In this document: in pieces, positions 1 to 64,000 of the stretch
Position numbering within the stretch: the first letter of the stretch is position 1
How the letters are laid out: each line of letters starts with the position of its first letter
From: a virus
Virus record (IMG/VR): IMGVR_UViG_3300042547_000432
DNA length: 64,000 nt
Strand: one strand, 5' to 3'
Notes under the pieces: model-generated
Databases searched by the model: none
Told to the model about the DNA's origin: nothing
The model's input: the letters and a program-made list of their open reading frames with translations, nothing else
Position numbers and translations under genes: made by a program

Positions 1-429
1 GTTACCATAGGAAAATGTTCCACCTGATGAGATGGCAAACAAATCCATGAGGTAATACTGGTTTGATAGACCAAACAAATCGTTTCTGAGGAAGTTGGAT
101 GATACTCCAAATACCCTTGAGATACCAAACACATGATCTGGTATCTCAATAAAGTTTTTTCTGTTCTCCCATGTAGCTTCGTCAGGTGCTGAGGTGTTTG
201 AGAGTTCGTCAGATTCTTGGAAGCGCGTTACATCATCAGCAGTTAACTTATGCTTTAAATACATTCTTTCCGAACCGTCAAAATGACGCTCATGAAAATA
301 CTGTAGAGCATCATCAATACAATCTTCTATTTGTTGATCCGCAACATTGATTTCTAAAACAGGTGCTCCAAGTTTTCGTAGGCAATAATTTTTTAATTCA
401 GTTCTTGTTGCTGGTTTTGACACCGACAT
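1..429 (-). CDS. gp13: Neck protein gp13 (5' part only, runs off the window edge)
   Basis: Hand translation from ATG at 429: MSVSKPATRTELKNYCLRKLGAPVLEINVADQQIEDCIDDALQYFHERHFDG, the typical N-terminus of cyanomyophage gp13. A late promoter lies just upstream. Confidence 0.85.
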   Translation of the reverse strand, partial: MSVSKPATRTELKNYCLRKLGAPVLEINVADQQIEDCIDDALQYFHERHFDGSERMYLKHKLTADDVTRFQESDELSNTSAPDEATWENRKNFIEIPDHVFGISRVFGVSSNFLRNDLFGLSNQYYLMDLFAISSGGTFSYGN

Positions 430-458
430 TTACCAGTCCTATATTTATTTCCTAAAGA

Positions 459-466
459 TATTTATA
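459..466 (-). promoter_or_regulatory. T4-type late promoter TATAAATA
   Basis: Exact TATAAATA on the minus strand 30 nt upstream of the gp13 ATG. Confidence 0.8.
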
Positions 467-491
467 AAAAAAGAGGGGGTTGCCCCCCCTC
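466..491 (-). terminator. Rho-independent terminator
   Basis: 7-bp GC stem (473-479/485-491) followed by 7 T on the minus strand, just after the 2623-aa ORF. Confidence 0.8.
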
Positions 492-513
492 CTTCAAGTA
501 TGTTGGAAATGAA

Positions 514-3500
514 TCAGGCTTGTGATTCAGTCCAGGAGATACGAGCAGTAACTGCGGTACGACCTCTTTCGTTAGCACCAGCACCAGGGAGCTGAGTATT
601 CAAGAATGGAATTGTCGTAACAACAGCGAGTGTTAGAACATCAGGACCATTCGGGAATACATAATCGCCACCAAGGATGCTGTTACCCATTTCAACCAGT
701 TCACCCAGTTCTTGAACTGAAGGAGCACCAGCAGCAGCACGGAATTCGAAGATGGATACACCACCTGTGATTGTATCAGCTACTTGACCAGTGTGCTTAA
801 TAATTTGACATAGTGAAGGAGCACCATAGTTAGTGAAGTAAGCAGCTTGAGACAAGTTACCATTGAGAATTAGACGAACCGAAGAAGCATCTCTTCTGGT
901 TGCTGTTACGGTTGTATTTAAAACACCCGTTGTTTGATCAGCAACTTCTGGAGTACAAACAATACCACAGGAATTCATCTTTAGAATCATTCGGTTAATA
1001 AGGTCTCTTTCTCCAAGAGGACCGACAAGAGAACTTGCGACAGATGGAGCAAGGCGGATTGAAAGGATAGGAACGGCAGTACCAGATAGGTTGCCAGAAA
1101 TACTGACAGTATCTGAACCAACTGAACCAGAAGCAACCGTGAAGAGGTATGCCTTATCATCCTCAAATTTACCATCCATGATTACCGAAGCACCCCAGTG
1201 ATAGAGTGATGGAGCATAAGTTGGATTATTACCGTTCTCAACTTCATAACGAGCAGGTAGGTTACCAGAACGGAGGTAAGCTTCATTCTCGTGGTTGTTG
1301 TGAACAAACTCATGAACATAAGTTACGATACCATCTTGATCTTTGAATCCAAAGCGAACCTTACCAGCACCATACCATGAGTAATCCATGTATGCCATTT
1401 GCTGACGGTGGATATCAAGTTTGAATCCAGTTACGCCATTACCATCACACTTGTCAATATTCCACTGTGATTGAGGCACCTTGAGATCACGAACCTTAGA
1501 CATAATAATTTTTGATCTCGTAGTTCCTCTGTATGAAGGAGAAATGTGAATCGAGGTGTCGGAATCAACAGCAGTGACTTTATAAGTCATACCACGAACA
1601 GCAACGTAGTCACCAACAACTAATTGCTTAGTGAATTTGGTGCCAGTTCCGACAATAGCATTAGATTTGAACGCACACGAAACAGTTCCCGCCATTTGCG
1701 CGGTAGCATTTCTTCTTACACAATAGAGATCTTGACCATCATATTCAAAGAACATACCATTTTGGTCATCAAACATACCAGCACGAACCTTGGCATCTGC
1801 CCACTCATAAAGGAATAGAGCAGGGAATCCAGCAGGATTTACATCAGCAGGAACGCCATTTGTAGCATAACGGAATGTAAATTCATCAATAACATTATTG
1901 ACTGTGAAGAATTGACCATTTGAAGGAGTTGTGTATGGTGTAGCAACACCACTGGTTACAGTTACATCTTCGATGATAATTTTGTTGCCAGCAACTAACT
2001 TATGTGGTTTTCTTGTAACAACTGTGGCGAATTGAGTTCCGTCATGATTGATGCTTGAAACATCAATTGAAGGACTGAAGTTAATACCAGTTGAATACTG
2101 TAGACCTTTACCTGACTGATAACGGAAGTATCTTCTGGTTTGTCTTACAATGTTTACTCCAGGAGCTTTTGCTGCGGAGATTTCAACACCACCATCAAAT
2201 GATCTGTGTAGGTTCAAGCAGTCTGGTCTTACGAACATTTGAGTTTCGTAAATGAATGGAAGTGCCTGTAGAACACCATCACGAATGTTTGAGGTATTCT
2301 GGTTTAAGTAATAATTAGCATTGGTAAGAACGTTATCAGCAGATAAGGCACCACCAGATTGGTAACGAATGTATGAACTACCACAATAAGTAGCAGCAAC
2401 CAAATAATGGTTAAAACCAGCACCAGTTGAAGTAAGTGTAATACGCTGCATGGTTAGAGCGTTGCTCAAGTTGGCAGCAAGACGAATTACATCCTCATTG
2501 ATCTTAATTACATAATAAGTTTGACCATCAGTTAAACCACCAATAGCATTACCGATACCAAATCCGTTCGAATAGTAAACTTTAACCCCAGTGTTTAGAC
2601 CATGATTTGGAATGTAAATTTCGCTTCTTTCTGTTGAGACAACAGGAATTGCTAAACCAGATACAGTGTTGGTAGTTGATTGTGGGTTGAAAATAATTTG
2701 ACGGGTTGGGTATGGATCAGTAACAACCATATCAGCGTCATTATTGATAGCAATTACTTGCATATCAAATACAAAACCCTCTACTTTTTCGAACCTATGT
2801 GTCGAACCAGTTCCACTTGCGGTTGGAATAACTTGGTCTACACCAGCACCAGTTGAACCCCCAATAAATGCTCCAGATGGAGAAGTGTGAATAGTAAAAT
2901 CATTATCATTGATTACGTTAACGTAGTAAATTGTATTAACAGTCATACCAGCGTATGGCTGTTGTGGTAACTGAGAGACATACTCCTGCCAGTTACCGTT
3001 AGTAGCTTGGTGCCATCCACCCTGAGCATCCAATTTATACATGATAGCATCACCAGTTGATAATCCATGACCACTAATATTGAATATACCAGTGGATGTA
3101 CTGGTCAATGCGTTTGAACCAGCAACAGTACCAGAGAAAACAAGAGTCTTAACTGGCATTCTGTTAGATAGTTTGATACTATCTCCACCTCTGTATTGAG
3201 CAAGGAATCTTGTAGAATATGAAGGTAGTGGTGGAAGTAGCATCCAGTTAATGTTTGCTCTACCGTCACTATCTTGTACTGGTGGTTGGTTGCTGTTTGC
3301 TGTGAATGTCGTTGATCCAGGTGGGGTAGCACCTACAACCGACATGTAGTAACTATTTCTGTATAGAACTACATCACCATAGAGATAGTTATCAGAAGCA
3401 TTCCAGTCTCCTTTGAAAGTTGTTCCTCTCAAAGTTGGGTTGGTTACTTTAAACTGGTGTAGAGTACTTGTACCAACACCAAGAATATCAACAAGGTCGG

Positions 3501-6500
3501 TATTTGTGTAAGCACCCAACCAAGTATTATGAAGTGAGAACTGGTTTGTGGATTGACCAGAGGCAGCACCACCTCTCTGTACAGCCGAGAGATTTTGAGT
3601 ATTGTTTACAAAATATTGTCTACCAGAAACAAGACCATTAATTTGTCTACCGTTACCCCATACCTGATAAATTACACGGTCACCAGTTACAAATCCGTGA
3701 CTGCTTAATACGATTCTATCAGAAGCAGATAAAATAACGGAAGCGGAAGAACCATTAACAATAATATCTCTCGCAACAATAGTAGCAAGACCATTACCTA
3801 ACGACTCACCAGTTACCTGAGAAGTTGTTAAAGTATGACCAGCGTTAATTGTTCCAGATGTGGAATAATTTCTGATAGCAATTCCTTTAATAGCATCGTC
3901 CTTTGTATATGCTAATTCAAATAGATCTAAATTTCTACGAATAGCATAATATGTTCCAGAAACAAAAGAAGTTCCAGCAGGAGATCCACCAGTTGTTGTG
4001 TTAGCTACAGTAACAGAAGAAACAGTAGAAGAAATAACTTTAAATGTTCCATTATATCCATTGTTTGTGGAACCACCAACAGTGACTCCAGAAATAGTTA
4101 CAGTTTGATTTGGAACAATATCAAAAGGTGATGATGGAAGAGTGCCGAAATTATATGTTACTTGAGTTCCAGTTGAAGTAATATTAGTGATTTGTAAATC
4201 ATACAAAGCACTGTATCCTTGTCTTGGGTGAGTATTTCCAGAAGATCTACCAATTTCAAAACTGTTACCATTCTTCGAATAAACAACTCTCGTTCCAGTT
4301 GTAAATCCATGGTTTTGATAGAGGAATGTTCCATTCTTCAAATCAACATTCTTTGATGGATCAAAGATAATACTTCTTGATGAAATATTTCTTCCAGGAG
4401 CAAAAGTCATCTTGTAATCTGATACAGCAGAAGCATCATAACCACCATCAATTGTTCCAGTTGAAGAAACATTGACTAAAGTGTGAGTTCCACTGGCAGA
4501 AGAAGCAAGAGGAACGGAATCATAGTATTGTACAAATGACCAGCTACCACCAGTACCTGGAGCTGTAATATCAATTGGGAATCCAGCAAAAGCAGCAGCT
4601 CTTGAATGCGCTAACTGGAAAGTATTAGCATCAATAGGAATAGCAAAATAAAGTTGAGCGTTTGCTGCTTGAGAAGTGTTGATGATAGTGTTATTAATAG
4701 AACCGCCAGTTGAGAAAGCAGAAATAGCAACTGTTTCTCCAATTCTTAGACCATGGTTTGTTAATGTCCACCAGTTGTTTGGTTCACTTGTGCTACCAAA
4801 ACCAACAGCAAATGAACGAGGAGTTGCTGTATCTCTAACTTGTAGTTGGAAACTACCATTAATACGGTATAACGTAATTTCGTGAGGGATTTGTGTTGGA
4901 GTAGTTCCACCAAATCCTCTTACTACAGTAACAGTATTTCCACTTACGGCGGTTACAAGCATTCTTTCATTTAGATAAGAACCTGTCCAAAGTGTATTTC
5001 CTGGTTGAATAGCAGAACCAATACTTGTATTCAATGTCAATACGGTAGCATCAGCATCATGGAAAATTGTGGTAAAGAATCCAGTGGAAAGTGGGGTAAA
5101 ATCACTAACGTTTCTTACAGTAAATAAGTTACCATTTACGAGACCAGGAGCGCCAACATATGCGCTACCAACTTCAGATGAACCTGTTGATTCGTAACGA
5201 ACAACGTCACCTTCAACTAATGTTTGCTGCTCAATTGGTAGGAAAATTCTATTACCAAATTGGTTAGCAACTGTTGTGTTAGCAAATTTTACTTTGGTTG
5301 TTCCAAATGGTCCCGAAACAGAAGTAGTCGCTTGAGACGCAGTTCCTGTGATTGACATTTGGACAGTTGGTTGACCAGATGGTAGTACGCCAGCGGCAGT
5401 ACTGTACAACTGAACTTTGAAAATATCATCAGTAACAGGGACCATGAAATAACGTGTATTGCTTAATCCTTGAATTTGAGCAGTATTTTGAGTCATTGTC
5501 ATGGTAACTCTTGGCCAGTTAACACCAGTTACATCCTGAACATAATCAAACAGTGGACCAGGGAATCCAGCAGTTCCTGGGAATACCCCTTGTGTATCAG
5601 TGGTGCCATTAGTAAAGGAACCAGAAATACTATATGATGTTCTTTGGCCAGTTATACCACCATGATTTGGTAGATAGAAACTATTAGAGAATCTATTCTC
5701 AGCAATACGAGCACAGAAGAAACGACCAGCACCAACAGTTCTGTTTGTTGTAAAGTTAATTGGGGAACCAGTTTCTGCTAAAGTGATAGAGAATTCCGAT
5801 CTTGATGATAGAGGACCAGTATTAATTAATGTTCTGGCATAGTACTTCTGATATGAAGCATATGTATTTGGAGTCTCTGTTACTCCGCCTGGCATTGTTG
5901 AACCAGTACCGAGCTTAAGAATAATCTCTGCTTTCTCTGTCATGTAGGCAGGTAAATTAGCATATGCGCCGATAACACGGTCACGACCACCCGCAGCACC
6001 ACCAGCAGCATCAGAGAAAGTATCAATAGTAAATCCAGGATGAAGTTGATAAACTCCACCTGCCCAAGTATTAGCCGTGGAAAAATCAATTCTTGTTGCG
6101 GAAGTGGAACCAGAATAGGGACCAGGACCAGCAACAGTTTCTGAAATTCTTAGTTCAAGTTCGTCTTTGTTAACTGGTTCAATAAAGTAGATTGCTGTCG
6201 CGCTGGCTGATTCTACAGGTGGGTTTGAACCCCCAGTCCATGTATTACCACCACCAACATACATTACAGGAACACCAGAAACTAAACCATGATTTTTAAT
6301 GAAAATTCTATTAGATGAGACACATTCACGGGTAAACATTTTCGATGTGATAGACGCCCAATCATGAATTGAAACGCGATTGTGATTCAACCACGAAGAA
6401 GCAGCATCATGTACTTGAGTACGAATGCCAGAACCAAACACTTTAATAGCAGCTGCGCCAACAGTACCGCCAAATGTTACGGGAGTTGTTGACAGAGATG

Positions 6501-8385
6501 GGTTTGTTGAGGATAGAGTGATGGATGTTGAAGTTACAGCAGATACAAAATAATTTGTATTAGTAGTTACTCCAGTCAATGAACCAGCATTAGTGAATCT
6601 AACAACAGAACCAACACGAGTTGGAAGATCACCATCTCCAAGATTTGATAGTGTATTTACTGTTAGAGTAGCACCAGAAGCAGCGGTAATCGTTGGACTA
6701 AAAGTATTTTCAAATATTTTAGTTCTCAATAGAGTGTTTGTGGAAGCTGCTGTGCCAGATAGAGAGAATGTCGTGGAGGCAATAGTCTGATTTGTGAAAG
6801 CAGCACCAGTGCTATTTGATGGTCCTTCCATGATGAAGAAACTATCAGTTTCTCTCCAGTTTTGATTTAAAAATCCAGCAGTAACAGGAGTTGCTTTTAC
6901 TACATAAACACCATCAAGACCAGTAACTCCAGTACCACTTAAAGTAATCTGACGCTCTGGGTATACGCCCATTTGCTTATTAGTTCTTCCGTTGAAAGTA
7001 ACTTTAATTTCAGATTGATTATTTACAACTTGAATTGTCGAAATATTATCTTGAATGTCATATCCTCTGCTATTAAACAGAGAAAATGTTAGGTTGCCAG
7101 TACCAGCAGCGTTGAAATCAACAAGTACATCACCATTGTAAGCGTTTTGTGGGTTTGTTGCTAATCTAAAAGTATCTCCATCAATAACACTAACATAGAA
7201 GAATGCTGAAGCAGCTGCTCCAGTACCATTGTTGTAAATTGGTAATTGACCAGCGGCAACAGGAAAACGACCACCAGAGATGACGTTGATTGTTGGGTGG
7301 GAACCAGTAGAACCAAGATAAGTGATAGGATCACCAGTCACTAATCCGTGATTTGGAATTGTGATGGTGTCATTAACTACAGAAATTGATGTAGCTGCGT
7401 CAATTACACGAAGATATGTTCCTGCGTGGAATGGCTCGTAGGGATTGAAGTCGCCAGTATCAAGACCATATGAAATTCTATCTTCGACATTACCGCCAGA
7501 AGTAATAGAACCAGCTGAGAACGATATTTTGGTGTTGGATAGAGTATTTGTTAGGTAGAAAGGAGAACCTACTTTAAATCCATGCTTATATGGAGTTGTT
7601 ACAGTTAATTCACTTAAAGAAGCGCCATTTGTAACAACTGGTCCTTCATCAACAGAAATACTATTGTCAAAAGGAATTTGTGACTGAACGTAGAAACGAC
7701 CAGTCGTGATGGTTACATAAGCAGTATTAATGCTTACAGGAACTGAAGGAGAACCAGGCTGAACAGTTCTTGTTTCGTATGTAAATGTAAGGTCGGTTGT
7801 CTTACGAACAAGGAAAGTACCTTCTGCCGTAATACTATCGAGACCACGAACATCAATAGGAATACCTGTTGTTAGACCATGTGGTGAAGTACAAGTAACA
7901 GTAACAACTCTACTACCGTTGGTCGTAACGTCGGCAATATTTGTTAGAGGAGTATCGCCAGTAATTGAATAATATCCAGGGATATTATTTACTCTTTCTA
8001 AAGTTTCCCATTTGGTTGCTTGTAGACCATACTCAAAGTCGGTATCAATCAGAGTGTTTGGCTCCGATACACGGAACTTGGATACGGGATCAAGAAGAGT
8101 ATCTACTGGTTTAATTTCTACACCATCTTCTTCAGTGAAAATCTGAAGAACATCGGTATCACTCATACCAGTGGTATCATAATTTAAAGTAACAGTAGTT
8201 TGATCTGTTGCGGTGTTATAAGTAACCGAAGTTGCTTTTAGAGCAGGATCACCAACATTGTAAATTACAATGTTAGCAGTCGCGTTGTTGATTAAGAGTA
8301 ATCTCTTAAAGTTGACATTACCATTTAATATAATCTGACGGGCAGCTTTATTAAATGAATAGTCAAATGCTAATTTTCTTGCCAT
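514..8385 (-). CDS. Giant virion structural / tail fibre-like protein (2623 aa)
   Basis: T/G/S/N-rich protein with about 11 HG(L/F)xxGxxVxY repeat modules and one W-x-G-x-W carbohydrate-binding-like repeat. It lies in the T4-like fibre region upstream of gp13. Confidence 0.75.
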   Translation of the reverse strand: MARKLAFDYSFNKAARQIILNGNVNFKRLLLINNATANIVIYNVGDPALKATSVTYNTATDQTTVTLNYDTTGMSDTDVLQIFTEEDGVEIKPVDTLLDPVSKFRVSEPNTLIDTDFEYGLQATKWETLERVNNIPGYYSITGDTPLTNIADVTTNGSRVVTVTCTSPHGLTTGIPIDVRGLDSITAEGTFLVRKTTDLTFTYETRTVQPGSPSVPVSINTAYVTITTGRFYVQSQIPFDNSISVDEGPVVTNGASLSELTVTTPYKHGFKVGSPFYLTNTLSNTKISFSAGSITSGGNVEDRISYGLDTGDFNPYEPFHAGTYLRVIDAATSISVVNDTITIPNHGLVTGDPITYLGSTGSHPTINVISGGRFPVAAGQLPIYNNGTGAAASAFFYVSVIDGDTFRLATNPQNAYNGDVLVDFNAAGTGNLTFSLFNSRGYDIQDNISTIQVVNNQSEIKVTFNGRTNKQMGVYPERQITLSGTGVTGLDGVYVVKATPVTAGFLNQNWRETDSFFIMEGPSNSTGAAFTNQTIASTTFSLSGTAASTNTLLRTKIFENTFSPTITAASGATLTVNTLSNLGDGDLPTRVGSVVRFTNAGSLTGVTTNTNYFVSAVTSTSITLSSTNPSLSTTPVTFGGTVGAAAIKVFGSGIRTQVHDAASSWLNHNRVSIHDWASITSKMFTRECVSSNRIFIKNHGLVSGVPVMYVGGGNTWTGGSNPPVESASATAIYFIEPVNKDELELRISETVAGPGPYSGSTSATRIDFSTANTWAGGVYQLHPGFTIDTFSDAAGGAAGGRDRVIGAYANLPAYMTEKAEIILKLGTGSTMPGGVTETPNTYASYQKYYARTLINTGPLSSRSEFSITLAETGSPINFTTNRTVGAGRFFCARIAENRFSNSFYLPNHGGITGQRTSYSISGSFTNGTTDTQGVFPGTAGFPGPLFDYVQDVTGVNWPRVTMTMTQNTAQIQGLSNTRYFMVPVTDDIFKVQLYSTAAGVLPSGQPTVQMSITGTASQATTSVSGPFGTTKVKFANTTVANQFGNRIFLPIEQQTLVEGDVVRYESTGSSEVGSAYVGAPGLVNGNLFTVRNVSDFTPLSTGFFTTIFHDADATVLTLNTSIGSAIQPGNTLWTGSYLNERMLVTAVSGNTVTVVRGFGGTTPTQIPHEITLYRINGSFQLQVRDTATPRSFAVGFGSTSEPNNWWTLTNHGLRIGETVAISAFSTGGSINNTIINTSQAANAQLYFAIPIDANTFQLAHSRAAAFAGFPIDITAPGTGGSWSFVQYYDSVPLASSASGTHTLVNVSSTGTIDGGYDASAVSDYKMTFAPGRNISSRSIIFDPSKNVDLKNGTFLYQNHGFTTGTRVVYSKNGNSFEIGRSSGNTHPRQGYSALYDLQITNITSTGTQVTYNFGTLPSSPFDIVPNQTVTISGVTVGGSTNNGYNGTFKVISSTVSSVTVANTTTGGSPAGTSFVSGTYYAIRRNLDLFELAYTKDDAIKGIAIRNYSTSGTINAGHTLTTSQVTGESLGNGLATIVARDIIVNGSSASVILSASDRIVLSSHGFVTGDRVIYQVWGNGRQINGLVSGRQYFVNNTQNLSAVQRGGAASGQSTNQFSLHNTWLGAYTNTDLVDILGVGTSTLHQFKVTNPTLRGTTFKGDWNASDNYLYGDVVLYRNSYYMSVVGATPPGSTTFTANSNQPPVQDSDGRANINWMLLPPLPSYSTRFLAQYRGGDSIKLSNRMPVKTLVFSGTVAGSNALTSTSTGIFNISGHGLSTGDAIMYKLDAQGGWHQATNGNWQEYVSQLPQQPYAGMTVNTIYYVNVINDNDFTIHTSPSGAFIGGSTGAGVDQVIPTASGTGSTHRFEKVEGFVFDMQVIAINNDADMVVTDPYPTRQIIFNPQSTTNTVSGLAIPVVSTERSEIYIPNHGLNTGVKVYYSNGFGIGNAIGGLTDGQTYYVIKINEDVIRLAANLSNALTMQRITLTSTGAGFNHYLVAATYCGSSYIRYQSGGALSADNVLTNANYYLNQNTSNIRDGVLQALPFIYETQMFVRPDCLNLHRSFDGGVEISAAKAPGVNIVRQTRRYFRYQSGKGLQYSTGINFSPSIDVSSINHDGTQFATVVTRKPHKLVAGNKIIIEDVTVTSGVATPYTTPSNGQFFTVNNVIDEFTFRYATNGVPADVNPAGFPALFLYEWADAKVRAGMFDDQNGMFFEYDGQDLYCVRRNATAQMAGTVSCAFKSNAIVGTGTKFTKQLVVGDYVAVRGMTYKVTAVDSDTSIHISPSYRGTTRSKIIMSKVRDLKVPQSQWNIDKCDGNGVTGFKLDIHRQQMAYMDYSWYGAGKVRFGFKDQDGIVTYVHEFVHNNHENEAYLRSGNLPARYEVENGNNPTYAPSLYHWGASVIMDGKFEDDKAYLFTVASGSVGSDTVSISGNLSGTAVPILSIRLAPSVASSLVGPLGERDLINRMILKMNSCGIVCTPEVADQTTGVLNTTVTATRRDASSVRLILNGNLSQAAYFTNYGAPSLCQIIKHTGQVADTITGGVSIFEFRAAAGAPSVQELGELVEMGNSILGGDYVFPNGPDVLTLAVVTTIPFLNTQLPGAGANERGRTAVTARISWTESQA

Positions 8386-8408
8386 TTTAGTTTTTTCTCC
8401 TTTTTAAA

Positions 8409-9308
8409 TTAGAATCCGAAGGTTAGCGAATAAGTTAGAGCTGCCGCTTTAACCGCAGCGATTTGTTGGGTCACGTTACTGGTATTATCACCCTGAGCAA
8501 ATAATTCCCAGAAAGCAGGTGCTTGTTCTGGATCTCTTGCTCCACCATTGGCAATGGTGTATTCTTGGATATTTATCCAAGCACTAGCACCTTTAAATAC
8601 AATTTCACCGATATTATAATCTGTAACAGCACTCCAGGTTCCTCTCCACTTGAGTCCTGTTTGCATGAAAGACCACTTTGTTACATCTGACGAAGGTTTT
8701 ACATTTGTGCTTGCTGTGATAGCAACATATAAAGAACCACCATATTGAACTACGTCACCAGGCTTATATGCTGTTGCCGAACTCCATGCTCCCTGAGGAA
8801 ACAATCCTTTGATAAGAAGTCCCCAATCGGTGGGACTTGATCCAGGAGCAATATTGGTATTTGTGGTGAGTGAGGTGAAAGTATATCCACCATATGCCAC
8901 AATATCTCCTTTTTGATATTCTGTTGTACTTGACCACGTATCCTCAAACTTTAGTCCTTCTAAGTACGTTGAGAATTTAGTAGCATCAAACGTGCTTGCT
9001 GAAGTGTGTTGAGTTGTACAAACATAAATCGTGTTACCATAAGTAACAAGGTCATTTAGTTTGTAGAAAGTGGTTGCTGCCCATGTTCCCTTTACTTCGT
9101 ATCCTGGAACGTGGACATTCCATCTGGTTGGAGATGCTCCAATATCATTGGTGTAAAATGCCGCTTCAGATGCGGCAGATGTATGGTTAGCAGTACAAAC
9201 ATATGTATTGCCACCAAACTTCACGATATCATCAATTTCGTAGGCTGTTGTAGCAGTCCAAGCGCCTCTCCAATTAAATTTTAATCTACCTAATCTGAAG
9301 TCTGCCAT
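8409..9308 (-). CDS. Fibre-associated protein with 5 CBM5/12-like repeats
   Basis: Five repeats of W..xT.Y..GD.V.YGG..Y, for example WRGAWTATTAYEIDDIVKFGGNTY. The N-terminus MADFRLGRLKFNWRG is of the cyanophage type. Confidence 0.7.
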   Translation of the reverse strand: MADFRLGRLKFNWRGAWTATTAYEIDDIVKFGGNTYVCTANHTSAASEAAFYTNDIGASPTRWNVHVPGYEVKGTWAATTFYKLNDLVTYGNTIYVCTTQHTSASTFDATKFSTYLEGLKFEDTWSSTTEYQKGDIVAYGGYTFTSLTTNTNIAPGSSPTDWGLLIKGLFPQGAWSSATAYKPGDVVQYGGSLYVAITASTNVKPSSDVTKWSFMQTGLKWRGTWSAVTDYNIGEIVFKGASAWINIQEYTIANGGARDPEQAPAFWELFAQGDNTSNVTQQIAAVKAAALTYSLTFGF

Positions 9309-9320
9309 GTTAATTTCCTA

Positions 9321-9695
9321 TTATTTTGGTCCTGAGTATGTGTAATTAGCATTAAGTCTTGCGACCATGTAACCATCATCATCAATAAAATACCTCACTT
9401 TTTTGTTTTCAAATCTATACTGCTGGTATTTATCATTCGCATTATTTAAATCACCAAATCCATTAATATTATTTCTGTCTCTTCCATTTGGAAGTGCTTC
9501 TACATAATCTTCATTTAATGAAGCAAATAAATTATCAACTGGTTCATTGCGTACATCAATAACACCAGCGGATAATGTATCTTCTAATGTATAAACTAAC
9601 ATGCCATCAGCAGTTCTTGTGAGAGCATGAAAATCGTAAATATTTGATCCTGAACTACCTCCAGAATTAATTAAACTACTTAAGTTAATAGACAT
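9321..9695 (-). CDS. Conserved cyanophage virion-region hypothetical protein
   Basis: Likely start MSINLSS at 9695, directly after the fibre stop codon. The C-terminus KYQQYRFENKKVRYFIDDDGYMVARLN resembles other cyanophage proteins. Confidence 0.6.
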   Translation of the reverse strand: MSINLSSLINSGGSSGSNIYDFHALTRTADGMLVYTLEDTLSAGVIDVRNEPVDNLFASLNEDYVEALPNGRDRNNINGFGDLNNANDKYQQYRFENKKVRYFIDDDGYMVARLNANYTYSGPK

Positions 9696-9696
9696 T

Positions 9697-11934
9697 TTAG
9701 TATACCCTCCAGTATGAACCTGTCCATACAACATCAATGCTTGCGCCAGAATAATCAAGTACTAAAGCATTATCAATTACTCCAGTGCTAACTAAGAATG
9801 ATTTGTTGTTAGCATTAATAACAGCATTAGCAGTGCTCCAAGTATTAGCACCATCAGCAAATCTAATAATATCCCCAATATTTGGGTTTGCTGGTAATGA
9901 AGCACTAACTAATCCATATGATGTGTCTACTATGTAATTTTTATTTGATTGTAATTGATTACTTGTAGTATTGAATGTTGCTGTCACAAAATATGGCGAT
10001 AAAGTTCCAGAAACATTTTTTGTTCCCATCATAACAAAATACTCACTTCCACCTATGCTGACATAATTAAAATTCAATGTGCTAATACTTGTTCCAAATT
10101 CAAATACTGGTTGATTGAAAAACGCCCAGTCTTTTCCATTAACAGATCTTAAAGTATTTCCAGCCGAATCCATGACCAAATATGCTTGTGTAGCTGGAAA
10201 ATATCTAAACGAAGATATGGTTGTTAAATTTTGAGGATTGATGATTAGATCTGTCCAAGTAGTTCCATTTGTGGATGTTTTAATCGTAACGTCGTTGCTT
10301 GTCAAATCATCTATAACAGCGATAAATCCAGTGCCAAATGCTTGTAAATGTACCTTTCTTGATCCACCAACATTTAATCTTTGGGTCCATGTTGTGCCAT
10401 TAATCGAAGATGAAATTTCACCTGAACTACCACCAACAACAAACACACCGTTGTTATAAGCAAATGACGTAATTGAAGATGCGATATTACTTACTCTGGA
10501 TGTAAAAGTAGTTGATCCAGTTGAAGATCCGATTTCACCAAAACTTCCTCCTATCAGTTGAACGCCATTTGCTGAAAAAGTTGCTACGATATCAGCTCCA
10601 GAACCACCAAATGGTCCAGATGAAGTTACCCATGTATCTCCATTAGATGAAGTAACCACAGTATTAGCATTTCCGCCAACAAAGAAAAAGGATCCTCCCC
10701 ATGATACAGAATTTAAATTATTTGGTGTTCCTGAAGTTCTCGCACTCCAATTTACTAAATCTGATGAAGAAGAAATTTTTCCGCCATCTGAAATTATTAC
10801 ATGTTTTGGAATAAATGTATTTTCGTTAAAAGCATATCCTTTTACATTAGTTTGTGGCGATACTTGTGTGTTTCTTTCTGTTAAAGCTGAGATGGAAGTT
10901 GGAATAGCAGCTAAAAATGTCCATCCAACCAGTGTTCCAGCTGTAGATTGAGTTAGAATTTCTTCCCATCTGGTTTGAGATTGGTTGTAAATTTTTGGTG
11001 CGTTTGTGAACGTATTAAAAATTAACTGACCATCAGTTGGACTTGCTGGGTCTGTGAGAACTGTGAGATTTAATTTTTCGGGAGTAATAGAACCATTTGA
11101 AATTTCTGAATTGCCAATTGCTCCTTGGGCAATTTTATCTGATGTGATGGCATCAGTAGCAATTTTATCTCCAGTGACATTTAAATCACGGATGTGATTT
11201 GTAGTAACTGCTCTGTCAGAATCAACTAAAGGACTACTCTTTAGTTTGGAAGAATCTACTGCTCCACCTGCTAACTTTCCAGTAGTGATGTTTAAATCAC
11301 GAATATGATTTGTGGTGACAGCTCTATCAGCATCTATTGAAGCACTTGACTTCAATTTTAAGTTGTCTACCGCACCGTCAGCAATCTTGCCATTTGTTAC
11401 AGCGGTATCAGCAAGTTTAGCAGTTGTGACATTTAAATCACGAATCTTAGCAGTAGTTACTGCTTCTGCTCCAGCTGTACCATCTAACTTAATTGTGGTG
11501 ATAGCACCGTCACCTACATCAGCTGCGATTACTGTGCCAGGAGCAATCTTATCAGAAGTGATCGCATTATCAGCAATCTTGGCAGTAGTAACAGCAGAAT
11601 CTTTTATAGTTTCTGTAGTTACGGTATCTGTTCCAGGTTTGTTGAGAGAAATTCTATCTCCAATAATAGCAAAGAAAATTGCTCCAGAAGATGGCGCAAT
11701 CGCAAAAGTAATGATGTTACTTTGAATAAAGAAATCTACTTTTGGATTTAACTGACCGCCATTAAGTACTGCTTGTACTAATAGTTCTGTATCTGGATAA
11801 ACTGGTTCCCCTTCAATCGTTAGATAGAATTGAGTTGCGGAACCATTAAATCCAACGCCACCGCCAACTCTTTGGAGGGGAGTATCAATTTTTCTATTAT
11901 CTGTCCTTGTGGGACTTATACCTAAGTATGGCAT
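9697..11934 (-). CDS. Tail fibre protein (745 aa)
   Basis: MPYLGISP-type fibre N-terminus, VTTAKIAD shaft repeats, W..RTS propeller-like repeats, and a C-terminal YIVDTS..SASLPANPNIGDIIRFAD module. Confidence 0.75.
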   Translation of the reverse strand: MPYLGISPTRTDNRKIDTPLQRVGGGVGFNGSATQFYLTIEGEPVYPDTELLVQAVLNGGQLNPKVDFFIQSNIITFAIAPSSGAIFFAIIGDRISLNKPGTDTVTTETIKDSAVTTAKIADNAITSDKIAPGTVIAADVGDGAITTIKLDGTAGAEAVTTAKIRDLNVTTAKLADTAVTNGKIADGAVDNLKLKSSASIDADRAVTTNHIRDLNITTGKLAGGAVDSSKLKSSPLVDSDRAVTTNHIRDLNVTGDKIATDAITSDKIAQGAIGNSEISNGSITPEKLNLTVLTDPASPTDGQLIFNTFTNAPKIYNQSQTRWEEILTQSTAGTLVGWTFLAAIPTSISALTERNTQVSPQTNVKGYAFNENTFIPKHVIISDGGKISSSSDLVNWSARTSGTPNNLNSVSWGGSFFFVGGNANTVVTSSNGDTWVTSSGPFGGSGADIVATFSANGVQLIGGSFGEIGSSTGSTTFTSRVSNIASSITSFAYNNGVFVVGGSSGEISSSINGTTWTQRLNVGGSRKVHLQAFGTGFIAVIDDLTSNDVTIKTSTNGTTWTDLIINPQNLTTISSFRYFPATQAYLVMDSAGNTLRSVNGKDWAFFNQPVFEFGTSISTLNFNYVSIGGSEYFVMMGTKNVSGTLSPYFVTATFNTTSNQLQSNKNYIVDTSYGLVSASLPANPNIGDIIRFADGANTWSTANAVINANNKSFLVSTGVIDNALVLDYSGASIDVVWTGSYWRVY

Positions 11935-11945
11935 TACTCCTCCTA

Positions 11946-12278
11946 TTAATTAGTAATTTCTAAGAAACTTAATAAGACATCCATACCGCCAGCAGTGTCA
12001 CATCGTACTCTTACTTGATCCCCAACTTCCAATACAATCTTTTGCCCTGATAGAACTTCGAAAGAAGCACCAGTAGGAATGGGAATATTTTTAATTAAAT
12101 TAGCATCAGCACCAGACGCCTTATCAATTTGAACATCGGCAACTACAGAAGAGGTTGCTACACAAGCAAGGTTTAGTCCAATGATGATTGCTACACTATT
12201 GGCAGGGCAAGTATATACTGAGGTATATGTTGTACCAACAGCTGCGCTTACTCTGGATCTAAAGGTATTAGTTGCCAT
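11946..12278 (-). CDS. Small conserved fibre-associated structural protein
   Basis: MATNTFRSRV..AVGT..IKNIPIPTGASFEV..GQKIVLE type, co-transcribed with the fibre genes. Confidence 0.6.
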   Translation of the reverse strand: MATNTFRSRVSAAVGTTYTSVYTCPANSVAIIIGLNLACVATSSVVADVQIDKASGADANLIKNIPIPTGASFEVLSGQKIVLEVGDQVRVRCDTAGGMDVLLSFLEITN

Positions 12279-12279
12279 T

Positions 12280-12549
12280 TTATCCTAACGCGATTGATAA
12301 TGCCAAAACATCTTCAACAAAAACAGGTGTTACCCACGATAGATCTCCCGACCCATTCGTTTGTAACACCTGTCTGTCTACGCCAGCAGTTGTGGGTAGA
12401 GTCAATGTGTAATTAGCGGAAAGAGATGATGGCGCTCGAAGCGAAACAGAATTGTCTCCATTCGAAGATAATTCTTGTAACTCTAATCTATTCTGATTTT
12501 GTACGACGACGCCGTTTTTTACGACGAACGCCTTAGCATTCGTTGCCAT
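12280..12549 (-). CDS. Miniature fibre-module protein (89 aa)
   Basis: Contains one SLRAPSSLSANYTLTLP..G..QVL.TNGSG.LSW fibre module and an ALSIALG C-terminus. Confidence 0.6.
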   Translation of the reverse strand: MATNAKAFVVKNGVVVQNQNRLELQELSSNGDNSVSLRAPSSLSANYTLTLPTTAGVDRQVLQTNGSGDLSWVTPVFVEDVLALSIALG

Positions 12550-12587
12550 GAAGGTTCACTCTCCCCTTCCGCTAAATTTTCTATCTT

Positions 12588-12595
12588 TATTTATA
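12588..12595 (-). promoter_or_regulatory. T4-type late promoter TATAAATA (leftward)
   Basis: Exact octamer upstream of 12549. Confidence 0.8.
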
Positions 12596-12612
12596 CAATT
12601 AAAATACTGAAT

Positions 12613-12620
12613 TATAAATA
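12613..12620 (+). promoter_or_regulatory. T4-type late promoter TATAAATA (rightward)
   Basis: Exact octamer 28 nt upstream of the ATG at 12649. Confidence 0.8.
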
Positions 12621-12648
12621 CTATTACGGAAAAATGTAGGAAATCATA

Positions 12649-15330
12649 ATGCCATCACAAAACCAATTTCCTTGGTCAACCGTTGAAAAAATTGCCGCAA
12701 ATCTATTCACCAATGGTTTTCATAGTGGAATTAGTTTTGCTTATGATTCACAGAATGGAAGAATAAACGCAACTTCTACGGGCGGCGGTGGCGGCGGTTC
12801 AACACCACCAAGTTTAAGCATAACTACTCAGGGAGCGTCTGGGTCTGGAGCATTAACATATAATAGTACATCTGGCGTTCTAACTTTTACTCCACCACTA
12901 CTAACTGGATACGCACAAAAGAATGCTGCTGAAACATTCTCTTCATTAGTGGTTGGAACAAGTACAACATCGCCAACTGTTTTAGCAAACACTATTACGA
13001 ATACAACTGGTGGTCCAGTTTCATTTAGCGCAGGACTGGATACACCTTCACTAAGAATTAATGGATCAAATGGTATATCTGGTCAATATCTAACAAGCAC
13101 TGGTGCGGGTGCTACGTGGACAACTACCAGTTTTATCTCGGAAAATTCCTCACCAACATTATCAAATTTAAGTATAACTGGTAATCTTAATGTAGTTGGA
13201 ACGATTACAACAAATAATCTAACAACATTAAATGTTACTAACAATCAAATTATATTAAATGATAGTGTTGTTGGACAACCAACAGCTAATGCCAGTATCA
13301 TCGTTGAAAGAGGATCTTCAAATGATACTGTTATTCGTTGGAATGAATTGAGTGACAGGTGGGAGTTTACTAATGATGGAATTACATACCAGAACATTCC
13401 AGTTCCAACTGATTATAATAATTACAATAATTTACTGAATAGACCAACTATTCCAGCAGCACAAGTGAATGCTGATTGGACAGCAACAACTGGGGTTAGT
13501 GCTATTCTAAACAAACCAACATTGTTTAGTGGAGCATATGCTGATCTAACTGGCAAACCAACAATTCCTACATTACTACAAAATCTTGGTAATGTTTCAT
13601 CTGCCACTCCAATAACAGGAAACATTTTGCGTTGGGATGGCACTCAATGGGCGCCTGCTTCCGCTGGTGGATCTGGAAGTGGTGGTGGAACCATGATTGG
13701 TCCAGTCACATCAACTGATAAAGCAATCGCAAGATGGAATGGAACAACAGGAAATGAAGTTCAAGACTCATTAGTTACTATATCTAATGATGGAGCAATT
13801 ACTGCTCCAAGAACTAATAACCTTATTCCATTTTATTATGCCAGTATTGCTGAATTTCCTTCTGCTTCTGGAAACGAAGGTGCTTTGGTTTACTCGCAGT
13901 CTGGCGGTGCTCTATATTATTCTCATTCTGGTAGTTGGACAAATCAAAGAGTTGTAACAACTTCAAGCTCTACATCTTCAGATCTTCAAACACTCATTGG
14001 AAACTTTCAACAAACATACTCTACATCGGTACAAGATTATACTGTTGGCAATACACAGCAAAATGCCGAAAGAAAAATTTTAAGACTCTCTGCTTCTGGT
14101 GGTGCCACGAGTGATGTTATTGTCAGAGCAACAAGCGGACTCAACATTTCCAGAGTCAACAATGAACTCACAATTACAGGAAGAACATATAATTTTAGTA
14201 GTGAAGCATCTGCTGGCAATACTGTTAAATTAAGATTACAAGAAATCGGTATTGCTACTACAAATACCGATATCACTTTTGCTGGTGCTGATGGATTATT
14301 GGTTGAAAGAACCAACGCAACCACAATCACATTCAGAGCTCCAGCAAATACAGTAACTCAATATACAGATGCGGCGGCAAAAGATGCTGCTGCGTTGATG
14401 TTGATTAATGGTAGTAAAGTTGGAGTTACATATACTTATGATAGTGTCAATAAAGTATTAAACACTATTGTTAGCGGCGGCGGTGGTGGTGGCACTGTTA
14501 TTACATATGATTTACAAGGCAGAAATACTACCAGTAACAACGCATTCGTTGATCTTGTTCCAAGTAGTGGATTAACGGATAGCATTGAATTTGTTGGTAG
14601 TGCTGGCACGACTGTAAACTGGGATTCTGGAAACAGAAGAATCACGATTGGTAGCGTTGCTCCAGTTCAAGCAGACTGGAATCAAACTAATAATTCTTCT
14701 CTTGATTTTATTAAGAACAAACCAACCATTCCTGCTGCGTACACACTTCCAACTGCTTCTGGTTCTGTCCTTGGTGGAATTAAAGTTGGTGCTAACTTAA
14801 GTATTGATGTCAATGGTGTTCTTAGCGCAAACACAGGTAGTTATACATTACCAACAGCAACCGCAACAGTTCTTGGCGGTATCAAGATTGGATCTGGATT
14901 AACCATTGATGGAAATGGAGTTGTCAGTGCTTCTGTAGCAGCAAGTGTTCCAACAATTCAAGAATTAAGTGGAACTACTGCGTCATTAGCTCCTGACACA
15001 ACAGCAGAACTAAATATTACTGGATACAAAGCATATTCACTATTTAAAATTACAACAACTGCTGAGGCATGGGTTCGTGTATATACAGATGACGTATCAA
15101 GAGATGCTGATTCAACAAGAAGTGAAGGAACAGATCCAACAGCAGGTTCTGGTGTTATCGCTGAAATAAGAACTGATGGTGTTACAAATACAGTATTAAT
15201 CAGTCCAGGTATCTTGGGATTCAATAATGATAGTCCAAGAACCACAACAATCTATCTCTCTGTTACAAACAGAAGTACCTCATCCACCCCAATTACAGTA
15301 ACTCTAACAGCATTAAAGATCGGAGAATAA
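12649..15330 (+). CDS. Tail fibre-like protein (893 aa)
   Basis: Gly linkers, two ADW...NKPT repeats, two YTLPTA...LGGIK.G..L.ID.NG repeats, and a cyanophage C-terminal module (AWVRVYTD..SR..D..R.EGTDP..GSGVIAE). Confidence 0.75.
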   Translation: MPSQNQFPWSTVEKIAANLFTNGFHSGISFAYDSQNGRINATSTGGGGGGSTPPSLSITTQGASGSGALTYNSTSGVLTFTPPLLTGYAQKNAAETFSSLVVGTSTTSPTVLANTITNTTGGPVSFSAGLDTPSLRINGSNGISGQYLTSTGAGATWTTTSFISENSSPTLSNLSITGNLNVVGTITTNNLTTLNVTNNQIILNDSVVGQPTANASIIVERGSSNDTVIRWNELSDRWEFTNDGITYQNIPVPTDYNNYNNLLNRPTIPAAQVNADWTATTGVSAILNKPTLFSGAYADLTGKPTIPTLLQNLGNVSSATPITGNILRWDGTQWAPASAGGSGSGGGTMIGPVTSTDKAIARWNGTTGNEVQDSLVTISNDGAITAPRTNNLIPFYYASIAEFPSASGNEGALVYSQSGGALYYSHSGSWTNQRVVTTSSSTSSDLQTLIGNFQQTYSTSVQDYTVGNTQQNAERKILRLSASGGATSDVIVRATSGLNISRVNNELTITGRTYNFSSEASAGNTVKLRLQEIGIATTNTDITFAGADGLLVERTNATTITFRAPANTVTQYTDAAAKDAAALMLINGSKVGVTYTYDSVNKVLNTIVSGGGGGGTVITYDLQGRNTTSNNAFVDLVPSSGLTDSIEFVGSAGTTVNWDSGNRRITIGSVAPVQADWNQTNNSSLDFIKNKPTIPAAYTLPTASGSVLGGIKVGANLSIDVNGVLSANTGSYTLPTATATVLGGIKIGSGLTIDGNGVVSASVAASVPTIQELSGTTASLAPDTTAELNITGYKAYSLFKITTTAEAWVRVYTDDVSRDADSTRSEGTDPTAGSGVIAEIRTDGVTNTVLISPGILGFNNDSPRTTTIYLSVTNRSTSSTPITVTLTALKIGE

Positions 15331-15333
15331 AAA

Positions 15334-17646
15334 ATGGCAATTTTTAAATCAGTTATTAATGTTAATAATGGAAATACTGGATGGACAAGTCAGCATGTTT
15401 TAGATGCGTTAGAAACTGCTTTTAGTCAGTTGGGGTTTAATGGTGGTAGTGCGGTTGCTGGTTCTCCTGTAGCGTTTGAAGCGCCAGGAAATAATTCAAC
15501 TACCCTTGGAGATTCTAACTGGAGATTTTGTGGTGGTCCTGCGGTAACACAAACGTCAAATATTAACAGATATTTTTATGTTACTAACAATGGAACATCA
15601 TCATATAGTGTACTGGAACAGTGGTTTACGAGTTCGGTAAACGCAGCAAATGATACACTATCATACACAAGACATGGATTACAAACTGGAAATCCTGTAA
15701 GATGGAATCCTGGTGGAGCAGTTACTGGGGGATCTATTACTGGATTAACAAACGATACAACCTATTATATTATTAGAGTTGATGGTAATACCATTAGATT
15801 AGCAGCAACACTTGATGATGCCACAAATGGTATTCCTGTAAACATTACAGGGACTTCTGGTAATTTTGGTTTTATTCCATTGAGAAGAGAATTTAATGTT
15901 TTATACAACAATTTTCAGATTGATGCTGAAATGGGGGATACTCTAAATTTTACAGTTGATGACACAACAAGTGGTGGTAATTTCTTTTTGGTAAATGACC
16001 CAACAAGTGGATATAATACAAATAAAATTTTAAATACATCAAACTACCAATCAGTATCTTATCGAGTTTTCCCAACAGGGCAAGGAACTTCAAGCGTGAC
16101 ATGGCAAGTGAGAGGATGGCCGCAGACAGAAGATGAAGTATCAAATCCACAAGAAATTTCTGGGACTGGTTTTTCGGGAGTTTATTCGTATGGATATATT
16201 AACTCAGCAAATCCATCTATGCGTGGAGTTATTAGAATTCTGCCATCGGTAAACAGTAATAACGCTACCACATTTTATCCATATTGGAAATATACTATAC
16301 CAGCATCTGGTGGTAGATCATCTTTAAAAGTTCGTGTTTATCGTTTTCCTTCATCTCCATTCTCATACACTGGTAGTGTAGCTGGCATAACTATCCACAA
16401 TATAGGTTCTGGGTGGAACGCAAATGAAGTTCTGACAATTCCTGGTTCCGCTGTTGGTGGTGTTGATATAACGAATGACATTTTAGTTGGCGTAAATAGC
16501 GCAACAACCGCACAGCAAAATGCTGGAAATGGAGTTTGTGATGTTGTTGTCACGAACTATGGCGCTGGAAGCACCATGTATCAAAAGAGTTCATTTGGAC
16601 ATTTTGCGGTTTTGAGAAATGTAAATGACAATACAAAAACATTTGGAACAACATTCTATGGGTTTGGCATGGATCAAAACAACTATAGAATGTATTTAAA
16701 TTCTGGGGCAATGTGGTGTTCCTTGAATAGAAAAGGAACAAACACAACTTCCACAAATGGTGGGTATGAATATGGATTCTACGGGGGCGATAGGGGACTG
16801 GATTATCAAGAATACAACAATCAAATATCAACGAGCGATACATCGTTTACATACATTGATTACGCAACATCATCAACTCCAACTGCGTATCCTCTTTCTA
16901 TAAGAATTTATAAAGCACAATCACCTCAAGATACTAACTTTGCTGTTATACAGTTTACACAAACAATTAACAACGCCATCATTCCATTTGGATCTTTCAC
17001 AATCCACAAAGGAAGTAATTTTGGAGCAAATATTTGGGATTTAAATAATGTTTGGAATGGTGGAATGACTTTTTATAGTTCAAGTGGAAGGACTGTGAGT
17101 TTAATTCATCAAGTTCCTGGATATCATTATTCTAGCTCAAATACTCAAGCAGAACCAACAACTAATTATTCTCTATCAAGAGAAGCAAATTACGGTTATT
17201 TACGAGAGACAAGTGGATCATGGAACTTTACCTTCCCAGTAAGCACTTATTCAGCAAATATTGATACTGATAATGATAGTACAAGTATTTTGACTTATTA
17301 TAGAAACTCTACTTACGACAGATATCAAAGTAGTGATACATCAGTCAGTTATGCCAATAGAGATAAATCAGTATCATCTTTAGCTAATTATTACAAACCA
17401 ATGAAAGGAATTCCTATTTCGAATAATTTAATGCCTTGCCCATATTATATTCCAGATGATTTTATTATGCTACAAGTAGCAACATCTCCTGGATTAACTC
17501 AATTCAGACCTGGAGATACTATTACTGTTAGTCCTTCGGAAATATATGAAATCATTCTATCTGGATATCAAACATCTCAAAATGGTCTTGATAATGTAAG
17601 TGGCAATAATTCAATAGGAATGTTATTCTGTGCGAGGACAACCTAA
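15334..17646 (+). CDS. Virion structural / fibre-associated protein (770 aa)
   Basis: N/T/S/G-rich, with one HGLQTGNPVRW module and the C-terminus PCPYYIPDDFIMLQVATSPGLTQFRPGDT. Confidence 0.65.
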   Translation: MAIFKSVINVNNGNTGWTSQHVLDALETAFSQLGFNGGSAVAGSPVAFEAPGNNSTTLGDSNWRFCGGPAVTQTSNINRYFYVTNNGTSSYSVLEQWFTSSVNAANDTLSYTRHGLQTGNPVRWNPGGAVTGGSITGLTNDTTYYIIRVDGNTIRLAATLDDATNGIPVNITGTSGNFGFIPLRREFNVLYNNFQIDAEMGDTLNFTVDDTTSGGNFFLVNDPTSGYNTNKILNTSNYQSVSYRVFPTGQGTSSVTWQVRGWPQTEDEVSNPQEISGTGFSGVYSYGYINSANPSMRGVIRILPSVNSNNATTFYPYWKYTIPASGGRSSLKVRVYRFPSSPFSYTGSVAGITIHNIGSGWNANEVLTIPGSAVGGVDITNDILVGVNSATTAQQNAGNGVCDVVVTNYGAGSTMYQKSSFGHFAVLRNVNDNTKTFGTTFYGFGMDQNNYRMYLNSGAMWCSLNRKGTNTTSTNGGYEYGFYGGDRGLDYQEYNNQISTSDTSFTYIDYATSSTPTAYPLSIRIYKAQSPQDTNFAVIQFTQTINNAIIPFGSFTIHKGSNFGANIWDLNNVWNGGMTFYSSSGRTVSLIHQVPGYHYSSSNTQAEPTTNYSLSREANYGYLRETSGSWNFTFPVSTYSANIDTDNDSTSILTYYRNSTYDRYQSSDTSVSYANRDKSVSSLANYYKPMKGIPISNNLMPCPYYIPDDFIMLQVATSPGLTQFRPGDTITVSPSEIYEIILSGYQTSQNGLDNVSGNNSIGMLFCARTT

Positions 17647-17921
17647 TGCCAGACATCGTATTGTCAGATTTACAACCAACAACAGCAGCAACAGCAGTAG
17701 ATAACTCTATTGCTTTTTTACAGACAACAGCAACACCATTTATTACTCCCACACTTTCTTCTGTGACAAGAGCTTCGAGCAATACCGCATTTTCTTCAAA
17801 TTACAACATAAACAATTTAGATTCTCCTGTTACTGGAAATCGTTCTTCTGTTCCTGGTATTCTTAGTGGTAGACGACCAAGATTTGGTCAATTATTCCCA
17901 AGGGGATATTTCAACCGATAA
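17646..17921 (+). CDS. Small fibre-associated protein (91 aa)
   Basis: Translationally coupled to the upstream gene (TAATG overlap); C-terminal GRRPRFGQLFPRG motif. Confidence 0.6.
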   Translation: MPDIVLSDLQPTTAATAVDNSIAFLQTTATPFITPTLSSVTRASSNTAFSSNYNINNLDSPVTGNRSSVPGILSGRRPRFGQLFPRGYFNR

Positions 17922-17951
17922 AAAAAGACCCCCTTTTGGGGTCTATTTTTT
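17921..17951. terminator. Bidirectional rho-independent terminator
   Basis: AAAAAAGACCCC-CTTTT-GGGGTCTATTTTTT, lying between convergent genes. Confidence 0.85.
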
Positions 17952-18135
17952 ATTCTGCTGCTGGGGCTTCTTCTTCGGACTCTTGTGAAGATAGCAGCTC
18001 TAACGTTTCCAAACCACCTTGTAGTTTGAGTTTATATTCTTCTAACTTTTCTAATTCGCCTTTCAGTTTAGCAATTTGACCTTCAGTTTCTTTCAACTGA
18101 TTATTAAAATTAGTTCTCAGGGTATCAGCATTCAT
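17950..18135 (-). CDS. Small coiled-coil hypothetical protein
   Basis: Heptad pattern (QLKETEGQIAKLKGELEKLEEYKLKLQGGLE); a CATAAATA late-like promoter lies at 18163-18170. Confidence 0.6.
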   Translation of the reverse strand: MNADTLRTNFNNQLKETEGQIAKLKGELEKLEEYKLKLQGGLETLELLSSQESEEEAPAAE

Positions 18136-18165
18136 GTTTACAAAAAATTAACAACGCTGTTTTAT

Positions 18166-21100
18166 TTATGTGAGGAAGTCTCTGCTTAATCTAATCGTGT
18201 TAGAAATTACATTTTCTACACCACTCCAGAATCCACCAGGATTTCCTGCTGGCATTCCATTTACAGCAGTGGGTGTGTATGTTACCGAAATGATATTATT
18301 GTTTAATGTAGCTGTAAATTCACCTAAATTTTTAGTCCATAGAGTACCATATTCACTGATTAAAACATCAACACCATCATGTACGATCATCAATTCAGTG
18401 GAGTGTAAATATTTTGTTTCTTGATTTTGTACGTTAGTTGGTCCAATTGGTTTGTTGTGAATTTGAAGTAAGTACTTAGCAGTGTAAATATCTTTTGCTG
18501 AGAAAGTATCAATCACAACTGGAGCAATCGTTGAGAAAGTCTGTGATACATTGACAGTGCTTCCTCTGAAGTTGGTAATGTTAATAACACCATAATTATC
18601 TGGGTCAGAACCGTCTTGATAATATAATACAGATGGTGTATCTTGAGTTACTGTTACAATAATCTCCCCAACTTCAACACCAGAACCATTACTCTGAACA
18701 CTACTTACAAATTTTGTAATACCTATATTATAAATTGATGCGGGTGGATTTGCTATTGTGCCTGTTTGACCAGGAACAGTAGTGATAAACATTGGGTGAC
18801 CAACATTAGATTGTTTCAATATGAATTTAATTGATTGCCCAACCACCATCTGTAGTTGTGGTCTTTCTCCTATGCTTCTGTTAGTAACTAATTCATTAAT
18901 TTCCCATTTGCCACTTACATTAGGAACAGTTTCGTATTCAAAAATTTCAGCAGCAAATCCCCTCAGTGGAACTTCTGCTACGTTTTGTTCCGAATAAAAA
19001 GTATTTCCAAGTAATGAACGAGGACCAATATTCTCAATCTTGGATAGTGAAACACCTTTATCTCTAAGAGTTACTGAGAAACCAGTTGATGATAACATCT
19101 CGAAGGTGTTGTAATCAAAGCTGGCAACACCATATTCACTGCTTCCTGTAGATTGCCCAGAAGCAAACTTAGCAATGTTTACATCAAGATCAAGGAATCC
19201 AGTTCTATATGGATCACCCTTAGTTACAGTTCCACCAGTTACATATACACCTGGGTTTACAGCAGCGGGAACAGTAAACGTATCTCCATCAATTACGGTT
19301 ACTTGATAATAACCATTATAAGAACCTGGGGATATACCATCAACTTCAACATAATCTCCGTTTACTAATCCGTGAAGTGTTGATGTGTTAAATGTAAATA
19401 TTGGAGAACCACCACTGGTGTAAAATGCCGATGAGATATTAGCAGGTGTAGATGTTCCTTTAACGGAAATGGGACCATCGCTACCTAATGTAATAATTGT
19501 TGTTCCTGAAATTTGATTGGGAACAGCTCTTACGCCTTTTGGTAGAGGAACATATTTGCTTAGACCAGAAAGGAATGTATTTTGGTTAGCAATTCTTGTT
19601 CCTAAACGAGCTGGAGATACAATGCCAGAAACGATCTGACTGGCATCAACTTGTTCAGATGAAATAACCTGCCAGTTGTTGTTTATTGTTGCTGGTAGAG
19701 ATGCTAAGATGTAAGATCTTGATGGTGGGGTTGTTGTATTTGTTTGAACAACGAAGTCACCCACTTTTAGGGGAGTGGCATTTTTAATTGTAATTGTTCC
19801 AGAAATTTGTGATGTAAAGTTTGCTCCAGGAACATCAAGAGTAATTTGATTTGTACCCGTATCAATCGCAACAATTTTGGCATCTGTTAGACCATTTGGT
19901 GGCACATTAGTACCAGTTACCGCATATCCAATTTCAACCTGAACAAGATTGTTTAGTGTCAATACATTACTGCCGATTGTATGAGCAGTAACAGTTTTAG
20001 ATAATGTAGGAATAGCGGCAACTAAACGCTCAGCATCTGTATCAACAACATAAACGTTGAATGGTTCTTGTGGTGGAATTTGGTCTCGGTTGATTTTACC
20101 AGTACCATCCAACTGAACAACAAGTCCAGGTTGTGGTGAAGTACCTACATCCAGATCAAAGAAAGGACCAACTTTATCTACAACGAAATCACGTACAGCT
20201 TTTTGTGTTGGTAAAACTTGATCTGATCTACCAGAAGATCCACCCAAATCTGTATTGGTTGAGAACGCAAAAATTGGTGTACCAGGCGATCCTTTTAATT
20301 GAAGCGAATCAAGAATACCAATAGCAACCGCACCAGTAAAAGTAGCCTTACCTGTTCTTAGGTCAACGTTGAAGTTTGGTCCAACTGTAAAGTTACCATC
20401 TTGGTCGGTAGCAGAAACATAGCACTTACCTGCGTTGATTTCTATACTTTGTTTTGCTGGTATCGCTCTACCACCATTTGTAGGTAGAGCCATGTAGTTT
20501 GTACCAGAACCAACATATTCAAATGTATGACCAGAACTGTTAACACTTGATGGGGTGCGAAGTTCAATAGCAGCATTATTTGGAACTAATGGAAGATCAG
20601 CATTTGGAACTTTTTGAACCAAACTAAATTCGCAAGTGTTTGCTTCATCTGGGGGAGAAAAAATGAAAATTTCGTCAACAATATATTCTCCATCAGGAAG
20701 TCCTGGCAATTGATCAATTTTTACAATCTGGTTTGCTAAGGGAGCTTTCTGGAAGTTGATAGCGGTTACTTTAGTGTAAGTAGAACCGCTGGTAATTGTC
20801 ACCAATCCAGTAGATCCACCAGCATAAGGAGGAGCATAAGATTGTAAGAATGGGGTATTTAAAATAAATGTGAATAAGTTGTCACTGAATCTTACTGTTT
20901 CAATTTCTATACCAGTTCCATTGATGTTTGGTGTTGCTGTATGGTTAGCAATCGTAATAATTTGCCCCCTTTCAAATTTACTAATATCGTTAGCGGAGAC
21001 TCTAACAGTTACTCTTGTCTTTGCTCCACTTAGTACTGAACTGAAAGAAGTTCCTACGATAGCAGACGCTGTTGTAGCGAATGATGTTTTTGTGATGTTG

Positions 21101-24100
21101 GTAATGCCAGCAACTCTACCGTTAGCGTAGAATGGAAGCGCCACAGGACTGAATCCAATCGCTTTAAGACCTTCGTTACCGAAGTTCGTCGCAGAGTTCG
21201 TTACAGAGGCATATCCACCAGTCTCACAAAGCACACCAACGTCTTCGAAGATTTCAAAGACAGATACCAACTGAGCATATGCGTCATTCTTTAAGTGGAA
21301 ACCAACAGAGTTGAAAACAACCTGTGTAAACGCATCAGCAACCATTGATTTCAATGGTGTATCTGAAAGCAAGTTTCCTCCATCAATTAATAATCCACCC
21401 GCTCTTGTCTTGGAGGCATCATATGCTTTTGTCGTGGAGTTATATGAAGTCTGACCAAGAACAGAAATTACTGAGCAGTTCTGTACATATGGAGATAGGA
21501 AAATTCTTTCTTTTGGTGGAATGAATCTGTAAATAGTAGCAGAAACAGATGAAGTTGGTACAGTCGCTAATGTTAATTGAGTATCTGACTGTACAGATAA
21601 AATAGTATATGAACTATTTCCTACTTTTATCAAACCACCAGCAAAAGTTTGGGATCTAAATTTAGTGTTTGTTCCAGTTACAATTGAATTGGAAGAACTT
21701 ACATTGATTCTTCCAGCACCTTTGATTCCATTTTGATCTGGATAGGAAACAGCATATCTGAAAATTCTACCGCCTTGAGTTACAACAGCACCATTTGGAT
21801 GTTCTGCTGCTACTGTTGCTGCTCCAGTGATTGGATTAGGAACTCCTCTACCATTTGTAGATACTGTTACTGTATTGCCAGTGATATCATCTACTCTCAT
21901 CCACTCCTGATCAACAACTAAGTATCCAGGACCAGGATTGTAAACTGGACTATCAGCGCCGTCTAAGATAGAAACTACGATACCAAACAAAGTATCAATA
22001 TTTGTCTGTACATTTGTACAATCACCAACTGTTACTGCTGGATACTGTGCTAAGAATCCAGACTCAGTGATGATGGATGTATCAGTAACAACTTGTCTTG
22101 CCCTTAGTCTTAGTTGATCAATAGCATATTTTGTCTCAACAAATTCTGTTGTGATATATTGTAGATTGCCGTTAGCGTCTCTATAAGACTCTCCAGCTAA
22201 AATAGATTTGACGTTGCCGCCAACCTTTAAGTCGTGAATAACAGCATCTAAGATCAAACCAAGATCTCTCTTACACTTTCCATCTCCAGGAACACTCAAT
22301 GCTGCTCCATTCTCGTTTGCTAATGCTGGGGCAGATAAAGTTATTTGTGTGGCACTATCAATGCTTGAGATTGTTGTTCCTACAGTGATATTTGTGCCTG
22401 TTACTACGTCACCAATTTCCAGTCCCTCTGTGCTACTTACGCCAGTGACTACAGCATTTCCATTAGTAAGATTTCCAGTAAAGTTAGTTGGTGGAATAAC
22501 AAGAGAAGGATATCCGCCGACTAACTGACCATAAGCATAATTAATTGTATCTGTTCTCTTATACTGGAGCATATTAGCTCCATCTTTATAAATTCCACTG
22601 ATATCTTTTAGGTTGTGACCAGGGAATAGATTAAATGTTGTAGTTGAGTTGCTAATAAATGAGTTAATGCCAGAATTTAATTGACCAACACCACGAAGAG
22701 CATCTGCTGAATTGCTTGGATCGCCATAGTTATCTCTCATAACAAATTGAGCAACATAGCATCCACTTGTTACCCAGAACATATCAACACCATCATTCAG
22801 TGGTCTTACAATTGTTTCACGAAGGTTGTCTCCGATAATAGTAGTACCCTTTGGCAAGTAAATTGGGTTATCTTCATAGTAATCGCCAGAAGCAACTTTA
22901 ATCGTAGTGTTTCCTGTAGTTGCTCTTGCTGCTTCTGCTGCTCTCTTAATAGTTTTAAATGCCTTTGCTGGAGTAGAACCATCATAAGTAGTATCACTAC
23001 CACCTTTGCTGACGTAAATTACGTTCTCTACTTTATCCTCTTTAATACAAATAGGAGTGGGCCAACTTCCACCCTCTTTTGGTCCATAGAAATCTTGTTT
23101 TACTTTATCGAAATAGAAGTCTCCATTATTTCCTAAAGTGTTTGATGGAGCAGTAATACCATATCTAAATTGATCTGTCAAAGAAACATATTCATTGTCA
23201 ATAAATGATTCTAATTCATTAGTTGTTGTATTGAATCTTACCAAACCGTTTGTAGCGATTGGTGTGGTAGGTCTCTGTGCTGTTGTTCCTTTTGGAACTA
23301 CAAAACCAGAACGAGTATCAAGAATGACTACTCTATCCGTTCCTGGGGTGATTGTAATATCAGAAGCGGTTGTATTGTCATTGACGATCGCATTTTGAGA
23401 AATTTTTAGACCATCTTGAATCTTTACAGGAGTATTAAATTCCCACGCTCCAGATGACTGTAACCACTTGATGGTTTTATCTGAGGTAGCTTTTAGTGTA
23501 ATACCGCCACCATCAGCTGTAGCGTCTGAAGGGGTTGCTACAGAACCAAGTTCTATATTTTTATCGTCTACAGATACGGTTGTCGAATTAATTGTCGTGG
23601 TCGTTCCAGCAACGAACAAATCTCCAAGAATATCTACGTTCTTGTGAAGTGTTACTTTTTCTGCGCCATTTACAGTATCAATAGAAACATATTTGTTTGT
23701 TCCTTCTTTAATTTGGAAAGCATCTGTAGTATTGTCTTGCATGGCAATACCACTTGGAATGGTGATGCCTCCAGTCAGATATACGTCTCCATTAGAACTG
23801 TCAATTCTAAATTTCTCTACAGTTCCATCATTAATAACGAAATTTTGACCCGTGCCACCCTTGAATACAAAATCCCCAGTACCATTTGGATCAATTGTGA
23901 CATCAGCATTTGAACTACTGGTGATAGTAGATACAAATAATGAGGACCATATTTGACCAGATGATCCTAAATTATAAGTATTATTTGTATTTGGTATGAT
24001 GCTAGAATTTACATCTGCTCCAAAAACAATATTATCAGTATTACCATCTCCAAGAGTTATTGATCCAGCCGCACCATCTCCAGCTCTAAATGTTATATCA

Positions 24101-24474
24101 CCGTTTACTGTTAGATTTCCACCAATTAGTGTATTCTTATGAATAGTTACTAATTCTGAACTATTCGTAGTATCTATACTAATATATGGATTTGCTCCTT
24201 CGGTAATCAAAAGAGCGTTTAATACATTGTCTCTTATGAAAATGTCGGTAGCAGCATTTTGTAAATAAATGTCTCCGCCGTTTATCGTTAGATCTCCCGA
24301 TAAATTGGCATCAACTAGAGATTGAGCGCCACTAACAATATCATTGATAGCTTGTGTTACTATCTTTGATGTAGTAGAAAGAGAACTGGCATCACCAACA
24401 TCGCTCGATAGGCGATTGATTTCTTGACGCTGCTGTTCAAACGTAAATGTTTTTAAAACTTCTCTAACCGCCAT
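18166..24474 (-). CDS. Giant virion structural / fibre protein with a beta-helix-like domain (2102 aa)
   Basis: N-terminus MAVREVLKTFTFEQQRQEIN. VIYVSKGGSD..DG.TP.KAFKTIKRA...IKVASGDYYEDNPIYLP..TIIGDNLRETIVRP is the entry to a pectate-lyase-like fold. Confidence 0.75.
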   Translation of the reverse strand: MAVREVLKTFTFEQQRQEINRLSSDVGDASSLSTTSKIVTQAINDIVSGAQSLVDANLSGDLTINGGDIYLQNAATDIFIRDNVLNALLITEGANPYISIDTTNSSELVTIHKNTLIGGNLTVNGDITFRAGDGAAGSITLGDGNTDNIVFGADVNSSIIPNTNNTYNLGSSGQIWSSLFVSTITSSSNADVTIDPNGTGDFVFKGGTGQNFVINDGTVEKFRIDSSNGDVYLTGGITIPSGIAMQDNTTDAFQIKEGTNKYVSIDTVNGAEKVTLHKNVDILGDLFVAGTTTTINSTTVSVDDKNIELGSVATPSDATADGGGITLKATSDKTIKWLQSSGAWEFNTPVKIQDGLKISQNAIVNDNTTASDITITPGTDRVVILDTRSGFVVPKGTTAQRPTTPIATNGLVRFNTTTNELESFIDNEYVSLTDQFRYGITAPSNTLGNNGDFYFDKVKQDFYGPKEGGSWPTPICIKEDKVENVIYVSKGGSDTTYDGSTPAKAFKTIKRAAEAARATTGNTTIKVASGDYYEDNPIYLPKGTTIIGDNLRETIVRPLNDGVDMFWVTSGCYVAQFVMRDNYGDPSNSADALRGVGQLNSGINSFISNSTTTFNLFPGHNLKDISGIYKDGANMLQYKRTDTINYAYGQLVGGYPSLVIPPTNFTGNLTNGNAVVTGVSSTEGLEIGDVVTGTNITVGTTISSIDSATQITLSAPALANENGAALSVPGDGKCKRDLGLILDAVIHDLKVGGNVKSILAGESYRDANGNLQYITTEFVETKYAIDQLRLRARQVVTDTSIITESGFLAQYPAVTVGDCTNVQTNIDTLFGIVVSILDGADSPVYNPGPGYLVVDQEWMRVDDITGNTVTVSTNGRGVPNPITGAATVAAEHPNGAVVTQGGRIFRYAVSYPDQNGIKGAGRINVSSSNSIVTGTNTKFRSQTFAGGLIKVGNSSYTILSVQSDTQLTLATVPTSSVSATIYRFIPPKERIFLSPYVQNCSVISVLGQTSYNSTTKAYDASKTRAGGLLIDGGNLLSDTPLKSMVADAFTQVVFNSVGFHLKNDAYAQLVSVFEIFEDVGVLCETGGYASVTNSATNFGNEGLKAIGFSPVALPFYANGRVAGITNITKTSFATTASAIVGTSFSSVLSGAKTRVTVRVSANDISKFERGQIITIANHTATPNINGTGIEIETVRFSDNLFTFILNTPFLQSYAPPYAGGSTGLVTITSGSTYTKVTAINFQKAPLANQIVKIDQLPGLPDGEYIVDEIFIFSPPDEANTCEFSLVQKVPNADLPLVPNNAAIELRTPSSVNSSGHTFEYVGSGTNYMALPTNGGRAIPAKQSIEINAGKCYVSATDQDGNFTVGPNFNVDLRTGKATFTGAVAIGILDSLQLKGSPGTPIFAFSTNTDLGGSSGRSDQVLPTQKAVRDFVVDKVGPFFDLDVGTSPQPGLVVQLDGTGKINRDQIPPQEPFNVYVVDTDAERLVAAIPTLSKTVTAHTIGSNVLTLNNLVQVEIGYAVTGTNVPPNGLTDAKIVAIDTGTNQITLDVPGANFTSQISGTITIKNATPLKVGDFVVQTNTTTPPSRSYILASLPATINNNWQVISSEQVDASQIVSGIVSPARLGTRIANQNTFLSGLSKYVPLPKGVRAVPNQISGTTIITLGSDGPISVKGTSTPANISSAFYTSGGSPIFTFNTSTLHGLVNGDYVEVDGISPGSYNGYYQVTVIDGDTFTVPAAVNPGVYVTGGTVTKGDPYRTGFLDLDVNIAKFASGQSTGSSEYGVASFDYNTFEMLSSTGFSVTLRDKGVSLSKIENIGPRSLLGNTFYSEQNVAEVPLRGFAAEIFEYETVPNVSGKWEINELVTNRSIGERPQLQMVVGQSIKFILKQSNVGHPMFITTVPGQTGTIANPPASIYNIGITKFVSSVQSNGSGVEVGEIIVTVTQDTPSVLYYQDGSDPDNYGVINITNFRGSTVNVSQTFSTIAPVVIDTFSAKDIYTAKYLLQIHNKPIGPTNVQNQETKYLHSTELMIVHDGVDVLISEYGTLWTKNLGEFTATLNNNIISVTYTPTAVNGMPAGNPGGFWSGVENVISNTIRLSRDFLT

Positions 24475-24679
24475 GTTTGATTAATTCTCTTAGAAGATTT
24501 TTAATATCCGTTATTTCATGCTTTAAATCCTCAAGATCGTTCTGTAACTGTTTAATAGAACTGTTACTGCTGCGAGCTTTTTTTATATCTTCAAATAAAC
24601 CCTTATCAGTATTTATAACTGCTCCAGTGGAGTTATCTTTAATTAGATAATCATGATCTTGTATTCTACTGTAGTTCAT
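24464..24679 (-). CDS. Conserved small coiled-coil protein
   Basis: L.KD..TGAVINTD motif followed by a coiled coil; of the kind usually found after VrlC-like genes. Confidence 0.6.
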   Translation of the reverse strand: MNYSRIQDHDYLIKDNSTGAVINTDKGLFEDIKKARSSNSSIKQLQNDLEDLKHEITDIKNLLRELIKHGG

Positions 24680-24681
24680 TA

Positions 24682-27600
24682 TTAGAAGGAAGCAACAACT
24701 CTTAAGTCTTGAATTTTTGGTACATAAACGGGGTTAGCACTCCTCATAACAATTTTTACAGCAAAAGAAGTAAATTCCTGTAAATTGTTAACAGAATACT
24801 TATATTCCTTGTAAGCACTTTGATTTTCAATATAACCAGCAATTAAATTATCTGTTGATGGAATTACTTGAATATCTGGATTGCCAGATTGATTGAAATA
24901 TTCCCATCTAACATCATCAAAATTGTATTGGGATGTAGCATAATTTACTTTATAAAGAACTTGAACATCATCTATTTCAAACATATTAGCAGTTAATCTA
25001 ACATCAATAGAAGTTGCTGGGGTTTCTAAAGTTATTTCTTTGGTTACATATTTTGCCAAAGAAGAACTATTGTTATTATTCTCTGGAACATATAGTACGC
25101 CAGGAGCATAAGAAACACTCTTAACTTCTAAGAATGATTTTGTATCCGCTGGTTGATTTTCGTACCCAACTAAATCATTAACTCTAAAAATATCTTTAGA
25201 TTGATTTGATGCGCTTGAAATGGAAATTCTAGCATAAGCAGAACCAATGGTAGACGCAGCAGTATAATTATCATTGATGGGTTGCTTGTTACAAGATACT
25301 CTCAACCTCTTTTTGTTGTTATCCCAGGAAACAACTTTTCCATTAATTAAGTTGTCATATGATTTTGTAGTGTCTGTTTTATCAATCGCAGTAACAGTAG
25401 AATTTGCATTAAATGAAAATACTACTTCTGTTACTCCGCCAGAAGAAACTGTCAAACCAGTTAACGACGGTTGAGAAGCAAATGATAAAGACTCACTTGG
25501 AGAGAATAAAGTATCTGTTAACATTTTTACGAATAATTCGGCAGTTGTTGTGTCAAATTTAACAATTACTGCTTGAGCTCTTGATGTATTTCCAGAAACC
25601 AACTTAGTATTCGCAGCATCACCAGCAATTATAGAATTAACATTTGTTCCGTTTACTGTAAATTTATAAATCGGGTAAAATTCTATAATTTGATCTCTCC
25701 TTCCATATCTGTCTTCAACACCAGAAGATTTTTCAACATTATTATTTGATAAAATAACATTCGAAGATCTTAAATCAATCAGTGGTGACAAATATGATTT
25801 TGTTGAAGATAAAGATAACTTATATTGTAATGAATATTTTTTATCGCCCGTAATATTTTTTAACTCATTGACCCTTGAACACACTACTTTTTGATTATTG
25901 AAGAAATGTTCTTCATTTAAAAATGTTTTTTCATATTCTGATTGGGAATACGATTGATAGTTTACGACTTTTACATCTGCTGGCAAAATATTGGTAGTTT
26001 TTATTTCAGCATTTACTTTTGTTTCGGGAAAATTCAAATAAGCAAGTTGAGCAAATGATTTTTCATATTTTCTGTTGTATGATGCTAATACTTTAGAACC
26101 ACCGCCAAAAGCATTTGATGATGCCAATGTATTTGCAGTTATATTATAGAAATTTAATCCACTATTTGATACTTCATATAGTGTATTATTGATTTGTGAA
26201 CTATCAAATCCACCAAAACTATTTGAATTTTTAAAACTCACATAAGATTTTCCACTATCTTCAAATCCATTTAATCTATGATTTACTTTAATAACTTGAT
26301 TATTGTTTCTATACAGAGTAGAAGTTGCTGTAGTATCTGATAAGGAATCTGCTTCAAATGGATTTTCATCCAATACTTCATAATCTAAGAATTCATTAGT
26401 TAATTCGACTATACCATTTCTAGAAATATCAAACTCAGCTCTATACAAAGTAAATTTGATATCTTCTAATAAGTCTTCTGTCCATGTATCTACGTTTTGG
26501 GATTTAAATACAGATCCTAATAATGGTTGAGAAGTTACTACAGAATTAGAAGCAATTTCTACTTCACCCAACTTTGAAGACCACATGTTGTAATCCGTAG
26601 AGTCAGATTCAATAACCAAAGCATATTCTGTTTCATTTTGTAAATATACTGGATTTTCAAAAGTAAATCTTGTTGGTGTAGTCGAACGAGTAGTTGTATC
26701 AATATCTGTTGCTACTCCCATTCTTACTGCTGGGGTGTCAATTTCGATAAATGACTGAATAGAAGCCGCAGAGGCAGAAGAACCAGTTCCAGTAATAATA
26801 ATAGATGGTGGATCAGTATAACCACTTCCAGCAACTAAAATATCAGCATCAAATATATTACCAGAAGAAACAGAACAAACCGCTCTAGCCTGTACGCCAC
26901 CTGGAAGTTGGGGACTTTCTACCTGAATAGAAGCACTGTCATAACCTGAACCCAAATTATCAACTCTAAGATCAACTAATCTTCCAGAATCTCTTGCTAC
27001 GGTAACTCTTAAATTTGTGTTCTGAGCAGCATTATAAGTAGTTAATGAAGCAAATCTTAATTCTTCGTTTTCAATAAATGATTTTCCATTGTGGTTACTT
27101 AAAACTACTGTATAAACTTGATCATTTGTTAGAGTATAACTTCCTGTTGTAGATGGAGTTAATACAATATTGTTTCTATCATAAACATCTTTTACAGGTC
27201 CAACTGATCCAGATGTTACACCACTACAATTTTCTCCTTTATTAATTGTTAGAGTTCCATTTGTATAGACTCTTAAATATGTGTCTGGATTTAAAACACT
27301 TTCGCTGCCAGGTAAAATATACTTTCCTGGTTTGCCACTTTCTATGTTTGTTAGATAAACTTTAATTGGTATAGAAGAACTCTTTGTGCTAAAGAATAAA
27401 TCAATACCAGTTAAGAATAATCCACCAGGGAATTTTTCAACTTTAAATGATTGTGATAGTGGATTTGGTTTTACTTGTGCTCTTGTATTCTCAATATATT
27501 GAATTCCTTCTTTTGCCTTGAAAATTGCTGGAGTAGTTGAAATAATTGATGCTGGTTGTTCTGGTAAGTTACCAGACACATAATAATTGATTTCTGCGTA

Positions 27601-30600
27601 AGAATCAACAGTGCTATCAATTAATCCTGTTGAATCAGAAGTAAATTTAATATTTTTTATCCCAGTAGTGAAGAATAATTCTACTGTCGTATCATATTGA
27701 ACATCATTAATTGATCCAGTCCAAGCAGAACCAGACTGAGGAGCATTTCCAGAAGGAATTAAAATCATTCCACTTAAATTGCCATTTGCGTCAGATGTAA
27801 GACCACTATTAAAGGTACTTAAAGAGTTTCCAGATACACCAGTATATCTGTAATCTTGATTGACCCATCTATCTATTGGTTGATTGTCCATGAAGACATA
27901 AAACTTGGTAAATGGCTTCATTCTGGTCAGTGTAAAGAATACAGGAACCGAGCGACAGAATTGCTGTAGTGAATTTGCTACAGTATTTTTTCCACTCTTT
28001 CTGGATGGAACATTTTGAGCTAATTGATTATTTTGAGGACTAATATTAGAATTGCTAGAGATATTTGCGTTCGTTGAACTAGAAGTAGCAAGATTGCTCG
28101 AAATATTACTTAAAGAAGTAGTATTGAAAAATACTCTATCTGTTCCCACCCAATTTACAATAAAGTTGTTATGTAAACTAGCATATGCATCTCTAGAATC
28201 ACTCTTGGCATAGAACGTCGAGAAAACTTGACTGTCATTGTCTAAAATTAATGGGAATTGTTTTTGCTCATACCATCTGTCTATATTTGGATTTAAATGA
28301 GCATCACCAACATATTGAAGTACTACAAATGGATTTACGGGTACAGTTTTAGTGGCGAATGGGTTTTTTACGAAAACAATATTATCATAAGGTAATGTTA
28401 ATACTTCACCCGTTTTTCTGTAGTGATTTAAATCTCTTTGGTCCTTATTTACATTAACTTCAGTTAACTTTAAGGATGTTTCATATGAGGGTGTTCTTAA
28501 TACGGACTGCTGTGTATCAATCGCACACTTATAATCTAAAGATTTTAAGTTGCCAATGCCATGATTTTCAAAATTATCTACAAGGAATCCACTCTTAAAT
28601 CTATCGAGACCAACATCATCTTTAATCTGCATGTTCAATGCTTGTTGTTCTAATACACTCAGTAGTGTGTATTTTTCTAGTCTTTCTACTCTTTTTTCTA
28701 GTTTGGCAATATCGCGCATTGTGTAACGCTTGTTGTCAACTGGAATAATACGAACATCATCTGATGTCGCAGTATAGGCAGGAACATACAGATAATAAAG
28801 TGGGATAGCATCATCTACATCAGCTGGTTTTGTTGGATTTAATGAAGAATTTCCTTCTTTTACTATAAATTCTCCTTTTTTGTCTAAGAAAATCCCATCA
28901 ATTCTATCTAAAAATTGAGACGAAGAATATGAGATAGTGTATGATAAATTGCTATCAGACGCTGGAGTATTGGAGGTTACCCCAGCAGATCCAGTAAAAC
29001 TATTATAATCAACTAAAGAAAGAATAGATATGTCTTGATATCCACTGATAATTGAAGACGAATCAACTTTTGGACGGAAATCAAATACATCTCTGAGAGA
29101 AATTTTTCCGTATACCGATGAATTGAAATCAGGAATTTCAGACAAACCAACTCCAGATTCGTGTACATAAGAATCTACGGTACAAAAATCTCCTTGCGAA
29201 TGTTCAAAATAGTCAAATGATATAATTAGTTGTCCTGTTGGTGTTTCGTATCCTGGTTTTAAAACAAGGCGAGAAATATCATAGAATGTATCTCTCTGTC
29301 CATCGTCAAAAGTAAATCTTTCTGTTACATCAGTTCCTGTGACCAAATCTCCAGTTGACGAAACTACAGGAGGTGTTTGAGAAGTCCCTTCATACACATA
29401 GTTAATTTTCACTACATCAGAATATGAAATAACCTCATCGCTACTTGAGTCTACGTCAATTCCTCTAAGTGGTATAACTTTATCGCCAGGGGTTACCACC
29501 AATACTCTTTTGTTTGAGTTAAATGTTTTTAATCTTGGTCTAGCTTTTAAAACTTCAATCGTTGCGGTTAATTTTAATATTGGGAAATTTGTTGTAGTGC
29601 CGAAGAAACTAGATGGCAGAGAAATCGTTACACTACCAGCAGTTACTCCACCTATAGTGGAGGTAGTTGAATTTTGAACAGAAACTTGATCATCTTTTAA
29701 GAAAATAATATCACCGTTATTAACGGTAGTTGAAGATTTTTTATCTAGAACAGTCAGTAAGAAATTTTCTTTTGAGAATGGAGCGAATCTCTGTGTGCCA
29801 TAAGGAAGTTGAGCAGCAAATGTAATGTTTCCTCCACTTGTAGACGCAGTTGTTACGAAGTCTCTTCTAAAGAAATATGATATTTCGGAATTTTCTGGAT
29901 CTTGAACAATTTTACTTAAATATTTTGTTCCAGATGGAATTACCAAAGAAGCCTTAGAAGCATTTCCAATTATAGAACGTACTTTAATAACACTAGTGTT
30001 TGTTACATTATTTTGTAAAACATTGTCAAAATAAATTCTTGCTTTTATTAGTCCTTCTGGGAAATCTACCCTTTGTACAATAACACGAACAACATTATTT
30101 GCTGTGTCTGTGAATTGTATCAAATCACCAGGAACTACTTCTGTTGCTGGATTGCCAGAGAATCCATTGCACTCAATAAATTTGGAACCCTTAGTTCCAG
30201 AAAATGTAAAGTCAGTTAATACTTTATTTGTTAAATAAGCAGAATCAAATGACTCTACATCGCAAGTAAATGTGTAAACATTTCCTGCTCCAAAAGACGA
30301 ATGTAGAGATTTGACATTTTCTGGACCATAATTTTGTACAGAGTTTCTATATAAAACGGGTGTTACTACGGCGGATGATATTGGATTAGTTGTTCCAGTA
30401 TCGAAAGAAACTACTGGAGTTGAAGCATAAGTTTGTGATACTAAATTACGATCTTTGATTATAATTTTAAAGATAATGTTTCCAAGTATTCCTAGTTCTA
30501 CAGCCGAATTATCGTAAGTTATTCCATTAATTTTTAATTTTGTTGATGATGGATATCCTTCTCCTCTACTATTTACAGTAAAGTGTGAGATTGTGCCATC

Positions 30601-32832
30601 TCTAGCAATTCTTTGTGTATTTCCTGCTTCATCAACTATGGTTTCGCCAGAAATAAATTGCCCAGATAAAACTCTAACATAAAGTATACTACCTGATGTG
30701 TATTTTGACCCCTGAGAACCTTCTATCACACCATAAGCATCACTGGTTAATCCAGTGACATATTTTCCTGGAACAAATGTTTGAGTAGCAATTACTTGAT
30801 CTAGCGTTAATTGTGTGAAAAAAGTGGGATTAAAATAAGAAAACTTAAATACTGAATTGTAAGTATTTGTTCCTGTACTAAGTCTTCCCTTAGAGATTAC
30901 AATATCAGTATCAACATTAAACCCAGATCCTATTTTTTCTAGATTAAAATCTTTTGGTTTACAAACACCGACGATTGGAGTTATTACATTATTGTAATCT
31001 ACAATATGCGAGTATGGAGAAATGGATGCGTTTTGTCCTTGACCCTGGAAATAAAACTCTCTGGCATCATCTTGAGTTAAGAACAACTTTCTTCTTTTTA
31101 CAGTATCGAAATCGTCGTATTCTTTTAAAAATACTTGTAAATCTTCTTTATTTCCAAGAACAGTTAATTCCAAATAATTTGGTTCTGTTGTACCAGTGTA
31201 AGGAATATCTGGTCTTTTAACCACTGAGAAAGATAAAACATCAATACTTCTAGCAATAGTGGCGGCAGCCGAACTGCCCAAGTTTACCACAAACCACAAT
31301 TTAGTAAATGTGGTGCCAAATTCCGCATCGGTTGGAAAAGTTCTGGCAGCAAAATTCGCAGGATCCGAAAGATACAACGTCATGATACCATCATCTAATG
31401 TATATTTCAGACCGCGCCTTTGAATAGTTTGTTTTGGACTAGATGCAGTTTCGATATTATTCAATCCAACAGAACCATCATTAAAAATTGAATTCATATA
31501 AACGGTGGGATATGCCGTCAATTCTTGACTATCGGCATTTAATGGTATACTACCATAAACATTAGTTACATTAAAATACGAAAGCGGAGAAAACTTTAGT
31601 CTATTATTGCTTTGTACTAAAGTATCCCTAGCTTTATTAATTTCTAAATATTTCTTTTCTTTATTTACAACTTCAAATCCTTTGATGTAAGCTTTGCCAG
31701 ACTCTAATCCAGCAACCATCAAATTAGATGCCGCCGATACAGTTTTTGTATTTACTAATTTCGTTTCTTCATTAAATGGATATAATCCTTTATTGCCTTC
31801 TTTTTGATAATATTCTCTCAAATCCAACGAAAAATTATCAACAACATAATCTCCAGATTCGTCAAAAGTTCTTCTTGCTAATGTTTCCTCTAAAACATTA
31901 TAATCAGTTGACTTGACAAGTTGTTGAATTTCTCCATTTTTGATTGTAACTAATTGGACGTATTGATTATCTGTAAGAGAATCGTAGTCTAATACAATTA
32001 ATTGTAAATCAATATTAAATCTATGTGCTCCAGGAGCAGAAAAATTGGAAGATCCTTGAGAATTATCGTATAAGGACGAATCTTTTTCTGGAGTAACTAT
32101 ATTTTCGCTGATAGCAAATCCAACTTTTGCCGATGGTTTATTGTAATATTTGTCAACAATAATAAGTTGTTCTGGATTATTAACAAAATAACCATTTACA
32201 AAATATACTCCCGACTCTACCTTTACGGCAGAGGCATAACCCATTGCTGGACTGTCAATAATTCTACTAAGTCCTGTGTCATAATCTTTGACTGTAATGG
32301 TTGTTGGGAGAACACTGCCGTCAGTACCAACAACCAACGTTGGCGTGTCAAGCAAATCTAAAACTTCTAAATTCTCTCCCTGTCGGAAAGTAGTTTCGTT
32401 GTTGGCATTGCCACTATTAATATATTTTACAAATAAAATATCAGATTCAACTTCAGAAGAAAAGGCATACCAAACAACGGAAGCTTGAACACCAGAAGAT
32501 AATCCTTGTAAAGTCTTTCCTACTAACTGTGAAATATCATATTTTTCAAATACAATATTTCCATTTTGATTGACGGCAACATCATCAACAGATGCTAATT
32601 TGACATAATCTAATTTATTATTAAATGATACCTCTCCAGGAACAACCATTTGTCCCTGTTTAAATCTACTTCTGCCAAAATTTTCAATTTGATTTTGTAA
32701 AACAGATTGTAAAGTAGTTAACTCTCTGGTTTGTATGCTGTATCCAGGGCGAAACAATACTTTGTAAAACCCTTTGTCTACATTAAAATCATCGTTATAT
32801 GGTGGGACGCTAAGATTTGTCTTTTGAGGCAT
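24682..32832 (-). CDS. VrlC-like / DUF4815-type large virion structural protein (2716 aa)
   Basis: N-terminus MPQKTNLSVPPYNDDF..KGFYKVLFRPGYSIQTRELTTLQSVLQNQIE and C-terminus VPKIQDLRVVASF; position directly after gp8. Confidence 0.85.
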   Translation of the reverse strand: MPQKTNLSVPPYNDDFNVDKGFYKVLFRPGYSIQTRELTTLQSVLQNQIENFGRSRFKQGQMVVPGEVSFNNKLDYVKLASVDDVAVNQNGNIVFEKYDISQLVGKTLQGLSSGVQASVVWYAFSSEVESDILFVKYINSGNANNETTFRQGENLEVLDLLDTPTLVVGTDGSVLPTTITVKDYDTGLSRIIDSPAMGYASAVKVESGVYFVNGYFVNNPEQLIIVDKYYNKPSAKVGFAISENIVTPEKDSSLYDNSQGSSNFSAPGAHRFNIDLQLIVLDYDSLTDNQYVQLVTIKNGEIQQLVKSTDYNVLEETLARRTFDESGDYVVDNFSLDLREYYQKEGNKGLYPFNEETKLVNTKTVSAASNLMVAGLESGKAYIKGFEVVNKEKKYLEINKARDTLVQSNNRLKFSPLSYFNVTNVYGSIPLNADSQELTAYPTVYMNSIFNDGSVGLNNIETASSPKQTIQRRGLKYTLDDGIMTLYLSDPANFAARTFPTDAEFGTTFTKLWFVVNLGSSAAATIARSIDVLSFSVVKRPDIPYTGTTEPNYLELTVLGNKEDLQVFLKEYDDFDTVKRRKLFLTQDDAREFYFQGQGQNASISPYSHIVDYNNVITPIVGVCKPKDFNLEKIGSGFNVDTDIVISKGRLSTGTNTYNSVFKFSYFNPTFFTQLTLDQVIATQTFVPGKYVTGLTSDAYGVIEGSQGSKYTSGSILYVRVLSGQFISGETIVDEAGNTQRIARDGTISHFTVNSRGEGYPSSTKLKINGITYDNSAVELGILGNIIFKIIIKDRNLVSQTYASTPVVSFDTGTTNPISSAVVTPVLYRNSVQNYGPENVKSLHSSFGAGNVYTFTCDVESFDSAYLTNKVLTDFTFSGTKGSKFIECNGFSGNPATEVVPGDLIQFTDTANNVVRVIVQRVDFPEGLIKARIYFDNVLQNNVTNTSVIKVRSIIGNASKASLVIPSGTKYLSKIVQDPENSEISYFFRRDFVTTASTSGGNITFAAQLPYGTQRFAPFSKENFLLTVLDKKSSTTVNNGDIIFLKDDQVSVQNSTTSTIGGVTAGSVTISLPSSFFGTTTNFPILKLTATIEVLKARPRLKTFNSNKRVLVVTPGDKVIPLRGIDVDSSSDEVISYSDVVKINYVYEGTSQTPPVVSSTGDLVTGTDVTERFTFDDGQRDTFYDISRLVLKPGYETPTGQLIISFDYFEHSQGDFCTVDSYVHESGVGLSEIPDFNSSVYGKISLRDVFDFRPKVDSSSIISGYQDISILSLVDYNSFTGSAGVTSNTPASDSNLSYTISYSSSQFLDRIDGIFLDKKGEFIVKEGNSSLNPTKPADVDDAIPLYYLYVPAYTATSDDVRIIPVDNKRYTMRDIAKLEKRVERLEKYTLLSVLEQQALNMQIKDDVGLDRFKSGFLVDNFENHGIGNLKSLDYKCAIDTQQSVLRTPSYETSLKLTEVNVNKDQRDLNHYRKTGEVLTLPYDNIVFVKNPFATKTVPVNPFVVLQYVGDAHLNPNIDRWYEQKQFPLILDNDSQVFSTFYAKSDSRDAYASLHNNFIVNWVGTDRVFFNTTSLSNISSNLATSSSTNANISSNSNISPQNNQLAQNVPSRKSGKNTVANSLQQFCRSVPVFFTLTRMKPFTKFYVFMDNQPIDRWVNQDYRYTGVSGNSLSTFNSGLTSDANGNLSGMILIPSGNAPQSGSAWTGSINDVQYDTTVELFFTTGIKNIKFTSDSTGLIDSTVDSYAEINYYVSGNLPEQPASIISTTPAIFKAKEGIQYIENTRAQVKPNPLSQSFKVEKFPGGLFLTGIDLFFSTKSSSIPIKVYLTNIESGKPGKYILPGSESVLNPDTYLRVYTNGTLTINKGENCSGVTSGSVGPVKDVYDRNNIVLTPSTTGSYTLTNDQVYTVVLSNHNGKSFIENEELRFASLTTYNAAQNTNLRVTVARDSGRLVDLRVDNLGSGYDSASIQVESPQLPGGVQARAVCSVSSGNIFDADILVAGSGYTDPPSIIITGTGSSASAASIQSFIEIDTPAVRMGVATDIDTTTRSTTPTRFTFENPVYLQNETEYALVIESDSTDYNMWSSKLGEVEIASNSVVTSQPLLGSVFKSQNVDTWTEDLLEDIKFTLYRAEFDISRNGIVELTNEFLDYEVLDENPFEADSLSDTTATSTLYRNNNQVIKVNHRLNGFEDSGKSYVSFKNSNSFGGFDSSQINNTLYEVSNSGLNFYNITANTLASSNAFGGGSKVLASYNRKYEKSFAQLAYLNFPETKVNAEIKTTNILPADVKVVNYQSYSQSEYEKTFLNEEHFFNNQKVVCSRVNELKNITGDKKYSLQYKLSLSSTKSYLSPLIDLRSSNVILSNNNVEKSSGVEDRYGRRDQIIEFYPIYKFTVNGTNVNSIIAGDAANTKLVSGNTSRAQAVIVKFDTTTAELFVKMLTDTLFSPSESLSFASQPSLTGLTVSSGGVTEVVFSFNANSTVTAIDKTDTTKSYDNLINGKVVSWDNNKKRLRVSCNKQPINDNYTAASTIGSAYARISISSASNQSKDIFRVNDLVGYENQPADTKSFLEVKSVSYAPGVLYVPENNNNSSSLAKYVTKEITLETPATSIDVRLTANMFEIDDVQVLYKVNYATSQYNFDDVRWEYFNQSGNPDIQVIPSTDNLIAGYIENQSAYKEYKYSVNNLQEFTSFAVKIVMRSANPVYVPKIQDLRVVASF

Positions 32833-32873
32833 TTTATTCTCAATCTCTTACGTGTAATTTACTTTAAAAAAAA

Positions 32874-34703
32874 TCAGAATTCAATAACAAGTTTGATATC
32901 TTCTACTTGGTCTGGAGCTCTGGTTATTAGTCTTCTGTTTTCAATATAAATGATTTCTCCAGAATTTGGTTGTAGTTCTGGAAGTGCTAATCCATTCGTG
33001 AACGTAGAACCCAACGCCGAAGCATTGAAAGTGGTATCAACAGTTCCTGTGATATTGGATGTTTGTCCAGTTACTGCGAAAGTAGCATTTGAAATAAATG
33101 CTCTTACTACACCATTGTTTAGGTGATTTTCTGGCGATTGGAAATATTTCAAAACACCTGAAGTTGTAGAACCAGAATCTAGAGTCCAAGCAACTACAGT
33201 TCCCTTAGCAACTCCACCACCAGGAAGAGATTGAGTAATTTCTTCGTCTTGCTGGAAAATGCCAGTAACATTGGTTAATTTAATCGCTCTAAGATTAGAA
33301 AGTGTGTCAACTGTGGCAAAGTTTGATGTGCCATAGAGATATGGGTCTTGTAGAATTCCAATTCTTCTAAAATCATTCTCTACTGGAAAGTCTCCACCGC
33401 CCTCAGCATATGTCAAGCGAATATTTGTCATAATTCGCTTAGCATTTAATTCTACAATAGGATCGGCACCGTGTCCTCCCTGTGGTGATAACACACATTC
33501 AATCGCACCAATAGCAGTTGAAGAAACTGTTACGGGAGTTGTTAGTGCTGCGTCAGAATATACATTTCCATTTGTCAGCAAAACATTTGCGTAAGTATAC
33601 CCAGTGCCAGCAGCGTGGAGAATAGCATAAGTAATGTTTCCAGATGAATTTGTTCCGAATTTGACGATTCCTCCACTTCCATCGCCAAAGATAGGAGTAT
33701 ATAGAGATGTTTGACTAGTTGGTAAATCAGATCCAATTGCTTTTAGTACAACTGTACTGATAGATCCATTAACTGCCGCTGCTTGAACTGCACCGTCAGC
33801 AACAATGGGAATAAAATCTGTTGATAGGAATCTAAGAACATCATTTGTTGTAATGGTGTACATATACTTCCAAATATAATTACAAAAACCATTAGCGTCT
33901 ACAGGTTCTTTGTAAATTCCATTAGAATATGTACCACTCGAAGGAGTTGTGGATGGTTCATATGCTACTGTAGGAAGAACACCACCAGGAAGAAGAGAAG
34001 CAGGTCTCTCACCGTTATATAAACACTTAAAAACTTCGTACTTGTTATTTACAACATAAAATTTGGCGGTTGAAATATTTTGGGAACCAGTGGAGCCACC
34101 AGATAAAACTACCGAAGAAGTTTTTTGTTCTGAATAGTCGGGTCTCCACATATCAAAACGACTGTTGGTTGAAATGTCCCAATTATATCTTCTTACAACT
34201 GGTCTAGCAAATTCACCAGTAATGCGTTTAGCAGCAAGAATGTCGGCATATGCTAGATATTTTTCTGTCTGGTTGTCGTAAGGAATTGTAGGAATATCAT
34301 CAGTAGCAAAACGATATACACCCGTTAGAGCAGTAGCAGCAGTATTGCTACTTGTAATTGGATTGTATCCAGTTAATGTTGAACCCTGTGGTGGGACGGC
34401 AGAAGCAGTTGGACCAATAGCAGAAAGAAGAAGTGAGTTTGGATATGAAGCTACAACATCTGCTTTGAACGTAGCAGAAGCGAAATTAGCACCAACAAAA
34501 ACTTTGTCACGACCAGCAACGAAATCAGTAGCTGACTTGTTATACACTTCTAGGTAAGCATACCATCTTTGTGGTCTACCAACAAAGAAGTACATTCTTG
34601 TTCTTTCTGAAGATGAATCTGAACCAGATAGCGGTTCTGTCAAAGACTCATAAAATTGTTTGGCATTAAAGATTCTAAACTTTTCAGAGATTATTGCGGC
34701 CAT
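32874..34703 (-). CDS. gp8: Baseplate wedge subunit gp8
   Basis: MAAIISEKFRIFNAKQF..; FYVVNNKYEVFKCLYNG; WKYMYTI; GEIIYIENRRLITRAPDQVEDIKLVIEF. Gene order gp25-gp6-gp7-gp8. Confidence 0.9.
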   Translation of the reverse strand: MAAIISEKFRIFNAKQFYESLTEPLSGSDSSSERTRMYFFVGRPQRWYAYLEVYNKSATDFVAGRDKVFVGANFASATFKADVVASYPNSLLLSAIGPTASAVPPQGSTLTGYNPITSSNTAATALTGVYRFATDDIPTIPYDNQTEKYLAYADILAAKRITGEFARPVVRRYNWDISTNSRFDMWRPDYSEQKTSSVVLSGGSTGSQNISTAKFYVVNNKYEVFKCLYNGERPASLLPGGVLPTVAYEPSTTPSSGTYSNGIYKEPVDANGFCNYIWKYMYTITTNDVLRFLSTDFIPIVADGAVQAAAVNGSISTVVLKAIGSDLPTSQTSLYTPIFGDGSGGIVKFGTNSSGNITYAILHAAGTGYTYANVLLTNGNVYSDAALTTPVTVSSTAIGAIECVLSPQGGHGADPIVELNAKRIMTNIRLTYAEGGGDFPVENDFRRIGILQDPYLYGTSNFATVDTLSNLRAIKLTNVTGIFQQDEEITQSLPGGGVAKGTVVAWTLDSGSTTSGVLKYFQSPENHLNNGVVRAFISNATFAVTGQTSNITGTVDTTFNASALGSTFTNGLALPELQPNSGEIIYIENRRLITRAPDQVEDIKLVIEF

Positions 34704-34739
34704 TGAAAATTTCTCTCTTGCTAATAGGTTCGTAATTCT

Positions 34740-34753
34740 TATTTATATTTATA
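34740..34753 (-). promoter_or_regulatory. Two overlapping T4 late promoters TATAAATA
   Basis: Octamers at 34740-34747 and 34746-34753, upstream of gp8. Confidence 0.75.
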
Positions 34754-34756
34754 GTA

Positions 34757-37700
34757 CTAATTTGTAGTTCTTAAGTAATCACCAGCATCGTGTGTCTTTG
34801 CTGTTGTATTATTTTGTCCTCGTAAAACTCCAATAAAACGATCAACTAATTTTGAAGTATAAGTTACTATTTCGTCACCAACCAGTAACTTGCCAGATGA
34901 AGGAAAACCATTGGTATTAGCAACATAGATGATAGTGCTGCTTGTCGTTAGTGGCATTTGTAGATATGCTCCTAGTTCATTCGTTGAACCATACCCAAGA
35001 TTCATCAAGGTTTCTTCCGTAACTCCTTTGGATGACATTGAACGAACTTCGAAATCTTCTATGGTAATATCTCCATAAAGTCTATCGAATTGATCTAAAG
35101 AAATTCCGCCAAGTTGTAAGTAACCCATGTCATTGAACGCACCATTTTCAAATTTCTTTAATGTTGACCCCAAAGTTAATGGAGCAAATGATACGATAGA
35201 TATTCCTGGTTCAGCATAAGTATCGGAAAATCCTGTAGGAATAGATTTAACTATTTCTTGTTTTACAGAATTGACAGAAGTAGATTTGACATTTTCCCAA
35301 AGAGTGTGTACATTAACAACAATTTGATTTTTTAAGGATACTACTGAATTTGGTGATATTAATATATTAAATTGTGTTTCGGATCTTGAAGAATCATATT
35401 TAACATCTGCTACTGGTATGGTTTCAAAAAGTGGATGAATGCCAGTGGTTATTACTCTAGATGGTTCTAGAAGTTCTGTTGGACTAATAATAGATTCTGC
35501 TTCATGTACGGCAAATCCATATTCTAGATTTATGAGTGCCGAAACTAATAGTGTTGTCTTAATTTCTGGGAAGAAAGTTAATTCAACTTTTGTTGTTACT
35601 TTTTTCTCTGGATTTTTAATAATATCAAATCCTTTAGCAACATATACCCTTGGCGGTGTCAAATAACCGCTTCCACCATTAGTTAAAATAATATCAATAA
35701 TTTCTCCCTTACTTTCTACAGCAAAACCGCTCGCACCTCCCCCCTGAGCAGGCGAAATAATAGTTCCGCCTTCATCTCTTAATGGTTGAGGAACAAAAAT
35801 TAACTTAGGAGCATTTTCATACCCATAAGCTCCTGGTTGGATTCTAGATAATCCATATTGAGAATAATTTCTATCATTCCATTCTAACTGAGTAACAGAT
35901 CCATTTTGTATACTGGCAGTTACTGATAGTCCTTCCCCTCTTCCAACTTCCTCATTTGGAGTTACACTTAGTCTACCAAAGAAGTTGTTGGCTATTGAAG
36001 AATTTGAATTATATTGAGTTTTGAAAACTTTCTGTGGGAGAGATAAAATTTTTCTATATGATTTTTCCCCATCAACTCGGATTCTATCTCCAATGTCAAT
36101 AAAATTTGGAGAAGTTCTTGATATTGAGGATCCTATCAACCACCCACTATTTGTTTTTTGTAAAATACCTAGTGTTTCATCGTCTCGTTCGAAATCGGAA
36201 ACAGATATAATTGATGAAGAAGGAATTGTCAGATCACCCAAACCAGATGCTAAACCATTTATGATAGTAATATTTTTTGATGGATCAAAAGGAGCATTTT
36301 GAGATTCAATGTATAAAATAGAACCCGTATTAGTTACAGATACTCCTTTTGCTTTACCAATAGCAGTGTAATTAGTCGTTGACGTTCCTTGGTAACAAAT
36401 TCTATCAGCGTATTGTGCTAATGGAGGAACATAATTCAAGTCTATTTTAATTAAATTAAAATAAGTGTCTTCTTCATAATTGAAAGCGGTTATTGATGTA
36501 GAAACGGATCTTCCATAATAATATAATATAACTATTTTTTGCCCTGGTAATGGTGGGTTGGTGAATCTAATAGAAGAACCTTGGATAGAATAATCTTTTG
36601 TTTTCTTTTGTAATACTCTATCAACAAAAACTAATATATTGTTATCAATAAAAACTTCTAGAGGTTTTTTATTGATAACTCTTCGCATAATAAATGGACC
36701 GTATGTAATTCCATCAACAAGTGATGTATCAATTTCAGCTATTTCATAACTAGAAATTGAATATGCGCCAAAAACTTGACCAGACTTAGGTGGTTCTATA
36801 AAAACAATTTCATTTGGAGTTACTGTTCTTCTGATGTAATAGGATCTATCTATTGGGAAAGTTGGAGTAATTCCTGCAGTCTGTAAAACTCCATCAATTG
36901 TAACTAATAAATTGTTACCTGACTCTAGAACAATATTGTTATTTGAATCATCAATCAATTGGAAGGTGGTTTTTACTCCATCAAATTGATTTGATATATT
37001 TTTAATTTTCTTGAAAAATTGTGAATTGACGGTAGTATCTTTGTATCTTAAAATTTTACCAACAAATTTCTGTGATGGTGTATCAACTCCCTCTACATAT
37101 TGAGATGGTGTAATACTTTGCCCTTGATTATTTCTATATCCAAGTGGCGCTTCTTTGAAGGTAATTTGTGTATTTGATACAGTAAACGCTAGTCCTGGTT
37201 GCTGAAGAATACCATCTAACGAAATAACAAGATTCTCTTGTTGTGGAACAGCAACAGGATTGTTGCTTCCTAATATTTTCATAGTAAATATTTTATTTCC
37301 AGCTCTATTTCCATTCGAATCAAAATAACCATTAAATGGTGGATCTAAAACTATTTCAAAACTTGATGTCTCGGCGTCATCGAATGAATTTACAAATAAT
37401 GCTCCCTTTCCTCTTTGGACATCCATGAAAGAAGAATTTAATATAGACTGAGTAACAGTTCTATATGTGTTTTGAACAGTAACTTTATTTTTTTGTGGAT
37501 CCCACAATTGAATAGTCGAAACCGAATCCAAACTAGGTGGATTTGGCTTCATTCTTGCTATAGCATCAGATTCAATAAAAACTTCACCAAATAATTTAAA
37601 TCCAGCTGGGTGGGTTGACGCCTTTATAAGAGCTCGCCATATGTCAATAGGAGTTCTAGACCTAATAACATAAGAGTAGTCTTGATAAAAATTGGAATCT

Positions 37701-40700
37701 GTTAATTTTTGCGAAGACGTACTTAATTTCGATTTATCGGAAGCATAATATCCTAAATTGTCATAATATGACTTAATATCGTAATTAAATTCTCCAACGA
37801 ACGAAGATGTGACCTTGGCAGTTTTTAGTTGAGTTTTCCCTGTAATTTGAAAATTGTTTCTAAATTCTCCTTCAACTCTATTCAATTTAAGGATATTACT
37901 TCCTTCCTTCCATCCATCTTTTGATACATATCCTTTTGCTATCAATACACTTCCATCATATTGTTCTACTATTTCTCCTTCAAAAAATGCTTTTTCTGGA
38001 AAATCTTTTAATATTAAAATTCTATGTGAAGTTATCTTTCTCTTTGTGGTATAATCAGCATTAAATGCCTTTCCATTTTGAATAATAGAAACTTTTTTTG
38101 GAATACCAATATTTGTACTTTCAAAATATAATTTTACGTCAGTTTCGATAATTCTAACTTCTGGTTTGTAAGTAAATCCAGTTCCACCATTCACCAAAAT
38201 TACTGCTGCTATTGAATTATCCGTAGATTTTCTTATATCAAAAACAGCATTTCTTCCATCTCCATTCACCACAATTGCTTTTGGTTTAGAATAGTTTCTG
38301 CCAGGATTAATAATAGAGACGCCAATAATACTTTGTGTTTGTGGATTCCATTCGATATTCACGGTACATTCTGAAGACGCAGCTGGACGAACACCAGCAA
38401 CAACAGGAACGGAAGACATACTGTTGCCAGAATTAACTAATTTTATAGTGTTTATTTGACCAACAGCGTTTGTTGATGTAGTTGTGTATGAAATTATTCC
38501 ATACCCAGAATATTGTGGGTAATTAGATACTTCATACACCATCTCAGATGGCGTTGTATAGATAATTCTGTGTTCACCTTGTAAAGGATCATCAATCAAT
38601 CTCAAATATGCTTTTTCCGAATCAATGATGTTATTCTTATCATAAAAATAATAGTTGGTAAATTCGCTAATTTTTTTATCACTGAAATTATTTGAAGAAA
38701 TATTTGCGCCAAATCCTATCTTCAGAGAAATAAAAGAATTGGCAAATCCAGGTTTTTCTATACTTTTTTCTACTTCATTGGTTAATATGTTCAAATTGCC
38801 ACTTGGAGAAAATTCTAAGAAACTACCAGCTAAAGAAGGATGTGAAGTATCAAATTTATACTTATAGAATTTTTGAATAGGTATAACTGGATTTTTTCTC
38901 CAATTGACATTATCATATGAAAATTCAAATTTAAATTTTGGTGATTCTATAACATCTACAACTCCAACCAATTTTCTTGGAGTATTTTGATCATAAAAGA
39001 AACTAGATGAAGTTATAGGATTGATAGTAGTTATTGTGTTTCCAGACTCAAATGTTAGTACCAATTCACCAGTTTCGGGGTCATATGAGTCTACAAAAGG
39101 ATCGGCAACCGTTGTACCTAATTGATAATTAAATCCTAATTTATATTGAGGAGATTCCGAAGAAACAATTCTGTTGAAAATGTGGTCAGCAGCAATTGTA
39201 TTTTTTTGACCGCGCAATACAACCACAGAATTTTCGTTGGCATTAATACTAACTACTTCCATTATTTCACTATCTATTTTTAAGTAATCTCCATTTGATA
39301 TAGAAGTAATCTCATTTAAAAATAATTTAGTATTTGAAGACGCAAAACCAGCGTGATCTACCTCAACAAGCAAACTTCTGGCAGAAGATGATAGAGGATT
39401 TTGGTATCCAGAAGATGGTGAAATAGTTAATATGTCTCCTTTCTTGTAAAATTTTCCTTTGGATGTAATGATAATTGAGGTAATCAATCCATTAGTTACA
39501 GTTAAAGTAGCTCTGGCATTATTTTGATTGCCAGGATTGCCAATAACAGACTCTGAGATATTAGAAACTATTTGCCCAGTCTCACCTCTACATTTGGTTT
39601 GATCTACAAATATTAATTCTACATTGGTTAATGTGGAATTACCACTAGTGTCGTAAGCATAATCCGAACCACTATTTAATAATATTATTCTACCCACACC
39701 ACTATCTACAAGTGTTTTGTTGTAAAATGGAGTGCTTAATTTTACTTTTTGGTATATTCTTTTTCTGGTGTATACTGTTGTAGTAGTATTAAAATCGTCT
39801 GGAATGATATCAACTATAATGTTTTCATTCACTGATACACCATGATTTTCTGTGGTTTTTAAAACAGCAATCTTATCAGTTGATGTTAATACTTTTATGC
39901 CAGAACTTAATGGTATTTTTTGGACAATTCTACTGCCGACAGTATCTCTTAAATTATTAGTCCTCAGAAAATATGTGGCATCAACATCAAAATTTCCTCT
40001 TTGTACTCTAACCTTACAAATGTTTTTTTGATCCGTTGATTCTAATACTACTCCATACCCTCTTTGACTTAAAACAACAGATCCAGGGGAAGAGATATCA
40101 GGCAACAATAATGCAGGACCATTTGGTGTTGTTGCTACTTGAAAATTTGTGGGGGAAGAATTTACAACATAATAAATTTTGTTTGTCAATAAACCAGCAA
40201 AAGCACTTGAAAAAATAATTGGTTCTCCATTGACAAACGTATTTGATGCTAGATTTATTTTATTTGAAGATGTAGACAAAATAATTGCTTGTTTTCCATT
40301 TGTTAGGAAAATTTCGGAATCAGCTGTATATGATGAGATTTTATCAACTACTAAATTTACAACTTCTATGCTCGATGTAGCAAAATTAGTATTTGATGGT
40401 TCGAAATTTTTTGTTACTTCTTTTAGAATAATAGTTTTTCCATTGAATACATTTCCAATGATTTTTCCAGAAGCAAAAGTTCCCGATTGTGTCAATGTAT
40501 CGCCATCATACAAATAACAGGGGGATTCTGTAGTAATTTTTACGCACTTATCCAAAGATGGTGGTAAAAGTACCAAAATACTACCATCTCTTAATAAAAC
40601 ATCAGTTGTGTTTAAATTGTAATCTGGGATATCTTTAGCATCAATAGTAATAGAAAATCCCAAACCACCAACATTTACTGGATAGTTAGTAATTCCTGTC

Positions 40701-43700
40701 GAAGTTAACTGCGAAGTGATACTGGCGGAGAAATAATCAAAAAATGTGTATATACCAAAAGAAGATAAAAGAGAAGATACTGGTTTTCCTTTTACACTAG
40801 AAACTTCCGCTAAAATATCCTTACCACCAGAATTAGTGTAGTCAATATCTACAATACTTCCGATAGAAAAATTTGACGGGGAAGAAAAAACAGAAACATC
40901 GGAGACAGAACCTGTTGTGATATCTTCAACGAAAGCTACTACCCCATCTCCATTATTTTCAGTTCTACTTGTTCTTAATCGAGTAATGTTGTTGGGTAAA
41001 TCATCTTGTGAGATAGTTTTATTGTAATTAGAATCTACAGGAATAGAATAGTAATTTTTCCCCAAGAAATAAGGATATGCTGGTACATTATTAGACTCTA
41101 TAGTTAGAAAATAGGCATACACTCCATCTGGATAATCTGGAGTAACACAAAATCTTCCGTTATTTTCATCCAAATCTCCGAAACGATGAGAATATTCATA
41201 ATCTTCAATAAACGATCCCAAAGCATACGCATTTGTTGATGGTCCCCCTGGTCTGTTTATTTTTAATCTATAACTAGAACGCATTCTAGTAATGGGTGAC
41301 TGTGGATTTCCTGGTGTCTGATATCCATATGGACCATATATTGGATTACCATCATAAGCATAACCAATAATTGGAGAATGTGTTAATGTTGATGCGACAT
41401 TACCGACATTATCTAAATTGTCGTTTAAAGCAACCCTTAAATCTTTTGGATTTGCGACATGAGAATATCCATATCCAAACGCTAAATTGTTGTTGATAAA
41501 ATAATGCCCATAATTATTATCTAAGTTTGTCTTTAGTTTCTCAAATCTATTTTTTGTCCAAGTTCTAACAACAGAAATTGCCTGTGCTCCAGAACCAATA
41601 GATTGAATTTCGATAGTTGTTGTTCGTGGATCATAAAACTTTCCTTCATTATTTTTGACAAATCCCGTGAGCTGACCTTCATCAGAAATTACAGCAGTGA
41701 AATCAGCGAATCTTCCTTTTCCTGAAGAATCTTTAACTACAACTCGTGGAGCGGTTGTATAGTACTCACCAGCGTTTGTTATTTTTATACTTGTAATTCT
41801 ACCATTCGTGATGATTGGTTCTACAGTAGCATTTCTTCCTGAAGTTATAACTATTGTAGGAACGGGTGGGAAAAATCCACTTCCAGCACCAATAACATCA
41901 ATTCTATCAATTGTGTCTCCAGATAATACCGCTTGAACGTTTGCTACTCCGCTAACTCCAGCACTATCAATCACCAAAACCTTTGGTGGGTTTAAATATC
42001 CACTACCTTTGTTAGTTACTTGAATATTTGTGATCTCGCCAAAAGTTATTGTTTCTTCGTCTTTTACACCTCTTATGGGAACACCATTGATCAATACACC
42101 GACATCTTTATTACTGGTTTCGTAAATCTCTGTAGTTCTTGTGGGAGTTTTTCTGATTAATTTTAAGTGTTTTTGGTCAGCAAGAGTAATATTCCATGTA
42201 TTCTTACCAATATTGTAATTAGGATACCCAGAAGAAGCAATATAATAATACTGTTCGTCTTCATAAACAGCGGAAACATTTACTGGTACTTCCGCTAATG
42301 AAGTTATAGAAGAAAATGTGTTGTTTTCATTTAATAACCAACGAATACTATTTGTTTGCTTTCTGAAAATGATTGGATTTTTTGTTTCAAATCCAGATGG
42401 AGCAATCTGAATAGAATCTCCAACAGAAGAATATGGAGTTGGAGTTTTTTGGTCTAAATTATATAAAATACCTAAAATCAATAAACCCTTTGTTTGAGTA
42501 GCTCCTGTACTATCAATATAAGAAACAGAAACATTAGATTTCTCATATACAGGAGTATTTGCTGAATATGTTATTGGGTTTGAACCCCTTGATTCAATAA
42601 TAAATTGATTTACTGTTTTTGATCTAAATTTTACGATTTCTGTACCGACAACAAACTGCCCGCTTGTATTTTTCCACCCAGCAGTTGAATATACATTTAC
42701 TCTATTATTTGTAGAAGCGGTGGATAACAGTGGTGAGGTTAGGTATGTTTGCGAAATTACAGAAAATTGACCTATTACACTGGATTCTGCGAGGATAACC
42801 TCGTAAAATCCCTCACCAATAGAAATAATATTATCAATAACAGCAGAAGCATAAAGAATAGAAGAATTACTGGGATCTTCTACTTGATTAATCCTGGAAC
42901 CAATTAATTGACGAATATCTGATACACTTCCTAAGATTTTAACTTTTAGCGAATAATTATTAATCCATTCGCCGCTCGAAGCTTTGTATGTTGAGTCTTT
43001 TGGATACCAAACCGTAGGGTCATTTGGTAAATCTGATGGAACTAAAGAATTGAATAAAAACTTGATTGATGACTCTGTTCCCTTAGCAGCATAAAACTTT
43101 TTGATATTCTTGATCAATAAAGATTTGTCTGCTGTTGTTTTAAGATTTGCTTCTGGGAAAGATGACAAATATTCTTTTTCAAAATTTTTAACTAAAGAAT
43201 ATAGAAAAAGATTACTGATATTAAGGACAACATCTCCAGACAAAAATCCTACCGTTGTTGGTGTTCCTACACCAACTTGATTGTTTGGAACTGACTTAAA
43301 ATCAATCGAAGAATAAAGATCACCTAGTTTAGTTGCTGCGCTTACATTTCTGTAACAGTTTACGAATGAAGTAGCAGTTTTGGTTTTGTAAAAAATAACT
43401 TCGCTGCCAATCAGAACATATCCATTTGTACTTGGGAATGAAGAAGTATTTTCTACTAAAATCGTAGTATCTGTTGGTAATACGTTTTGCGTTAGAACAG
43501 TTTCTTGACGTAATAAATCGTGAGCATAAGTATCAATATCACGATACTTAACTACGTTATTAACTAAATCAAGAGGTTGTCCTGGCAACTCAAGTTGTTC
43601 ATAATATTTCTGTATGAACGCAGAAAATTTAGGGTACTCAGATGCTATAAAATCTGGTAACTGATGATCAACGAGAGCAGAAAGACTTTTTACTTTGGAT

Positions 43701-43705
43701 GCCAT
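34757..43705 (-). CDS. gp7: Baseplate wedge initiator gp7 (2982 aa)
   Basis: SLSALVDHQLPDFIASEYPKF; IKKFYAAKGTESSIKFLF; a YHYH-like HSPIIGYAYDGNPIYGPYGY block; DSNFYQDYSYVIRS..HPAGFKLFGE. Lies between gp6 and gp8. Confidence 0.88.
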   Translation of the reverse strand: MASKVKSLSALVDHQLPDFIASEYPKFSAFIQKYYEQLELPGQPLDLVNNVVKYRDIDTYAHDLLRQETVLTQNVLPTDTTILVENTSSFPSTNGYVLIGSEVIFYKTKTATSFVNCYRNVSAATKLGDLYSSIDFKSVPNNQVGVGTPTTVGFLSGDVVLNISNLFLYSLVKNFEKEYLSSFPEANLKTTADKSLLIKNIKKFYAAKGTESSIKFLFNSLVPSDLPNDPTVWYPKDSTYKASSGEWINNYSLKVKILGSVSDIRQLIGSRINQVEDPSNSSILYASAVIDNIISIGEGFYEVILAESSVIGQFSVISQTYLTSPLLSTASTNNRVNVYSTAGWKNTSGQFVVGTEIVKFRSKTVNQFIIESRGSNPITYSANTPVYEKSNVSVSYIDSTGATQTKGLLILGILYNLDQKTPTPYSSVGDSIQIAPSGFETKNPIIFRKQTNSIRWLLNENNTFSSITSLAEVPVNVSAVYEDEQYYYIASSGYPNYNIGKNTWNITLADQKHLKLIRKTPTRTTEIYETSNKDVGVLINGVPIRGVKDEETITFGEITNIQVTNKGSGYLNPPKVLVIDSAGVSGVANVQAVLSGDTIDRIDVIGAGSGFFPPVPTIVITSGRNATVEPIITNGRITSIKITNAGEYYTTAPRVVVKDSSGKGRFADFTAVISDEGQLTGFVKNNEGKFYDPRTTTIEIQSIGSGAQAISVVRTWTKNRFEKLKTNLDNNYGHYFINNNLAFGYGYSHVANPKDLRVALNDNLDNVGNVASTLTHSPIIGYAYDGNPIYGPYGYQTPGNPQSPITRMRSSYRLKINRPGGPSTNAYALGSFIEDYEYSHRFGDLDENNGRFCVTPDYPDGVYAYFLTIESNNVPAYPYFLGKNYYSIPVDSNYNKTISQDDLPNNITRLRTSRTENNGDGVVAFVEDITTGSVSDVSVFSSPSNFSIGSIVDIDYTNSGGKDILAEVSSVKGKPVSSLLSSFGIYTFFDYFSASITSQLTSTGITNYPVNVGGLGFSITIDAKDIPDYNLNTTDVLLRDGSILVLLPPSLDKCVKITTESPCYLYDGDTLTQSGTFASGKIIGNVFNGKTIILKEVTKNFEPSNTNFATSSIEVVNLVVDKISSYTADSEIFLTNGKQAIILSTSSNKINLASNTFVNGEPIIFSSAFAGLLTNKIYYVVNSSPTNFQVATTPNGPALLLPDISSPGSVVLSQRGYGVVLESTDQKNICKVRVQRGNFDVDATYFLRTNNLRDTVGSRIVQKIPLSSGIKVLTSTDKIAVLKTTENHGVSVNENIIVDIIPDDFNTTTTVYTRKRIYQKVKLSTPFYNKTLVDSGVGRIILLNSGSDYAYDTSGNSTLTNVELIFVDQTKCRGETGQIVSNISESVIGNPGNQNNARATLTVTNGLITSIIITSKGKFYKKGDILTISPSSGYQNPLSSSARSLLVEVDHAGFASSNTKLFLNEITSISNGDYLKIDSEIMEVVSINANENSVVVLRGQKNTIAADHIFNRIVSSESPQYKLGFNYQLGTTVADPFVDSYDPETGELVLTFESGNTITTINPITSSSFFYDQNTPRKLVGVVDVIESPKFKFEFSYDNVNWRKNPVIPIQKFYKYKFDTSHPSLAGSFLEFSPSGNLNILTNEVEKSIEKPGFANSFISLKIGFGANISSNNFSDKKISEFTNYYFYDKNNIIDSEKAYLRLIDDPLQGEHRIIYTTPSEMVYEVSNYPQYSGYGIISYTTTSTNAVGQINTIKLVNSGNSMSSVPVVAGVRPAASSECTVNIEWNPQTQSIIGVSIINPGRNYSKPKAIVVNGDGRNAVFDIRKSTDNSIAAVILVNGGTGFTYKPEVRIIETDVKLYFESTNIGIPKKVSIIQNGKAFNADYTTKRKITSHRILILKDFPEKAFFEGEIVEQYDGSVLIAKGYVSKDGWKEGSNILKLNRVEGEFRNNFQITGKTQLKTAKVTSSFVGEFNYDIKSYYDNLGYYASDKSKLSTSSQKLTDSNFYQDYSYVIRSRTPIDIWRALIKASTHPAGFKLFGEVFIESDAIARMKPNPPSLDSVSTIQLWDPQKNKVTVQNTYRTVTQSILNSSFMDVQRGKGALFVNSFDDAETSSFEIVLDPPFNGYFDSNGNRAGNKIFTMKILGSNNPVAVPQQENLVISLDGILQQPGLAFTVSNTQITFKEAPLGYRNNQGQSITPSQYVEGVDTPSQKFVGKILRYKDTTVNSQFFKKIKNISNQFDGVKTTFQLIDDSNNNIVLESGNNLLVTIDGVLQTAGITPTFPIDRSYYIRRTVTPNEIVFIEPPKSGQVFGAYSISSYEIAEIDTSLVDGITYGPFIMRRVINKKPLEVFIDNNILVFVDRVLQKKTKDYSIQGSSIRFTNPPLPGQKIVILYYYGRSVSTSITAFNYEEDTYFNLIKIDLNYVPPLAQYADRICYQGTSTTNYTAIGKAKGVSVTNTGSILYIESQNAPFDPSKNITIINGLASGLGDLTIPSSSIISVSDFERDDETLGILQKTNSGWLIGSSISRTSPNFIDIGDRIRVDGEKSYRKILSLPQKVFKTQYNSNSSIANNFFGRLSVTPNEEVGRGEGLSVTASIQNGSVTQLEWNDRNYSQYGLSRIQPGAYGYENAPKLIFVPQPLRDEGGTIISPAQGGGASGFAVESKGEIIDIILTNGGSGYLTPPRVYVAKGFDIIKNPEKKVTTKVELTFFPEIKTTLLVSALINLEYGFAVHEAESIISPTELLEPSRVITTGIHPLFETIPVADVKYDSSRSETQFNILISPNSVVSLKNQIVVNVHTLWENVKSTSVNSVKQEIVKSIPTGFSDTYAEPGISIVSFAPLTLGSTLKKFENGAFNDMGYLQLGGISLDQFDRLYGDITIEDFEVRSMSSKGVTEETLMNLGYGSTNELGAYLQMPLTTSSTIIYVANTNGFPSSGKLLVGDEIVTYTSKLVDRFIGVLRGQNNTTAKTHDAGDYLRTTN

Positions 43706-43711
43706 TTACTT

Positions 43712-45517
43712 CTATTCTTGAATTAGTGTAAAAGAACTCTTTTCAATGTCTACATCAAGATAAATTTGACGCTTTGCGATAATATCATTATATTGTGGTT
43801 TTAATCTTATTTCTATTTTGTTGTCGGAGAATGATCCCTTGATGATATTTAAATTATATAATCTGACATCACCTTTCGCATAATCAATTTCGCCTTGTTC
43901 AGAATTTAGGACTATCTTATCACCAGTTTGCGAATCTAAGCGATATAAAACTACTTTGGAACCTCTATCCTCAAGGTAAACAATATTATTTGGATATTGC
44001 TGAACAACAAATCCAGTAGACACTAAAGTTTGTGTATCAATGTCATCATCAAATGGATTACTCAAGCAAAATTCATAATAAGCACTACTATTTAATGCTG
44101 GATAAAAATCTTTTCTCATGATAACATCAGTCAAATTAGATTTGATTGCCTTTTCAGAAGCATCAATTGTGCTAATTGCTTTACTGTATCTAAATTTGCC
44201 ACCAAATTTTTCAGTATCTGATAACTGAATATACTTAGTTAAATTAGAGATAACTTTTTCCTTAAGTTGATTTGAATTTAAGTTTGTTGAGGACTGGTCA
44301 TAATAGACTCTCGAATTCAATTCTACAAAAATAATTGAAGGGTCAACAATTTCAGGAGTGACAGCAGCCACCGCATATTTTTTAATTTCTTGTAGAATTA
44401 AATTTTTGGTGTACGATGAAAGAAAACTTAACTCTCTTGGTTTGATTGATACCTTTACTTTTCCATATTCAGGTGGATTATCTTCTTCGCCACCATATGA
44501 AATAATATCAGCGATTGCTGGGTATATTCTTCTTACAATCGCTTCATAGTCTAGTGTCGTAACAGCACGATTCTGCGCTCCAAAACTCGCTGGAGCGTTC
44601 TGTTTGATGCTTTCTATACTTTCTATGCCAGCGCCACCAAACGCCTTCGTGAGCGTTGTAACGTTATTAACAGCAACGGTGAAATTGGTATTTCCAGCAA
44701 CGTCTGCGATTAGACCGTTGTATGTAAAAACAGAAGCTCCATTCGTCGCATCGGCGTTTGTTGTTAAGTAACTTATTTCAATAACTTGACCAGCAATGAG
44801 TTTCTTACCAAAAATTCCGTCGCCAAATGTAATCTTATAATTTTCATCTTCAACTTCAGTGACAAAATATGTCGGAGAAGTGGCGCCAACATTTAAAATA
44901 TTATCTGACTGTACAAATTTTTGAAAAGAAGAGGAATTAGAACTCTCATAAACATTGATTCTAATTGATGAGGTATCAATGTTTTGGTTTTGTAAAAGTA
45001 CGCTATATGAACCAGTATAAGCAGGAACAGTATATGTGTTTGAAATGTATAGTCCCTCGTAAATTTTAACGTCTGTGAAATTTACAGTATTGTCGGGCAA
45101 AACATTTGCCTGTACATCATCAAGTAAAACATATTGATATACAGTTTCATCTATATTTGTTAAAAATGAATTTCCTCTTTTTAAAAATACAGATTGTGGC
45201 AAGTTAACTCCACTTAGAATAATATTCAGATTTACAGCAGCTGATGCTGCCACCGCTGAACGTGGAGTGTAACCCAATTCTTTTGCTCTCGCAACAACAT
45301 TATCTCTTAAAGTTGCTGAGTCAAGAAAAGTCTCATTAACGCTCATGTTAGCGTTAAATGATGTGTAATACGTGTTATATGCCAACACGTCAAGCAATGT
45401 TCCAAGGGTTGATCCCTCGAAGTCATAATCAGTAAATTCAGAATTCGCTCTCAGATAATCTCTAAGAGCATTTTTTATTTCAAAATAATCTAAACTTGTT
45501 AACTGATTATATGCCAT
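43712..45517 (-). CDS. gp6: Baseplate wedge subunit gp6
   Basis: LDYFEIKNALRDYL...FTDYDFEGS.L..LLDVLAYNTYY..FNANM..NETFLDSATLRDNVV; QNRAVT..DYE. Confidence 0.93.
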   Translation of the reverse strand: MAYNQLTSLDYFEIKNALRDYLRANSEFTDYDFEGSTLGTLLDVLAYNTYYTSFNANMSVNETFLDSATLRDNVVARAKELGYTPRSAVAASAAVNLNIILSGVNLPQSVFLKRGNSFLTNIDETVYQYVLLDDVQANVLPDNTVNFTDVKIYEGLYISNTYTVPAYTGSYSVLLQNQNIDTSSIRINVYESSNSSSFQKFVQSDNILNVGATSPTYFVTEVEDENYKITFGDGIFGKKLIAGQVIEISYLTTNADATNGASVFTYNGLIADVAGNTNFTVAVNNVTTLTKAFGGAGIESIESIKQNAPASFGAQNRAVTTLDYEAIVRRIYPAIADIISYGGEEDNPPEYGKVKVSIKPRELSFLSSYTKNLILQEIKKYAVAAVTPEIVDPSIIFVELNSRVYYDQSSTNLNSNQLKEKVISNLTKYIQLSDTEKFGGKFRYSKAISTIDASEKAIKSNLTDVIMRKDFYPALNSSAYYEFCLSNPFDDDIDTQTLVSTGFVVQQYPNNIVYLEDRGSKVVLYRLDSQTGDKIVLNSEQGEIDYAKGDVRLYNLNIIKGSFSDNKIEIRLKPQYNDIIAKRQIYLDVDIEKSSFTLIQE

Positions 45518-45912
45518 TAGACTCTAGTTCTTTCTAGGAAGAGGGTAATACTGTCGGTTTTTTCTGGTAATCCAACAATAGAGTAATCAATCTCTACGTC
45601 ATACCCATCATCACTATCATTTATATCAACACTTACTGAGTTTAATAGCACTCTTGGTTCAAACGCATTGATGGTATATTCGATTTCTTCTCTAATAGAA
45701 GTGGCATTAATGAAATCTAATGGTTCAAATAGTAGTTGGGTGATGCGACTGCCAATATTTGGATTGAAAAATCTTTCACCAGGGTAAGTGGTCAAGAGAT
45801 TTTCGACGGATTTTTTAATCGCAACGAAATCCTTGACCACCATAAGATCATTTGTAATAGGATTTTTAGCAAATGTAATGCTAAGATCTTTAAATGACCT
45901 ACTTTCAGGCAT
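45517..45912 (-). CDS. gp25: Baseplate wedge subunit gp25
   Basis: SFKDLSITF..NPITNDL....AIKKSVENLL.T.PGERFFNP.IGS..LLFEP..INAFEPRV. Confidence 0.93.
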   Translation of the reverse strand: MPESRSFKDLSITFAKNPITNDLMVVKDFVAIKKSVENLLTTYPGERFFNPNIGSRITQLLFEPLDFINATSIREEIEYTINAFEPRVLLNSVSVDINDSDDGYDVEIDYSIVGLPEKTDSITLFLERTRV

Positions 45913-45933
45913 GAGAATACTCTATTTTATTAT

Positions 45934-45941
45934 TATTTATA
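45934..45941 (-). promoter_or_regulatory. T4 late promoter TATAAATA
   Basis: Exact octamer 22 nt upstream of gp25. Confidence 0.8.
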
Positions 45942-45949
45942 CCCCATTC

Positions 45950-46141
45950 TCAATGCCAACGCTCCACATAATCATCAAATCCACCCTTGCCCCCACAAGG
46001 TCTAGACATTCTATCTTCTGGTGGGTTGTTTTTTCTTGAGTTATTTGTCGGAGTCATCGCTCCATAGTCTGTAATTAGCTTTGTAGTACCCCAATTTTCT
46101 TTCATAAACGAAATATCGCGGTCTACTTGATATTTTGCCAT
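45950..46141 (-). CDS. Hypothetical protein (cyanophage-type, CGGKGGFDDYVERWH)
   Basis: ORF track; fits the operon context. Confidence 0.55.
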   Translation of the reverse strand: MAKYQVDRDISFMKENWGTTKLITDYGAMTPTNNSRKNNPPEDRMSRPCGGKGGFDDYVERWH

Positions 46142-46186
46142 CTGTTTTTCTCCAAAAAGGTTAAAACAGAACTTTTTACGGGGTTC

Positions 46187-46846
46187 CTATCCCGTTATAT
46201 CTTTTTCTTCGGTAGTTTTCCAAAAATATTCATCGGTATCCCCCAATCTTCCCCACTTCAGACCAATCTCAGTGCGATAAAACCGAGTAGATATCTTAAA
46301 ATCGGGAGTTTTGGGTACTTCTGGCGTCCTAGACGGACTATAAACGCGCATACGATTGTTAGGATACAAGACAAATTGCCCATTTTCTAACAAAATACAG
46401 TTGTGAGACTTGTGCTCTTCGGGCAATTCACTTGTTCCACAGTCAATTTTGTCGTTGTATGGGTGATAATTGTCTAAGCTAAACAAATATTGCCCGCGCA
46501 ACTGACCAAAATCGCGGGTGAAGACCTCAAAATCCAGTTCTCCAATGTGTTTTTTCTGTACACAGACGACTCCATAGCTCATACAATCCCAAAATTGTAG
46601 ATTTTGAAGGTTCATATCTGGGTTTGGAGTCTGCGGAGAACCACAAAATGCGCTAATTGGTAGTTTATCGTAGAGTGCTCCGTATTCTGGGAGGTACGTT
46701 TCAAAATAAAAAGCACGCCCAGGTATGCTTTTCGCACATACCCAGACGCCCTCTACAAATTCACCATGACCATCTTGTAGGTCTCGCAAATATTCTTTAC
46801 GAACCCAGACCTTTTGAGGTGGCAGATTGGTGATTAATTGACTCAT
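46187..46846 (-). CDS. Conserved cyanomyophage hypothetical protein (219 aa)
   Basis: NLPPQKVWVRKEYL.D...G.GEF..GVW...KSIPGRAF.FE...PEYGA.YDKLPISAF; EHKSHNCILLENGQF..YPNNR. Confidence 0.75.
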   Translation of the reverse strand: MSQLITNLPPQKVWVRKEYLRDLQDGHGEFVEGVWVCAKSIPGRAFYFETYLPEYGALYDKLPISAFCGSPQTPNPDMNLQNLQFWDCMSYGVVCVQKKHIGELDFEVFTRDFGQLRGQYLFSLDNYHPYNDKIDCGTSELPEEHKSHNCILLENGQFVLYPNNRMRVYSPSRTPEVPKTPDFKISTRFYRTEIGLKWGRLGDTDEYFWKTTEEKDITG

Positions 46847-46849
46847 TTT

Positions 46850-46993
46850 TTATGAACCCTGCCCACGATAGCGTTTTTTGCGTCCATTACGTGAGGATGC
46901 AGCAAGATTTGTATTTTTACTGCGACCTTGACGAGTACACTTAGGTTTTCCAGGGACATAACTTGACTTGTTGAAACTTGTTGTTTTTGCCAT
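46850..46993 (-). CDS. Small basic protein (47 aa, not in the ORF track)
   Basis: Hand translation: MAKTTSFNKSSYVPGKPKCTRQGRSKNTNLAASSRNGRKKRYRGQGS. It fills the gap after the PAAR gene. Confidence 0.6.
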   Translation of the reverse strand: MAKTTSFNKSSYVPGKPKCTRQGRSKNTNLAASSRNGRKKRYRGQGS

Positions 46994-46999
46994 AATACA

Positions 47000-47344
47000 T
47001 TAATTCGAAAATACGTTACTTGTGACGGAGACAATTTTAATATTGTTCGCAATATTTAGTTGATCTCCGATATGTGCGATAGGTTGCTTCATGTGAAACA
47101 CTGTGCCATCGGCTTTTACTACTCTTTCGACGGAGCATGTAGATGAAGGATTCGTACATGTGTTGCCTTGAGAAGGACTCAAAGATTCTCCATTTACCAT
47201 TACAGGAATTTTGTTGACATAAACTTTGTTACTACTTCCAGTTCCAGATAGTTCTCTCGGTGGAACTTGACAAGGGGTTGGGCATGTGCTTCCACTGTCA
47301 GATCCCCTATACGTTGCTACTGGTCTTCCTTTTCCTGCTGCCAT
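47000..47344 (-). CDS. PAAR-like spike tip protein (gp5.4-like)
   Basis: Cys pairs, GSSNKVYVNKIPV, PIAHIGD and a terminal SNVFSN; length about 114 aa. Confidence 0.7.
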   Translation of the reverse strand: MAAGKGRPVATYRGSDSGSTCPTPCQVPPRELSGTGSSNKVYVNKIPVMVNGESLSPSQGNTCTNPSSTCSVERVVKADGTVFHMKQPIAHIGDQLNIANNIKIVSVTSNVFSN

Positions 47345-47657
47345 TTGAACATTTTGTTCCTTTCAATTTATTTAGTTTGTCATACAAATCATCCAAAGCC
47401 TCATTGAGTTTTACATAATCCTCCCCTTCGGGTGGTTTGTACATGATAATGAATGGATCTGGTAGTTTTGTAAGGCGTTCTTCAATTTTTCTTATTCTTT
47501 TTTCTAGGCTTTGAAGTTGATTCTCCAAAACCCTGACCTGCTGATTCGTTTCGGATGTCAACAATTTGCTTAAGCTCGTCCTCCAAACTTGATTGTTCAT
47601 CCATCGTCTCTCCAAATGTTGCTGTGTCGGTGTAAATAAGTTCGCCAGTCTTATCAA
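47307..47657 (-). CDS. Coiled-coil hypothetical protein (true start probably TTG near 47561)
   Basis: Heptads LENQLQSLEKRIRKIEERL, then YKPPEGEDY.KL.E.LD.LY. Confidence 0.5.
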   Translation of the reverse strand: MIRLANLFTPTQQHLERRWMNNQVWRTSLSKLLTSETNQQVRVLENQLQSLEKRIRKIEERLTKLPDPFIIMYKPPEGEDYVKLNEALDDLYDKLNKLKGTKCSNGSRKRKTSSNV

Positions 47658-47826
47658 ATGTTGAAATCTCTAAAGAATCATCAGCATCATACAAACCATT
47701 ATACCACTTATCCGCTAAAGTTAACATGTGATCTGCTAATTTGTCATAATCATTAAATGATTGATCATCAATCACTTCACCGTTCTTGCCGATGATTTTG
47801 TACTGTATGGTTTTATCTTCAGTCAT
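47482..47826 (-). CDS. Acidic hypothetical protein
   Basis: Likely start MTEDKTIQ at 47826. Confidence 0.5.
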   Translation of the reverse strand: MTEDKTIQYKIIGKNGEVIDDQSFNDYDKLADHMLTLADKWYNGLYDADDSLEISTFDKTGELIYTDTATFGETMDEQSSLEDELKQIVDIRNESAGQGFGESTSKPRKKNKKN

Positions 47827-48016
47827 TTTCTTCGCTTTCGTCAAAAAATTCGTCAACTTTTTCCAATGAAACTGAACCGTCTTTGTTCACTCTCCATTCT
47901 ATTACATTACCTTCTTCCCAACCAACGGATTGAACAAGTTCGTCAGGTAACGTAAGAAAATATTCATCAAAATCTTCGTTGTATTCTACAGTTGTTTCGT
48001 ATACTTTTGGTGTCAT
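47819..48016 (-). CDS. AbrB/MazE-like swapped-hairpin DNA-binding protein
   Basis: FLTLPDELVQSVGWEEGNVIEWRVNKDGSVSLEKV matches the LP.E....LGW.EGD.L...V.DG.I.L pattern. Confidence 0.6.
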   Translation of the reverse strand: MTPKVYETTVEYNEDFDEYFLTLPDELVQSVGWEEGNVIEWRVNKDGSVSLEKVDEFFDESEEND

Positions 48017-48210
48017 AATTGTAACATAACTGACTTTATATAGTTAGTAAAAATATAAAATATGTTGCCTAAGCATACGTTGCTGTAAATATTCCAAAGC
48101 ATTGTAAAAAGCAACCGAGTGAAATTTCAAATGTCTCTGAGATCCTCGGTTGCCAAATACAACGATTGTAAATTCTCGTTCGCTTACTAATACGTGAGTA
48201 ACTTGCTCCA

Positions 48211-48624
48211 TCAGCAGTCGGAAGATTCTACATCAAAGAACAAAAACAAATTGATGCGTTTCTGACGACAGCGATTCGGTTGAGTATTAATTACAGTTGG
48301 AGGGACAACTACAGGACCACCAGATCCTTGAAAGAAACTCGGCGGGTGGTATTGAATCTGAGATTGAGGTGCGTACTGAGCAACGTTAACGTAGTTTTGG
48401 CGTAGTTTGCCATACCTACGAATAAGATCTGCTTCTACCTGTTTCATATTCTGAGTGATGCCAGGTCCAGGGCTGATGCGAATCTTACCGCCGTCTGGGG
48501 TGTTATATACAGCACCTTGGGGTTTATCAGACCATTCGGTAGCATACTGTTGGGCAATAGCATGAGAGCTCAAAGGAAATGCGATGGTCGAAGCCATGGC
48601 ACTCGCAATTACGAAGTGTTTCAT
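48211..48624 (-). CDS. Signal-peptide-bearing hypothetical protein
   Basis: MKHFVIASAMASTIAFPLSSHA signal-like N-terminus. Confidence 0.55.
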   Translation of the reverse strand: MKHFVIASAMASTIAFPLSSHAIAQQYATEWSDKPQGAVYNTPDGGKIRISPGPGITQNMKQVEADLIRRYGKLRQNYVNVAQYAPQSQIQYHPPSFFQGSGGPVVVPPTVINTQPNRCRQKRINLFLFFDVESSDC

Positions 48625-48916
48625 AGTCTTATTGATTTCTTGCTTTTATCCTAACAGGTTTTCTGGGACTTGTCAAGCTTTCTGTGAGCATCTTCAAAAG
48701 TTCTTTGAGGACTATGAAGATATACGAAAACTCTTCGCTTGGCGTGGTTCGAGTACTTAGAGGTTTTTGAGTCATTTTTTTGTGGGAAAAATTTTTTTTA
48801 TGAAAGCGAAAACAGTCGAGCGTTTTCAAAGTTTTGTAGGTTAATAGTATCTATCAATTTTGGTATCGCTCGGCCGCGCCGTTATAACGATAACGTTATA
48901 AAATAACTGTCCGAGT

Positions 48917-48935
48917 GCCCCCCTGCTCGGGGGGC
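48917..48935 (-). terminator. GC hairpin closing the GC-rich island transcript
   Basis: GCCCCCC-TGCTC-GGGGGGC 7-bp stem, 16 nt after the HicA-like stop codon; the U-tract is weak. Confidence 0.5.
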
Positions 48936-48951
48936 GTGGTAGGATGGCGGG

Positions 48952-49161
48952 TCAGGTGGCAGCGGCGAGCGCCTTGCGAACGACTGCCGACATGCCAGGT
49001 GAGATGGTGCTGCGTCCCTTGCTGCCATGGGTCGGGACGATCAGATCAGACTGCCAGGCGGGATGCCTCCAGACTTGATGCGACGCTGTGGTTCGCTTGA
49101 GCACAGCGCCAACCTGTCTCAGCTGGCGCTCGGCGTCTCGGCACTTGAGAGGGGATGCCAT
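48952..49161 (-). CDS. hicA: HicA/YcfA-like mRNA interferase toxin
   Basis: 69 aa with R.L.Q.GAVL.R..ASHQVWRHP....LIVP.H.....ISPG...V.K, the HicA pattern including the catalytic (G/A)SH. Confidence 0.7.
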   Translation of the reverse strand: MASPLKCRDAERQLRQVGAVLKRTTASHQVWRHPAWQSDLIVPTHGSKGRSTISPGMSAVVRKALAAAT

Positions 49162-49164
49162 GGG

Positions 49165-49359
49165 TCAGTCCTCGTGGGTGAACAGGGGCAGGCGGGCGAG
49201 CGCCTCATCACGGTAGCGGTCGGCGTGGGCACCTGCCAACCACGATGCCTCTACGGTGATGGGGACCAGGCGCCCCATGGTCTGCTGTGCGTCATCAGTC
49301 GGGCGACCTGCCCACACGATCTGGCGGGTCTGGAGGTCGGATGCCATGGAGAGGATCAT
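49165..49359 (-). CDS. Hypothetical early protein
   Basis: ORF directly behind a TAGACT promoter (49386-49391). Confidence 0.5.
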   Translation of the reverse strand: MILSMASDLQTRQIVWAGRPTDDAQQTMGRLVPITVEASWLAGAHADRYRDEALARLPLFTHED

Positions 49360-49404
49360 CGGTGTCTGTCGGTTGAACTGAGAGAAGTCTACAGGCGGCG
49401 CCGC

Positions 49405-49590
49405 TCAGTGGCGGTCGCTGATGTTCCAGATGCCCCACTGTCCACCGTTGGCGTGGGCGTCCCGAACTTCGATCGCTTCCATACGCTGGGCGCTGGTGTA
49501 GGTCGCCCAACCCTCAGCGGTCTCGCTGGCGAGGGTGCTGCCGTAGCAGGCGTTCCAGATCAGGTTGGCGGTTTCGAGGGTCATGGTCAT
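49405..49590 (-). CDS. Hypothetical early protein
   Basis: ORF behind repeat promoter copy 1; starts MTMTL. Confidence 0.55.
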   Translation of the reverse strand: MTMTLETANLIWNACYGSTLASETAEGWATYTSAQRMEAIEVRDAHANGGQWGIWNISDRH

Positions 49591-49669
49591 GGGTCGTTTC
49601 GTTTCGATGCTGTTAGTCTACAGGGTCGGGCGGCAGGATCGGGGGCATCAGTGGACACCCCCTCAACCG

Positions 49670-49939
49670 TCACAGCTCTGCCATCATGGCGTTCATCTCG
49701 TCGGCATCAATGGCGACGCTATCCCATGCCACCCCGTCACGGGTCTGCCCGAGGTGGCGACCGATCATGCCATCCATCATGCAGCGAACGAACTTCTCCC
49801 AGGGGGTCTCATCATCGCCACAGTACTCTACACATGCCTTGGCGGTGTTGTAGAGGAATTCATCGTTGCCGATCCACAGGGCGGCATTCCAGGTCTCGTA
49901 GGTTGCCCAACCGTTGTAGGTGCTGAGGGTCATGGTCAT
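49670..49939 (-). CDS. Conserved phage hypothetical protein (YNGWATYETWNAALWIGNDE family)
   Basis: The YNGW.NYETW...LW..NDE motif is common in phage early regions. Confidence 0.65.
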   Translation of the reverse strand: MTMTLSTYNGWATYETWNAALWIGNDEFLYNTAKACVEYCGDDETPWEKFVRCMMDGMIGRHLGQTRDGVAWDSVAIDADEMNAMMAEL

Positions 49940-49983
49940 GGTCTCGTTTCGTTTGGTTGATGCTGTTAGTCTACAGGGTCGGG

Positions 49984-50124
49984 TCAGCGGATCTCTGCCA
50001 GGATGGACACCTTCTCAGCTGTCACACGGTCAAGGGTCTGGGCGAGGGCGAACACGCTGCCGAGGGTCTGAGCGAACATCAGGCAGATGCCAGCGATCAG
50101 GGAGAGGCGGATCAGGTTTGCCAT
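49984..50124 (-). CDS. Small hydrophobic protein (46 aa, not in the ORF track)
   Basis: MANLIRLSLIAGICLMFAQTLGSVFALAQTLDRVTAEKVSILAEIR, behind repeat copy 3. Confidence 0.45.
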   Translation of the reverse strand: MANLIRLSLIAGICLMFAQTLGSVFALAQTLDRVTAEKVSILAEIR

Positions 50125-50171
50125 GGTTGTCTGTGGTTGATGCTGTTAGTCTACAGGGTCAGCGCCGCCGA

Positions 50172-50372
50172 TCAGGCGAGGCAGTGACGGTTCACCCACT
50201 GTCCCAGGGAGAGGGGGCGGATCACCAAGGCGCTCACCATGGCACGACGGGAGACACCTTCGAAGCGGTAAACCTTCCTGCTGCTGGTGAACTGTACCCG
50301 AGCGGTGCCCGTGATAGGATTGACGGTCAGGCGATGGATGGCGCTGCTGTTCTGGCGGATTCGGAAGATCAT
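50172..50372 (-). CDS. KTSC-like small protein
   Basis: SSAI..L.......A.VQF......Y.FEGV......SLGQWVN resembles the KTSC pattern. Confidence 0.5.
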   Translation of the reverse strand: MIFRIRQNSSAIHRLTVNPITGTARVQFTSSRKVYRFEGVSRRAMVSALVIRPLSLGQWVNRHCLA

Positions 50373-50555
50373 CGTTTGTCTGTGGTTGATGCTGTTAGTC
50401 TACAGGGTCAGGGGGCGGCGTCTCGCTGCCTTGTGCCAGTTGATCAGGCGTCCCAGCCGTGAGTTTAATCAGGGCGACAATCGCCGCCACTCCTGCGGGT
50501 CCAAACCACATGCAGAGGATGATACCCAGCAGGAGATAACGCTTGCGAATGTTAA

Positions 50556-50987
50556 TCAATAGTCGCTGAAGATGTGGCAGGAACGATAGGACGTGCCATC
50601 ATCACAAGAGGTGAAATCGTAGCGCAGGTTGCGATCGTAAGTTGCCTCCCAATCAATCACCAAACCATCGGGAACATTCATGGTTTCGTTATAGTAATCC
50701 TCAGCGAAGTCTGCCTCAGAATCGTAACACCCACGGTAGCGATCATCGCAACCTTCGATGTTATCAATTCCATCCTCACTGGCGAGTGCATCTACTGCCT
50801 CGTATCCGATCGCTTCACCACAGCGAACATACTCCTCGTAGATGTTAACGAAGGCACGCTCATTGTACTCATCAATGAACTCCAGAATGTCATCCAGAGC
50901 GTAGTTATCTTCGAGCAATTCTTCGATCTTCTCGACAGTTTCAGTGCTGAGAACTTCTTTGTAGTTAGCGGTCAAAGTGATGGACAT
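50556..50987 (-). CDS. ArdA-like antirestriction / DNA-mimic protein (C-terminal part)
   Basis: Very acidic. YRGCYDSEADFAEDYYNETMNVPDGLVIDWEATYDRNLRYDF matches the ArdA Y.G.Y.S..DFA.E....P..L..IDWE..RDL motif. Likely start MSITL at 50987. Confidence 0.65.
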   Translation of the reverse strand: MSITLTANYKEVLSTETVEKIEELLEDNYALDDILEFIDEYNERAFVNIYEEYVRCGEAIGYEAVDALASEDGIDNIEGCDDRYRGCYDSEADFAEDYYNETMNVPDGLVIDWEATYDRNLRYDFTSCDDGTSYRSCHIFSDY

Positions 50988-51158
50988 TTGTGAAGTGAAA
51001 TGGTTTGGGGTGGGGCACCGATCTCCCCTACGGTGGTGAAGGATCTTACCCATGACCTGTCCCGATGTCGGGTGGTTTCGCTGGGAGGGTTCGCTTCTGA
51101 AGGTAGTATGGAGCAGATCGGGGGGAAAGTCAAGCGGTCTGTGCCACTTGTTGAACTG

Positions 51159-51320
51159 TCACATCCCGTTCAGGAAATCGGCAAGCGCCTCCCTATACTC
51201 TGCCTCAGTCTCAAAGGTGCGACCGTGGATAGTACGGGGGTACTCTGCCTTAGGAGCAGGTGCCTTGCTGGGCTCCTTGCCCTGGGCGATGATCTGAGCG
51301 ATGTAGGGGTTGTTTGTCAT
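51159..51320 (-). CDS. Small cyanophage early protein (53 aa, not in the ORF track)
   Basis: MTNNPYIAQIIAQGKEPSKAPAPKAEYPRTIHGRTFETEAEYREALADFLNGM, behind repeat copy 5. Confidence 0.55.
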   Translation of the reverse strand: MTNNPYIAQIIAQGKEPSKAPAPKAEYPRTIHGRTFETEAEYREALADFLNGM

Positions 51321-51373
51321 GCTGTTAGTCTACAGGGTCAGGTGGGGGATCCGATCCCCCTTGTGCCAGTGTG

Positions 51374-51565
51374 TCAGGCGTCCATCCCCATCGCTGCCTT
51401 CAGGTCGTTGTATGCCTTCAGGTAGTAGTCTGCATCGCTGCCCTTACCTGCCACGCGGCAGTCACAGGCAAGGCACAGGAGAGCGGTACGGATCGTGCTC
51501 CACTGTGCCTCGGTGAGGGTCACCGTGGCGAGGTCAAGGGGAAGGACGTTGGTTCGGACGGTCAT
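51374..51565 (-). CDS. Hypothetical early protein (63 aa)
   Basis: Start MTVRTNV at 51565, behind the promoter at 51591. Confidence 0.5.
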   Translation of the reverse strand: MTVRTNVLPLDLATVTLTEAQWSTIRTALLCLACDCRVAGKGSDADYYLKAYNDLKAAMGMDA

Positions 51566-51645
51566 CGGGTCGTTTGATTGAACTGGAATCAGTATAGAGG
51601 TTGACGGGGTGGGGTGGGAGTGGTAGTGTACCACTCCCTGAACTG

Positions 51646-51780
51646 TCACTCCTCGGGTCCGAAGCAGCACTCAAGGCAGAACGCCTCCAGCTCTGCATCA
51701 TCATCCATGGGCCAGGGTTGATCGAAGATCTCACCCTCGCAGTCCTGAATCTCATCCCAAAGGCAGGTGTCGAAGTCCAT
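51646..51780 (-). CDS. Very acidic Cys-containing peptide (44 aa)
   Basis: MDFDTCLWDEIQDCEGEIFDQPWPMDDDAELEAFCLECCFGPEE, behind the promoter at 51806. Confidence 0.45.
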   Translation of the reverse strand: MDFDTCLWDEIQDCEGEIFDQPWPMDDDAELEAFCLECCFGPEE

Positions 51781-51954
51781 CGGGTCGTTTGCTGTTGACT
51801 CCCTTAGTATAGGGTCAGCAGCGCCCCCTACAACCCCCCCGTGTGCCACCTCTCAAACTGGCCGCGGCGACCTAGACAGATGCCCTCTAGGCGACTAACC
51901 TAGAGGGCGGGAGGGGAGGGAAGCAAGGGGGCAGCGAAGCGGCCGCTCAGTTTG

Positions 51955-52149
51955 TTATACTAATACGTGGCGATAATCAATGGATTTAATACACCAACCC
52001 ATCGCACATGTAACCTCTTCAACTAGATCATCTTCATCATCTGCCTCCCAGATGTGTCCTACTGTGTCACCGATAATGTCATCACGCTCTGCATCTGTGA
52101 GGTCTTCATCATCAAAATCAAACTCAATTTCAGTGATTTGGTACAACAT
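51955..52149 (-). CDS. Very acidic hypothetical protein
   Basis: EIEFDFDDE...WEADDEDDLVEEVTCAMGWCIKSIDY, a cyanophage-type small ORF. Confidence 0.55.
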   Translation of the reverse strand: MLYQITEIEFDFDDEDLTDAERDDIIGDTVGHIWEADDEDDLVEEVTCAMGWCIKSIDYRHVLV

Positions 52150-52151
52150 GA

Positions 52152-52334
52152 TCAGTCAAGAAGATCGGGATAGTAAGACTCAACCTCAGAAATTAACTCC
52201 TCATCAGTATAGCTGGTGAGATTTTCTTCCATCTGGTCACCAACAATACGGAGCAAATCTTTGGTGCTCATGTTATCAAGCAAACGATCAATGTATGCTT
52301 CAACCAATGCTTCACGATCAAAAGTGTTTGTCAT
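52152..52334 (-). CDS. Acidic hypothetical protein
   Basis: ORF track; coupled to its neighbours. Confidence 0.55.
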   Translation of the reverse strand: MTNTFDREALVEAYIDRLLDNMSTKDLLRIVGDQMEENLTSYTDEELISEVESYYPDLLD

Positions 52335-52456
52335 TTCCGAAGGGGAGAATTGTAGTAGCGAGTGAAGGCAGTTACGATGATAATCGCAGTGGAGATGACA
52401 CCAACTAACCCGAGGAAAGTAACAGCGTCGCCAGTGAAAGTGTAAGTGTCAGGCAT
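52331..52456 (-). CDS. Small single-TM membrane peptide (41 aa)
   Basis: MPDTYTFTGDAVTFLGLVGVISTAIIIVTAFTRYYNSPLRK, behind the promoter at 52477. Confidence 0.55.
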   Translation of the reverse strand: MPDTYTFTGDAVTFLGLVGVISTAIIIVTAFTRYYNSPLRK

Positions 52457-52476
52457 GAAATCTCGTGAACAAATGT

Positions 52477-52531
52477 AGAATAGATCATCAGGGGGTGAAA
52501 GTCAACCCCCTGAGCGATAAGCATTGCTTAT
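52477..52531 (-). promoter_or_regulatory. Sigma70-type early promoter with upstream ATAAGC-N3-GCTTAT box
   Basis: TTGACT(52500-05)-17-TATTCT(52477-82); perfect box at 52517-52531. Confidence 0.75.
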
Positions 52532-52565
52532 GTTACATATTAGAGATAGTTATTTGACAATGATA

Positions 52566-52703
52566 TCAGAATTCGATAGTCTCAAGGGTAGGAGAATTCT
52601 GATACTCATCCACCGAATCTTCGGTCAGAGTGTCAAGAACTGCCATCAGTTCGTTACCATCAGCGGCACGATTGAGCAGGGAAAGCATCACTTCTTTGGT
52701 CAT
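52566..52703 (-). CDS. Small hypothetical protein (45 aa)
   Basis: MTKEVMLSLLNRAADGNELMAVLDTLTEDSVDEYQNSPTLETIEF. Confidence 0.45.
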   Translation of the reverse strand: MTKEVMLSLLNRAADGNELMAVLDTLTEDSVDEYQNSPTLETIEF

Positions 52704-52899
52704 AATGTTGTTGGGGGTAAGGTATACTAAAGGGATTGAATATGATTAGATATCATATTCAATTTCCATTACATTATCAATGGAATAATCATCAACAATG
52801 TAACCATCTTCATCAAGGAAGATATCAGCCATTTCTTGTTCTACAATTTCAGTGTACATTTCAGAAGTGGTCATTCATTAACTCCTTTGATTGTTAATT

Positions 52900-53044
52900 A
52901 AATTTATAACTTTAAAGTTATAAATTTTAAGTTTTGTTAGAATTTAAAAACTTAAAGATTCTGAGGTTTCTGAGAATTTTAAGTTTTCAAGGTTTCTGAG
53001 AATTCAAGATTTCGTAAAATTCTCAGAAACCTCAGAATCTTTAA
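52900..53044. repeat. 28-bp perfect palindrome plus a 30-bp perfect inverted repeat
   Basis: AAATTTATAACTTTAAAGTTATAAATTT at 52900-52927; arms at 52952-52981 and 53015-53044. Confidence 0.9.
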
Positions 53045-53355
53045 TTCAGACGCATTCCAGAAAAGAAAGGAATCGCGCCGCCCGCTTGACTCACAAACCA
53101 CTGACCTTTCTTCTGAAAGACACGCTCACCAGGAACACCATGCTCGGTGAGAATAGCATTCAGGCGAGACTTGGTGGTGACAGTCTGCCAACCACCATCA
53201 AACAGGCGAATCCAATTGTCACCAACCTCGGCAATCAAGTTACCATGAAGGCGAACCTGAGACACACCATCAATATTCATGACGCTGGTATTGTCACCAC
53301 GCCAATCAACCTCACGGGTGATGGCAGCGTTCATTTGGCGTTCGATGAGGCGCAT
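53041..53355 (-). CDS. Conserved cyanophage hypothetical protein (104 aa)
   Basis: MRLIERQMNAAI...NT.V....V.LHGNLIA....DGGWQT.TTKSRLNA..VFQK..QWFV family. Confidence 0.7.
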   Translation of the reverse strand: MRLIERQMNAAITREVDWRGDNTSVMNIDGVSQVRLHGNLIAEVGDNWIRLFDGGWQTVTTKSRLNAILTEHGVPGERVFQKKGQWFVSQAGGAIPFFSGMRLN

Positions 53356-53379
53356 GGGTCGTTTGCTCTTGACTTAGTT

Positions 53380-53434
53380 AGTATGGCAGGGGTGGGGGTG
53401 AAAGTCAACCCCCCTAACCATCACCTTTGCTTAT
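53380..53434 (-). promoter_or_regulatory. Sigma70-type early promoter with a degenerate ATAAGC-N3-GCTTAT box
   Basis: TTGACT(53403-08)-17-CATACT(53380-85); box at 53420-53434. Confidence 0.7.
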
Positions 53435-53460
53435 GGGTCAGATTAGAGGGGCTTATAGAG

Positions 53461-53524
53461 TTTTCCACAGGGCTGTGGAAAACTTTCAATAGTTTTCCAC
53501 AGGTTTTGTTATATCTGTGGAAAA
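53461..53524. promoter_or_regulatory. Four DnaA-box-like 9-mers TTTTCCACA in two inverted pairs
   Basis: 53461-69(+), 53474-82(-), 53493-501(+), 53516-24(-). Confidence 0.7.
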
Positions 53525-53531
53525 CTTTTAC

Positions 53532-53696
53532 TTACCATTGTATATCATCACCGTCAAACTTAAGTTTCTTCTGCTTCTTGGGAGTTCGTCCCTTGTTTTG
53601 TACTTTCACGCCATACTGGATTTCTAAATCTTGCTCATCAAATTCATCGAAGTCGTTATAGAATTCTTTGAAGTTGTTTCCCTTTGCTTTAGCCAT
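53532..53696 (-). CDS. Small charged protein (54 aa, not in the ORF track)
   Basis: MAKAKGNNFKEFYNDFDEFDEQDLEIQYGVKVQNKGRTPKKQKKLKFDGDDIQW. Confidence 0.55.
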   Translation of the reverse strand: MAKAKGNNFKEFYNDFDEFDEQDLEIQYGVKVQNKGRTPKKQKKLKFDGDDIQW

Positions 53697-53802
53697 TAGA
53701 TTGAAATGTGTCCTGAGAGGTGTCTAGAATCGTCTGTAAGGGATATTGACAACCAAATTGGTGTCTTTACCCCTTGACAAACTTATTTAGTGTGTGGTAG
53801 GG

Positions 53803-54045
53803 TCAGTCAACCAGCAGTTTCAGAGTGCCTTGATTGACACTCTGACTCACAAATCGTCCCACCGAAACATCTTCGGTGTCGAATTCTGCCAACAGTTGCT
53901 GATCAAAACCCTCAGCATCTTCGGTACTGTAAGTATACTGTTTGTTACCATTGTTATATTCAATGGCTACAGTGTTCTTCTCAGTATCAATAACAATGTT
54001 TTTAATGGCAGAACTAGGAAGATCCTGGTAGTTTTTAACAGTCAT
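53803..54045 (-). CDS. KTSC-like small protein (second homologue)
   Basis: SSAIKNI.ID....V.IEYN.G.K.YTY......SVGRFV. Confidence 0.5.
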   Translation of the reverse strand: MTVKNYQDLPSSAIKNIVIDTEKNTVAIEYNNGNKQYTYSTEDAEGFDQQLLAEFDTEDVSVGRFVSQSVNQGTLKLLVD

Positions 54046-54072
54046 TGAATCCCTTTGATTGATTACTTAGTA

Positions 54073-54126
54073 ATAATACCAGTCTTTTCCAGTCTTGTCA
54101 ACCCTTTTTTGATAAGTTCTGCTTAT
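54073..54126 (-). promoter_or_regulatory. Sigma70-type early promoter with ATAAG-N5-CTTAT box
   Basis: TTGACA(54096-101)-17-TATTAT(54073-78); box at 54112-54126. Confidence 0.7.
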
Positions 54127-54155
54127 TATAACCATAAGTTATAATTATAAGACTT

Positions 54156-54305
54156 CAAAAATCTCAAAAATCTCAAAAAACTCAAATTTTAAGTTTTCTA
54201 AAAACTCGAAAAACTCGAAAACCCTTGGAAATACAGGATTCTCAGATTTTGCCGTTTTGAGATTTTTGAGATTTTTGGGGATTTTGAGATTTTTGAGTTT
54301 TCTGA
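54156..54305. repeat. Facing arrays of 9-bp repeats (AAAAA(T/C)CTC versus GAGATTTTT)
   Basis: About five units on each arm; perfect 23-bp inverted repeat at 54156-54178/54255-54277. Confidence 0.9.
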
Positions 54306-54493
54306 CAAAGGCTTGACAATCGTTAGGTCGCGTGCTAAGACTACAACAAACTCAGACATTTCGTAGCATATACGAGGTCTCTGAGGCACCTTGACAACTT
54401 AATACACCTTATTGCTAATGATTCTCAATAGCACTATAAAGAACCAATACCTATTTTTTTAACCATTTAAATTATGTAACAATTTCAAACACT

Positions 54494-54514
54494 TTTTCCA
54501 CAACCTGTGGAAAA
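54494..54514. promoter_or_regulatory. Third inverted pair of DnaA-box-like 9-mers
   Basis: TTTTCCACA at 54494-502, ACC, then TGTGGAAAA at 54506-514. Confidence 0.7.
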
Positions 54515-54519
54515 CTCTA

Positions 54520-54771
54520 TTACTTATCTCTATATGGATTCCAATTATCATTACCTACACTCTTATGATATGGTATAAAGAGTACGTTTTGTTTACTATC
54601 TGAATGTCTAGCAGCAAACCAATCAAAGAACTCTTCTTCTACTGCTTGAGCATTAAGACGATAGTATGTTTTATTCTTTGGTGTTTTACGTTTCTTGGCT
54701 GTAGAAAGCAGGGAATCAATACGATCCCCCGCCCAGTCAATTAATTCATTGTATTGTTGTTCATGCGACAT
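54520..54771 (-). CDS. Hypothetical protein
   Basis: ORF track; part of a coupled operon. Confidence 0.5.
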   Translation of the reverse strand: MSHEQQYNELIDWAGDRIDSLLSTAKKRKTPKNKTYYRLNAQAVEEEFFDWFAARHSDSKQNVLFIPYHKSVGNDNWNPYRDK

Positions 54772-54964
54772 AGAGAGTCATGTTATAATGGTCATAGGAA
54801 GCGAAGGTTTGATCTTCGGGTAGAGCATCAATCAACATGTGAACAAACTCAGCAGGAAAGAGATCACGCTTTCTGAGTAACTTAGTGCGTTCTTCATCAG
54901 TAAGATCAGAAGAATCAATAATCACTTTGTAGCTAGTGGGAGTGAGCGGGGAGAGAGTAATCAT
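54761..54964 (-). CDS. Hypothetical protein
   Basis: ORF track; overlaps its neighbours by a few nt. Confidence 0.5.
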   Translation of the reverse strand: MITLSPLTPTSYKVIIDSSDLTDEERTKLLRKRDLFPAEFVHMLIDALPEDQTFASYDHYNMTLYVA

Positions 54965-55167
54965 TTTACTTTGTCTGTAAGTTGAAGTTGACGTTCACGA
55001 GCGAGACTGTTAATCTGCTCTATGTAGTAGAATAGAGACGCATAGAACTCAATATCCTCATCATTATGATGAGTCATGGTAATACGTTCTGTTTTACCAT
55101 TGGAGCGCACATAGAGACCATCAGGTTGTTGCCAGAAGATCTCATTACCAAGTGCGACGTAGTTCAT
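54961..55167 (-). CDS. Hypothetical protein
   Basis: Likely start MNYVALG at 55167, behind TTGACA(55213-18)-17-TAAACT(55190-95). Confidence 0.5.
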   Translation of the reverse strand: MNYVALGNEIFWQQPDGLYVRSNGKTERITMTHHNDEDIEFYASLFYYIEQINSLARERQLQLTDKVK

Positions 55168-55204
55168 AGCGTTAGTTGCGACTTGATTCAGTTTAACAGA
55201 AAAT

Positions 55205-55387
55205 CTATTGAGTGTCAAGAGATCTACGAGCAAAGAACTTCATACAATTTTGAAAGTCATTCCATTCTTTATCAGTGATATTATCTGTAGCGTATGGAAT
55301 GTTAAGCGCAGTGGCACAGAATTTTTGATGTTCTGGATTGTGTGCGATGAGTTGTGTAATAAGGAAGAGATCAATCATGATTCTCAA
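55205..55387 (-). CDS. Hypothetical protein
   Basis: ORF track. Confidence 0.4.
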   Translation of the reverse strand: MRIMIDLFLITQLIAHNPEHQKFCATALNIPYATDNITDKEWNDFQNCMKFFARRSLDTQ

Positions 55388-55489
55388 ACTCTTTCATGAA
55401 TCCTTCCAAACGTTTGTTGGCACGATAGTTTTGAATGATGTCCATGATAGAATAACCAAACGAAAATCCAGCCATGATAGCAATAATAG

Positions 55490-55702
55490 TCATACAGTTT
55501 CTCCTTTAAGTGTACCGTCAAGATTAAAGATTGTGCCACAGTCAGGGCAATGGTAAGAATGTGTTCTATCTGTCTCCCACGATTGAAGAGCGATGACTCT
55601 CGAATAGAAATAGGGAGGAGAGTATGAATCGTGAAGATGTTCGGGAATAGGAATCGTATGCCACAGCGCGTTACATGCGGGGCAGTGAGAGAGTTTTTCC
55701 AT
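55490..55702 (-). CDS. Small zinc-ribbon protein
   Basis: CPAC ... CPDC pairs. Confidence 0.55.
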   Translation of the reverse strand: MEKLSHCPACNALWHTIPIPEHLHDSYSPPYFYSRVIALQSWETDRTHSYHCPDCGTIFNLDGTLKGETV

Positions 55703-56020
55703 TATGCGGTCATGATTTTGTTGTACAAATCTTCGAAGATTTCACGCTCTGTTGTATCAAGATTACTGACAAACTCAGAATCCACCAGCATTAACAGTAT
55801 ATCCTGAAGTAGAATATACTCTTCATACAACAGCGGTTCACCTTGATAAATTGCGTGTGTCATTTACAATCAGGATGCCAAACTTTCAGTTGCTCACAAT
55901 ACTGTTTCTGTTTCGCATCATAAGCATCAAACAATTTATTGTCACGCACAATGAGAAATGCGTTCCAACCAAACATTGCCGCAAACAGCAATGTAAAAGT
56001 TACAATGTACTTAGAAGACA

Positions 56021-56278
56021 TCAGCAAGCACCGTGAAAAGGATTACCGAGTTGAGGAAGATTCGAATTGTCGCGGGTTTCGATATAACCATGAGCAAGAC
56101 GCTCACGAATATCCAGTGCCATCTCAATACGATTCAGAAACTTTTTAGACACTTGACCATGAGGAGCAAAAGTCACAGCACGAAGAAACCATTCCTTGCT
56201 GATGTCACCATACGGCGTCTTCACAGGATAGAAATCAACAACCATGTTACCATCTTTGCTGGTCAGTTGCGGGGTCAT
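56021..56278 (-). CDS. Conserved cyanophage hypothetical protein
   Basis: Start MTPQLTSKDGNMVVDFYPVKTP at 56278, behind its own promoter. Confidence 0.6.
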   Translation of the reverse strand: MTPQLTSKDGNMVVDFYPVKTPYGDISKEWFLRAVTFAPHGQVSKKFLNRIEMALDIRERLAHGYIETRDNSNLPQLGNPFHGAC

Positions 56279-56302
56279 GTCGGTTCCCTTGATTACCTTA
56301 GT

Positions 56303-56357
56303 AATATAGGGCATCAGTCAGCAAAAGTCAAGCGCCCAGCCGATGAGCGTTGCTTAT
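56303..56357 (-). promoter_or_regulatory. Sigma70-type early promoter whose box is embedded in the methylase 3' end
   Basis: TTGACT(56326-31)-17-TATATT(56303-08); box ATGAGCGTTGCTTAT at 56343-57. Confidence 0.7.
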
Positions 56358-57204
56358 CAATCACAGATTGTATTCTCGTTGTGCTTATGTCTGTGTAGTG
56401 TTGTGACAAATCAATTCCTACAAAATTTCTATTTTCTTCAATCGCCGCAACGCCTGTGCTGCCTGAACCACAGAAGGGGTCCAGCACCGTAGAATTGACA
56501 GGAGAATAGATTCTGATAAGATATGCCATCAAATCAATCGGTTTGACTGTAGGATGGTCGTTGAAATCTCCTTTCTCTTTACGAGTAGCACGGGGAGCAT
56601 AGAAATACTTCTGATGCTCTGAATCTACTTCACCAATAATATTGGAAGGATAACGCCCAGCAGGATTCGCATCCACTGTCCCACACTCAGCACCAGAACC
56701 TTTGGTGTTACCATCACGACCAAATGTACGGCGACTGGCACCACCTTTCACCCAACCAGTAGGAGGTTTCTTATCCCACGGCACACGAGTATTCTCAACA
56801 TCAATCAGACCACATCCCCACTGCTCAAAGTTATCCTTGAGTGTGCCTTTGTAAGGCTTCTGTGCCACTACAATCGGTTCGTGTGCGGGTTTGAGACGAT
56901 TGTGTTTAGGCATCTTGGTGGTGGTCATCCACATAATCTGATCCTTGATTTCAAACCCAGCATCCTCCACATTCACCGCCAGACGATGATACAATTCAGG
57001 AGAACAGAAAGCTAAACAAAAAGCACCAGGGCGAAGTGTACGAAACACCTCGCGCCAGATGTCTACACTGGGCACAGAATGATCCCAGTGATCCATACCC
57101 ATACCATAGGGAGGATCAGTGATACAAGAATGAAAAGTGTTCTCCCCATATGTGGAGAGAACATCTTGACAATTACCAGTTGTGATTGAGAACGTTGAAT
57201 TCAC
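56314..57204 (-). CDS. DNA adenine-N6/cytosine-N4 methyltransferase, beta class
   Basis: Motif IV (ITDPPYGMG) precedes motif I (VLDPFCGSGSTG); HPTVKPIDLM is also present. Probable GTG start at 57204 (alternative ATG at 57222). Confidence 0.9.
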   Translation of the reverse strand: MNSTFSITTGNCQDVLSTYGENTFHSCITDPPYGMGMDHWDHSVPSVDIWREVFRTLRPGAFCLAFCSPELYHRLAVNVEDAGFEIKDQIMWMTTTKMPKHNRLKPAHEPIVVAQKPYKGTLKDNFEQWGCGLIDVENTRVPWDKKPPTGWVKGGASRRTFGRDGNTKGSGAECGTVDANPAGRYPSNIIGEVDSEHQKYFYAPRATRKEKGDFNDHPTVKPIDLMAYLIRIYSPVNSTVLDPFCGSGSTGVAAIEENRNFVGIDLSQHYTDISTTRIQSVIDKQRSSAGRLTFAD

Positions 57205-57706
57205 AGGTTTGTCTGTCGGCATGAGTGAAATAATCGGTTTTGTCTTTACCACCAGACTGAGTATACATGTTGCGAATGTAGAAGTCAAATCCACGATTAT
57301 CGTTCTGCCATTCCTCATCCAGTTGATAAGTTTTGAGAACAGCGTTGAGATCTTCCACCAGTTGAGCGTAGAGTTCACGCTTACGGTGAGAAACTACATC
57401 ATCAGCAAAGAAAATTGTTGTATCGTTGTATTTCTTGGTGCTGAAGATATAGACTACACCTTCTTTAGGAAGTCCACCGTTGTATGTAGGAAATGTTTGT
57501 TTCGAAGACTTACATTCAATGTCAACAGTTTTACCGCTGGGAAGTGTCACGCGAAAGTCAGGCGATGCCTGTGAACCATTCGGTTGATACACATATGTAT
57601 AACCATATTTGTCAAGCAAATCTTTTACTTGCTGTTCGTGAAGCGGATTGTCTTGCGAATTGGATTTGTAAGGAAGTGTAAGAACTTCTTGCCAGAATTG
57701 TTTCAT
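57173..57706 (-). CDS. PD-(D/E)xK endonuclease, putative type II restriction enzyme
   Basis: QPNGSQASPDFRV...DIECKSSK catalytic signature; overlaps the start of the methylase. Confidence 0.7.
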   Translation of the reverse strand: MKQFWQEVLTLPYKSNSQDNPLHEQQVKDLLDKYGYTYVYQPNGSQASPDFRVTLPSGKTVDIECKSSKQTFPTYNGGLPKEGVVYIFSTKKYNDTTIFFADDVVSHRKRELYAQLVEDLNAVLKTYQLDEEWQNDNRGFDFYIRNMYTQSGGKDKTDYFTHADRQTCEFNVLNHNW

Positions 57707-57746
57707 GAATTTCTCGGACTCGATTGCCCGTTGAAAGAACAAATAG

Positions 57747-57776
57747 AATATAGCATGGGCGGTGGGAGTCTGTCAA
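57747..57776 (-). promoter_or_regulatory. Sigma70-type promoter of the nuclease-methylase pair
   Basis: TTGACA(57771-76)-18-TATATT(57747-52). Confidence 0.55.
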
Positions 57777-57961
57777 CCCCCCTCAAGCGGCAATTTGCCC
57801 CGCCCCTTGGGCTTTTTTGTTTTCGTGTTTTTTTGTTGATTTCGAATGTAGGCGACCGCCTCTGCTGCCGAATTTACGTCCGCAATCTGCTGCCCATTGT
57901 AAAGTATAACGTATTTAGTGTCATACCAGGGCACTGCGGCATATCCATCTTTAGTAATCAT
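57773..57961 (-). CDS. Conserved cyanophage hypothetical protein
   Basis: DGYAAVPWY..KYVILYNGQQI...SA.EA..YI motif. Confidence 0.55.
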   Translation of the reverse strand: MITKDGYAAVPWYDTKYVILYNGQQIADVNSAAEAVAYIRNQQKNTKTKKPKGRGKLPLEGG

Positions 57962-58044
57962 AGGTGTTCGTTTGTACTTTGGTATTTTTCGGTGATCTGG
58001 CTGCGAGAAAGGGGCAACAGGTCATCCCGCTGCCCCCTTGACAA

Positions 58045-59301
58045 TTATGCGATAATGGAAGTGGGAGGGACACCCTGAACGAAGATAGCATCAACAACAT
58101 TCTGAAGACGCTTCTGAATCTGAGCACCGTAGTTGCCGTAGATAGGCACAGTCACGAAACCAAACGGTTTGCGATAGCTACCCAGGTCACCAGCAGTGAT
58201 ACGACCTTCCGCAATGTCACGCGCATCATCCATATTCATGCGGATAACGCGACCGATCGTTTGCGCCATCTCCACAATGTTGAGGTTACGAAGGAGCACA
58301 CAATGCGTCAGACCAGGAACATTCATGCCTTCAGACAGAATGCTGTAGTGAAACACCACAAACTTACGATTAGGATCTTTGCCCCACGCAGTCAGCGTGT
58401 CAAAGAATACCTCACGATTCACTTTCTGCTTGTTGACATAGGCACCATGCTTGGCGGTGATGTGAAGCACATCATAACCACGCTCAGACAGTTCCTGAAG
58501 CATCGCAGTTTGTGCTACCATACCCCAGATAATCTTGCTGCTAGGTGCTGCTACCAGAATCTTCTGACCAGCATCAGCATCAAGATTGTCAATAATATCA
58601 AGCACAGTGTTGCTGTCACAGTTGGCAGCATTATCCTTAGTGCGAGTCACCATGTCCTGCTCATGAATAACAATCTGAGGAGGAATGATACTACCAGACT
58701 GAATCAGTTCTTGAGCAGGTACAGTATGAAGAACCTTGCCAAACACAAGCGAATTGTTCATACCACGACCCATCGGATTCTTAGACTGACGAGGAGTAGC
58801 AGTAAAGAAATAGCAAGCGTCAGACATCTGCGAAACCATAGCAGTTTTAGGAAAGAACTGCTTGCTGGTAGCATTATGCGCTTCATCGAAGTAAGCTACA
58901 TCAATGTCAATACCTGCCTCAACAATCTGGTGAAGAGAATGATAGGTGGTGAAGATAACCTGATGAGCACCAGCAGCAAGACAGACGCCAGTGTGAACAG
59001 CAATCTGAGCAGGTTTGGTGGTGCTGTAATAATGAGTGTCGCCAGAGTGAACATGAAGCACCTCAACATTCATGTTGTAGGTGTTGATAACCTCCATGTA
59101 TTCCTCACACAACTGGTTGACCAGCAGCAACCTGGGACAAATAACAACCGCCGTGAGAGGGCGCTGAGAGGCGCTCAGACGGCGCACAAGGTCCATAATG
59201 GCAATCAGGGTCTTGCCACCGCCAGTGGGCACATAGACGCTGCCGTGGGTGGCAGTCAGCATCGCATCAATGGCACGTTGCTGGTGGGGACGAAGTTTCA
59301 T
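58045..59301 (-). CDS. Superfamily II DEAD/DEAH-like helicase (Res-like)
   Basis: Q motif LRPHQ, Walker A PTGGGKT, DEAH, TATP, SILSEGMNVP, QTIGRVIR. Confidence 0.9.
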   Translation of the reverse strand: MKLRPHQQRAIDAMLTATHGSVYVPTGGGKTLIAIMDLVRRLSASQRPLTAVVICPRLLLVNQLCEEYMEVINTYNMNVEVLHVHSGDTHYYSTTKPAQIAVHTGVCLAAGAHQVIFTTYHSLHQIVEAGIDIDVAYFDEAHNATSKQFFPKTAMVSQMSDACYFFTATPRQSKNPMGRGMNNSLVFGKVLHTVPAQELIQSGSIIPPQIVIHEQDMVTRTKDNAANCDSNTVLDIIDNLDADAGQKILVAAPSSKIIWGMVAQTAMLQELSERGYDVLHITAKHGAYVNKQKVNREVFFDTLTAWGKDPNRKFVVFHYSILSEGMNVPGLTHCVLLRNLNIVEMAQTIGRVIRMNMDDARDIAEGRITAGDLGSYRKPFGFVTVPIYGNYGAQIQKRLQNVVDAIFVQGVPPTSIIA

Positions 59302-59324
59302 GTGAATGTCGTTTGTATGAATAT

Positions 59325-59379
59325 AGTATGGCACGAAAAAGCAGGGAGCGCAAGCCCCCTGCCGATAAGCATTCCTTAT
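59325..59379 (-). promoter_or_regulatory. Early promoter with ATAAGC-N3-CCTTAT box
   Basis: TTGCGC(59348-53)-17-CATACT(59325-30); box at 59365-79. Confidence 0.65.
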
Positions 59380-59382
59380 TGC

Positions 59383-60426
59383 TCAGTTCCAAACAAGATA
59401 GTAAAGCTTAGCAGGATCTTCTTCTTGTAGATCTTGAGCAAGAAAGCGATGTTCACACTCAACATGATTCCAAGGAAAATTAGAACCACAACGTTCATGA
59501 ATCATACCCATGATAGTACAGATTTGACGCTCAACGCTCTTCAAATCATCGGTAAATACCTTTGCGCGAGTAGTATCAAGTTCTTGTTTTTGATAGAGTT
59601 TAACCGAAATCAGCAGGTGAAGAGGTTTGTTGGCAGCAGATGCTTGTGCCGCCATGTTAATCAGACTATTGATTCGAGAATCAAAATTGTTCATGTTGAT
59701 ATACATGGTATACTCAGAAGTATTGTTCCAATACTCATTCACCCAAGGATCTTCAGTATTTTGAAAAAACAGATCCAGTTTCTCATCATTCCAATCAGTA
59801 AAACGAGTTTCTGAAGTTACTTTACCACTAAAGATACGCTCAGCAATCAAACGATTGTATACAGATTTGATAGAACTTTCAGAAATAGCTCCAGTACCAA
59901 GAAAACGGACTTCGGTTTTAATATCTTCGTCAGTGATAATAGCACCAAGATTGATGAGAGCACGAATAGCAGATTCTACATCTTCGCGGGAAGGAGGATT
60001 GTAAACATCTTCACGCTTTTTATTAGAAGCAAGGGCAAACTTAATCTTTGCTACTTCATCGGCAAAACGAACACCTTGCGCCATCCATCCATCAATACCA
60101 AGTATATTAGATGCAAGGAAACGATGCTCACCATTGATACGATCAAGCGTATCTACATCATAGTAAATAACAGGTTTGTCAGTATCAATGCCATTAGTTT
60201 CAATATCCAATTTAAGTTTTTCTACCTGACCAAGATTAGCACCAAAAGCGCGACCAGGATTCTTCCAAGGATTCAAAAGATCCCACTTCATCATATGAGG
60301 TGTGCCGACAAGTTCAACACCATCAATATTGTATGTACTAGGAGTGTAACACCAAGAATCAGGATCACAAGCAATAGCATCCCAATAAGTAGAAACAAAA
60401 TTGTGTTCGGCAACAGAAGCAATCAT
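59383..60426 (-). CDS. Protein with a ParB/Srx-like N-terminal domain (347 aa)
   Basis: VEKLKLDIETNGID...PVIY....RINGEHRFLA resembles the ParB-N (D/N)G.HR motif. It has its own promoter, TTGCCA(60473-78)-17-TATTAT(60450-55). Confidence 0.5.
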   Translation of the reverse strand: MIASVAEHNFVSTYWDAIACDPDSWCYTPSTYNIDGVELVGTPHMMKWDLLNPWKNPGRAFGANLGQVEKLKLDIETNGIDTDKPVIYYDVDTLDRINGEHRFLASNILGIDGWMAQGVRFADEVAKIKFALASNKKREDVYNPPSREDVESAIRALINLGAIITDEDIKTEVRFLGTGAISESSIKSVYNRLIAERIFSGKVTSETRFTDWNDEKLDLFFQNTEDPWVNEYWNNTSEYTMYINMNNFDSRINSLINMAAQASAANKPLHLLISVKLYQKQELDTTRAKVFTDDLKSVERQICTIMGMIHERCGSNFPWNHVECEHRFLAQDLQEEDPAKLYYLVWN

Positions 60427-60502
60427 GTGTTTGGATCAAGAATAGAAGTATAATACCAGTTTTGAGGGGATCTGGCAACCCCATGTTAGCAATCCGTAAC
60501 GA

Positions 60503-60910
60503 TTACTTATTCATCTGAAGTGTAGGCACAGGCATACCACCTTCAGTAGGCACATAGATGGTCACGTTACCTTTCTGCGAACCTTCTTCAATACCAGTGA
60601 TGTACAGATACTGAAGATACTCACGGTTATCTTTCAGTGAATCACCGATGATTTGGTTTGCTTTAGCAACACCACCAGCACGAATAATCTCTGCCTCAGC
60701 AAGCTGTTGAGCACTATCTTTCTTTGCTTGTGCTTCCAACACTGCTACCTGACGAGTATATTCTGCTTTTTGAAGTTCTGCTTTACCAGCAAGAGATTGT
60801 TGCCACACATTATATTGTGGACCACCGATGAATACGATGGCAGCAAACACACCCACACCAAGCGCAACAGCAGCAACGGTAGGGTCAATAAATCCAGAAT
60901 TACGAGTCAT
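60503..60910 (-). CDS. Membrane-anchored coiled-coil protein (SPFH C-terminus-like)
   Basis: N-terminal TM helix, then AEAEIIRA.GVAKAN.IIGDSLK.N.EYL.YL...IYVPTE. Confidence 0.65.
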   Translation of the reverse strand: MTRNSGFIDPTVAAVALGVGVFAAIVFIGGPQYNVWQQSLAGKAELQKAEYTRQVAVLEAQAKKDSAQQLAEAEIIRAGGVAKANQIIGDSLKDNREYLQYLYITGIEEGSQKGNVTIYVPTEGGMPVPTLQMNK

Positions 60911-61124
60911 AATCAATCTCCTTGTAGGTATAACCAAAGCCGCGTTGTGCCTTGATGTTGTTTTGAATTTGTTTTTTCAGTTGTTTATACTTGTATGTTT
61001 GCTTTTTAAAATCTACATATTGACTAACGTAATTAACCCGAGTATTCTCTTCGGGAGAAGGAGAATTCTCCTCCTCCACCACTTCTTCAGATGTTACGTC
61101 AATAACTTGTTCTTCGTTCAACAT
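60900..61124 (-). CDS. Hypothetical protein
   Basis: ORF track; coupled to its neighbours. Confidence 0.45.
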   Translation of the reverse strand: MLNEEQVIDVTSEEVVEEENSPSPEENTRVNYVSQYVDFKKQTYKYKQLKKQIQNNIKAQRGFGYTYKEIDYDS

Positions 61125-61510
61125 GCGAGTGCTCCAGTAGGAATTTCAGCGATGGTGGGCATAGTGTTTTCTTCAAACAGATGAAGATTGTAGCACACCC
61201 AGTCACCATTTACATACAGGTAAGCATACTCTTCACCAGAGTTGTTACCACAGAGATAATCATATTTGTTTTCATCAAGGCGAGGAGGAGTATACTCTTC
61301 ACCGCGATCAGTATAATACTCAGGTTCGTTGTTATCGTTCCAGCAAGTGCTCATGTCACCACCATCAATCAGTTCAGCAACTTTATCTTTGGTGTTGTAA
61401 TGAGTCTTCAGAATACGACCAAGCCACTCAGGATAACCATCCCAGTGATGATACACAGAGAGCACAGATTCGTCAGCGAGTTGAATACCAATGCGAGAGC
61501 GAGTTGCCAT
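61118..61510 (-). CDS. Conserved phage protein (MATRSRIG...YHHWDGYPEWLG family)
   Basis: HWDGYP motif and EEYAYLY. Confidence 0.7.
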   Translation of the reverse strand: MATRSRIGIQLADESVLSVYHHWDGYPEWLGRILKTHYNTKDKVAELIDGGDMSTCWNDNNEPEYYTDRGEEYTPPRLDENKYDYLCGNNSGEEYAYLYVNGDWVCYNLHLFEENTMPTIAEIPTGALAC

Positions 61511-61601
61511 GATGTTCAGCGGTAAATGGTTTTGAAAAAGAATACGATGCCACCAACTAAAAGAATGTAGGTGGCAAGCACAGAAAGATTAACAATATCC
61601 A

Positions 61602-61796
61602 TCAGAGAAGACAGAAAGAACCACAATAGTTTTGTGCCCAGTTAAGTGCTTCATTCAACGGGCGAGGATTAGAAACCACCATGCTGTTACCTTCAACCTC
61701 AGCAACACAGACATATTCAGGGTTGCGAAGAGACATAGAAGGAACAAGAGTCAGGGTGCCTTGCTTGCCGCGACCAGCAGTGTAGTGGAAGACCAT
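61602..61796 (-). CDS. Hypothetical early protein
   Basis: Lies behind the promoter at 61823-61851. Confidence 0.5.
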   Translation of the reverse strand: MVFHYTAGRGKQGTLTLVPSMSLRNPEYVCVAEVEGNSMVVSNPRPLNEALNWAQNYCGSFCLL

Positions 61797-61822
61797 CGGG
61801 GGTGTGTCTCGATTACCTATGT

Positions 61823-61877
61823 AATATACTGGATTTGGGCGCTGGAGTCAAGGGGTTGAACGATCAGCGTTGCTTAT
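61823..61877 (-). promoter_or_regulatory. Early promoter with ATCAGC-N3-GCTTAT box
   Basis: TTGACT(61846-51)-17-TATATT(61823-28); box at 61863-77. Confidence 0.7.
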
Positions 61878-62151
61878 GCTGTTGCCGATACCGATAAGAC
61901 GCGGACGGGTCGGGGTCATAGAGACCACCACCAGCACGGTCATCAAGGTAGAACATAACAGAGAATGTGGCAAGAATAATACCACCAACGATTGCGGTTA
62001 CCATCAGAATTTAACGTTGACTCCGATTACTTTTGCTTTGGGATTACGAGCGAGAGCAGTTTCCCTCGCATCTTGAGGATTTACAGCTTGGACTTCTTCG
62101 TTGAAGACCTTGCCACCGACGTAGAGTTGAACAACGTAAGTCATAATAAAA

Positions 62152-62517
62152 TCACTTCATGTAAAGGTAAGCGCCTGCCCAATCAGCGTGGGCAAACAGA
62201 TATTCACGATCACGAATCAGACGCAGATCGTAACGAACGCCCTTGGCAGGTTGCCTCCAAGACGCAGACTTGTAGACTTCACCCGTCTTCTTGTCAACAA
62301 AAGCGTGAACAGAACGTTGACCACCATTGTCAATCATGATGATCTTGTGATACTTCTTGCCAGACACAAAGGTATAATCATAACCTTCGGGAGCAGCATC
62401 ACGCAGAGCATCACAGAATTGCCATACCCACTTGACAACATTAAGTTGAAGAGTATTGCGAGCATCTTGCTGAGCGCAATAGTCGCTGAAGTCTTTGGTG
62501 AGAAAAGCGGAAGTCAC
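62152..62517 (-). CDS. Conserved phage protein (GKKY.KI...SVHAFVD..TG.VYK.ASW..PAKGVRY family)
   Basis: Recognisable conserved motif; GTG start behind TTGACA(62566-71)-17-TATATT(62543-48). Confidence 0.7.
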   Translation of the reverse strand: MTSAFLTKDFSDYCAQQDARNTLQLNVVKWVWQFCDALRDAAPEGYDYTFVSGKKYHKIIMIDNGGQRSVHAFVDKKTGEVYKSASWRQPAKGVRYDLRLIRDREYLFAHADWAGAYLYMK

Positions 62518-62567
62518 TTGGGTGTCTCTCGATTACCTATGTAATATACAGGAGATCCAGCGCCGTG

Positions 62568-62897
62568 TCAAGCACTCCACCCATTAGAGCTTCTCATGAA
62601 TGCTTCAAGCACTGATAAGCGAGACTTAACATCGCACATATCACGCTGTAGATATTCGTAATCATCCTTCAGATAGTTATGCTGAAGAGCTTCATTGATA
62701 AACTTATCACGATACTCATTCAGTTCATCTTCTGTTTCAACATAGATGTTTTGAAGTTCTTCATATTTAATTTTGAGTTCTTCAAAGTTACGACGCCACG
62801 AGTCACGCTCTTTCTTCACGGCATCGTATTCCATTTTCATCAACACTTCATCACTATACTGTGCCATGTATTTAAGATCCTGTATTGTTTGATTCAT
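62568..62897 (-). CDS. Coiled-coil hypothetical protein
   Basis: Long heptad-rich helix. Confidence 0.5.
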   Translation of the reverse strand: MNQTIQDLKYMAQYSDEVLMKMEYDAVKKERDSWRRNFEELKIKYEELQNIYVETEDELNEYRDKFINEALQHNYLKDDYEYLQRDMCDVKSRLSVLEAFMRSSNGWSA

Positions 62898-63069
62898 CTT
62901 CCTGACATTTTGCTATGAATTCTTCTAATGCTTTGGTAAAATACTCCTGTAGTTCTTCCTGAGTCATTTCATTAAAAATAGCATACTTTGGGTCATTTGG
63001 ATCCCATTCAATAGCAAGGGTGCCGTCATCATTCTCACTGACTTTTAGAGAATCTTCAGTATACGTCAT
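62872..63069 (-). CDS. Hypothetical protein
   Basis: ENDDGTLAIEWDPNDPKY motif, cyanophage type. Confidence 0.5.
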   Translation of the reverse strand: MTYTEDSLKVSENDDGTLAIEWDPNDPKYAIFNEMTQEELQEYFTKALEEFIAKCQEDESNNTGS

Positions 63070-63238
63070 TTGGTCTCTCCCAATCTTTTAGTGACATGGT
63101 ATAATTAATCAACGCATCAATTTGTGCCTGAAGACGATTCTCCAGTTCATACAATGCGTTGGTGGTTTCAATGTTTTCTTGTTCCAAAATTCTAACCTTG
63201 TCTTCAAGAAATGTCAAGCGTTCTTTGTCTGTCATCAT
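63056..63238 (-). CDS. Coiled-coil hypothetical protein
   Basis: Likely start MMTDKERL at 63238. Confidence 0.5.
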   Translation of the reverse strand: MMTDKERLTFLEDKVRILEQENIETTNALYELENRLQAQIDALINYTMSLKDWERPNDVY

Positions 63239-63444
63239 TCTTCCATCGGGTGACCTTTGCGCCAAATAGTTGTGTCGGGGGGTTCGCACTTTGCGTCCCA
63301 GGAACGAACCAAAAGTTCGGTGAAAAGTTCCATCTTATCGGGGTGAACAGCAGCAGGATTTTGATTGATTTGCTTTTTCAAAGCTACCAACTCTTTCCAT
63401 TCCTCTTGAGTTAGATCAGAATTGGTAGAATTTGAATAGGACAT
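63235..63444 (-). CDS. Conserved cyanophage hypothetical protein
   Basis: LTQEEWKELVALKKQIN.NPAAVHPDKMELFTELLVRS. Confidence 0.6.
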   Translation of the reverse strand: MSYSNSTNSDLTQEEWKELVALKKQINQNPAAVHPDKMELFTELLVRSWDAKCEPPDTTIWRKGHPMEE

Positions 63445-63695
63445 GGACTCATTGCGATTTACTACACTAATTTATCAGCAAATCCACACAAATGGGGATT
63501 TCTTAATATTCTCTTTTTCTTTATGTAACAAAAAGTTACAATTATATAATTCCCATGTATTTGAGATATCTACGATATGCGTGATATCTACCTAATTTAG
63601 GTTGATCCTTAACTCCCAACTGATGACAAATCTCACAATACATCAAAAACTCATACCATGGCGTAGTTGGGTCTAGCTCATGGTATGGGTAATCT

Positions 63696-63932
63696 TTAGA
63701 GTTTTCCACCTACTGTTCCCTCGTATGTTGTGGTAGCAGACCAGCCTTCTTGGCATCCTTTAAGGTAAAATCTGGTTGCTGTAATACAAGAGTCTCGCTG
63801 TAGTGAGGTGATGAGTTCTTTACCATCTTTGGCAAAACTCCTATAAGTTTTCCAGCGAGTTTCTTCAACACGGAATGTATCATCAATCCAATCGTGCTCA
63901 GCTATTTCTGGGTGCTCGTTTGGGTGGTTCAT
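63696..63932 (-). CDS. Conserved cyanophage hypothetical protein
   Basis: WIDD.FRVE..RW....S..KDG..LIT.L....C..ATRFYLKG.QEGW....Y.G.VGGKL. Confidence 0.65.
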   Translation of the reverse strand: MNHPNEHPEIAEHDWIDDTFRVEETRWKTYRSFAKDGKELITSLQRDSCITATRFYLKGCQEGWSATTTYEGTVGGKL

Positions 63933-64000
63933 TCAAATTCTCCAGTGCGATTTTTGATTGTTCCTGTGTGATATACGCCCTCAATTCGGGTGTTTCCAAC

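Follow-up and report, generated by a model that had tools for sequence, protein, structure and literature searches.

The upstream half of a two-part promoter of T4-like cyanophages appears to copy CGRE1, an element of the host's Yfr2 promoters, and would recruit the host regulator PlmA in place of a -35 element, the promoters being most probably of the early type. On the basis of sequence comparison we consider this reading somewhat better than an even bet. It concerns nine promoter units in a stretch of 64,000 nucleotides (the window) from the IMG/VR virus record IMGVR_UViG_3300042547_000432. The promoter type of these units is of a known kind and not new; the boxes show that a freshwater member shares the upstream element of its marine relatives, and the comparison with the host names a concrete candidate for the protein that reads it, namely the single GntR regulator of the hosts, PlmA.

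Nine promoter units in a GC-rich island

The source phage is a freshwater T4-like cyanophage with its box units packed in a GC-rich island. The 103-kb contig represents about 55% of the phage genome and contains no psbA, hli or similar host-like gene. The island is present in 24 sequencing runs, all of which are DNA metagenomes of lake water. The Pfam scan of the island proteins recovered DUF7249 (125.8 bits), HicA_toxin (27.9 bits, cut-off 27) and ArdA (23.8 bits, below cut-off). A preliminary description of the window had listed nine boxes and nine -10 hexamers on the minus strand, all of which were found at the positions given, together with the spacings between them, of which eight were correct and one (32 nt, for the box at 51649) was a one-base miscount (31 nt). 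The distance from the box end to the -10 is, for boxes 1 to 9, 31, 31, 30, 30, 30, 30, 29, 30 and 31 nt, and the 5' arm starts 52-53 nt ahead of the -10 in all nine. The features are the following:

GC-rich island, 48950..51950, minus strand: 54-62% G+C per kb versus 31-48% in the window; the nine cassettes plus about 11 small genes in a single orientation (minus)
Box 1, CGGCCAGTTTGAGAGGTGGCAC, 51843..51864, minus strand: intergenic; weakest copy (7.4 bits leave-one-out); the host-derived matrix places its left arm within the top 0.03%
Promoter 1, -10 TATACT, 51806..51811, minus strand: 31 nt past box 1; drives the 44-aa ORF 51780..51646
Box 2, GTGACAGTTCAGGGAGTGGTAC, 51628..51649, minus strand: the upstream ORF ends in the TGA of the box; second-best match to the host arm matrix contig-wide
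Promoter 2, -10 TATACT, 51591..51596, minus strand: 31 nt past box 2; drives the 63-aa ORF 51565..51374
Box 3, TGGACGCCTGACACACTGGCAC, 51363..51384, minus strand: shares 11 nt with the 3' end of the upstream ORF; host-like in the right arm only
Promoter 3, -10 TAGACT, 51327..51332, minus strand: 30 nt past box 3; drives the 53-aa ORF 51320..51159
Box 4, GTGACAGTTCAACAAGTGGCAC, 51141..51162, minus strand: best copy, with 7/9 dyad matches; the upstream ORF ends in the TGA of the box; top contig match to the host arm matrix
Promoter 4, -35 TTGACT, 17 nt, -10 CATACT, 51105..51133, minus strand: the sole promoter with a -35; -10 located 30 nt past box 4; ArdA-like gene 50987..50556 downstream
Box 5, GGGACGCCTGATCAACTGGCAC, 50433..50454, minus strand: within ORF 50559..50395, a doubtful one with a TTG start; the right arm, GTGCCAGTTG, matches the host type perfectly (14.5 bits)
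Promoter 5, -10 TAGACT, 50397..50402, minus strand: 30 nt past box 5; drives the 66-aa KTSC-like ORF 50372..50172
Box 6, GGGACAGTGGGTGAACCGTCAC, 50184..50205, minus strand: within the KTSC-like ORF, encoding GQWVNRH; the coding box is also kept in related contigs
Promoter 6, -10 TAGACT, 50148..50153, minus strand: 30 nt past box 6; drives the 46-aa ORF 50124..49984
Box 7, GTGACAGCTGAGAAGGTGTCCAT (23 nt), 50003..50025, minus strand: within the 46-aa ORF
Promoter 7, -10 TAGACT, 49968..49973, minus strand: 29 nt past box 7; drives the DUF7249 gene 49939..49670
Box 8, GTGACGGTTGAGGGGGTGTCCAC (23 nt), 49651..49673, minus strand: the DUF7249 gene ends in the TGA of the box
Promoter 8, -10 TAGACT, 49615..49620, minus strand: 30 nt past box 8; drives the 61-aa ORF 49590..49405
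Box 9, TGGACAGTGGGGCATCTGGAAC, 49423..49444, minus strand: within the 61-aa ORF, encoding GQWGIWN; near-identical copies in S-H9-1 and one lake contig
Promoter 9, -10 TAGACT, 49386..49391, minus strand: 31 nt past box 9; drives the 64-aa ORF 49359..49165 and the HicA-like gene 49161..48952

Architecture of the box

Each unit consists of the box, a free, GC-rich spacer of 29-31 bp and a -10 of the type TAnnnT (TAGACT six times, TATACT twice, CATACT once), usually with TG directly before it, which might let these promoters fire without an activator. The box is an imperfect dyad of 22-23 bp with a consensus of about GTGACAGTTGA-N4/5-CTGGCAC; as a motif it can be written GTGACAGTT-N-TGGCAC, at about -64 to -43 with respect to the inferred start. 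Scored with a matrix made from the other eight, the individual boxes ranked 2nd to 40th among the 206,374 positions of the 103-kb contig, the positions that outranked a given box being mostly other boxes, and no site outside the island was found to score as high as the boxes in a scan of that contig. The left arms are poor in boxes 3 and 5, and box 1 is weak overall.

The dyad noted earlier is weak but real: 4.2 of 9 arm positions match, versus 2.3 for random 22-mers from the island (P about 1e-4). Such a two-armed element is what is expected for a dimeric DNA-binding protein. Most promoters had been said to lack a canonical -35, and this holds for eight of the nine, which match it at 2-3 of 6 positions; the exception is found at 51110 (TTGACT, 17 nt). 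The box can thus indeed be described as a positioned cis-element of promoters without a -35.

Partial inverted repeats at or over the 3' ends of upstream ORFs, which is where the boxes lie, could also form a stem-loop in RNA or single-stranded DNA, and might then act as a terminator or stabiliser for the upstream gene, like the stem-loop half of the PeSLs discussed below. We hold this to be very improbable: specific bases are conserved rather than pairing, most copies have an A-G mismatch at position 4, and compensatory changes were not seen among them. The RNA hairpin or terminator was rejected because fold energies (box plus 4 nt flank) were no better than those of shuffles (mean z = -0.23), a T-run after the box is missing and a terminator scan of the minus strand came out empty.

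The promoters recognized by sigma-54 have the consensus TGGCAC-N5-TTGCW, the -24 element of which equals the right arm of the box. The probability that the arm functions as such an element is nevertheless negligible, and we regard the reading as refuted by the sequence and by the hosts: TTGC is found 5 nt past TGGCAC in no copy, the arm lies about 43 nt ahead of the proposed start, and Sigma54_DBD was recovered in 0 of 5 host genomes while being present in the control genomes.

Four boxes lie wholly inside ORFs, in agreement with the earlier count of at least three, one of these ORFs being the doubtful one with a TTG start; four overlap a stop codon, which in three cases is the TGA of GTGAC, and one is intergenic. 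Two boxes encode GQW, as had been stated. Coding constraint fails to explain the boxes because they occupy three different reading frames, and this, together with the intergenic box, rules it out as the cause of the motif. With four boxes in coding sequence, the tightly packed array of cassettes offers a neat case of DNA that encodes protein and doubles as a regulatory site.

The same units in other cyanophages

A matrix trained solely on the nine window sites was used to search other genomes, as the preliminary description had suggested, with a unit being defined as the box, 29-31 nt and TAnnnT. The numbers of units, as compared to shuffled controls, were 2 vs 0.17 in Syn9, 6 vs 0.37 in S-H9-1 and 8 vs 0.27 in S-RIM32. 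The box promoters of Syn9 (about five units, at 47205, 48559, 49079, 52997 and 148743) are located ahead of small ORFs and a helicase gene. A pattern scan of IMG/VR yielded at least 119 loci, about half of which look like chance matches and which were used only if there was a further matrix match and a -10; among the matches listed, 17 of 119 loci had two or more units. Matching cassettes are also present in related lake-phage contigs. The suggested scan recovered units in related phages; the full phage-type dyad was not enriched in five host genomes. The box had been put forward as part of a phage-specific, uncharacterised early/middle switch, and this did not hold up: the combination of box and -10 is also found in Syn9, S-H9-1, S-RIM32, many viral contigs and the host Yfr2 promoters.

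A box without a dedicated protein was considered as well, either as a homology patch for the recombination that shuffles small genes, similar to the PeSLs known from other T4-type phages (PMC2839356, PMC4122927), or as a contact for RNA polymerase similar to an UP element. Nearly all small genes of the island are flanked by units, both CTGACCCTG, next to the -10, and the leader AACAGCATCAACC recur among units almost without change, and identical units join differing genes in related contigs. In contigs L275-L288, S-H9-1 and S-RIM32 the box unit precedes leaders and genes that differ. We nevertheless judge it quite unlikely. Across 29 cassettes the box columns contain 0.55 bit versus 0.26 bit for the spacer, and because the box is conserved while the adjoining 20 nt are free, recombination homology alone is disfavoured. 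In addition, distant phages and the host sRNA promoters, the flanks of which are unrelated, hold to a fixed spacing of 29-31 nt between box and -10, and the box is G+C-rich where UP elements are A/T-rich. Shuffling and the binding of a factor are, moreover, mutually compatible.

Similarity to the host Yfr2 promoters

The promoters of 42 picocyanobacterial Yfr2 (Rfam Cyano-1, RF01701), from host genomes that were reached via the psbA of Syn9, were compared with the phage units. In 26 of them a block of 22 nt, nTG(A/C)CAGTTGannnAGCGnCCn, is conserved while its flanks are not, and it starts 57-63 nt before the start of the RNA model. Its left arm, GTG/GGACAGTTG, is the left arm of the phage box (also written (G/T)G(A/C)CAGTTG), and its distance to the -10 is 29-31 nt in all 13 promoters with a recognisable TAnnnT, which puts the phage boxes in the same register. 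With a 10-nt arm matrix made from host promoters only, each of the nine boxes had one or both arms within about the best-scoring 0.1% of the contig, and the two best contig matches to a 12-nt host arm matrix were boxes 4 and 2. The right arms differ (AGTGGCAC in the phage versus AGCGCCAC in the right half of the host block). The full two-armed box with TGGCAC is enriched in phages; in the five host genomes the full phage-type dyad showed no enrichment, with fewer matches than the reversed control, and the phages therefore retain the more symmetric version of the site. Another palindrome of the host, CAACTGGCAC-A-GTGCCAGTTG, is built from the same 10-nt arms with their order exchanged.

CGRE1 has been described, for Prochlorococcus and marine Synechococcus, as a palindromic motif of 21-22 nt that begins 55-57 nt ahead of the point where yfr2 transcription starts; the GntR-type regulator PMM1637 (PlmA) was recovered on the motif in a pull-down and, unlike its R50A mutant, gives a shift with it in EMSA, and PMM1637 confers a higher output of the yfr2 and yfr4 promoters in a GFP reporter (Lambrecht et al. 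2018, PMC6191309). Within hosts it has been reported at yfr2 genes only (PMC6778093). The host block, which is an alignment made here and not the published logo, fits CGRE1 in its position and length and in being exclusive to yfr2 promoters. The remark that CGRE1 is 'flanked by GTTG' (PMC6191309) suits the second host palindrome at least as well as the host block. The phage boxes are like CGRE1 in that a two-armed element of 21-22 nt precedes a -10-only promoter, with a shared left arm and gap of 29-31 nt; with 22-23 nt and the arm matches given above they have the length and imperfect palindromy of CGRE1, and they match in sequence on the host-derived arm matrices, with a different right half. 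They differ in that, as an inverted repeat, the right arm of the phage box follows the left arm more closely than the host half does, and in that they serve protein-coding genes, often from within the preceding gene, while the host element is found at yfr2 only. A link between CGRE1 and phages was not found in the literature searched.

The proposed factor that reads the box

PlmA, a GntR protein, communicates with PII-PipX and drives the Yfr2 sRNAs in high light and in late nitrogen stress. In the five host genomes, which include marine and freshwater ones, a single GntR gene per genome passed the Pfam cut-off, in an open frame of 339-343 aa. A Pfam search of the 103-kb phage contig found no GntR gene; a candidate with 14.9 bits (G000:23799-23879) was spurious, being located within a DUF5661/DUF6321 protein. 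The factor is more likely host-encoded than phage-encoded, because other phages share the architecture with the host Yfr2 promoters, which are bound there by PMM1637/PlmA.

A rival is a dimeric activator of the phage itself, made early or carried in the virion, that would bind the box; the boxes would then mark a switch from early to middle expression, an idea of the preliminary description. The remark made there that T4-like cyanophages lack MotA and AsiA was confirmed in the literature (PMC5780444), and both the enrichment of the full TGGCAC form in phages and not in the five host genomes, and the fact that about 45% of the phage genome is missing from the contig, leave room for such a protein. 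We consider it unlikely, since the contig lacks a GntR-type gene, no Pfam DNA-binding domain was found among the 11 island proteins scanned, and the left arm is present in the same register at the host Yfr2 promoters, where a host protein binds (PMC6191309). Moreover, the genes served, such as the one for the ArdA-like anti-restriction protein, are of the kind needed before any phage protein exists.

With the host's PlmA as the factor, a PlmA dimer would sit on the phage box, centred near -54, and would aid the sigma-70 RNA polymerase of the host in starting at a -10-only promoter, with a predicted transcription start about 7 nt past the -10 and presumably early firing. Upon entry of the phage DNA, small genes, among which those for the ArdA-like anti-restriction protein, DUF7249 and HicA, would then be switched on by host parts alone. 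That the nine promoters form one regulon, as was proposed before, is plausible. The wider claim, that T4-like cyanophages start their first genes by copying the PlmA binding site of the host and in this way wire early transcription to its light and nitrogen state, is possible but falls somewhat short of probable. The timing of the first genes in these phages, without MotA and AsiA, is only partly understood. If the claim is true, the success of infection would be tied to the nutrient and light-stress regulator of the host, with ecological consequences; the whole phage family, in marine and fresh water, would in general depend on this one host protein, which might also be a locus of resistance, and there would be a handle for phage-responsive promoters in picocyanobacteria.

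Relation to other known systems

The late promoters of phages P2 and P4 that depend on Ogr/Delta have a partial dyad, TGT-N12-ACA, near -55 and a poor -35; Ogr/Delta is a small phage-encoded zinc-finger activator that contacts RNA polymerase and acts late. The phage box is like these promoters in layout alone, the sequences being unrelated.

The promoter-early stem-loops (PeSLs) of the T4-type phages RB49/phi1, T4/PST and KVP40/nt-1 combine a stem-loop resembling a terminator with a complete sigma-70 promoter (-35 and -10) downstream of it, and have been described in papers whose coverage does not extend to cyanophages (PMC2839356, PMC4122927). The window units resemble them as repeated regulatory cassettes between small genes of a variable region, with one cassette preceding different genes in related phages, and they have the location of PeSLs, with nine units between about 11 small genes and the same unit before different genes. 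They differ in that the boxes lack a stable stem-loop, as seen from the fold energies and the missing T-run, and in that a near-consensus -35/-10 pair at 17 nt is found in only one of the nine promoters.

Doron et al. 2016 (ISME J 10:1437) reportedly described a non-canonical 'novel regulatory element' upstream of early genes that is abundant and conserved in T4-like cyanophages; early transcription starts were reportedly mapped in Syn9 and P-TIM40, with the motif located ahead of them. The element in the window is presumably the same. Syn9, the phage studied there, carries about five units of box and -10, whereas the window phage is a freshwater phage in which the units are packed in a GC-rich island.

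The GC-rich island and its genes

The window is part of a 103 kb contig of a T4-like cyanomyovirus (~55% of the phage genome by the estimate given in the record), whose nearest named relatives are the Kyanoviridae S-RIM32, S-H9-1, S-WAM2, S-PRM1 and S-PM2. Very large ORFs (2,100-2,980 aa) predominate in the contig, and its 103 kb yielded no psbA, psbD or hli-type motif. At ~48950-51950 the G+C content is 54-62% per kb, versus 31-48% in the remaining window. This island, in which all genes are small and on the minus strand, was present in 24 runs, all lake-water DNA metagenomes; no RNA run was found among the runs with the island. The genes referred to below are:

48952-49161, minus strand: HicA-type toxin gene, with which the island ends (HicA_toxin of Pfam, 27.9 bits against a cut-off of 27)
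49165-49359, minus strand: 64-aa ORF directly upstream of the HicA-type gene, no Pfam match
49670-49939, minus strand: DUF7249 gene (125.8 bits)
50556-50987, minus strand: ArdA-like (anti-restriction) gene, 143 aa, acidic (ArdA, 23.8 bits, below cut-off)

The 11 island proteins scanned included weak ArdA-like, weak KTSC-like and strong DUF7249 matches and the HicA toxin, and none of the 11 contained a DNA-binding domain. The HicA-type gene shares promoter 9 with the 64-aa ORF and, as that ORF lacks a Pfam match, a HicB-type partner is not evident. The ArdA-like gene has a G+C content of 47%, below the rest of the island, and one record lists the S-PM2 homologue of its product as an anti-restriction protein. 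Among the island genes, the DUF7249 gene alone has clear homologues at the DNA level in marine cyanophages (S-RIM32, S-WAM2, S-H9-1 and S-PRM1; 81-86% identity).

The nine boxes and their promoters

The preliminary description had reported nine imperfect dyads, and indeed a 22-23 nt box precedes each of nine -10 hexamers on the minus strand (TAGACT six times, TATACT twice, CATACT once), as quoted there; we number the boxes and their promoters 1 to 9, from 51864 down to 49423. The spacings it listed hold for eight promoters, the single value of 32 being one base too long: the actual gaps are 31, 31, 30, 30, 30, 30, 29, 30 and 31 nt. In a leave-one-out procedure, a two-part weight matrix was made from eight boxes and the ninth was scored against 206,374 contig positions. 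Every box ranked between 2nd and 40th, the positions outranking it were mostly other boxes or their reverse strands, and no equally good score was found elsewhere in the contig outside the island. The dyad is real but imperfect, with arms matching at 4.2 of 9 positions versus 2.3 for random island 22-mers (P ~1e-4).

Four boxes lie wholly within upstream ORFs (at least three had been claimed), one of these being a doubtful TTG-start ORF; another four overlap a stop codon, three of them via the TGA in GTGAC, and one is intergenic. Two boxes encode GQW, as had been noted. Since the boxes occur in three reading frames, protein coding cannot explain the shared sequence. A canonical -35 is missing from most of the promoters, again as described: the only one (TTGACT, 17 nt) precedes the ArdA-like gene, which also has the best box (box 4) and the sole promoter recovered by a standard sigma-70 scan, and the other eight share 2-3 of 6 positions with TTGACA. 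Very probably, the nine boxes serve promoters without a -35 as their upstream activator site, and the mechanism put forward earlier, in which a dimeric factor on the box would replace the -35, is a reasonable one. The TG before the -10 may allow some activator-independent activity.

An RNA or DNA hairpin (a promoter-early stem-loop, PeSL) was rejected, as fold energies equalled those of shuffles (mean z = -0.23), most boxes have an arm mismatch at position 4 and no T-run follows the box. A sigma-54 promoter was ruled out by the sequence and by the lack of sigma-54 in all five host genomes.

The spacer that separates box 3 from its -10 contains a perfect palindrome of 17 bp, GGGGGATC-G-GATCCCCC (51344-51360, minus strand), with no counterpart in the spacers of the other promoters.

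The same promoter unit in other phages

With a matrix trained on the nine window sites only, the unit of box, 29-31 nt and TAnnnT was recovered 2, 6 and 8 times in Syn9, S-H9-1 and S-RIM32, versus 0.17, 0.37 and 0.27 times in block-shuffled copies, respectively. About five box and -10 units could be located in Syn9 (NC_008296; 47205, 48559, 49079, 52997 and 148743, plus strand), the first three preceding small ORFs (gp68, gp73) and the helicase gene gp75, and two sharing the proximal sequence CGTGTATTCTATA. A degenerate pattern scan of IMG/VR yielded at least 119 loci, with many chance matches among the matches listed; 17 of the 119 loci listed each contained at least two complete units, often in nearly identical copies (e.g. 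TGGACAGTYGGACAAAGTGGCAC + 30 nt + GTGTATTGTA).

Within the window, near-exact repeats of the -10-proximal CTGACCCTG-TAGACT and of the leader AACAGCATCAACC(A/G)... precede six genes (49386-51340, minus strand). A scan for the island -10 and leader retrieved 14 stretches (L275-L288) from lake and other viral contigs, in which the same cassettes precede other genes, and this recurrence suggests cassette exchange among lake cyanophages. Over 29 cassettes there is hardly any variation in the -10 and its CTGACCCTG flank, and the box columns carry 0.55 bit versus 0.26 bit for the 20-nt spacer, about twofold. Given the occurrence of the unit in independent phages and an informative box beside a freer spacer, the box is an element under selection and with a set position, belonging to a type of promoter that cyanobacterial T4-like phages have in common, and is not private to this phage. 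Doron et al. are reported to have described in 2016 a new element of early genes that is conserved across T4-like cyanophages.

Resemblance to host Yfr2 promoters

Host genomes were reached through Syn9 psbA, and five picocyanobacteria (Synechococcus WH7803, MIT S9451, MIT S1220, freshwater UW140 and Cyanobium N.Huapi) plus 40 further genomes from their family were searched for Rfam Cyano-1 (RF01701), which we take to be the Yfr2 family; the second search gave a match in 39 of 41 family genomes. A conserved 22-nt block, nTG(A/C)CAGTTGannnAGCGnCCn, starts 57-63 nt before the RNA in 26 of the 42 upstream regions read, and its flanks are without information content on both sides. TAnnnT follows the block after 29-31 nt, the phage spacing, in all 13 block promoters with a recognisable hexamer. 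The host copy L272 (AGGACAGTTCAAGGAGCGCCAC) and box 2 (GTGACAGTTCAGGGAGTGGTAC) are identical at 16 of 22 positions. With arm matrices built solely from host promoters, every window box has at least one arm that ranks within about the top 0.1% for the phage contig (10-nt version), and boxes 4 and 2 give the two best matches anywhere in it (12-nt version).

Judged by these likenesses, the promoter type shared by T4-like cyanophages mimics host Yfr2 promoters, and in view of this resemblance and its recurrence the earlier proposal of an unknown phage-specific switch is not supported. Cassette shuffling may go on alongside factor binding, but a role of the box in recombination only would leave unexplained both why the box is kept next to a free spacer and why the spacing is equal in host sRNA promoters.

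PlmA as candidate reader

CGRE1, the site of the host GntR regulator PMM1637/PlmA, occurs in the MED4 genome nowhere besides the yfr2 promoters (PMC6778093). It is described as a palindrome of 21-22 nt whose start lies 55-57 nt before the yfr2 transcription start; PMM1637 was recovered on it in a pull-down and shifts it in EMSA, which the R50A mutant does not (Lambrecht et al. 2018, PMC6191309). In E. coli, the wild-type protein increases the activity of the yfr2 and yfr4 promoters as measured with a GFP reporter (PMC6191309). The position and length of the host block in our own alignment, and its exclusivity, fit CGRE1. A single GntR-domain gene exceeds the Pfam cut-off in each of the five host genomes (open frame 339-343 aa). 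On balance we lean towards host PlmA as the best candidate reader of the phage boxes; no paper linking CGRE1 or PlmA to phages was found in the literature searched. It is possible that a phage-encoded protein binds the box instead: phages, but not host genomes, are enriched for the complete two-armed form with TGGCAC, and nearly half of the phage genome is missing from the contig, which itself has no GntR gene (one weak match sits in a DUF5661/DUF6321 protein).

Some host Yfr2 promoters contain a near-perfect 21-nt palindrome, CAACTG(G/T)CAC-N-GTG(C/A)CAGTTG (CAACTGGCAC-A-GTGCCAGTTG), the arms of which are the 10-nt arms of the phage box in opposite order. The host loci with this palindrome are:

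L233, L237, L239 and L240: upstream of Yfr2/Cyano-1
L238, L246, L254 and L267: further host palindrome loci

In some copies it spans the -35 region, downstream of a box-like block, and in others its right arm is in the box register. The description of CGRE1 as 'flanked by GTTG' (PMC6191309) agrees with this second palindrome, which may represent either another site for PlmA or the published CGRE1 itself.

Follow-up and report, generated by a model that had tools for sequence, protein, structure and literature searches.

Replication that is independent of host DnaA is classically exemplified by the T4-type phages. In T4 itself, oriF and oriG combine a promoter with an A+T-rich DUE, and oriE combines an early-mode promoter with iterons (PMC3016281). 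The origins of the ecologically dominant marine cyanomyoviruses are unmapped; for these phages, PMC2984593 cites only a GC-skew prediction for Syn9. On the bacterial side, the 9-mer TTTTCCACA is the published cyanobacterial DnaA box, established both as a consensus and by DnaA binding in vitro (PMC4674748), and the basal unwinding system is described as tandem boxes with a spacer of at most 16 nt, followed by three or more DnaA-trios (3'-GAT-5') and then by AT-rich DNA (PMC8287927). In E. coli, the core of the DARS elements is a head-to-head arrangement of boxes I and II (PMC6868365). We consider here how a cluster of DnaA boxes in a marine phage compares with these systems.

The window that we analyzed is a 64,000-nt stretch of a 103,227-bp viral record. 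Its source is a T4-like cyanomyovirus, in agreement with the initial annotation of this DNA. That annotation reported six copies of TTTTCCACA within about 1 kb, and an exact search of the window returns the same six at the same coordinates: 53461(+), 53474(-), 53493(+), 53516(-), 54494(+) and 54506(-). The sites form three convergent pairs inside 1.05 kb of gene-free DNA, and a genome-wide count, which the annotation had suggested, yields no copy outside the cluster in the whole record. Shuffled sequences lead one to expect 1.37 sites per 64 kb, and the Poisson probability of finding six or more in 1.05 kb is about 2e-13, or ~1e-11 when the possible window positions are allowed for. Some of the copies could stem from a recent local duplication, since pairs 1 and 2 have the 12-nt arms AGTTTTCCACAG/CTGTGGAAAACT in common, as previously noted; in pair 3, one arm has different flanks. 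That the cluster as a whole reflects chance or neutral duplication and has no function is nevertheless a negligible prospect, given the Poisson estimate and the conservation of the cluster across genera with diverged spacers, and the comparative data effectively refute it.

Pair 1 (53461..53482) consists of TTTTCCACA, a 4-nt spacer and TGTGGAAAA, set inside the 12-nt arms. It is conserved in the syntenic relative L016, where the sole change sits in the spacer. Pair 2 (53493..53524) places a 14-nt spacer between the same two sequences and begins 8 nt past the stop codon of the ORF at 53532-53696(-); its spacer class (14-15 nt) is the commonest among related phages, accounting for 58 of about 123 pairs. 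Pair 3 (54494..54514), with a spacer of 3 nt, lies 5 nt past the stop codon of the ORF at 54520-54771(-) and forms the distal end of a conserved unit made up of a promoter-like element, an AT-block and the boxes. All three pairs are intergenic relative to the series of minus-strand ORFs, and AT-rich tracts and repeat or hairpin arrays lie nearby, both features that the annotation had described correctly.

Comparison with related phages places these six boxes as the window's copy of a conserved, single-locus DnaA-box module of marine T4-like cyanomyoviruses (Kyanoviridae). One such cluster lies among small early genes in Syn9, S-PM2, S-RIM8, Syn33, S-CREM1 and two UViG contigs, as well as in more than 90 uncultured relatives, and the convergent pair is found in more than 117 IMG/VR contigs. 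The approximate position of the module is 19.2 kb on the S-PM2 genome, 52.6 kb on that of Syn9 and 41.7 kb on that of S-RIM8. Among the relatives, the gaps within convergent pairs have two maxima, 4-5 nt and 14-15 nt, which differ by one helical turn, and neighboring boxes in the same orientation are separated by 11-12, 21-22 or 42-44 bp, so that direct, convergent and divergent neighbors all occur at phased distances. The statement that the 9-mer always occurs in inverted pairs therefore holds for the window but not for the relatives, which also carry same-orientation arrays and single boxes. The consensus flanks of the phage boxes are A-G before and a purine after, and in the one-mismatch variants that are enriched beside the clusters the changed base is at position 1-3 (with TTATCCACA among them), 5 or 6, positions 4, 8 and 9 being never affected.

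The module is absent from P-SSM2, S-CRM01, the SAR11 phage HTVC008M and T4-type phages of other hosts, T4 included. Because HTVC008M and the T4-like phages of other hosts contain no convergent pair even when the motif is relaxed to TTWTNCACA, a test of covariation with the host cannot discriminate between explanations. No clusters were found in cyanopodoviruses, cyanosiphoviruses, Ma-LMM01 or S-TIM5; the last of these has two boxes, 208 bp apart. Since several related phages do without it, the module is optional and not essential for T4-type replication. Searches of the literature on the motif in phages, on cyanophage origins and on Syn9 antisense transcripts, in which subscription papers were incompletely covered, turned up no description of the module.

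The regions upstream of dnaN in marine Synechococcus contain two to five boxes with at most one mismatch, and perfect direct pairs are present in 24 of 151 picocyanobacterial genomes, compared to none for a control pattern. Spacings of 11-12 and 21-22 bp are found in these host pairs, a purine occupies position +1 in 25 of 29, and in hosts the densest arrays are found 220-345 bp ahead of dnaN. The phage 9-mers are units selected at the DNA level, whose sequence, tolerated variants, spacing and flanks copy the oriC arrays of the hosts. Helical phasing, together with the host-like spacings and flanks, points to a DNA-binding protein rather than an RNA hairpin. We are highly confident that the module is a conserved one whose boxes are protein-binding sites under selection. 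Binding by host DnaA, in whatever role, is the best interpretation and a moderately probable one. The initial annotation had called the 9-mer a DnaA box, an identity well supported by the published consensus, by the clusters upstream of dnaN in marine Synechococcus and by the shared spacing and flank preferences. Neither domain III nor domain IV of DnaA is encoded in five phage genomes (the contig and four other cyanomyoviruses).

One aspect of the architecture has almost no host counterpart. Closely spaced, convergent perfect pairs occur in just one of the 151 host genomes, and this hallmark of the phage module was therefore not copied from host architecture. The same observation favors the idea that a sequence-specific DNA-binding protein, encoded by the phage (or another one from the host), uses the boxes as operators. 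Such a protein would regulate early transcription around the back-to-back promoters, and the identity to the DnaA box would be convergent or coincidental. It is also in keeping with an operator that the arms in the window reach beyond the 9-mer to 12 nt, that the boxes have A-G and purine flank preferences, that the module is confined to one phage lineage, and that many small early proteins with no known function are encoded nearby. Yet the 9-mer is an exact match to a cyanobacteria-specific box variant, host oriC has the same spacing classes and flank preferences, and the free orientation of boxes at phased distances is easier to reconcile with monomeric units, of which DnaA is an example, than with a fixed dimer. 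A cognate regulator next door was considered and rejected: no gene family consistently accompanies the cluster (the best is found at 39 of 96 loci, on either side), and the two ORFs that abut the palindromes in the window are lineage-specific and mutually unrelated. The module's commonest neighbor is the Kyano_Gp96 family (PF23790), represented in the window by the gene at 53041..53355(-); from locus to locus, the family member may stand on one side of the module or the other, at no set distance. Overall, we regard an operator of this kind as an unlikely but serious alternative to DnaA.

The boxes are embedded in a set of transcription signals. A backward-facing promoter-like element at 54313..54341(+), composed of TTGACA, a 17-nt spacer (aTCGTTAGGTCGCGTGC), TAAGAC and then TACAA, is single-copy in the contig, directed at pair 3, and nearly invariant with respect to L016. 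Its core, GCGTGCTAAGAC, is present once each in the window's contig, Syn9 and S-RIM8, and in 19 of 20 cases the core is directed at the palindrome from a distance of 46-152 nt, mostly 56-57 nt; the window has the 152-nt arrangement, as opposed to the 56-57 nt of most relatives. The element is missing from a consensus promoter scan because the last base of its -10 hexamer is C. Since TAAGAC is non-canonical and fails that scan, the conserved sequence may instead be the site of another factor. No backward promoter accompanies pairs 1 and 2 in the window.

Between the backward promoter region and pair 3 lies an AT-rich block (54420..54493; 78-80% A+T), a candidate unwinding element, whose sequence is poorly kept relative to L016 while the elements flanking it on both sides are retained. 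The alignment with L016 thus shows boxes and promoter held constant, with divergence in the box spacers and in the interval between these elements. A second, weaker promoter-like site at 54391..54419(+), TTGACA-17-GCTAAT, is not conserved in L016. Back-to-back with the backward element is a forward early-type promoter at 54073..54101(-), TTGACA-17-TATTAT, an 11/12 match that serves the phrog_4357 ORF at 53803-54045; at 12 loci, homologues of this ORF have boxes 50-420 nt upstream. A further forward promoter-like site, TTGACT-17-CATACT at 53380..53408(-), is positioned for the Kyano_Gp96 ORF; pairs 1 and 2 lie about 55-120 nt upstream of this site. The space between the back-to-back promoters is occupied by two lineage-specific inverted arrays of 9-bp units, TCAAAAATC / GAGATTTTT (54155..54305). 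An Rfam scan of 52.4-55.3 kb gave only sub-threshold, miRNA-like hits, which we attribute to the long inverted repeats.

The proximity of palindromes and promoters raises the question of whether the palindromes act as hairpins in RNA or DNA. Arbiol et al. reportedly described, in 2010, promoter-early stem-loop (PeSL) cassettes in the hyperplastic regions of T4-type phages, in which a stem-loop is followed by a strong early promoter. The palindromes could be the terminators or processing sites of such cassettes, which would also mediate shuffling in the hyperplastic early region. The hairpins of all six boxes are stable (z-scores of -4.5 to -8 relative to shuffles), each pair closely follows the 3' end of a small early gene, and pairs 1 and 2 precede a sigma-70-like promoter, reproducing the PeSL order of stem-loop and early promoter between small, non-essential early genes; in addition, the promoter-upstream sequence is repeated at 52500 and 53403 (repeat D3). 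The polarity, however, is wrong for intrinsic terminators, which we rejected in spite of hairpin stability: the sense (minus) strand has no U-run, the stem is followed by an A-run whichever way it is read, and a terminator scan flags the palindromes on the antisense strand only. Nor do the relatives behave as expected for hairpins, since their direct arrays and single boxes of the same 9-mer are unable to pair, short loops are less favored than those of 14-15 nt, the gap peaks are 10 bp apart, and the variant boxes beside perfect ones are uncompensated. The motif is also not reused at other early intergenic regions: within the 103-kb contig it stays inside a single stretch of 1.05 kb, and the reference genomes have it at a single locus. 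Unlike PeSL cassettes, then, the module has stems without terminator tails, is present at one locus per genome and uses a unit that also occurs unpaired, and we consider a hairpin function very unlikely, though less so than chance.

The explanation that we favor, and hold tentatively, is that host DnaA acts in cis on the phage genome. After infection, host DnaA would probably occupy the boxes, and convergent pairs with spacers of 3-5 nt (or one helical turn more) could position two DnaA molecules head-to-head, as do DARS boxes I and II. DnaA bound in this way would sit where a short backward transcript meets the forward early transcripts, and could either stop or stall RNA polymerase or help to open the AT-rich block. 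The outcome might be control over how an R-loop or RNA primer forms for the first round of replication, of the type used at T4 oriF, oriG and oriE, or, alternatively, control of read-through into early genes. Drawing DnaA off the host origin would be a by-product that increases as the phage genome is copied. A more specific version, in which head-to-head DnaA dimers on the DARS-like convergent boxes gate an R-loop origin driven by a dedicated backward promoter while draining or re-charging the host DnaA pool, is put forward as a speculation that is more likely wrong than right.

Host DnaA might also bind the module and act in trans, with the boxes serving as a datA-like titration sink or as a DARS-like element that changes the nucleotide state of DnaA; host initiation would then be shut down or deregulated while the phage replicates with its own T4-type machinery. 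Six perfect boxes in 1 kb of the window can be compared with 8-16 in an entire host genome of 2.2-2.6 Mb, a density above that of any host locus, and the boxes of host oriC are mostly imperfect. The annotation's comparison with DARS gains support as well: DARS1, read from E. coli MG1655, has the convergent polarity seen in the phage, with 5-bp and 3-bp spacers, the 5-bp spacer separating boxes I and II (PMC6868365). The full trio of a box, an inverted box and a second inverted box, at 13 and 12 bp, is present in S-PM2 and in about one third of the relatives' short-gap pairs, and the optional nature of the module is what one would expect of an accessory device for host takeover. In the window, on the other hand, there is no third box, and a sink would have no need for boxes so tightly linked, in a set orientation, with an AT-rich block and a single-copy promoter-like element. 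Furthermore, datA and DARS2 rely on IHF or Fis sites, a datA-type sink combining a box cluster with an IHF site to promote hydrolysis of DnaA-ATP or its titration. With one pair or a few in each genome, the sink would also be small before phage DNA is amplified. An action purely in trans strikes us as rather doubtful.

If an R-loop origin gated by DnaA proves correct, the start of replication in the ocean's most abundant myoviruses would be under the control of host DnaA. The module provides a concrete, testable site in the cultured phages S-PM2, Syn9 and S-RIM8, at which one can ask whether the first replication round or early transcription is coupled to host physiology, and whether these viruses disable initiation on the host chromosome. 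The phage-specific head-to-head boxes likewise open a way to study DARS-like contacts between DnaA molecules in a natural setting other than E. coli.

How closely the module resembles each of the known systems differs from one to the next. It shares with cyanobacterial oriC arrays the same 9-mer, the same-orientation spacing classes of 11-12 and 21-22 bp, and flanks in which G is preferred to A ahead of the box and a purine follows it, with the qualification that same-orientation spacings are a feature of the relatives and that the window itself has convergent pairs only. It differs in belonging to a lytic phage and lying away from dnaN, in having a closely spaced convergent pair as its core, in having boxes that are all perfect, and in lacking a convincing DnaA-trio run. 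Neither DnaA nor dnaN is a neighbor, and small phage early genes flank the module instead. Three DnaA-trio-like runs were found in 270 nt, only 0-2 nt from boxes 4 and 6 and overlapping stop codons (background 1.9 per kb), and the scan was rated background-level overall.

With DARS1 the likeness lies in boxes I and II, which are convergent and a few bp apart (5 bp in DARS1; 3 and 4 bp in pairs 3 and 1 of the window). A counterpart of box III, in the orientation of box II and 11-12 bp further on, is present in S-PM2 and in 10 of 30 short-gap pairs of relatives, whereas the window has no box with two or fewer mismatches at that offset. The phage module also departs from DARS in the dominance of the 14-15 bp spacing class among relatives and in its location on a phage, in association with a promoter-like element and an AT-rich block, and DARS activity, the release of ADP from ADP-DnaA, is defined only in E. 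coli-type systems.

P1 oriR, pSC101, F and RK2 are origins in which host DnaA boxes lie beside repeats and AT-rich DNA, and these replicons have, in addition, an iteron-binding Rep initiator of their own. What they have in common with the phage is that a mobile replicon carries DnaA boxes, but they are not T4-type lytic phages. The order of promoter-like element, AT-block and box pair recalls oriF and oriG of T4. As there, a promoter-like element is followed by an A+T-rich block, within about 50-150 nt in the phage module; the phage is T4-type and has gp59, gp41 and gp32, transcription would diverge locally at the element, and short repeated units adjoin it. T4 origins, in contrast, have no DnaA boxes and T4 replicates without DnaA, the MotA middle promoters of T4 are missing from cyanophages, and no skew switch accompanies the phage module. 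The annotation had suggested looking for such a switch, and none appears at the cluster, where GC skew is monotonic; since nearly all genes are on one strand, skew is uninformative as a test for an origin.

All six exact copies of the cyanobacterial DnaA box TTTTCCACA in the 64-kb window fall within 1.05 kb and form three convergent pairs: 53461(+) and 53474(-), 53493(+) and 53516(-), and 54494(+) and 54506(-). These are the six coordinates and three inverted pairs described in the initial annotation, and the 12-nt arms it assigned to pairs 1 and 2 were likewise recovered (AGTTTTCCACAG/CTGTGGAAAACT); pair 3 has the 9-mer and one extended arm in common with them. Dinucleotide-preserving shuffles give an expectation of 1.37 copies for the window against the 6 observed, and a count of this 9-mer beyond the cluster, much as the annotation had called for, returned no further copy in the whole 103,227-bp viral contig. 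The Poisson estimate for at least six sites in 1.05 kb is ~2e-13, or ~1e-11 across all window positions. The box cluster is real and highly non-random. It is set in a run of small ORFs that lie on the minus strand and have sigma-70-like promoters, and each palindrome occupies a gap between ORFs, as had been proposed; 8 nt separate pair 2, and 5 nt pair 3, from the stop codon of the small ORF ahead of it.

The window derives from a T4-like cyanomyovirus, with S-PM2, S-RIM44 and Syn1 as best DNA matches. When IMG/VR was searched for TTTTCCACA-N(1-20)-TGTGGAAAA, at least 117 contigs matched; among the matches listed, 93 of 117 loci have a G+C content below 45%, and most of these 93 have proteins in common with the window's contig. 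S-RIM8, S-CREM1, Syn33, Syn9, S-PM2 and two long UViG contigs carry few copies per 170-196 kb genome, mostly concentrated in a single stretch of at most 1 kb, which always lies within the small-early-gene region. In the only fully syntenic relative among the matches listed, L016, which is ~81-90% identical to the window in the box region, 54/54 box nucleotides are identical and changes are confined to the inter-arm spacers and neighbouring non-coding DNA. We did not find the module (the box cluster with, at pair 3, a promoter-like element and an AT-rich block) in P-SSM2, freshwater S-CRM01 or HTVC008M (a Kyanoviridae phage of SAR11), in T4, RB49, KVP40, Aeh1 or Acj133, in the cyanopodoviruses P-SSP7, Syn5 and P60, in the siphoviruses P-SS2 and S-CBS2, or in Ma-LMM01; it is thus optional and confined to one lineage. 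No gene family constantly accompanies it, the best being Kyano_Gp96, found on either side at 39 of 96 loci among the matches listed, and no paper found in our literature search describes it. Boxes also occur in other viruses. S-TIM5 (NC_019516), an unrelated, non-T4-like Synechococcus myovirus, has two perfect boxes 208 bp apart (509 and 717) where its record begins, and seven IMG/VR loci of 55-60% G+C (L048, L050, L059, L076, L086, L098, L099), from a different viral contig family that is not cyanomyoviral, carry a palindrome of TTTTCCACA with an 18-nt gap and GC-rich conserved flanks.

Box geometry was analysed in 90 non-redundant low-GC loci among the matches listed. The gaps of convergent pairs have two peaks separated by one helical turn, 4-5 nt in 31 pairs and 14-15 nt in 58, and same-orientation neighbours, for which the convergent-pair search did not select, lie at 11-12, 21-22 or 42-44 bp. 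Divergent neighbours and single boxes are also seen, with up to eight perfect boxes in ~320 bp at some loci, and the unit reaches past the 9-mer, with A-G before it and a purine after. One-mismatch variants over-represented up to 150 bp from a perfect box differ at positions 1-3 (including TTATCCACA), 5 and 6, never at 4, 8 or 9, a pattern that resembles the published DnaA-box degeneracy TT[A/T]TNCACA and not compensatory stem changes. As judged from sequence, the boxes are protein sites at the DNA level, not RNA hairpins. Hairpin functions seem to us very improbable: the window palindromes fold well (z-scores -4.5 to -8), but a U-run is missing from the sense strand, the order T-run, stem, loop, stem, A-run places an A-run behind the stem in both directions, and a terminator scan calls them on the antisense strand only. 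No Rfam family matched the palindrome region.

TTTTCCACA is the published box of cyanobacteria, and binding of DnaA to it has been demonstrated in vitro (PMC4674748); the identity assigned to the 9-mer in the initial annotation agrees with that work and with the boxes upstream of host dnaN, where three marine Synechococcus genomes have 2-5 boxes with at most one mismatch within ~170 bp. Perfect copies are rare in these three genomes (8-16 per genome, not above a reversed control pattern). Same-orientation perfect pairs occur in 24 of 151 host-family genomes (29 matches), compared with none for the control; their start-to-start distance is 11-12 bp in 10 matches and 21-22 bp in 13, a purine follows the box in 25 of the 29, and the two densest host arrays are located at oriC, 220-345 bp upstream of dnaN. 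Host pairs and arrays show these distances and this flank, so the phage arrays follow host-origin rules. The boxes form a conserved cis element, a single-locus, helically phased array that copies host DnaA-box spacing and flanks. The phage boxes are the cyanobacteria-specific variant, with T at position 3, and the phages encode neither a DnaA AAA+ domain nor DnaA domain IV. With spacing, flank and variant matching the host and no phage DnaA, host DnaA is the leading candidate binder, and over all functional variants it probably binds the boxes; the same matches make a binder other than DnaA fairly unlikely. DnaA-trio-like runs near the boxes are at background level only. Some picocyanobacterial genomes have perfect same-orientation pairs far from dnaN (G081:C1:1027944, G136:C2:1046170, G074:C1:747148 and 753770), which are candidates for secondary DnaA loci with a regulatory or datA/DARS-like role. 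A host MAG contig (G128:C163:8705-8735) carries box-TTATCCACA-box, the arrangement of phage locus L028; it may be phage sequence that was assigned to a cyanobacterial MAG in binning.

One pair has two linked features, an AT-rich block and a conserved promoter-like element that faces backward. The non-coding segment 54277-54361, kept in otherwise divergent loci, carries, in antisense to the genes, TTGACA followed after a spacer of 17 nt by TAAGAC-TACAA. Spacer and -10 region are nearly invariant (GTTAGGnnGCGTGCTAAGAC), and the core is single-copy in the window's contig, Syn9 and S-RIM8. The element aims at a convergent pair in 19 of 20 cases, 46-152 nt off (most commonly 56-57 nt; 152 nt in the window). 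The DNA that separates it from pair 3 includes a block of 78-80% A+T whose sequence is not conserved; the flanking element and boxes are. A consensus promoter scan does not call the element and its -10 hexamer is non-canonical, so an additional factor may act there. Conservation of GTTAGGnnGCGTGCTAAGAC-TACAA (window 54319-54349; Syn9 ~52673(-); S-RIM8 ~41792(-)) goes far beyond the needs of a sigma-70 promoter and may reflect an additional or second factor or an alternative sigma site. Back-to-back with the element is a forward promoter for the phrog_4357 gene (54101 to 54073, minus strand; 11/12 match). Pairs 1 and 2 have no backward promoter in the window, and the Kyano_Gp96 promoter is downstream of both. 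Two inverted arrays of 9-bp units (TCAAAAATC / GAGATTTTT; 54155-54305, arms ~65 nt) separate the back-to-back promoters, and a perfect 30-bp inverted repeat of TTCTGAG units (52952-53044) lies directly 3' of the Kyano_Gp96 gene; both are present only in the window and L016, with iterons, bent DNA and long hairpin RNAs as possible identities.

Elsewhere in the window, a G+C island (48000-52000; 52-56% vs 32-40% around) contains two ORFs with no Pfam match (49027-49926, 49920-50462) and one with a weak, sub-threshold ArdA (anti-restriction) match (50556-51053). An N6/N4 DNA methyltransferase gene (PF01555, E = 1.6e-36; 56314-57378, minus strand) is 1.8 kb away from the boxes. Four very large minus-strand ORFs of 2,100-2,980 aa in low-GC DNA (514-8385, 18166-24474, 24682-32832, 34757-43705) presumably encode structural or fibre proteins.

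The convergent box architecture is phage-specific and DARS-like in polarity. Hosts have virtually no perfect convergent pairs at close spacing (1 of 151 genomes, a long unrelated palindrome). The E. coli MG1655 DARS1 core reads TTATCCACT, 5 bp, TGTGGATAA, 3 bp, TGTGTATTA, and in DARS a DnaA dimer formed head-to-head on boxes I and II releases ADP (PMC6868365). The phage short-gap pairs have the same convergent polarity as DARS1 and nearly the same spacing. S-PM2 has a complete trio, at 19231(+), 19244(-) and 19256(-), and of 30 short-gap pairs from relatives among the matches listed, 10 have a third box at 11-12 bp; in contrast to DARS1, the window has no third box at the DARS offset and so does not carry the full core. 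Action in trans, as a DnaA sink or a DARS-like device, ranks next after a role in cis, and we consider it quite unlikely.

We tentatively favor the role in cis as the most likely one. Host DnaA on the boxes would control either early read-through or a short backward transcript or R-loop, which in turn would start or time phage replication. GC skew is monotonic in the window's contig, Syn9 and S-RIM8 because nearly all genes lie on one strand; the skew switch that might have marked an origin is absent, and a monotonic skew is evidence neither for nor against one. Among the origins of T4, oriE combines an early-mode promoter with iterons, and oriF and oriG consist of a promoter and an A+T-rich element (PMC3016281), a layout that the promoter-like element and A+T-rich block at the module recall.
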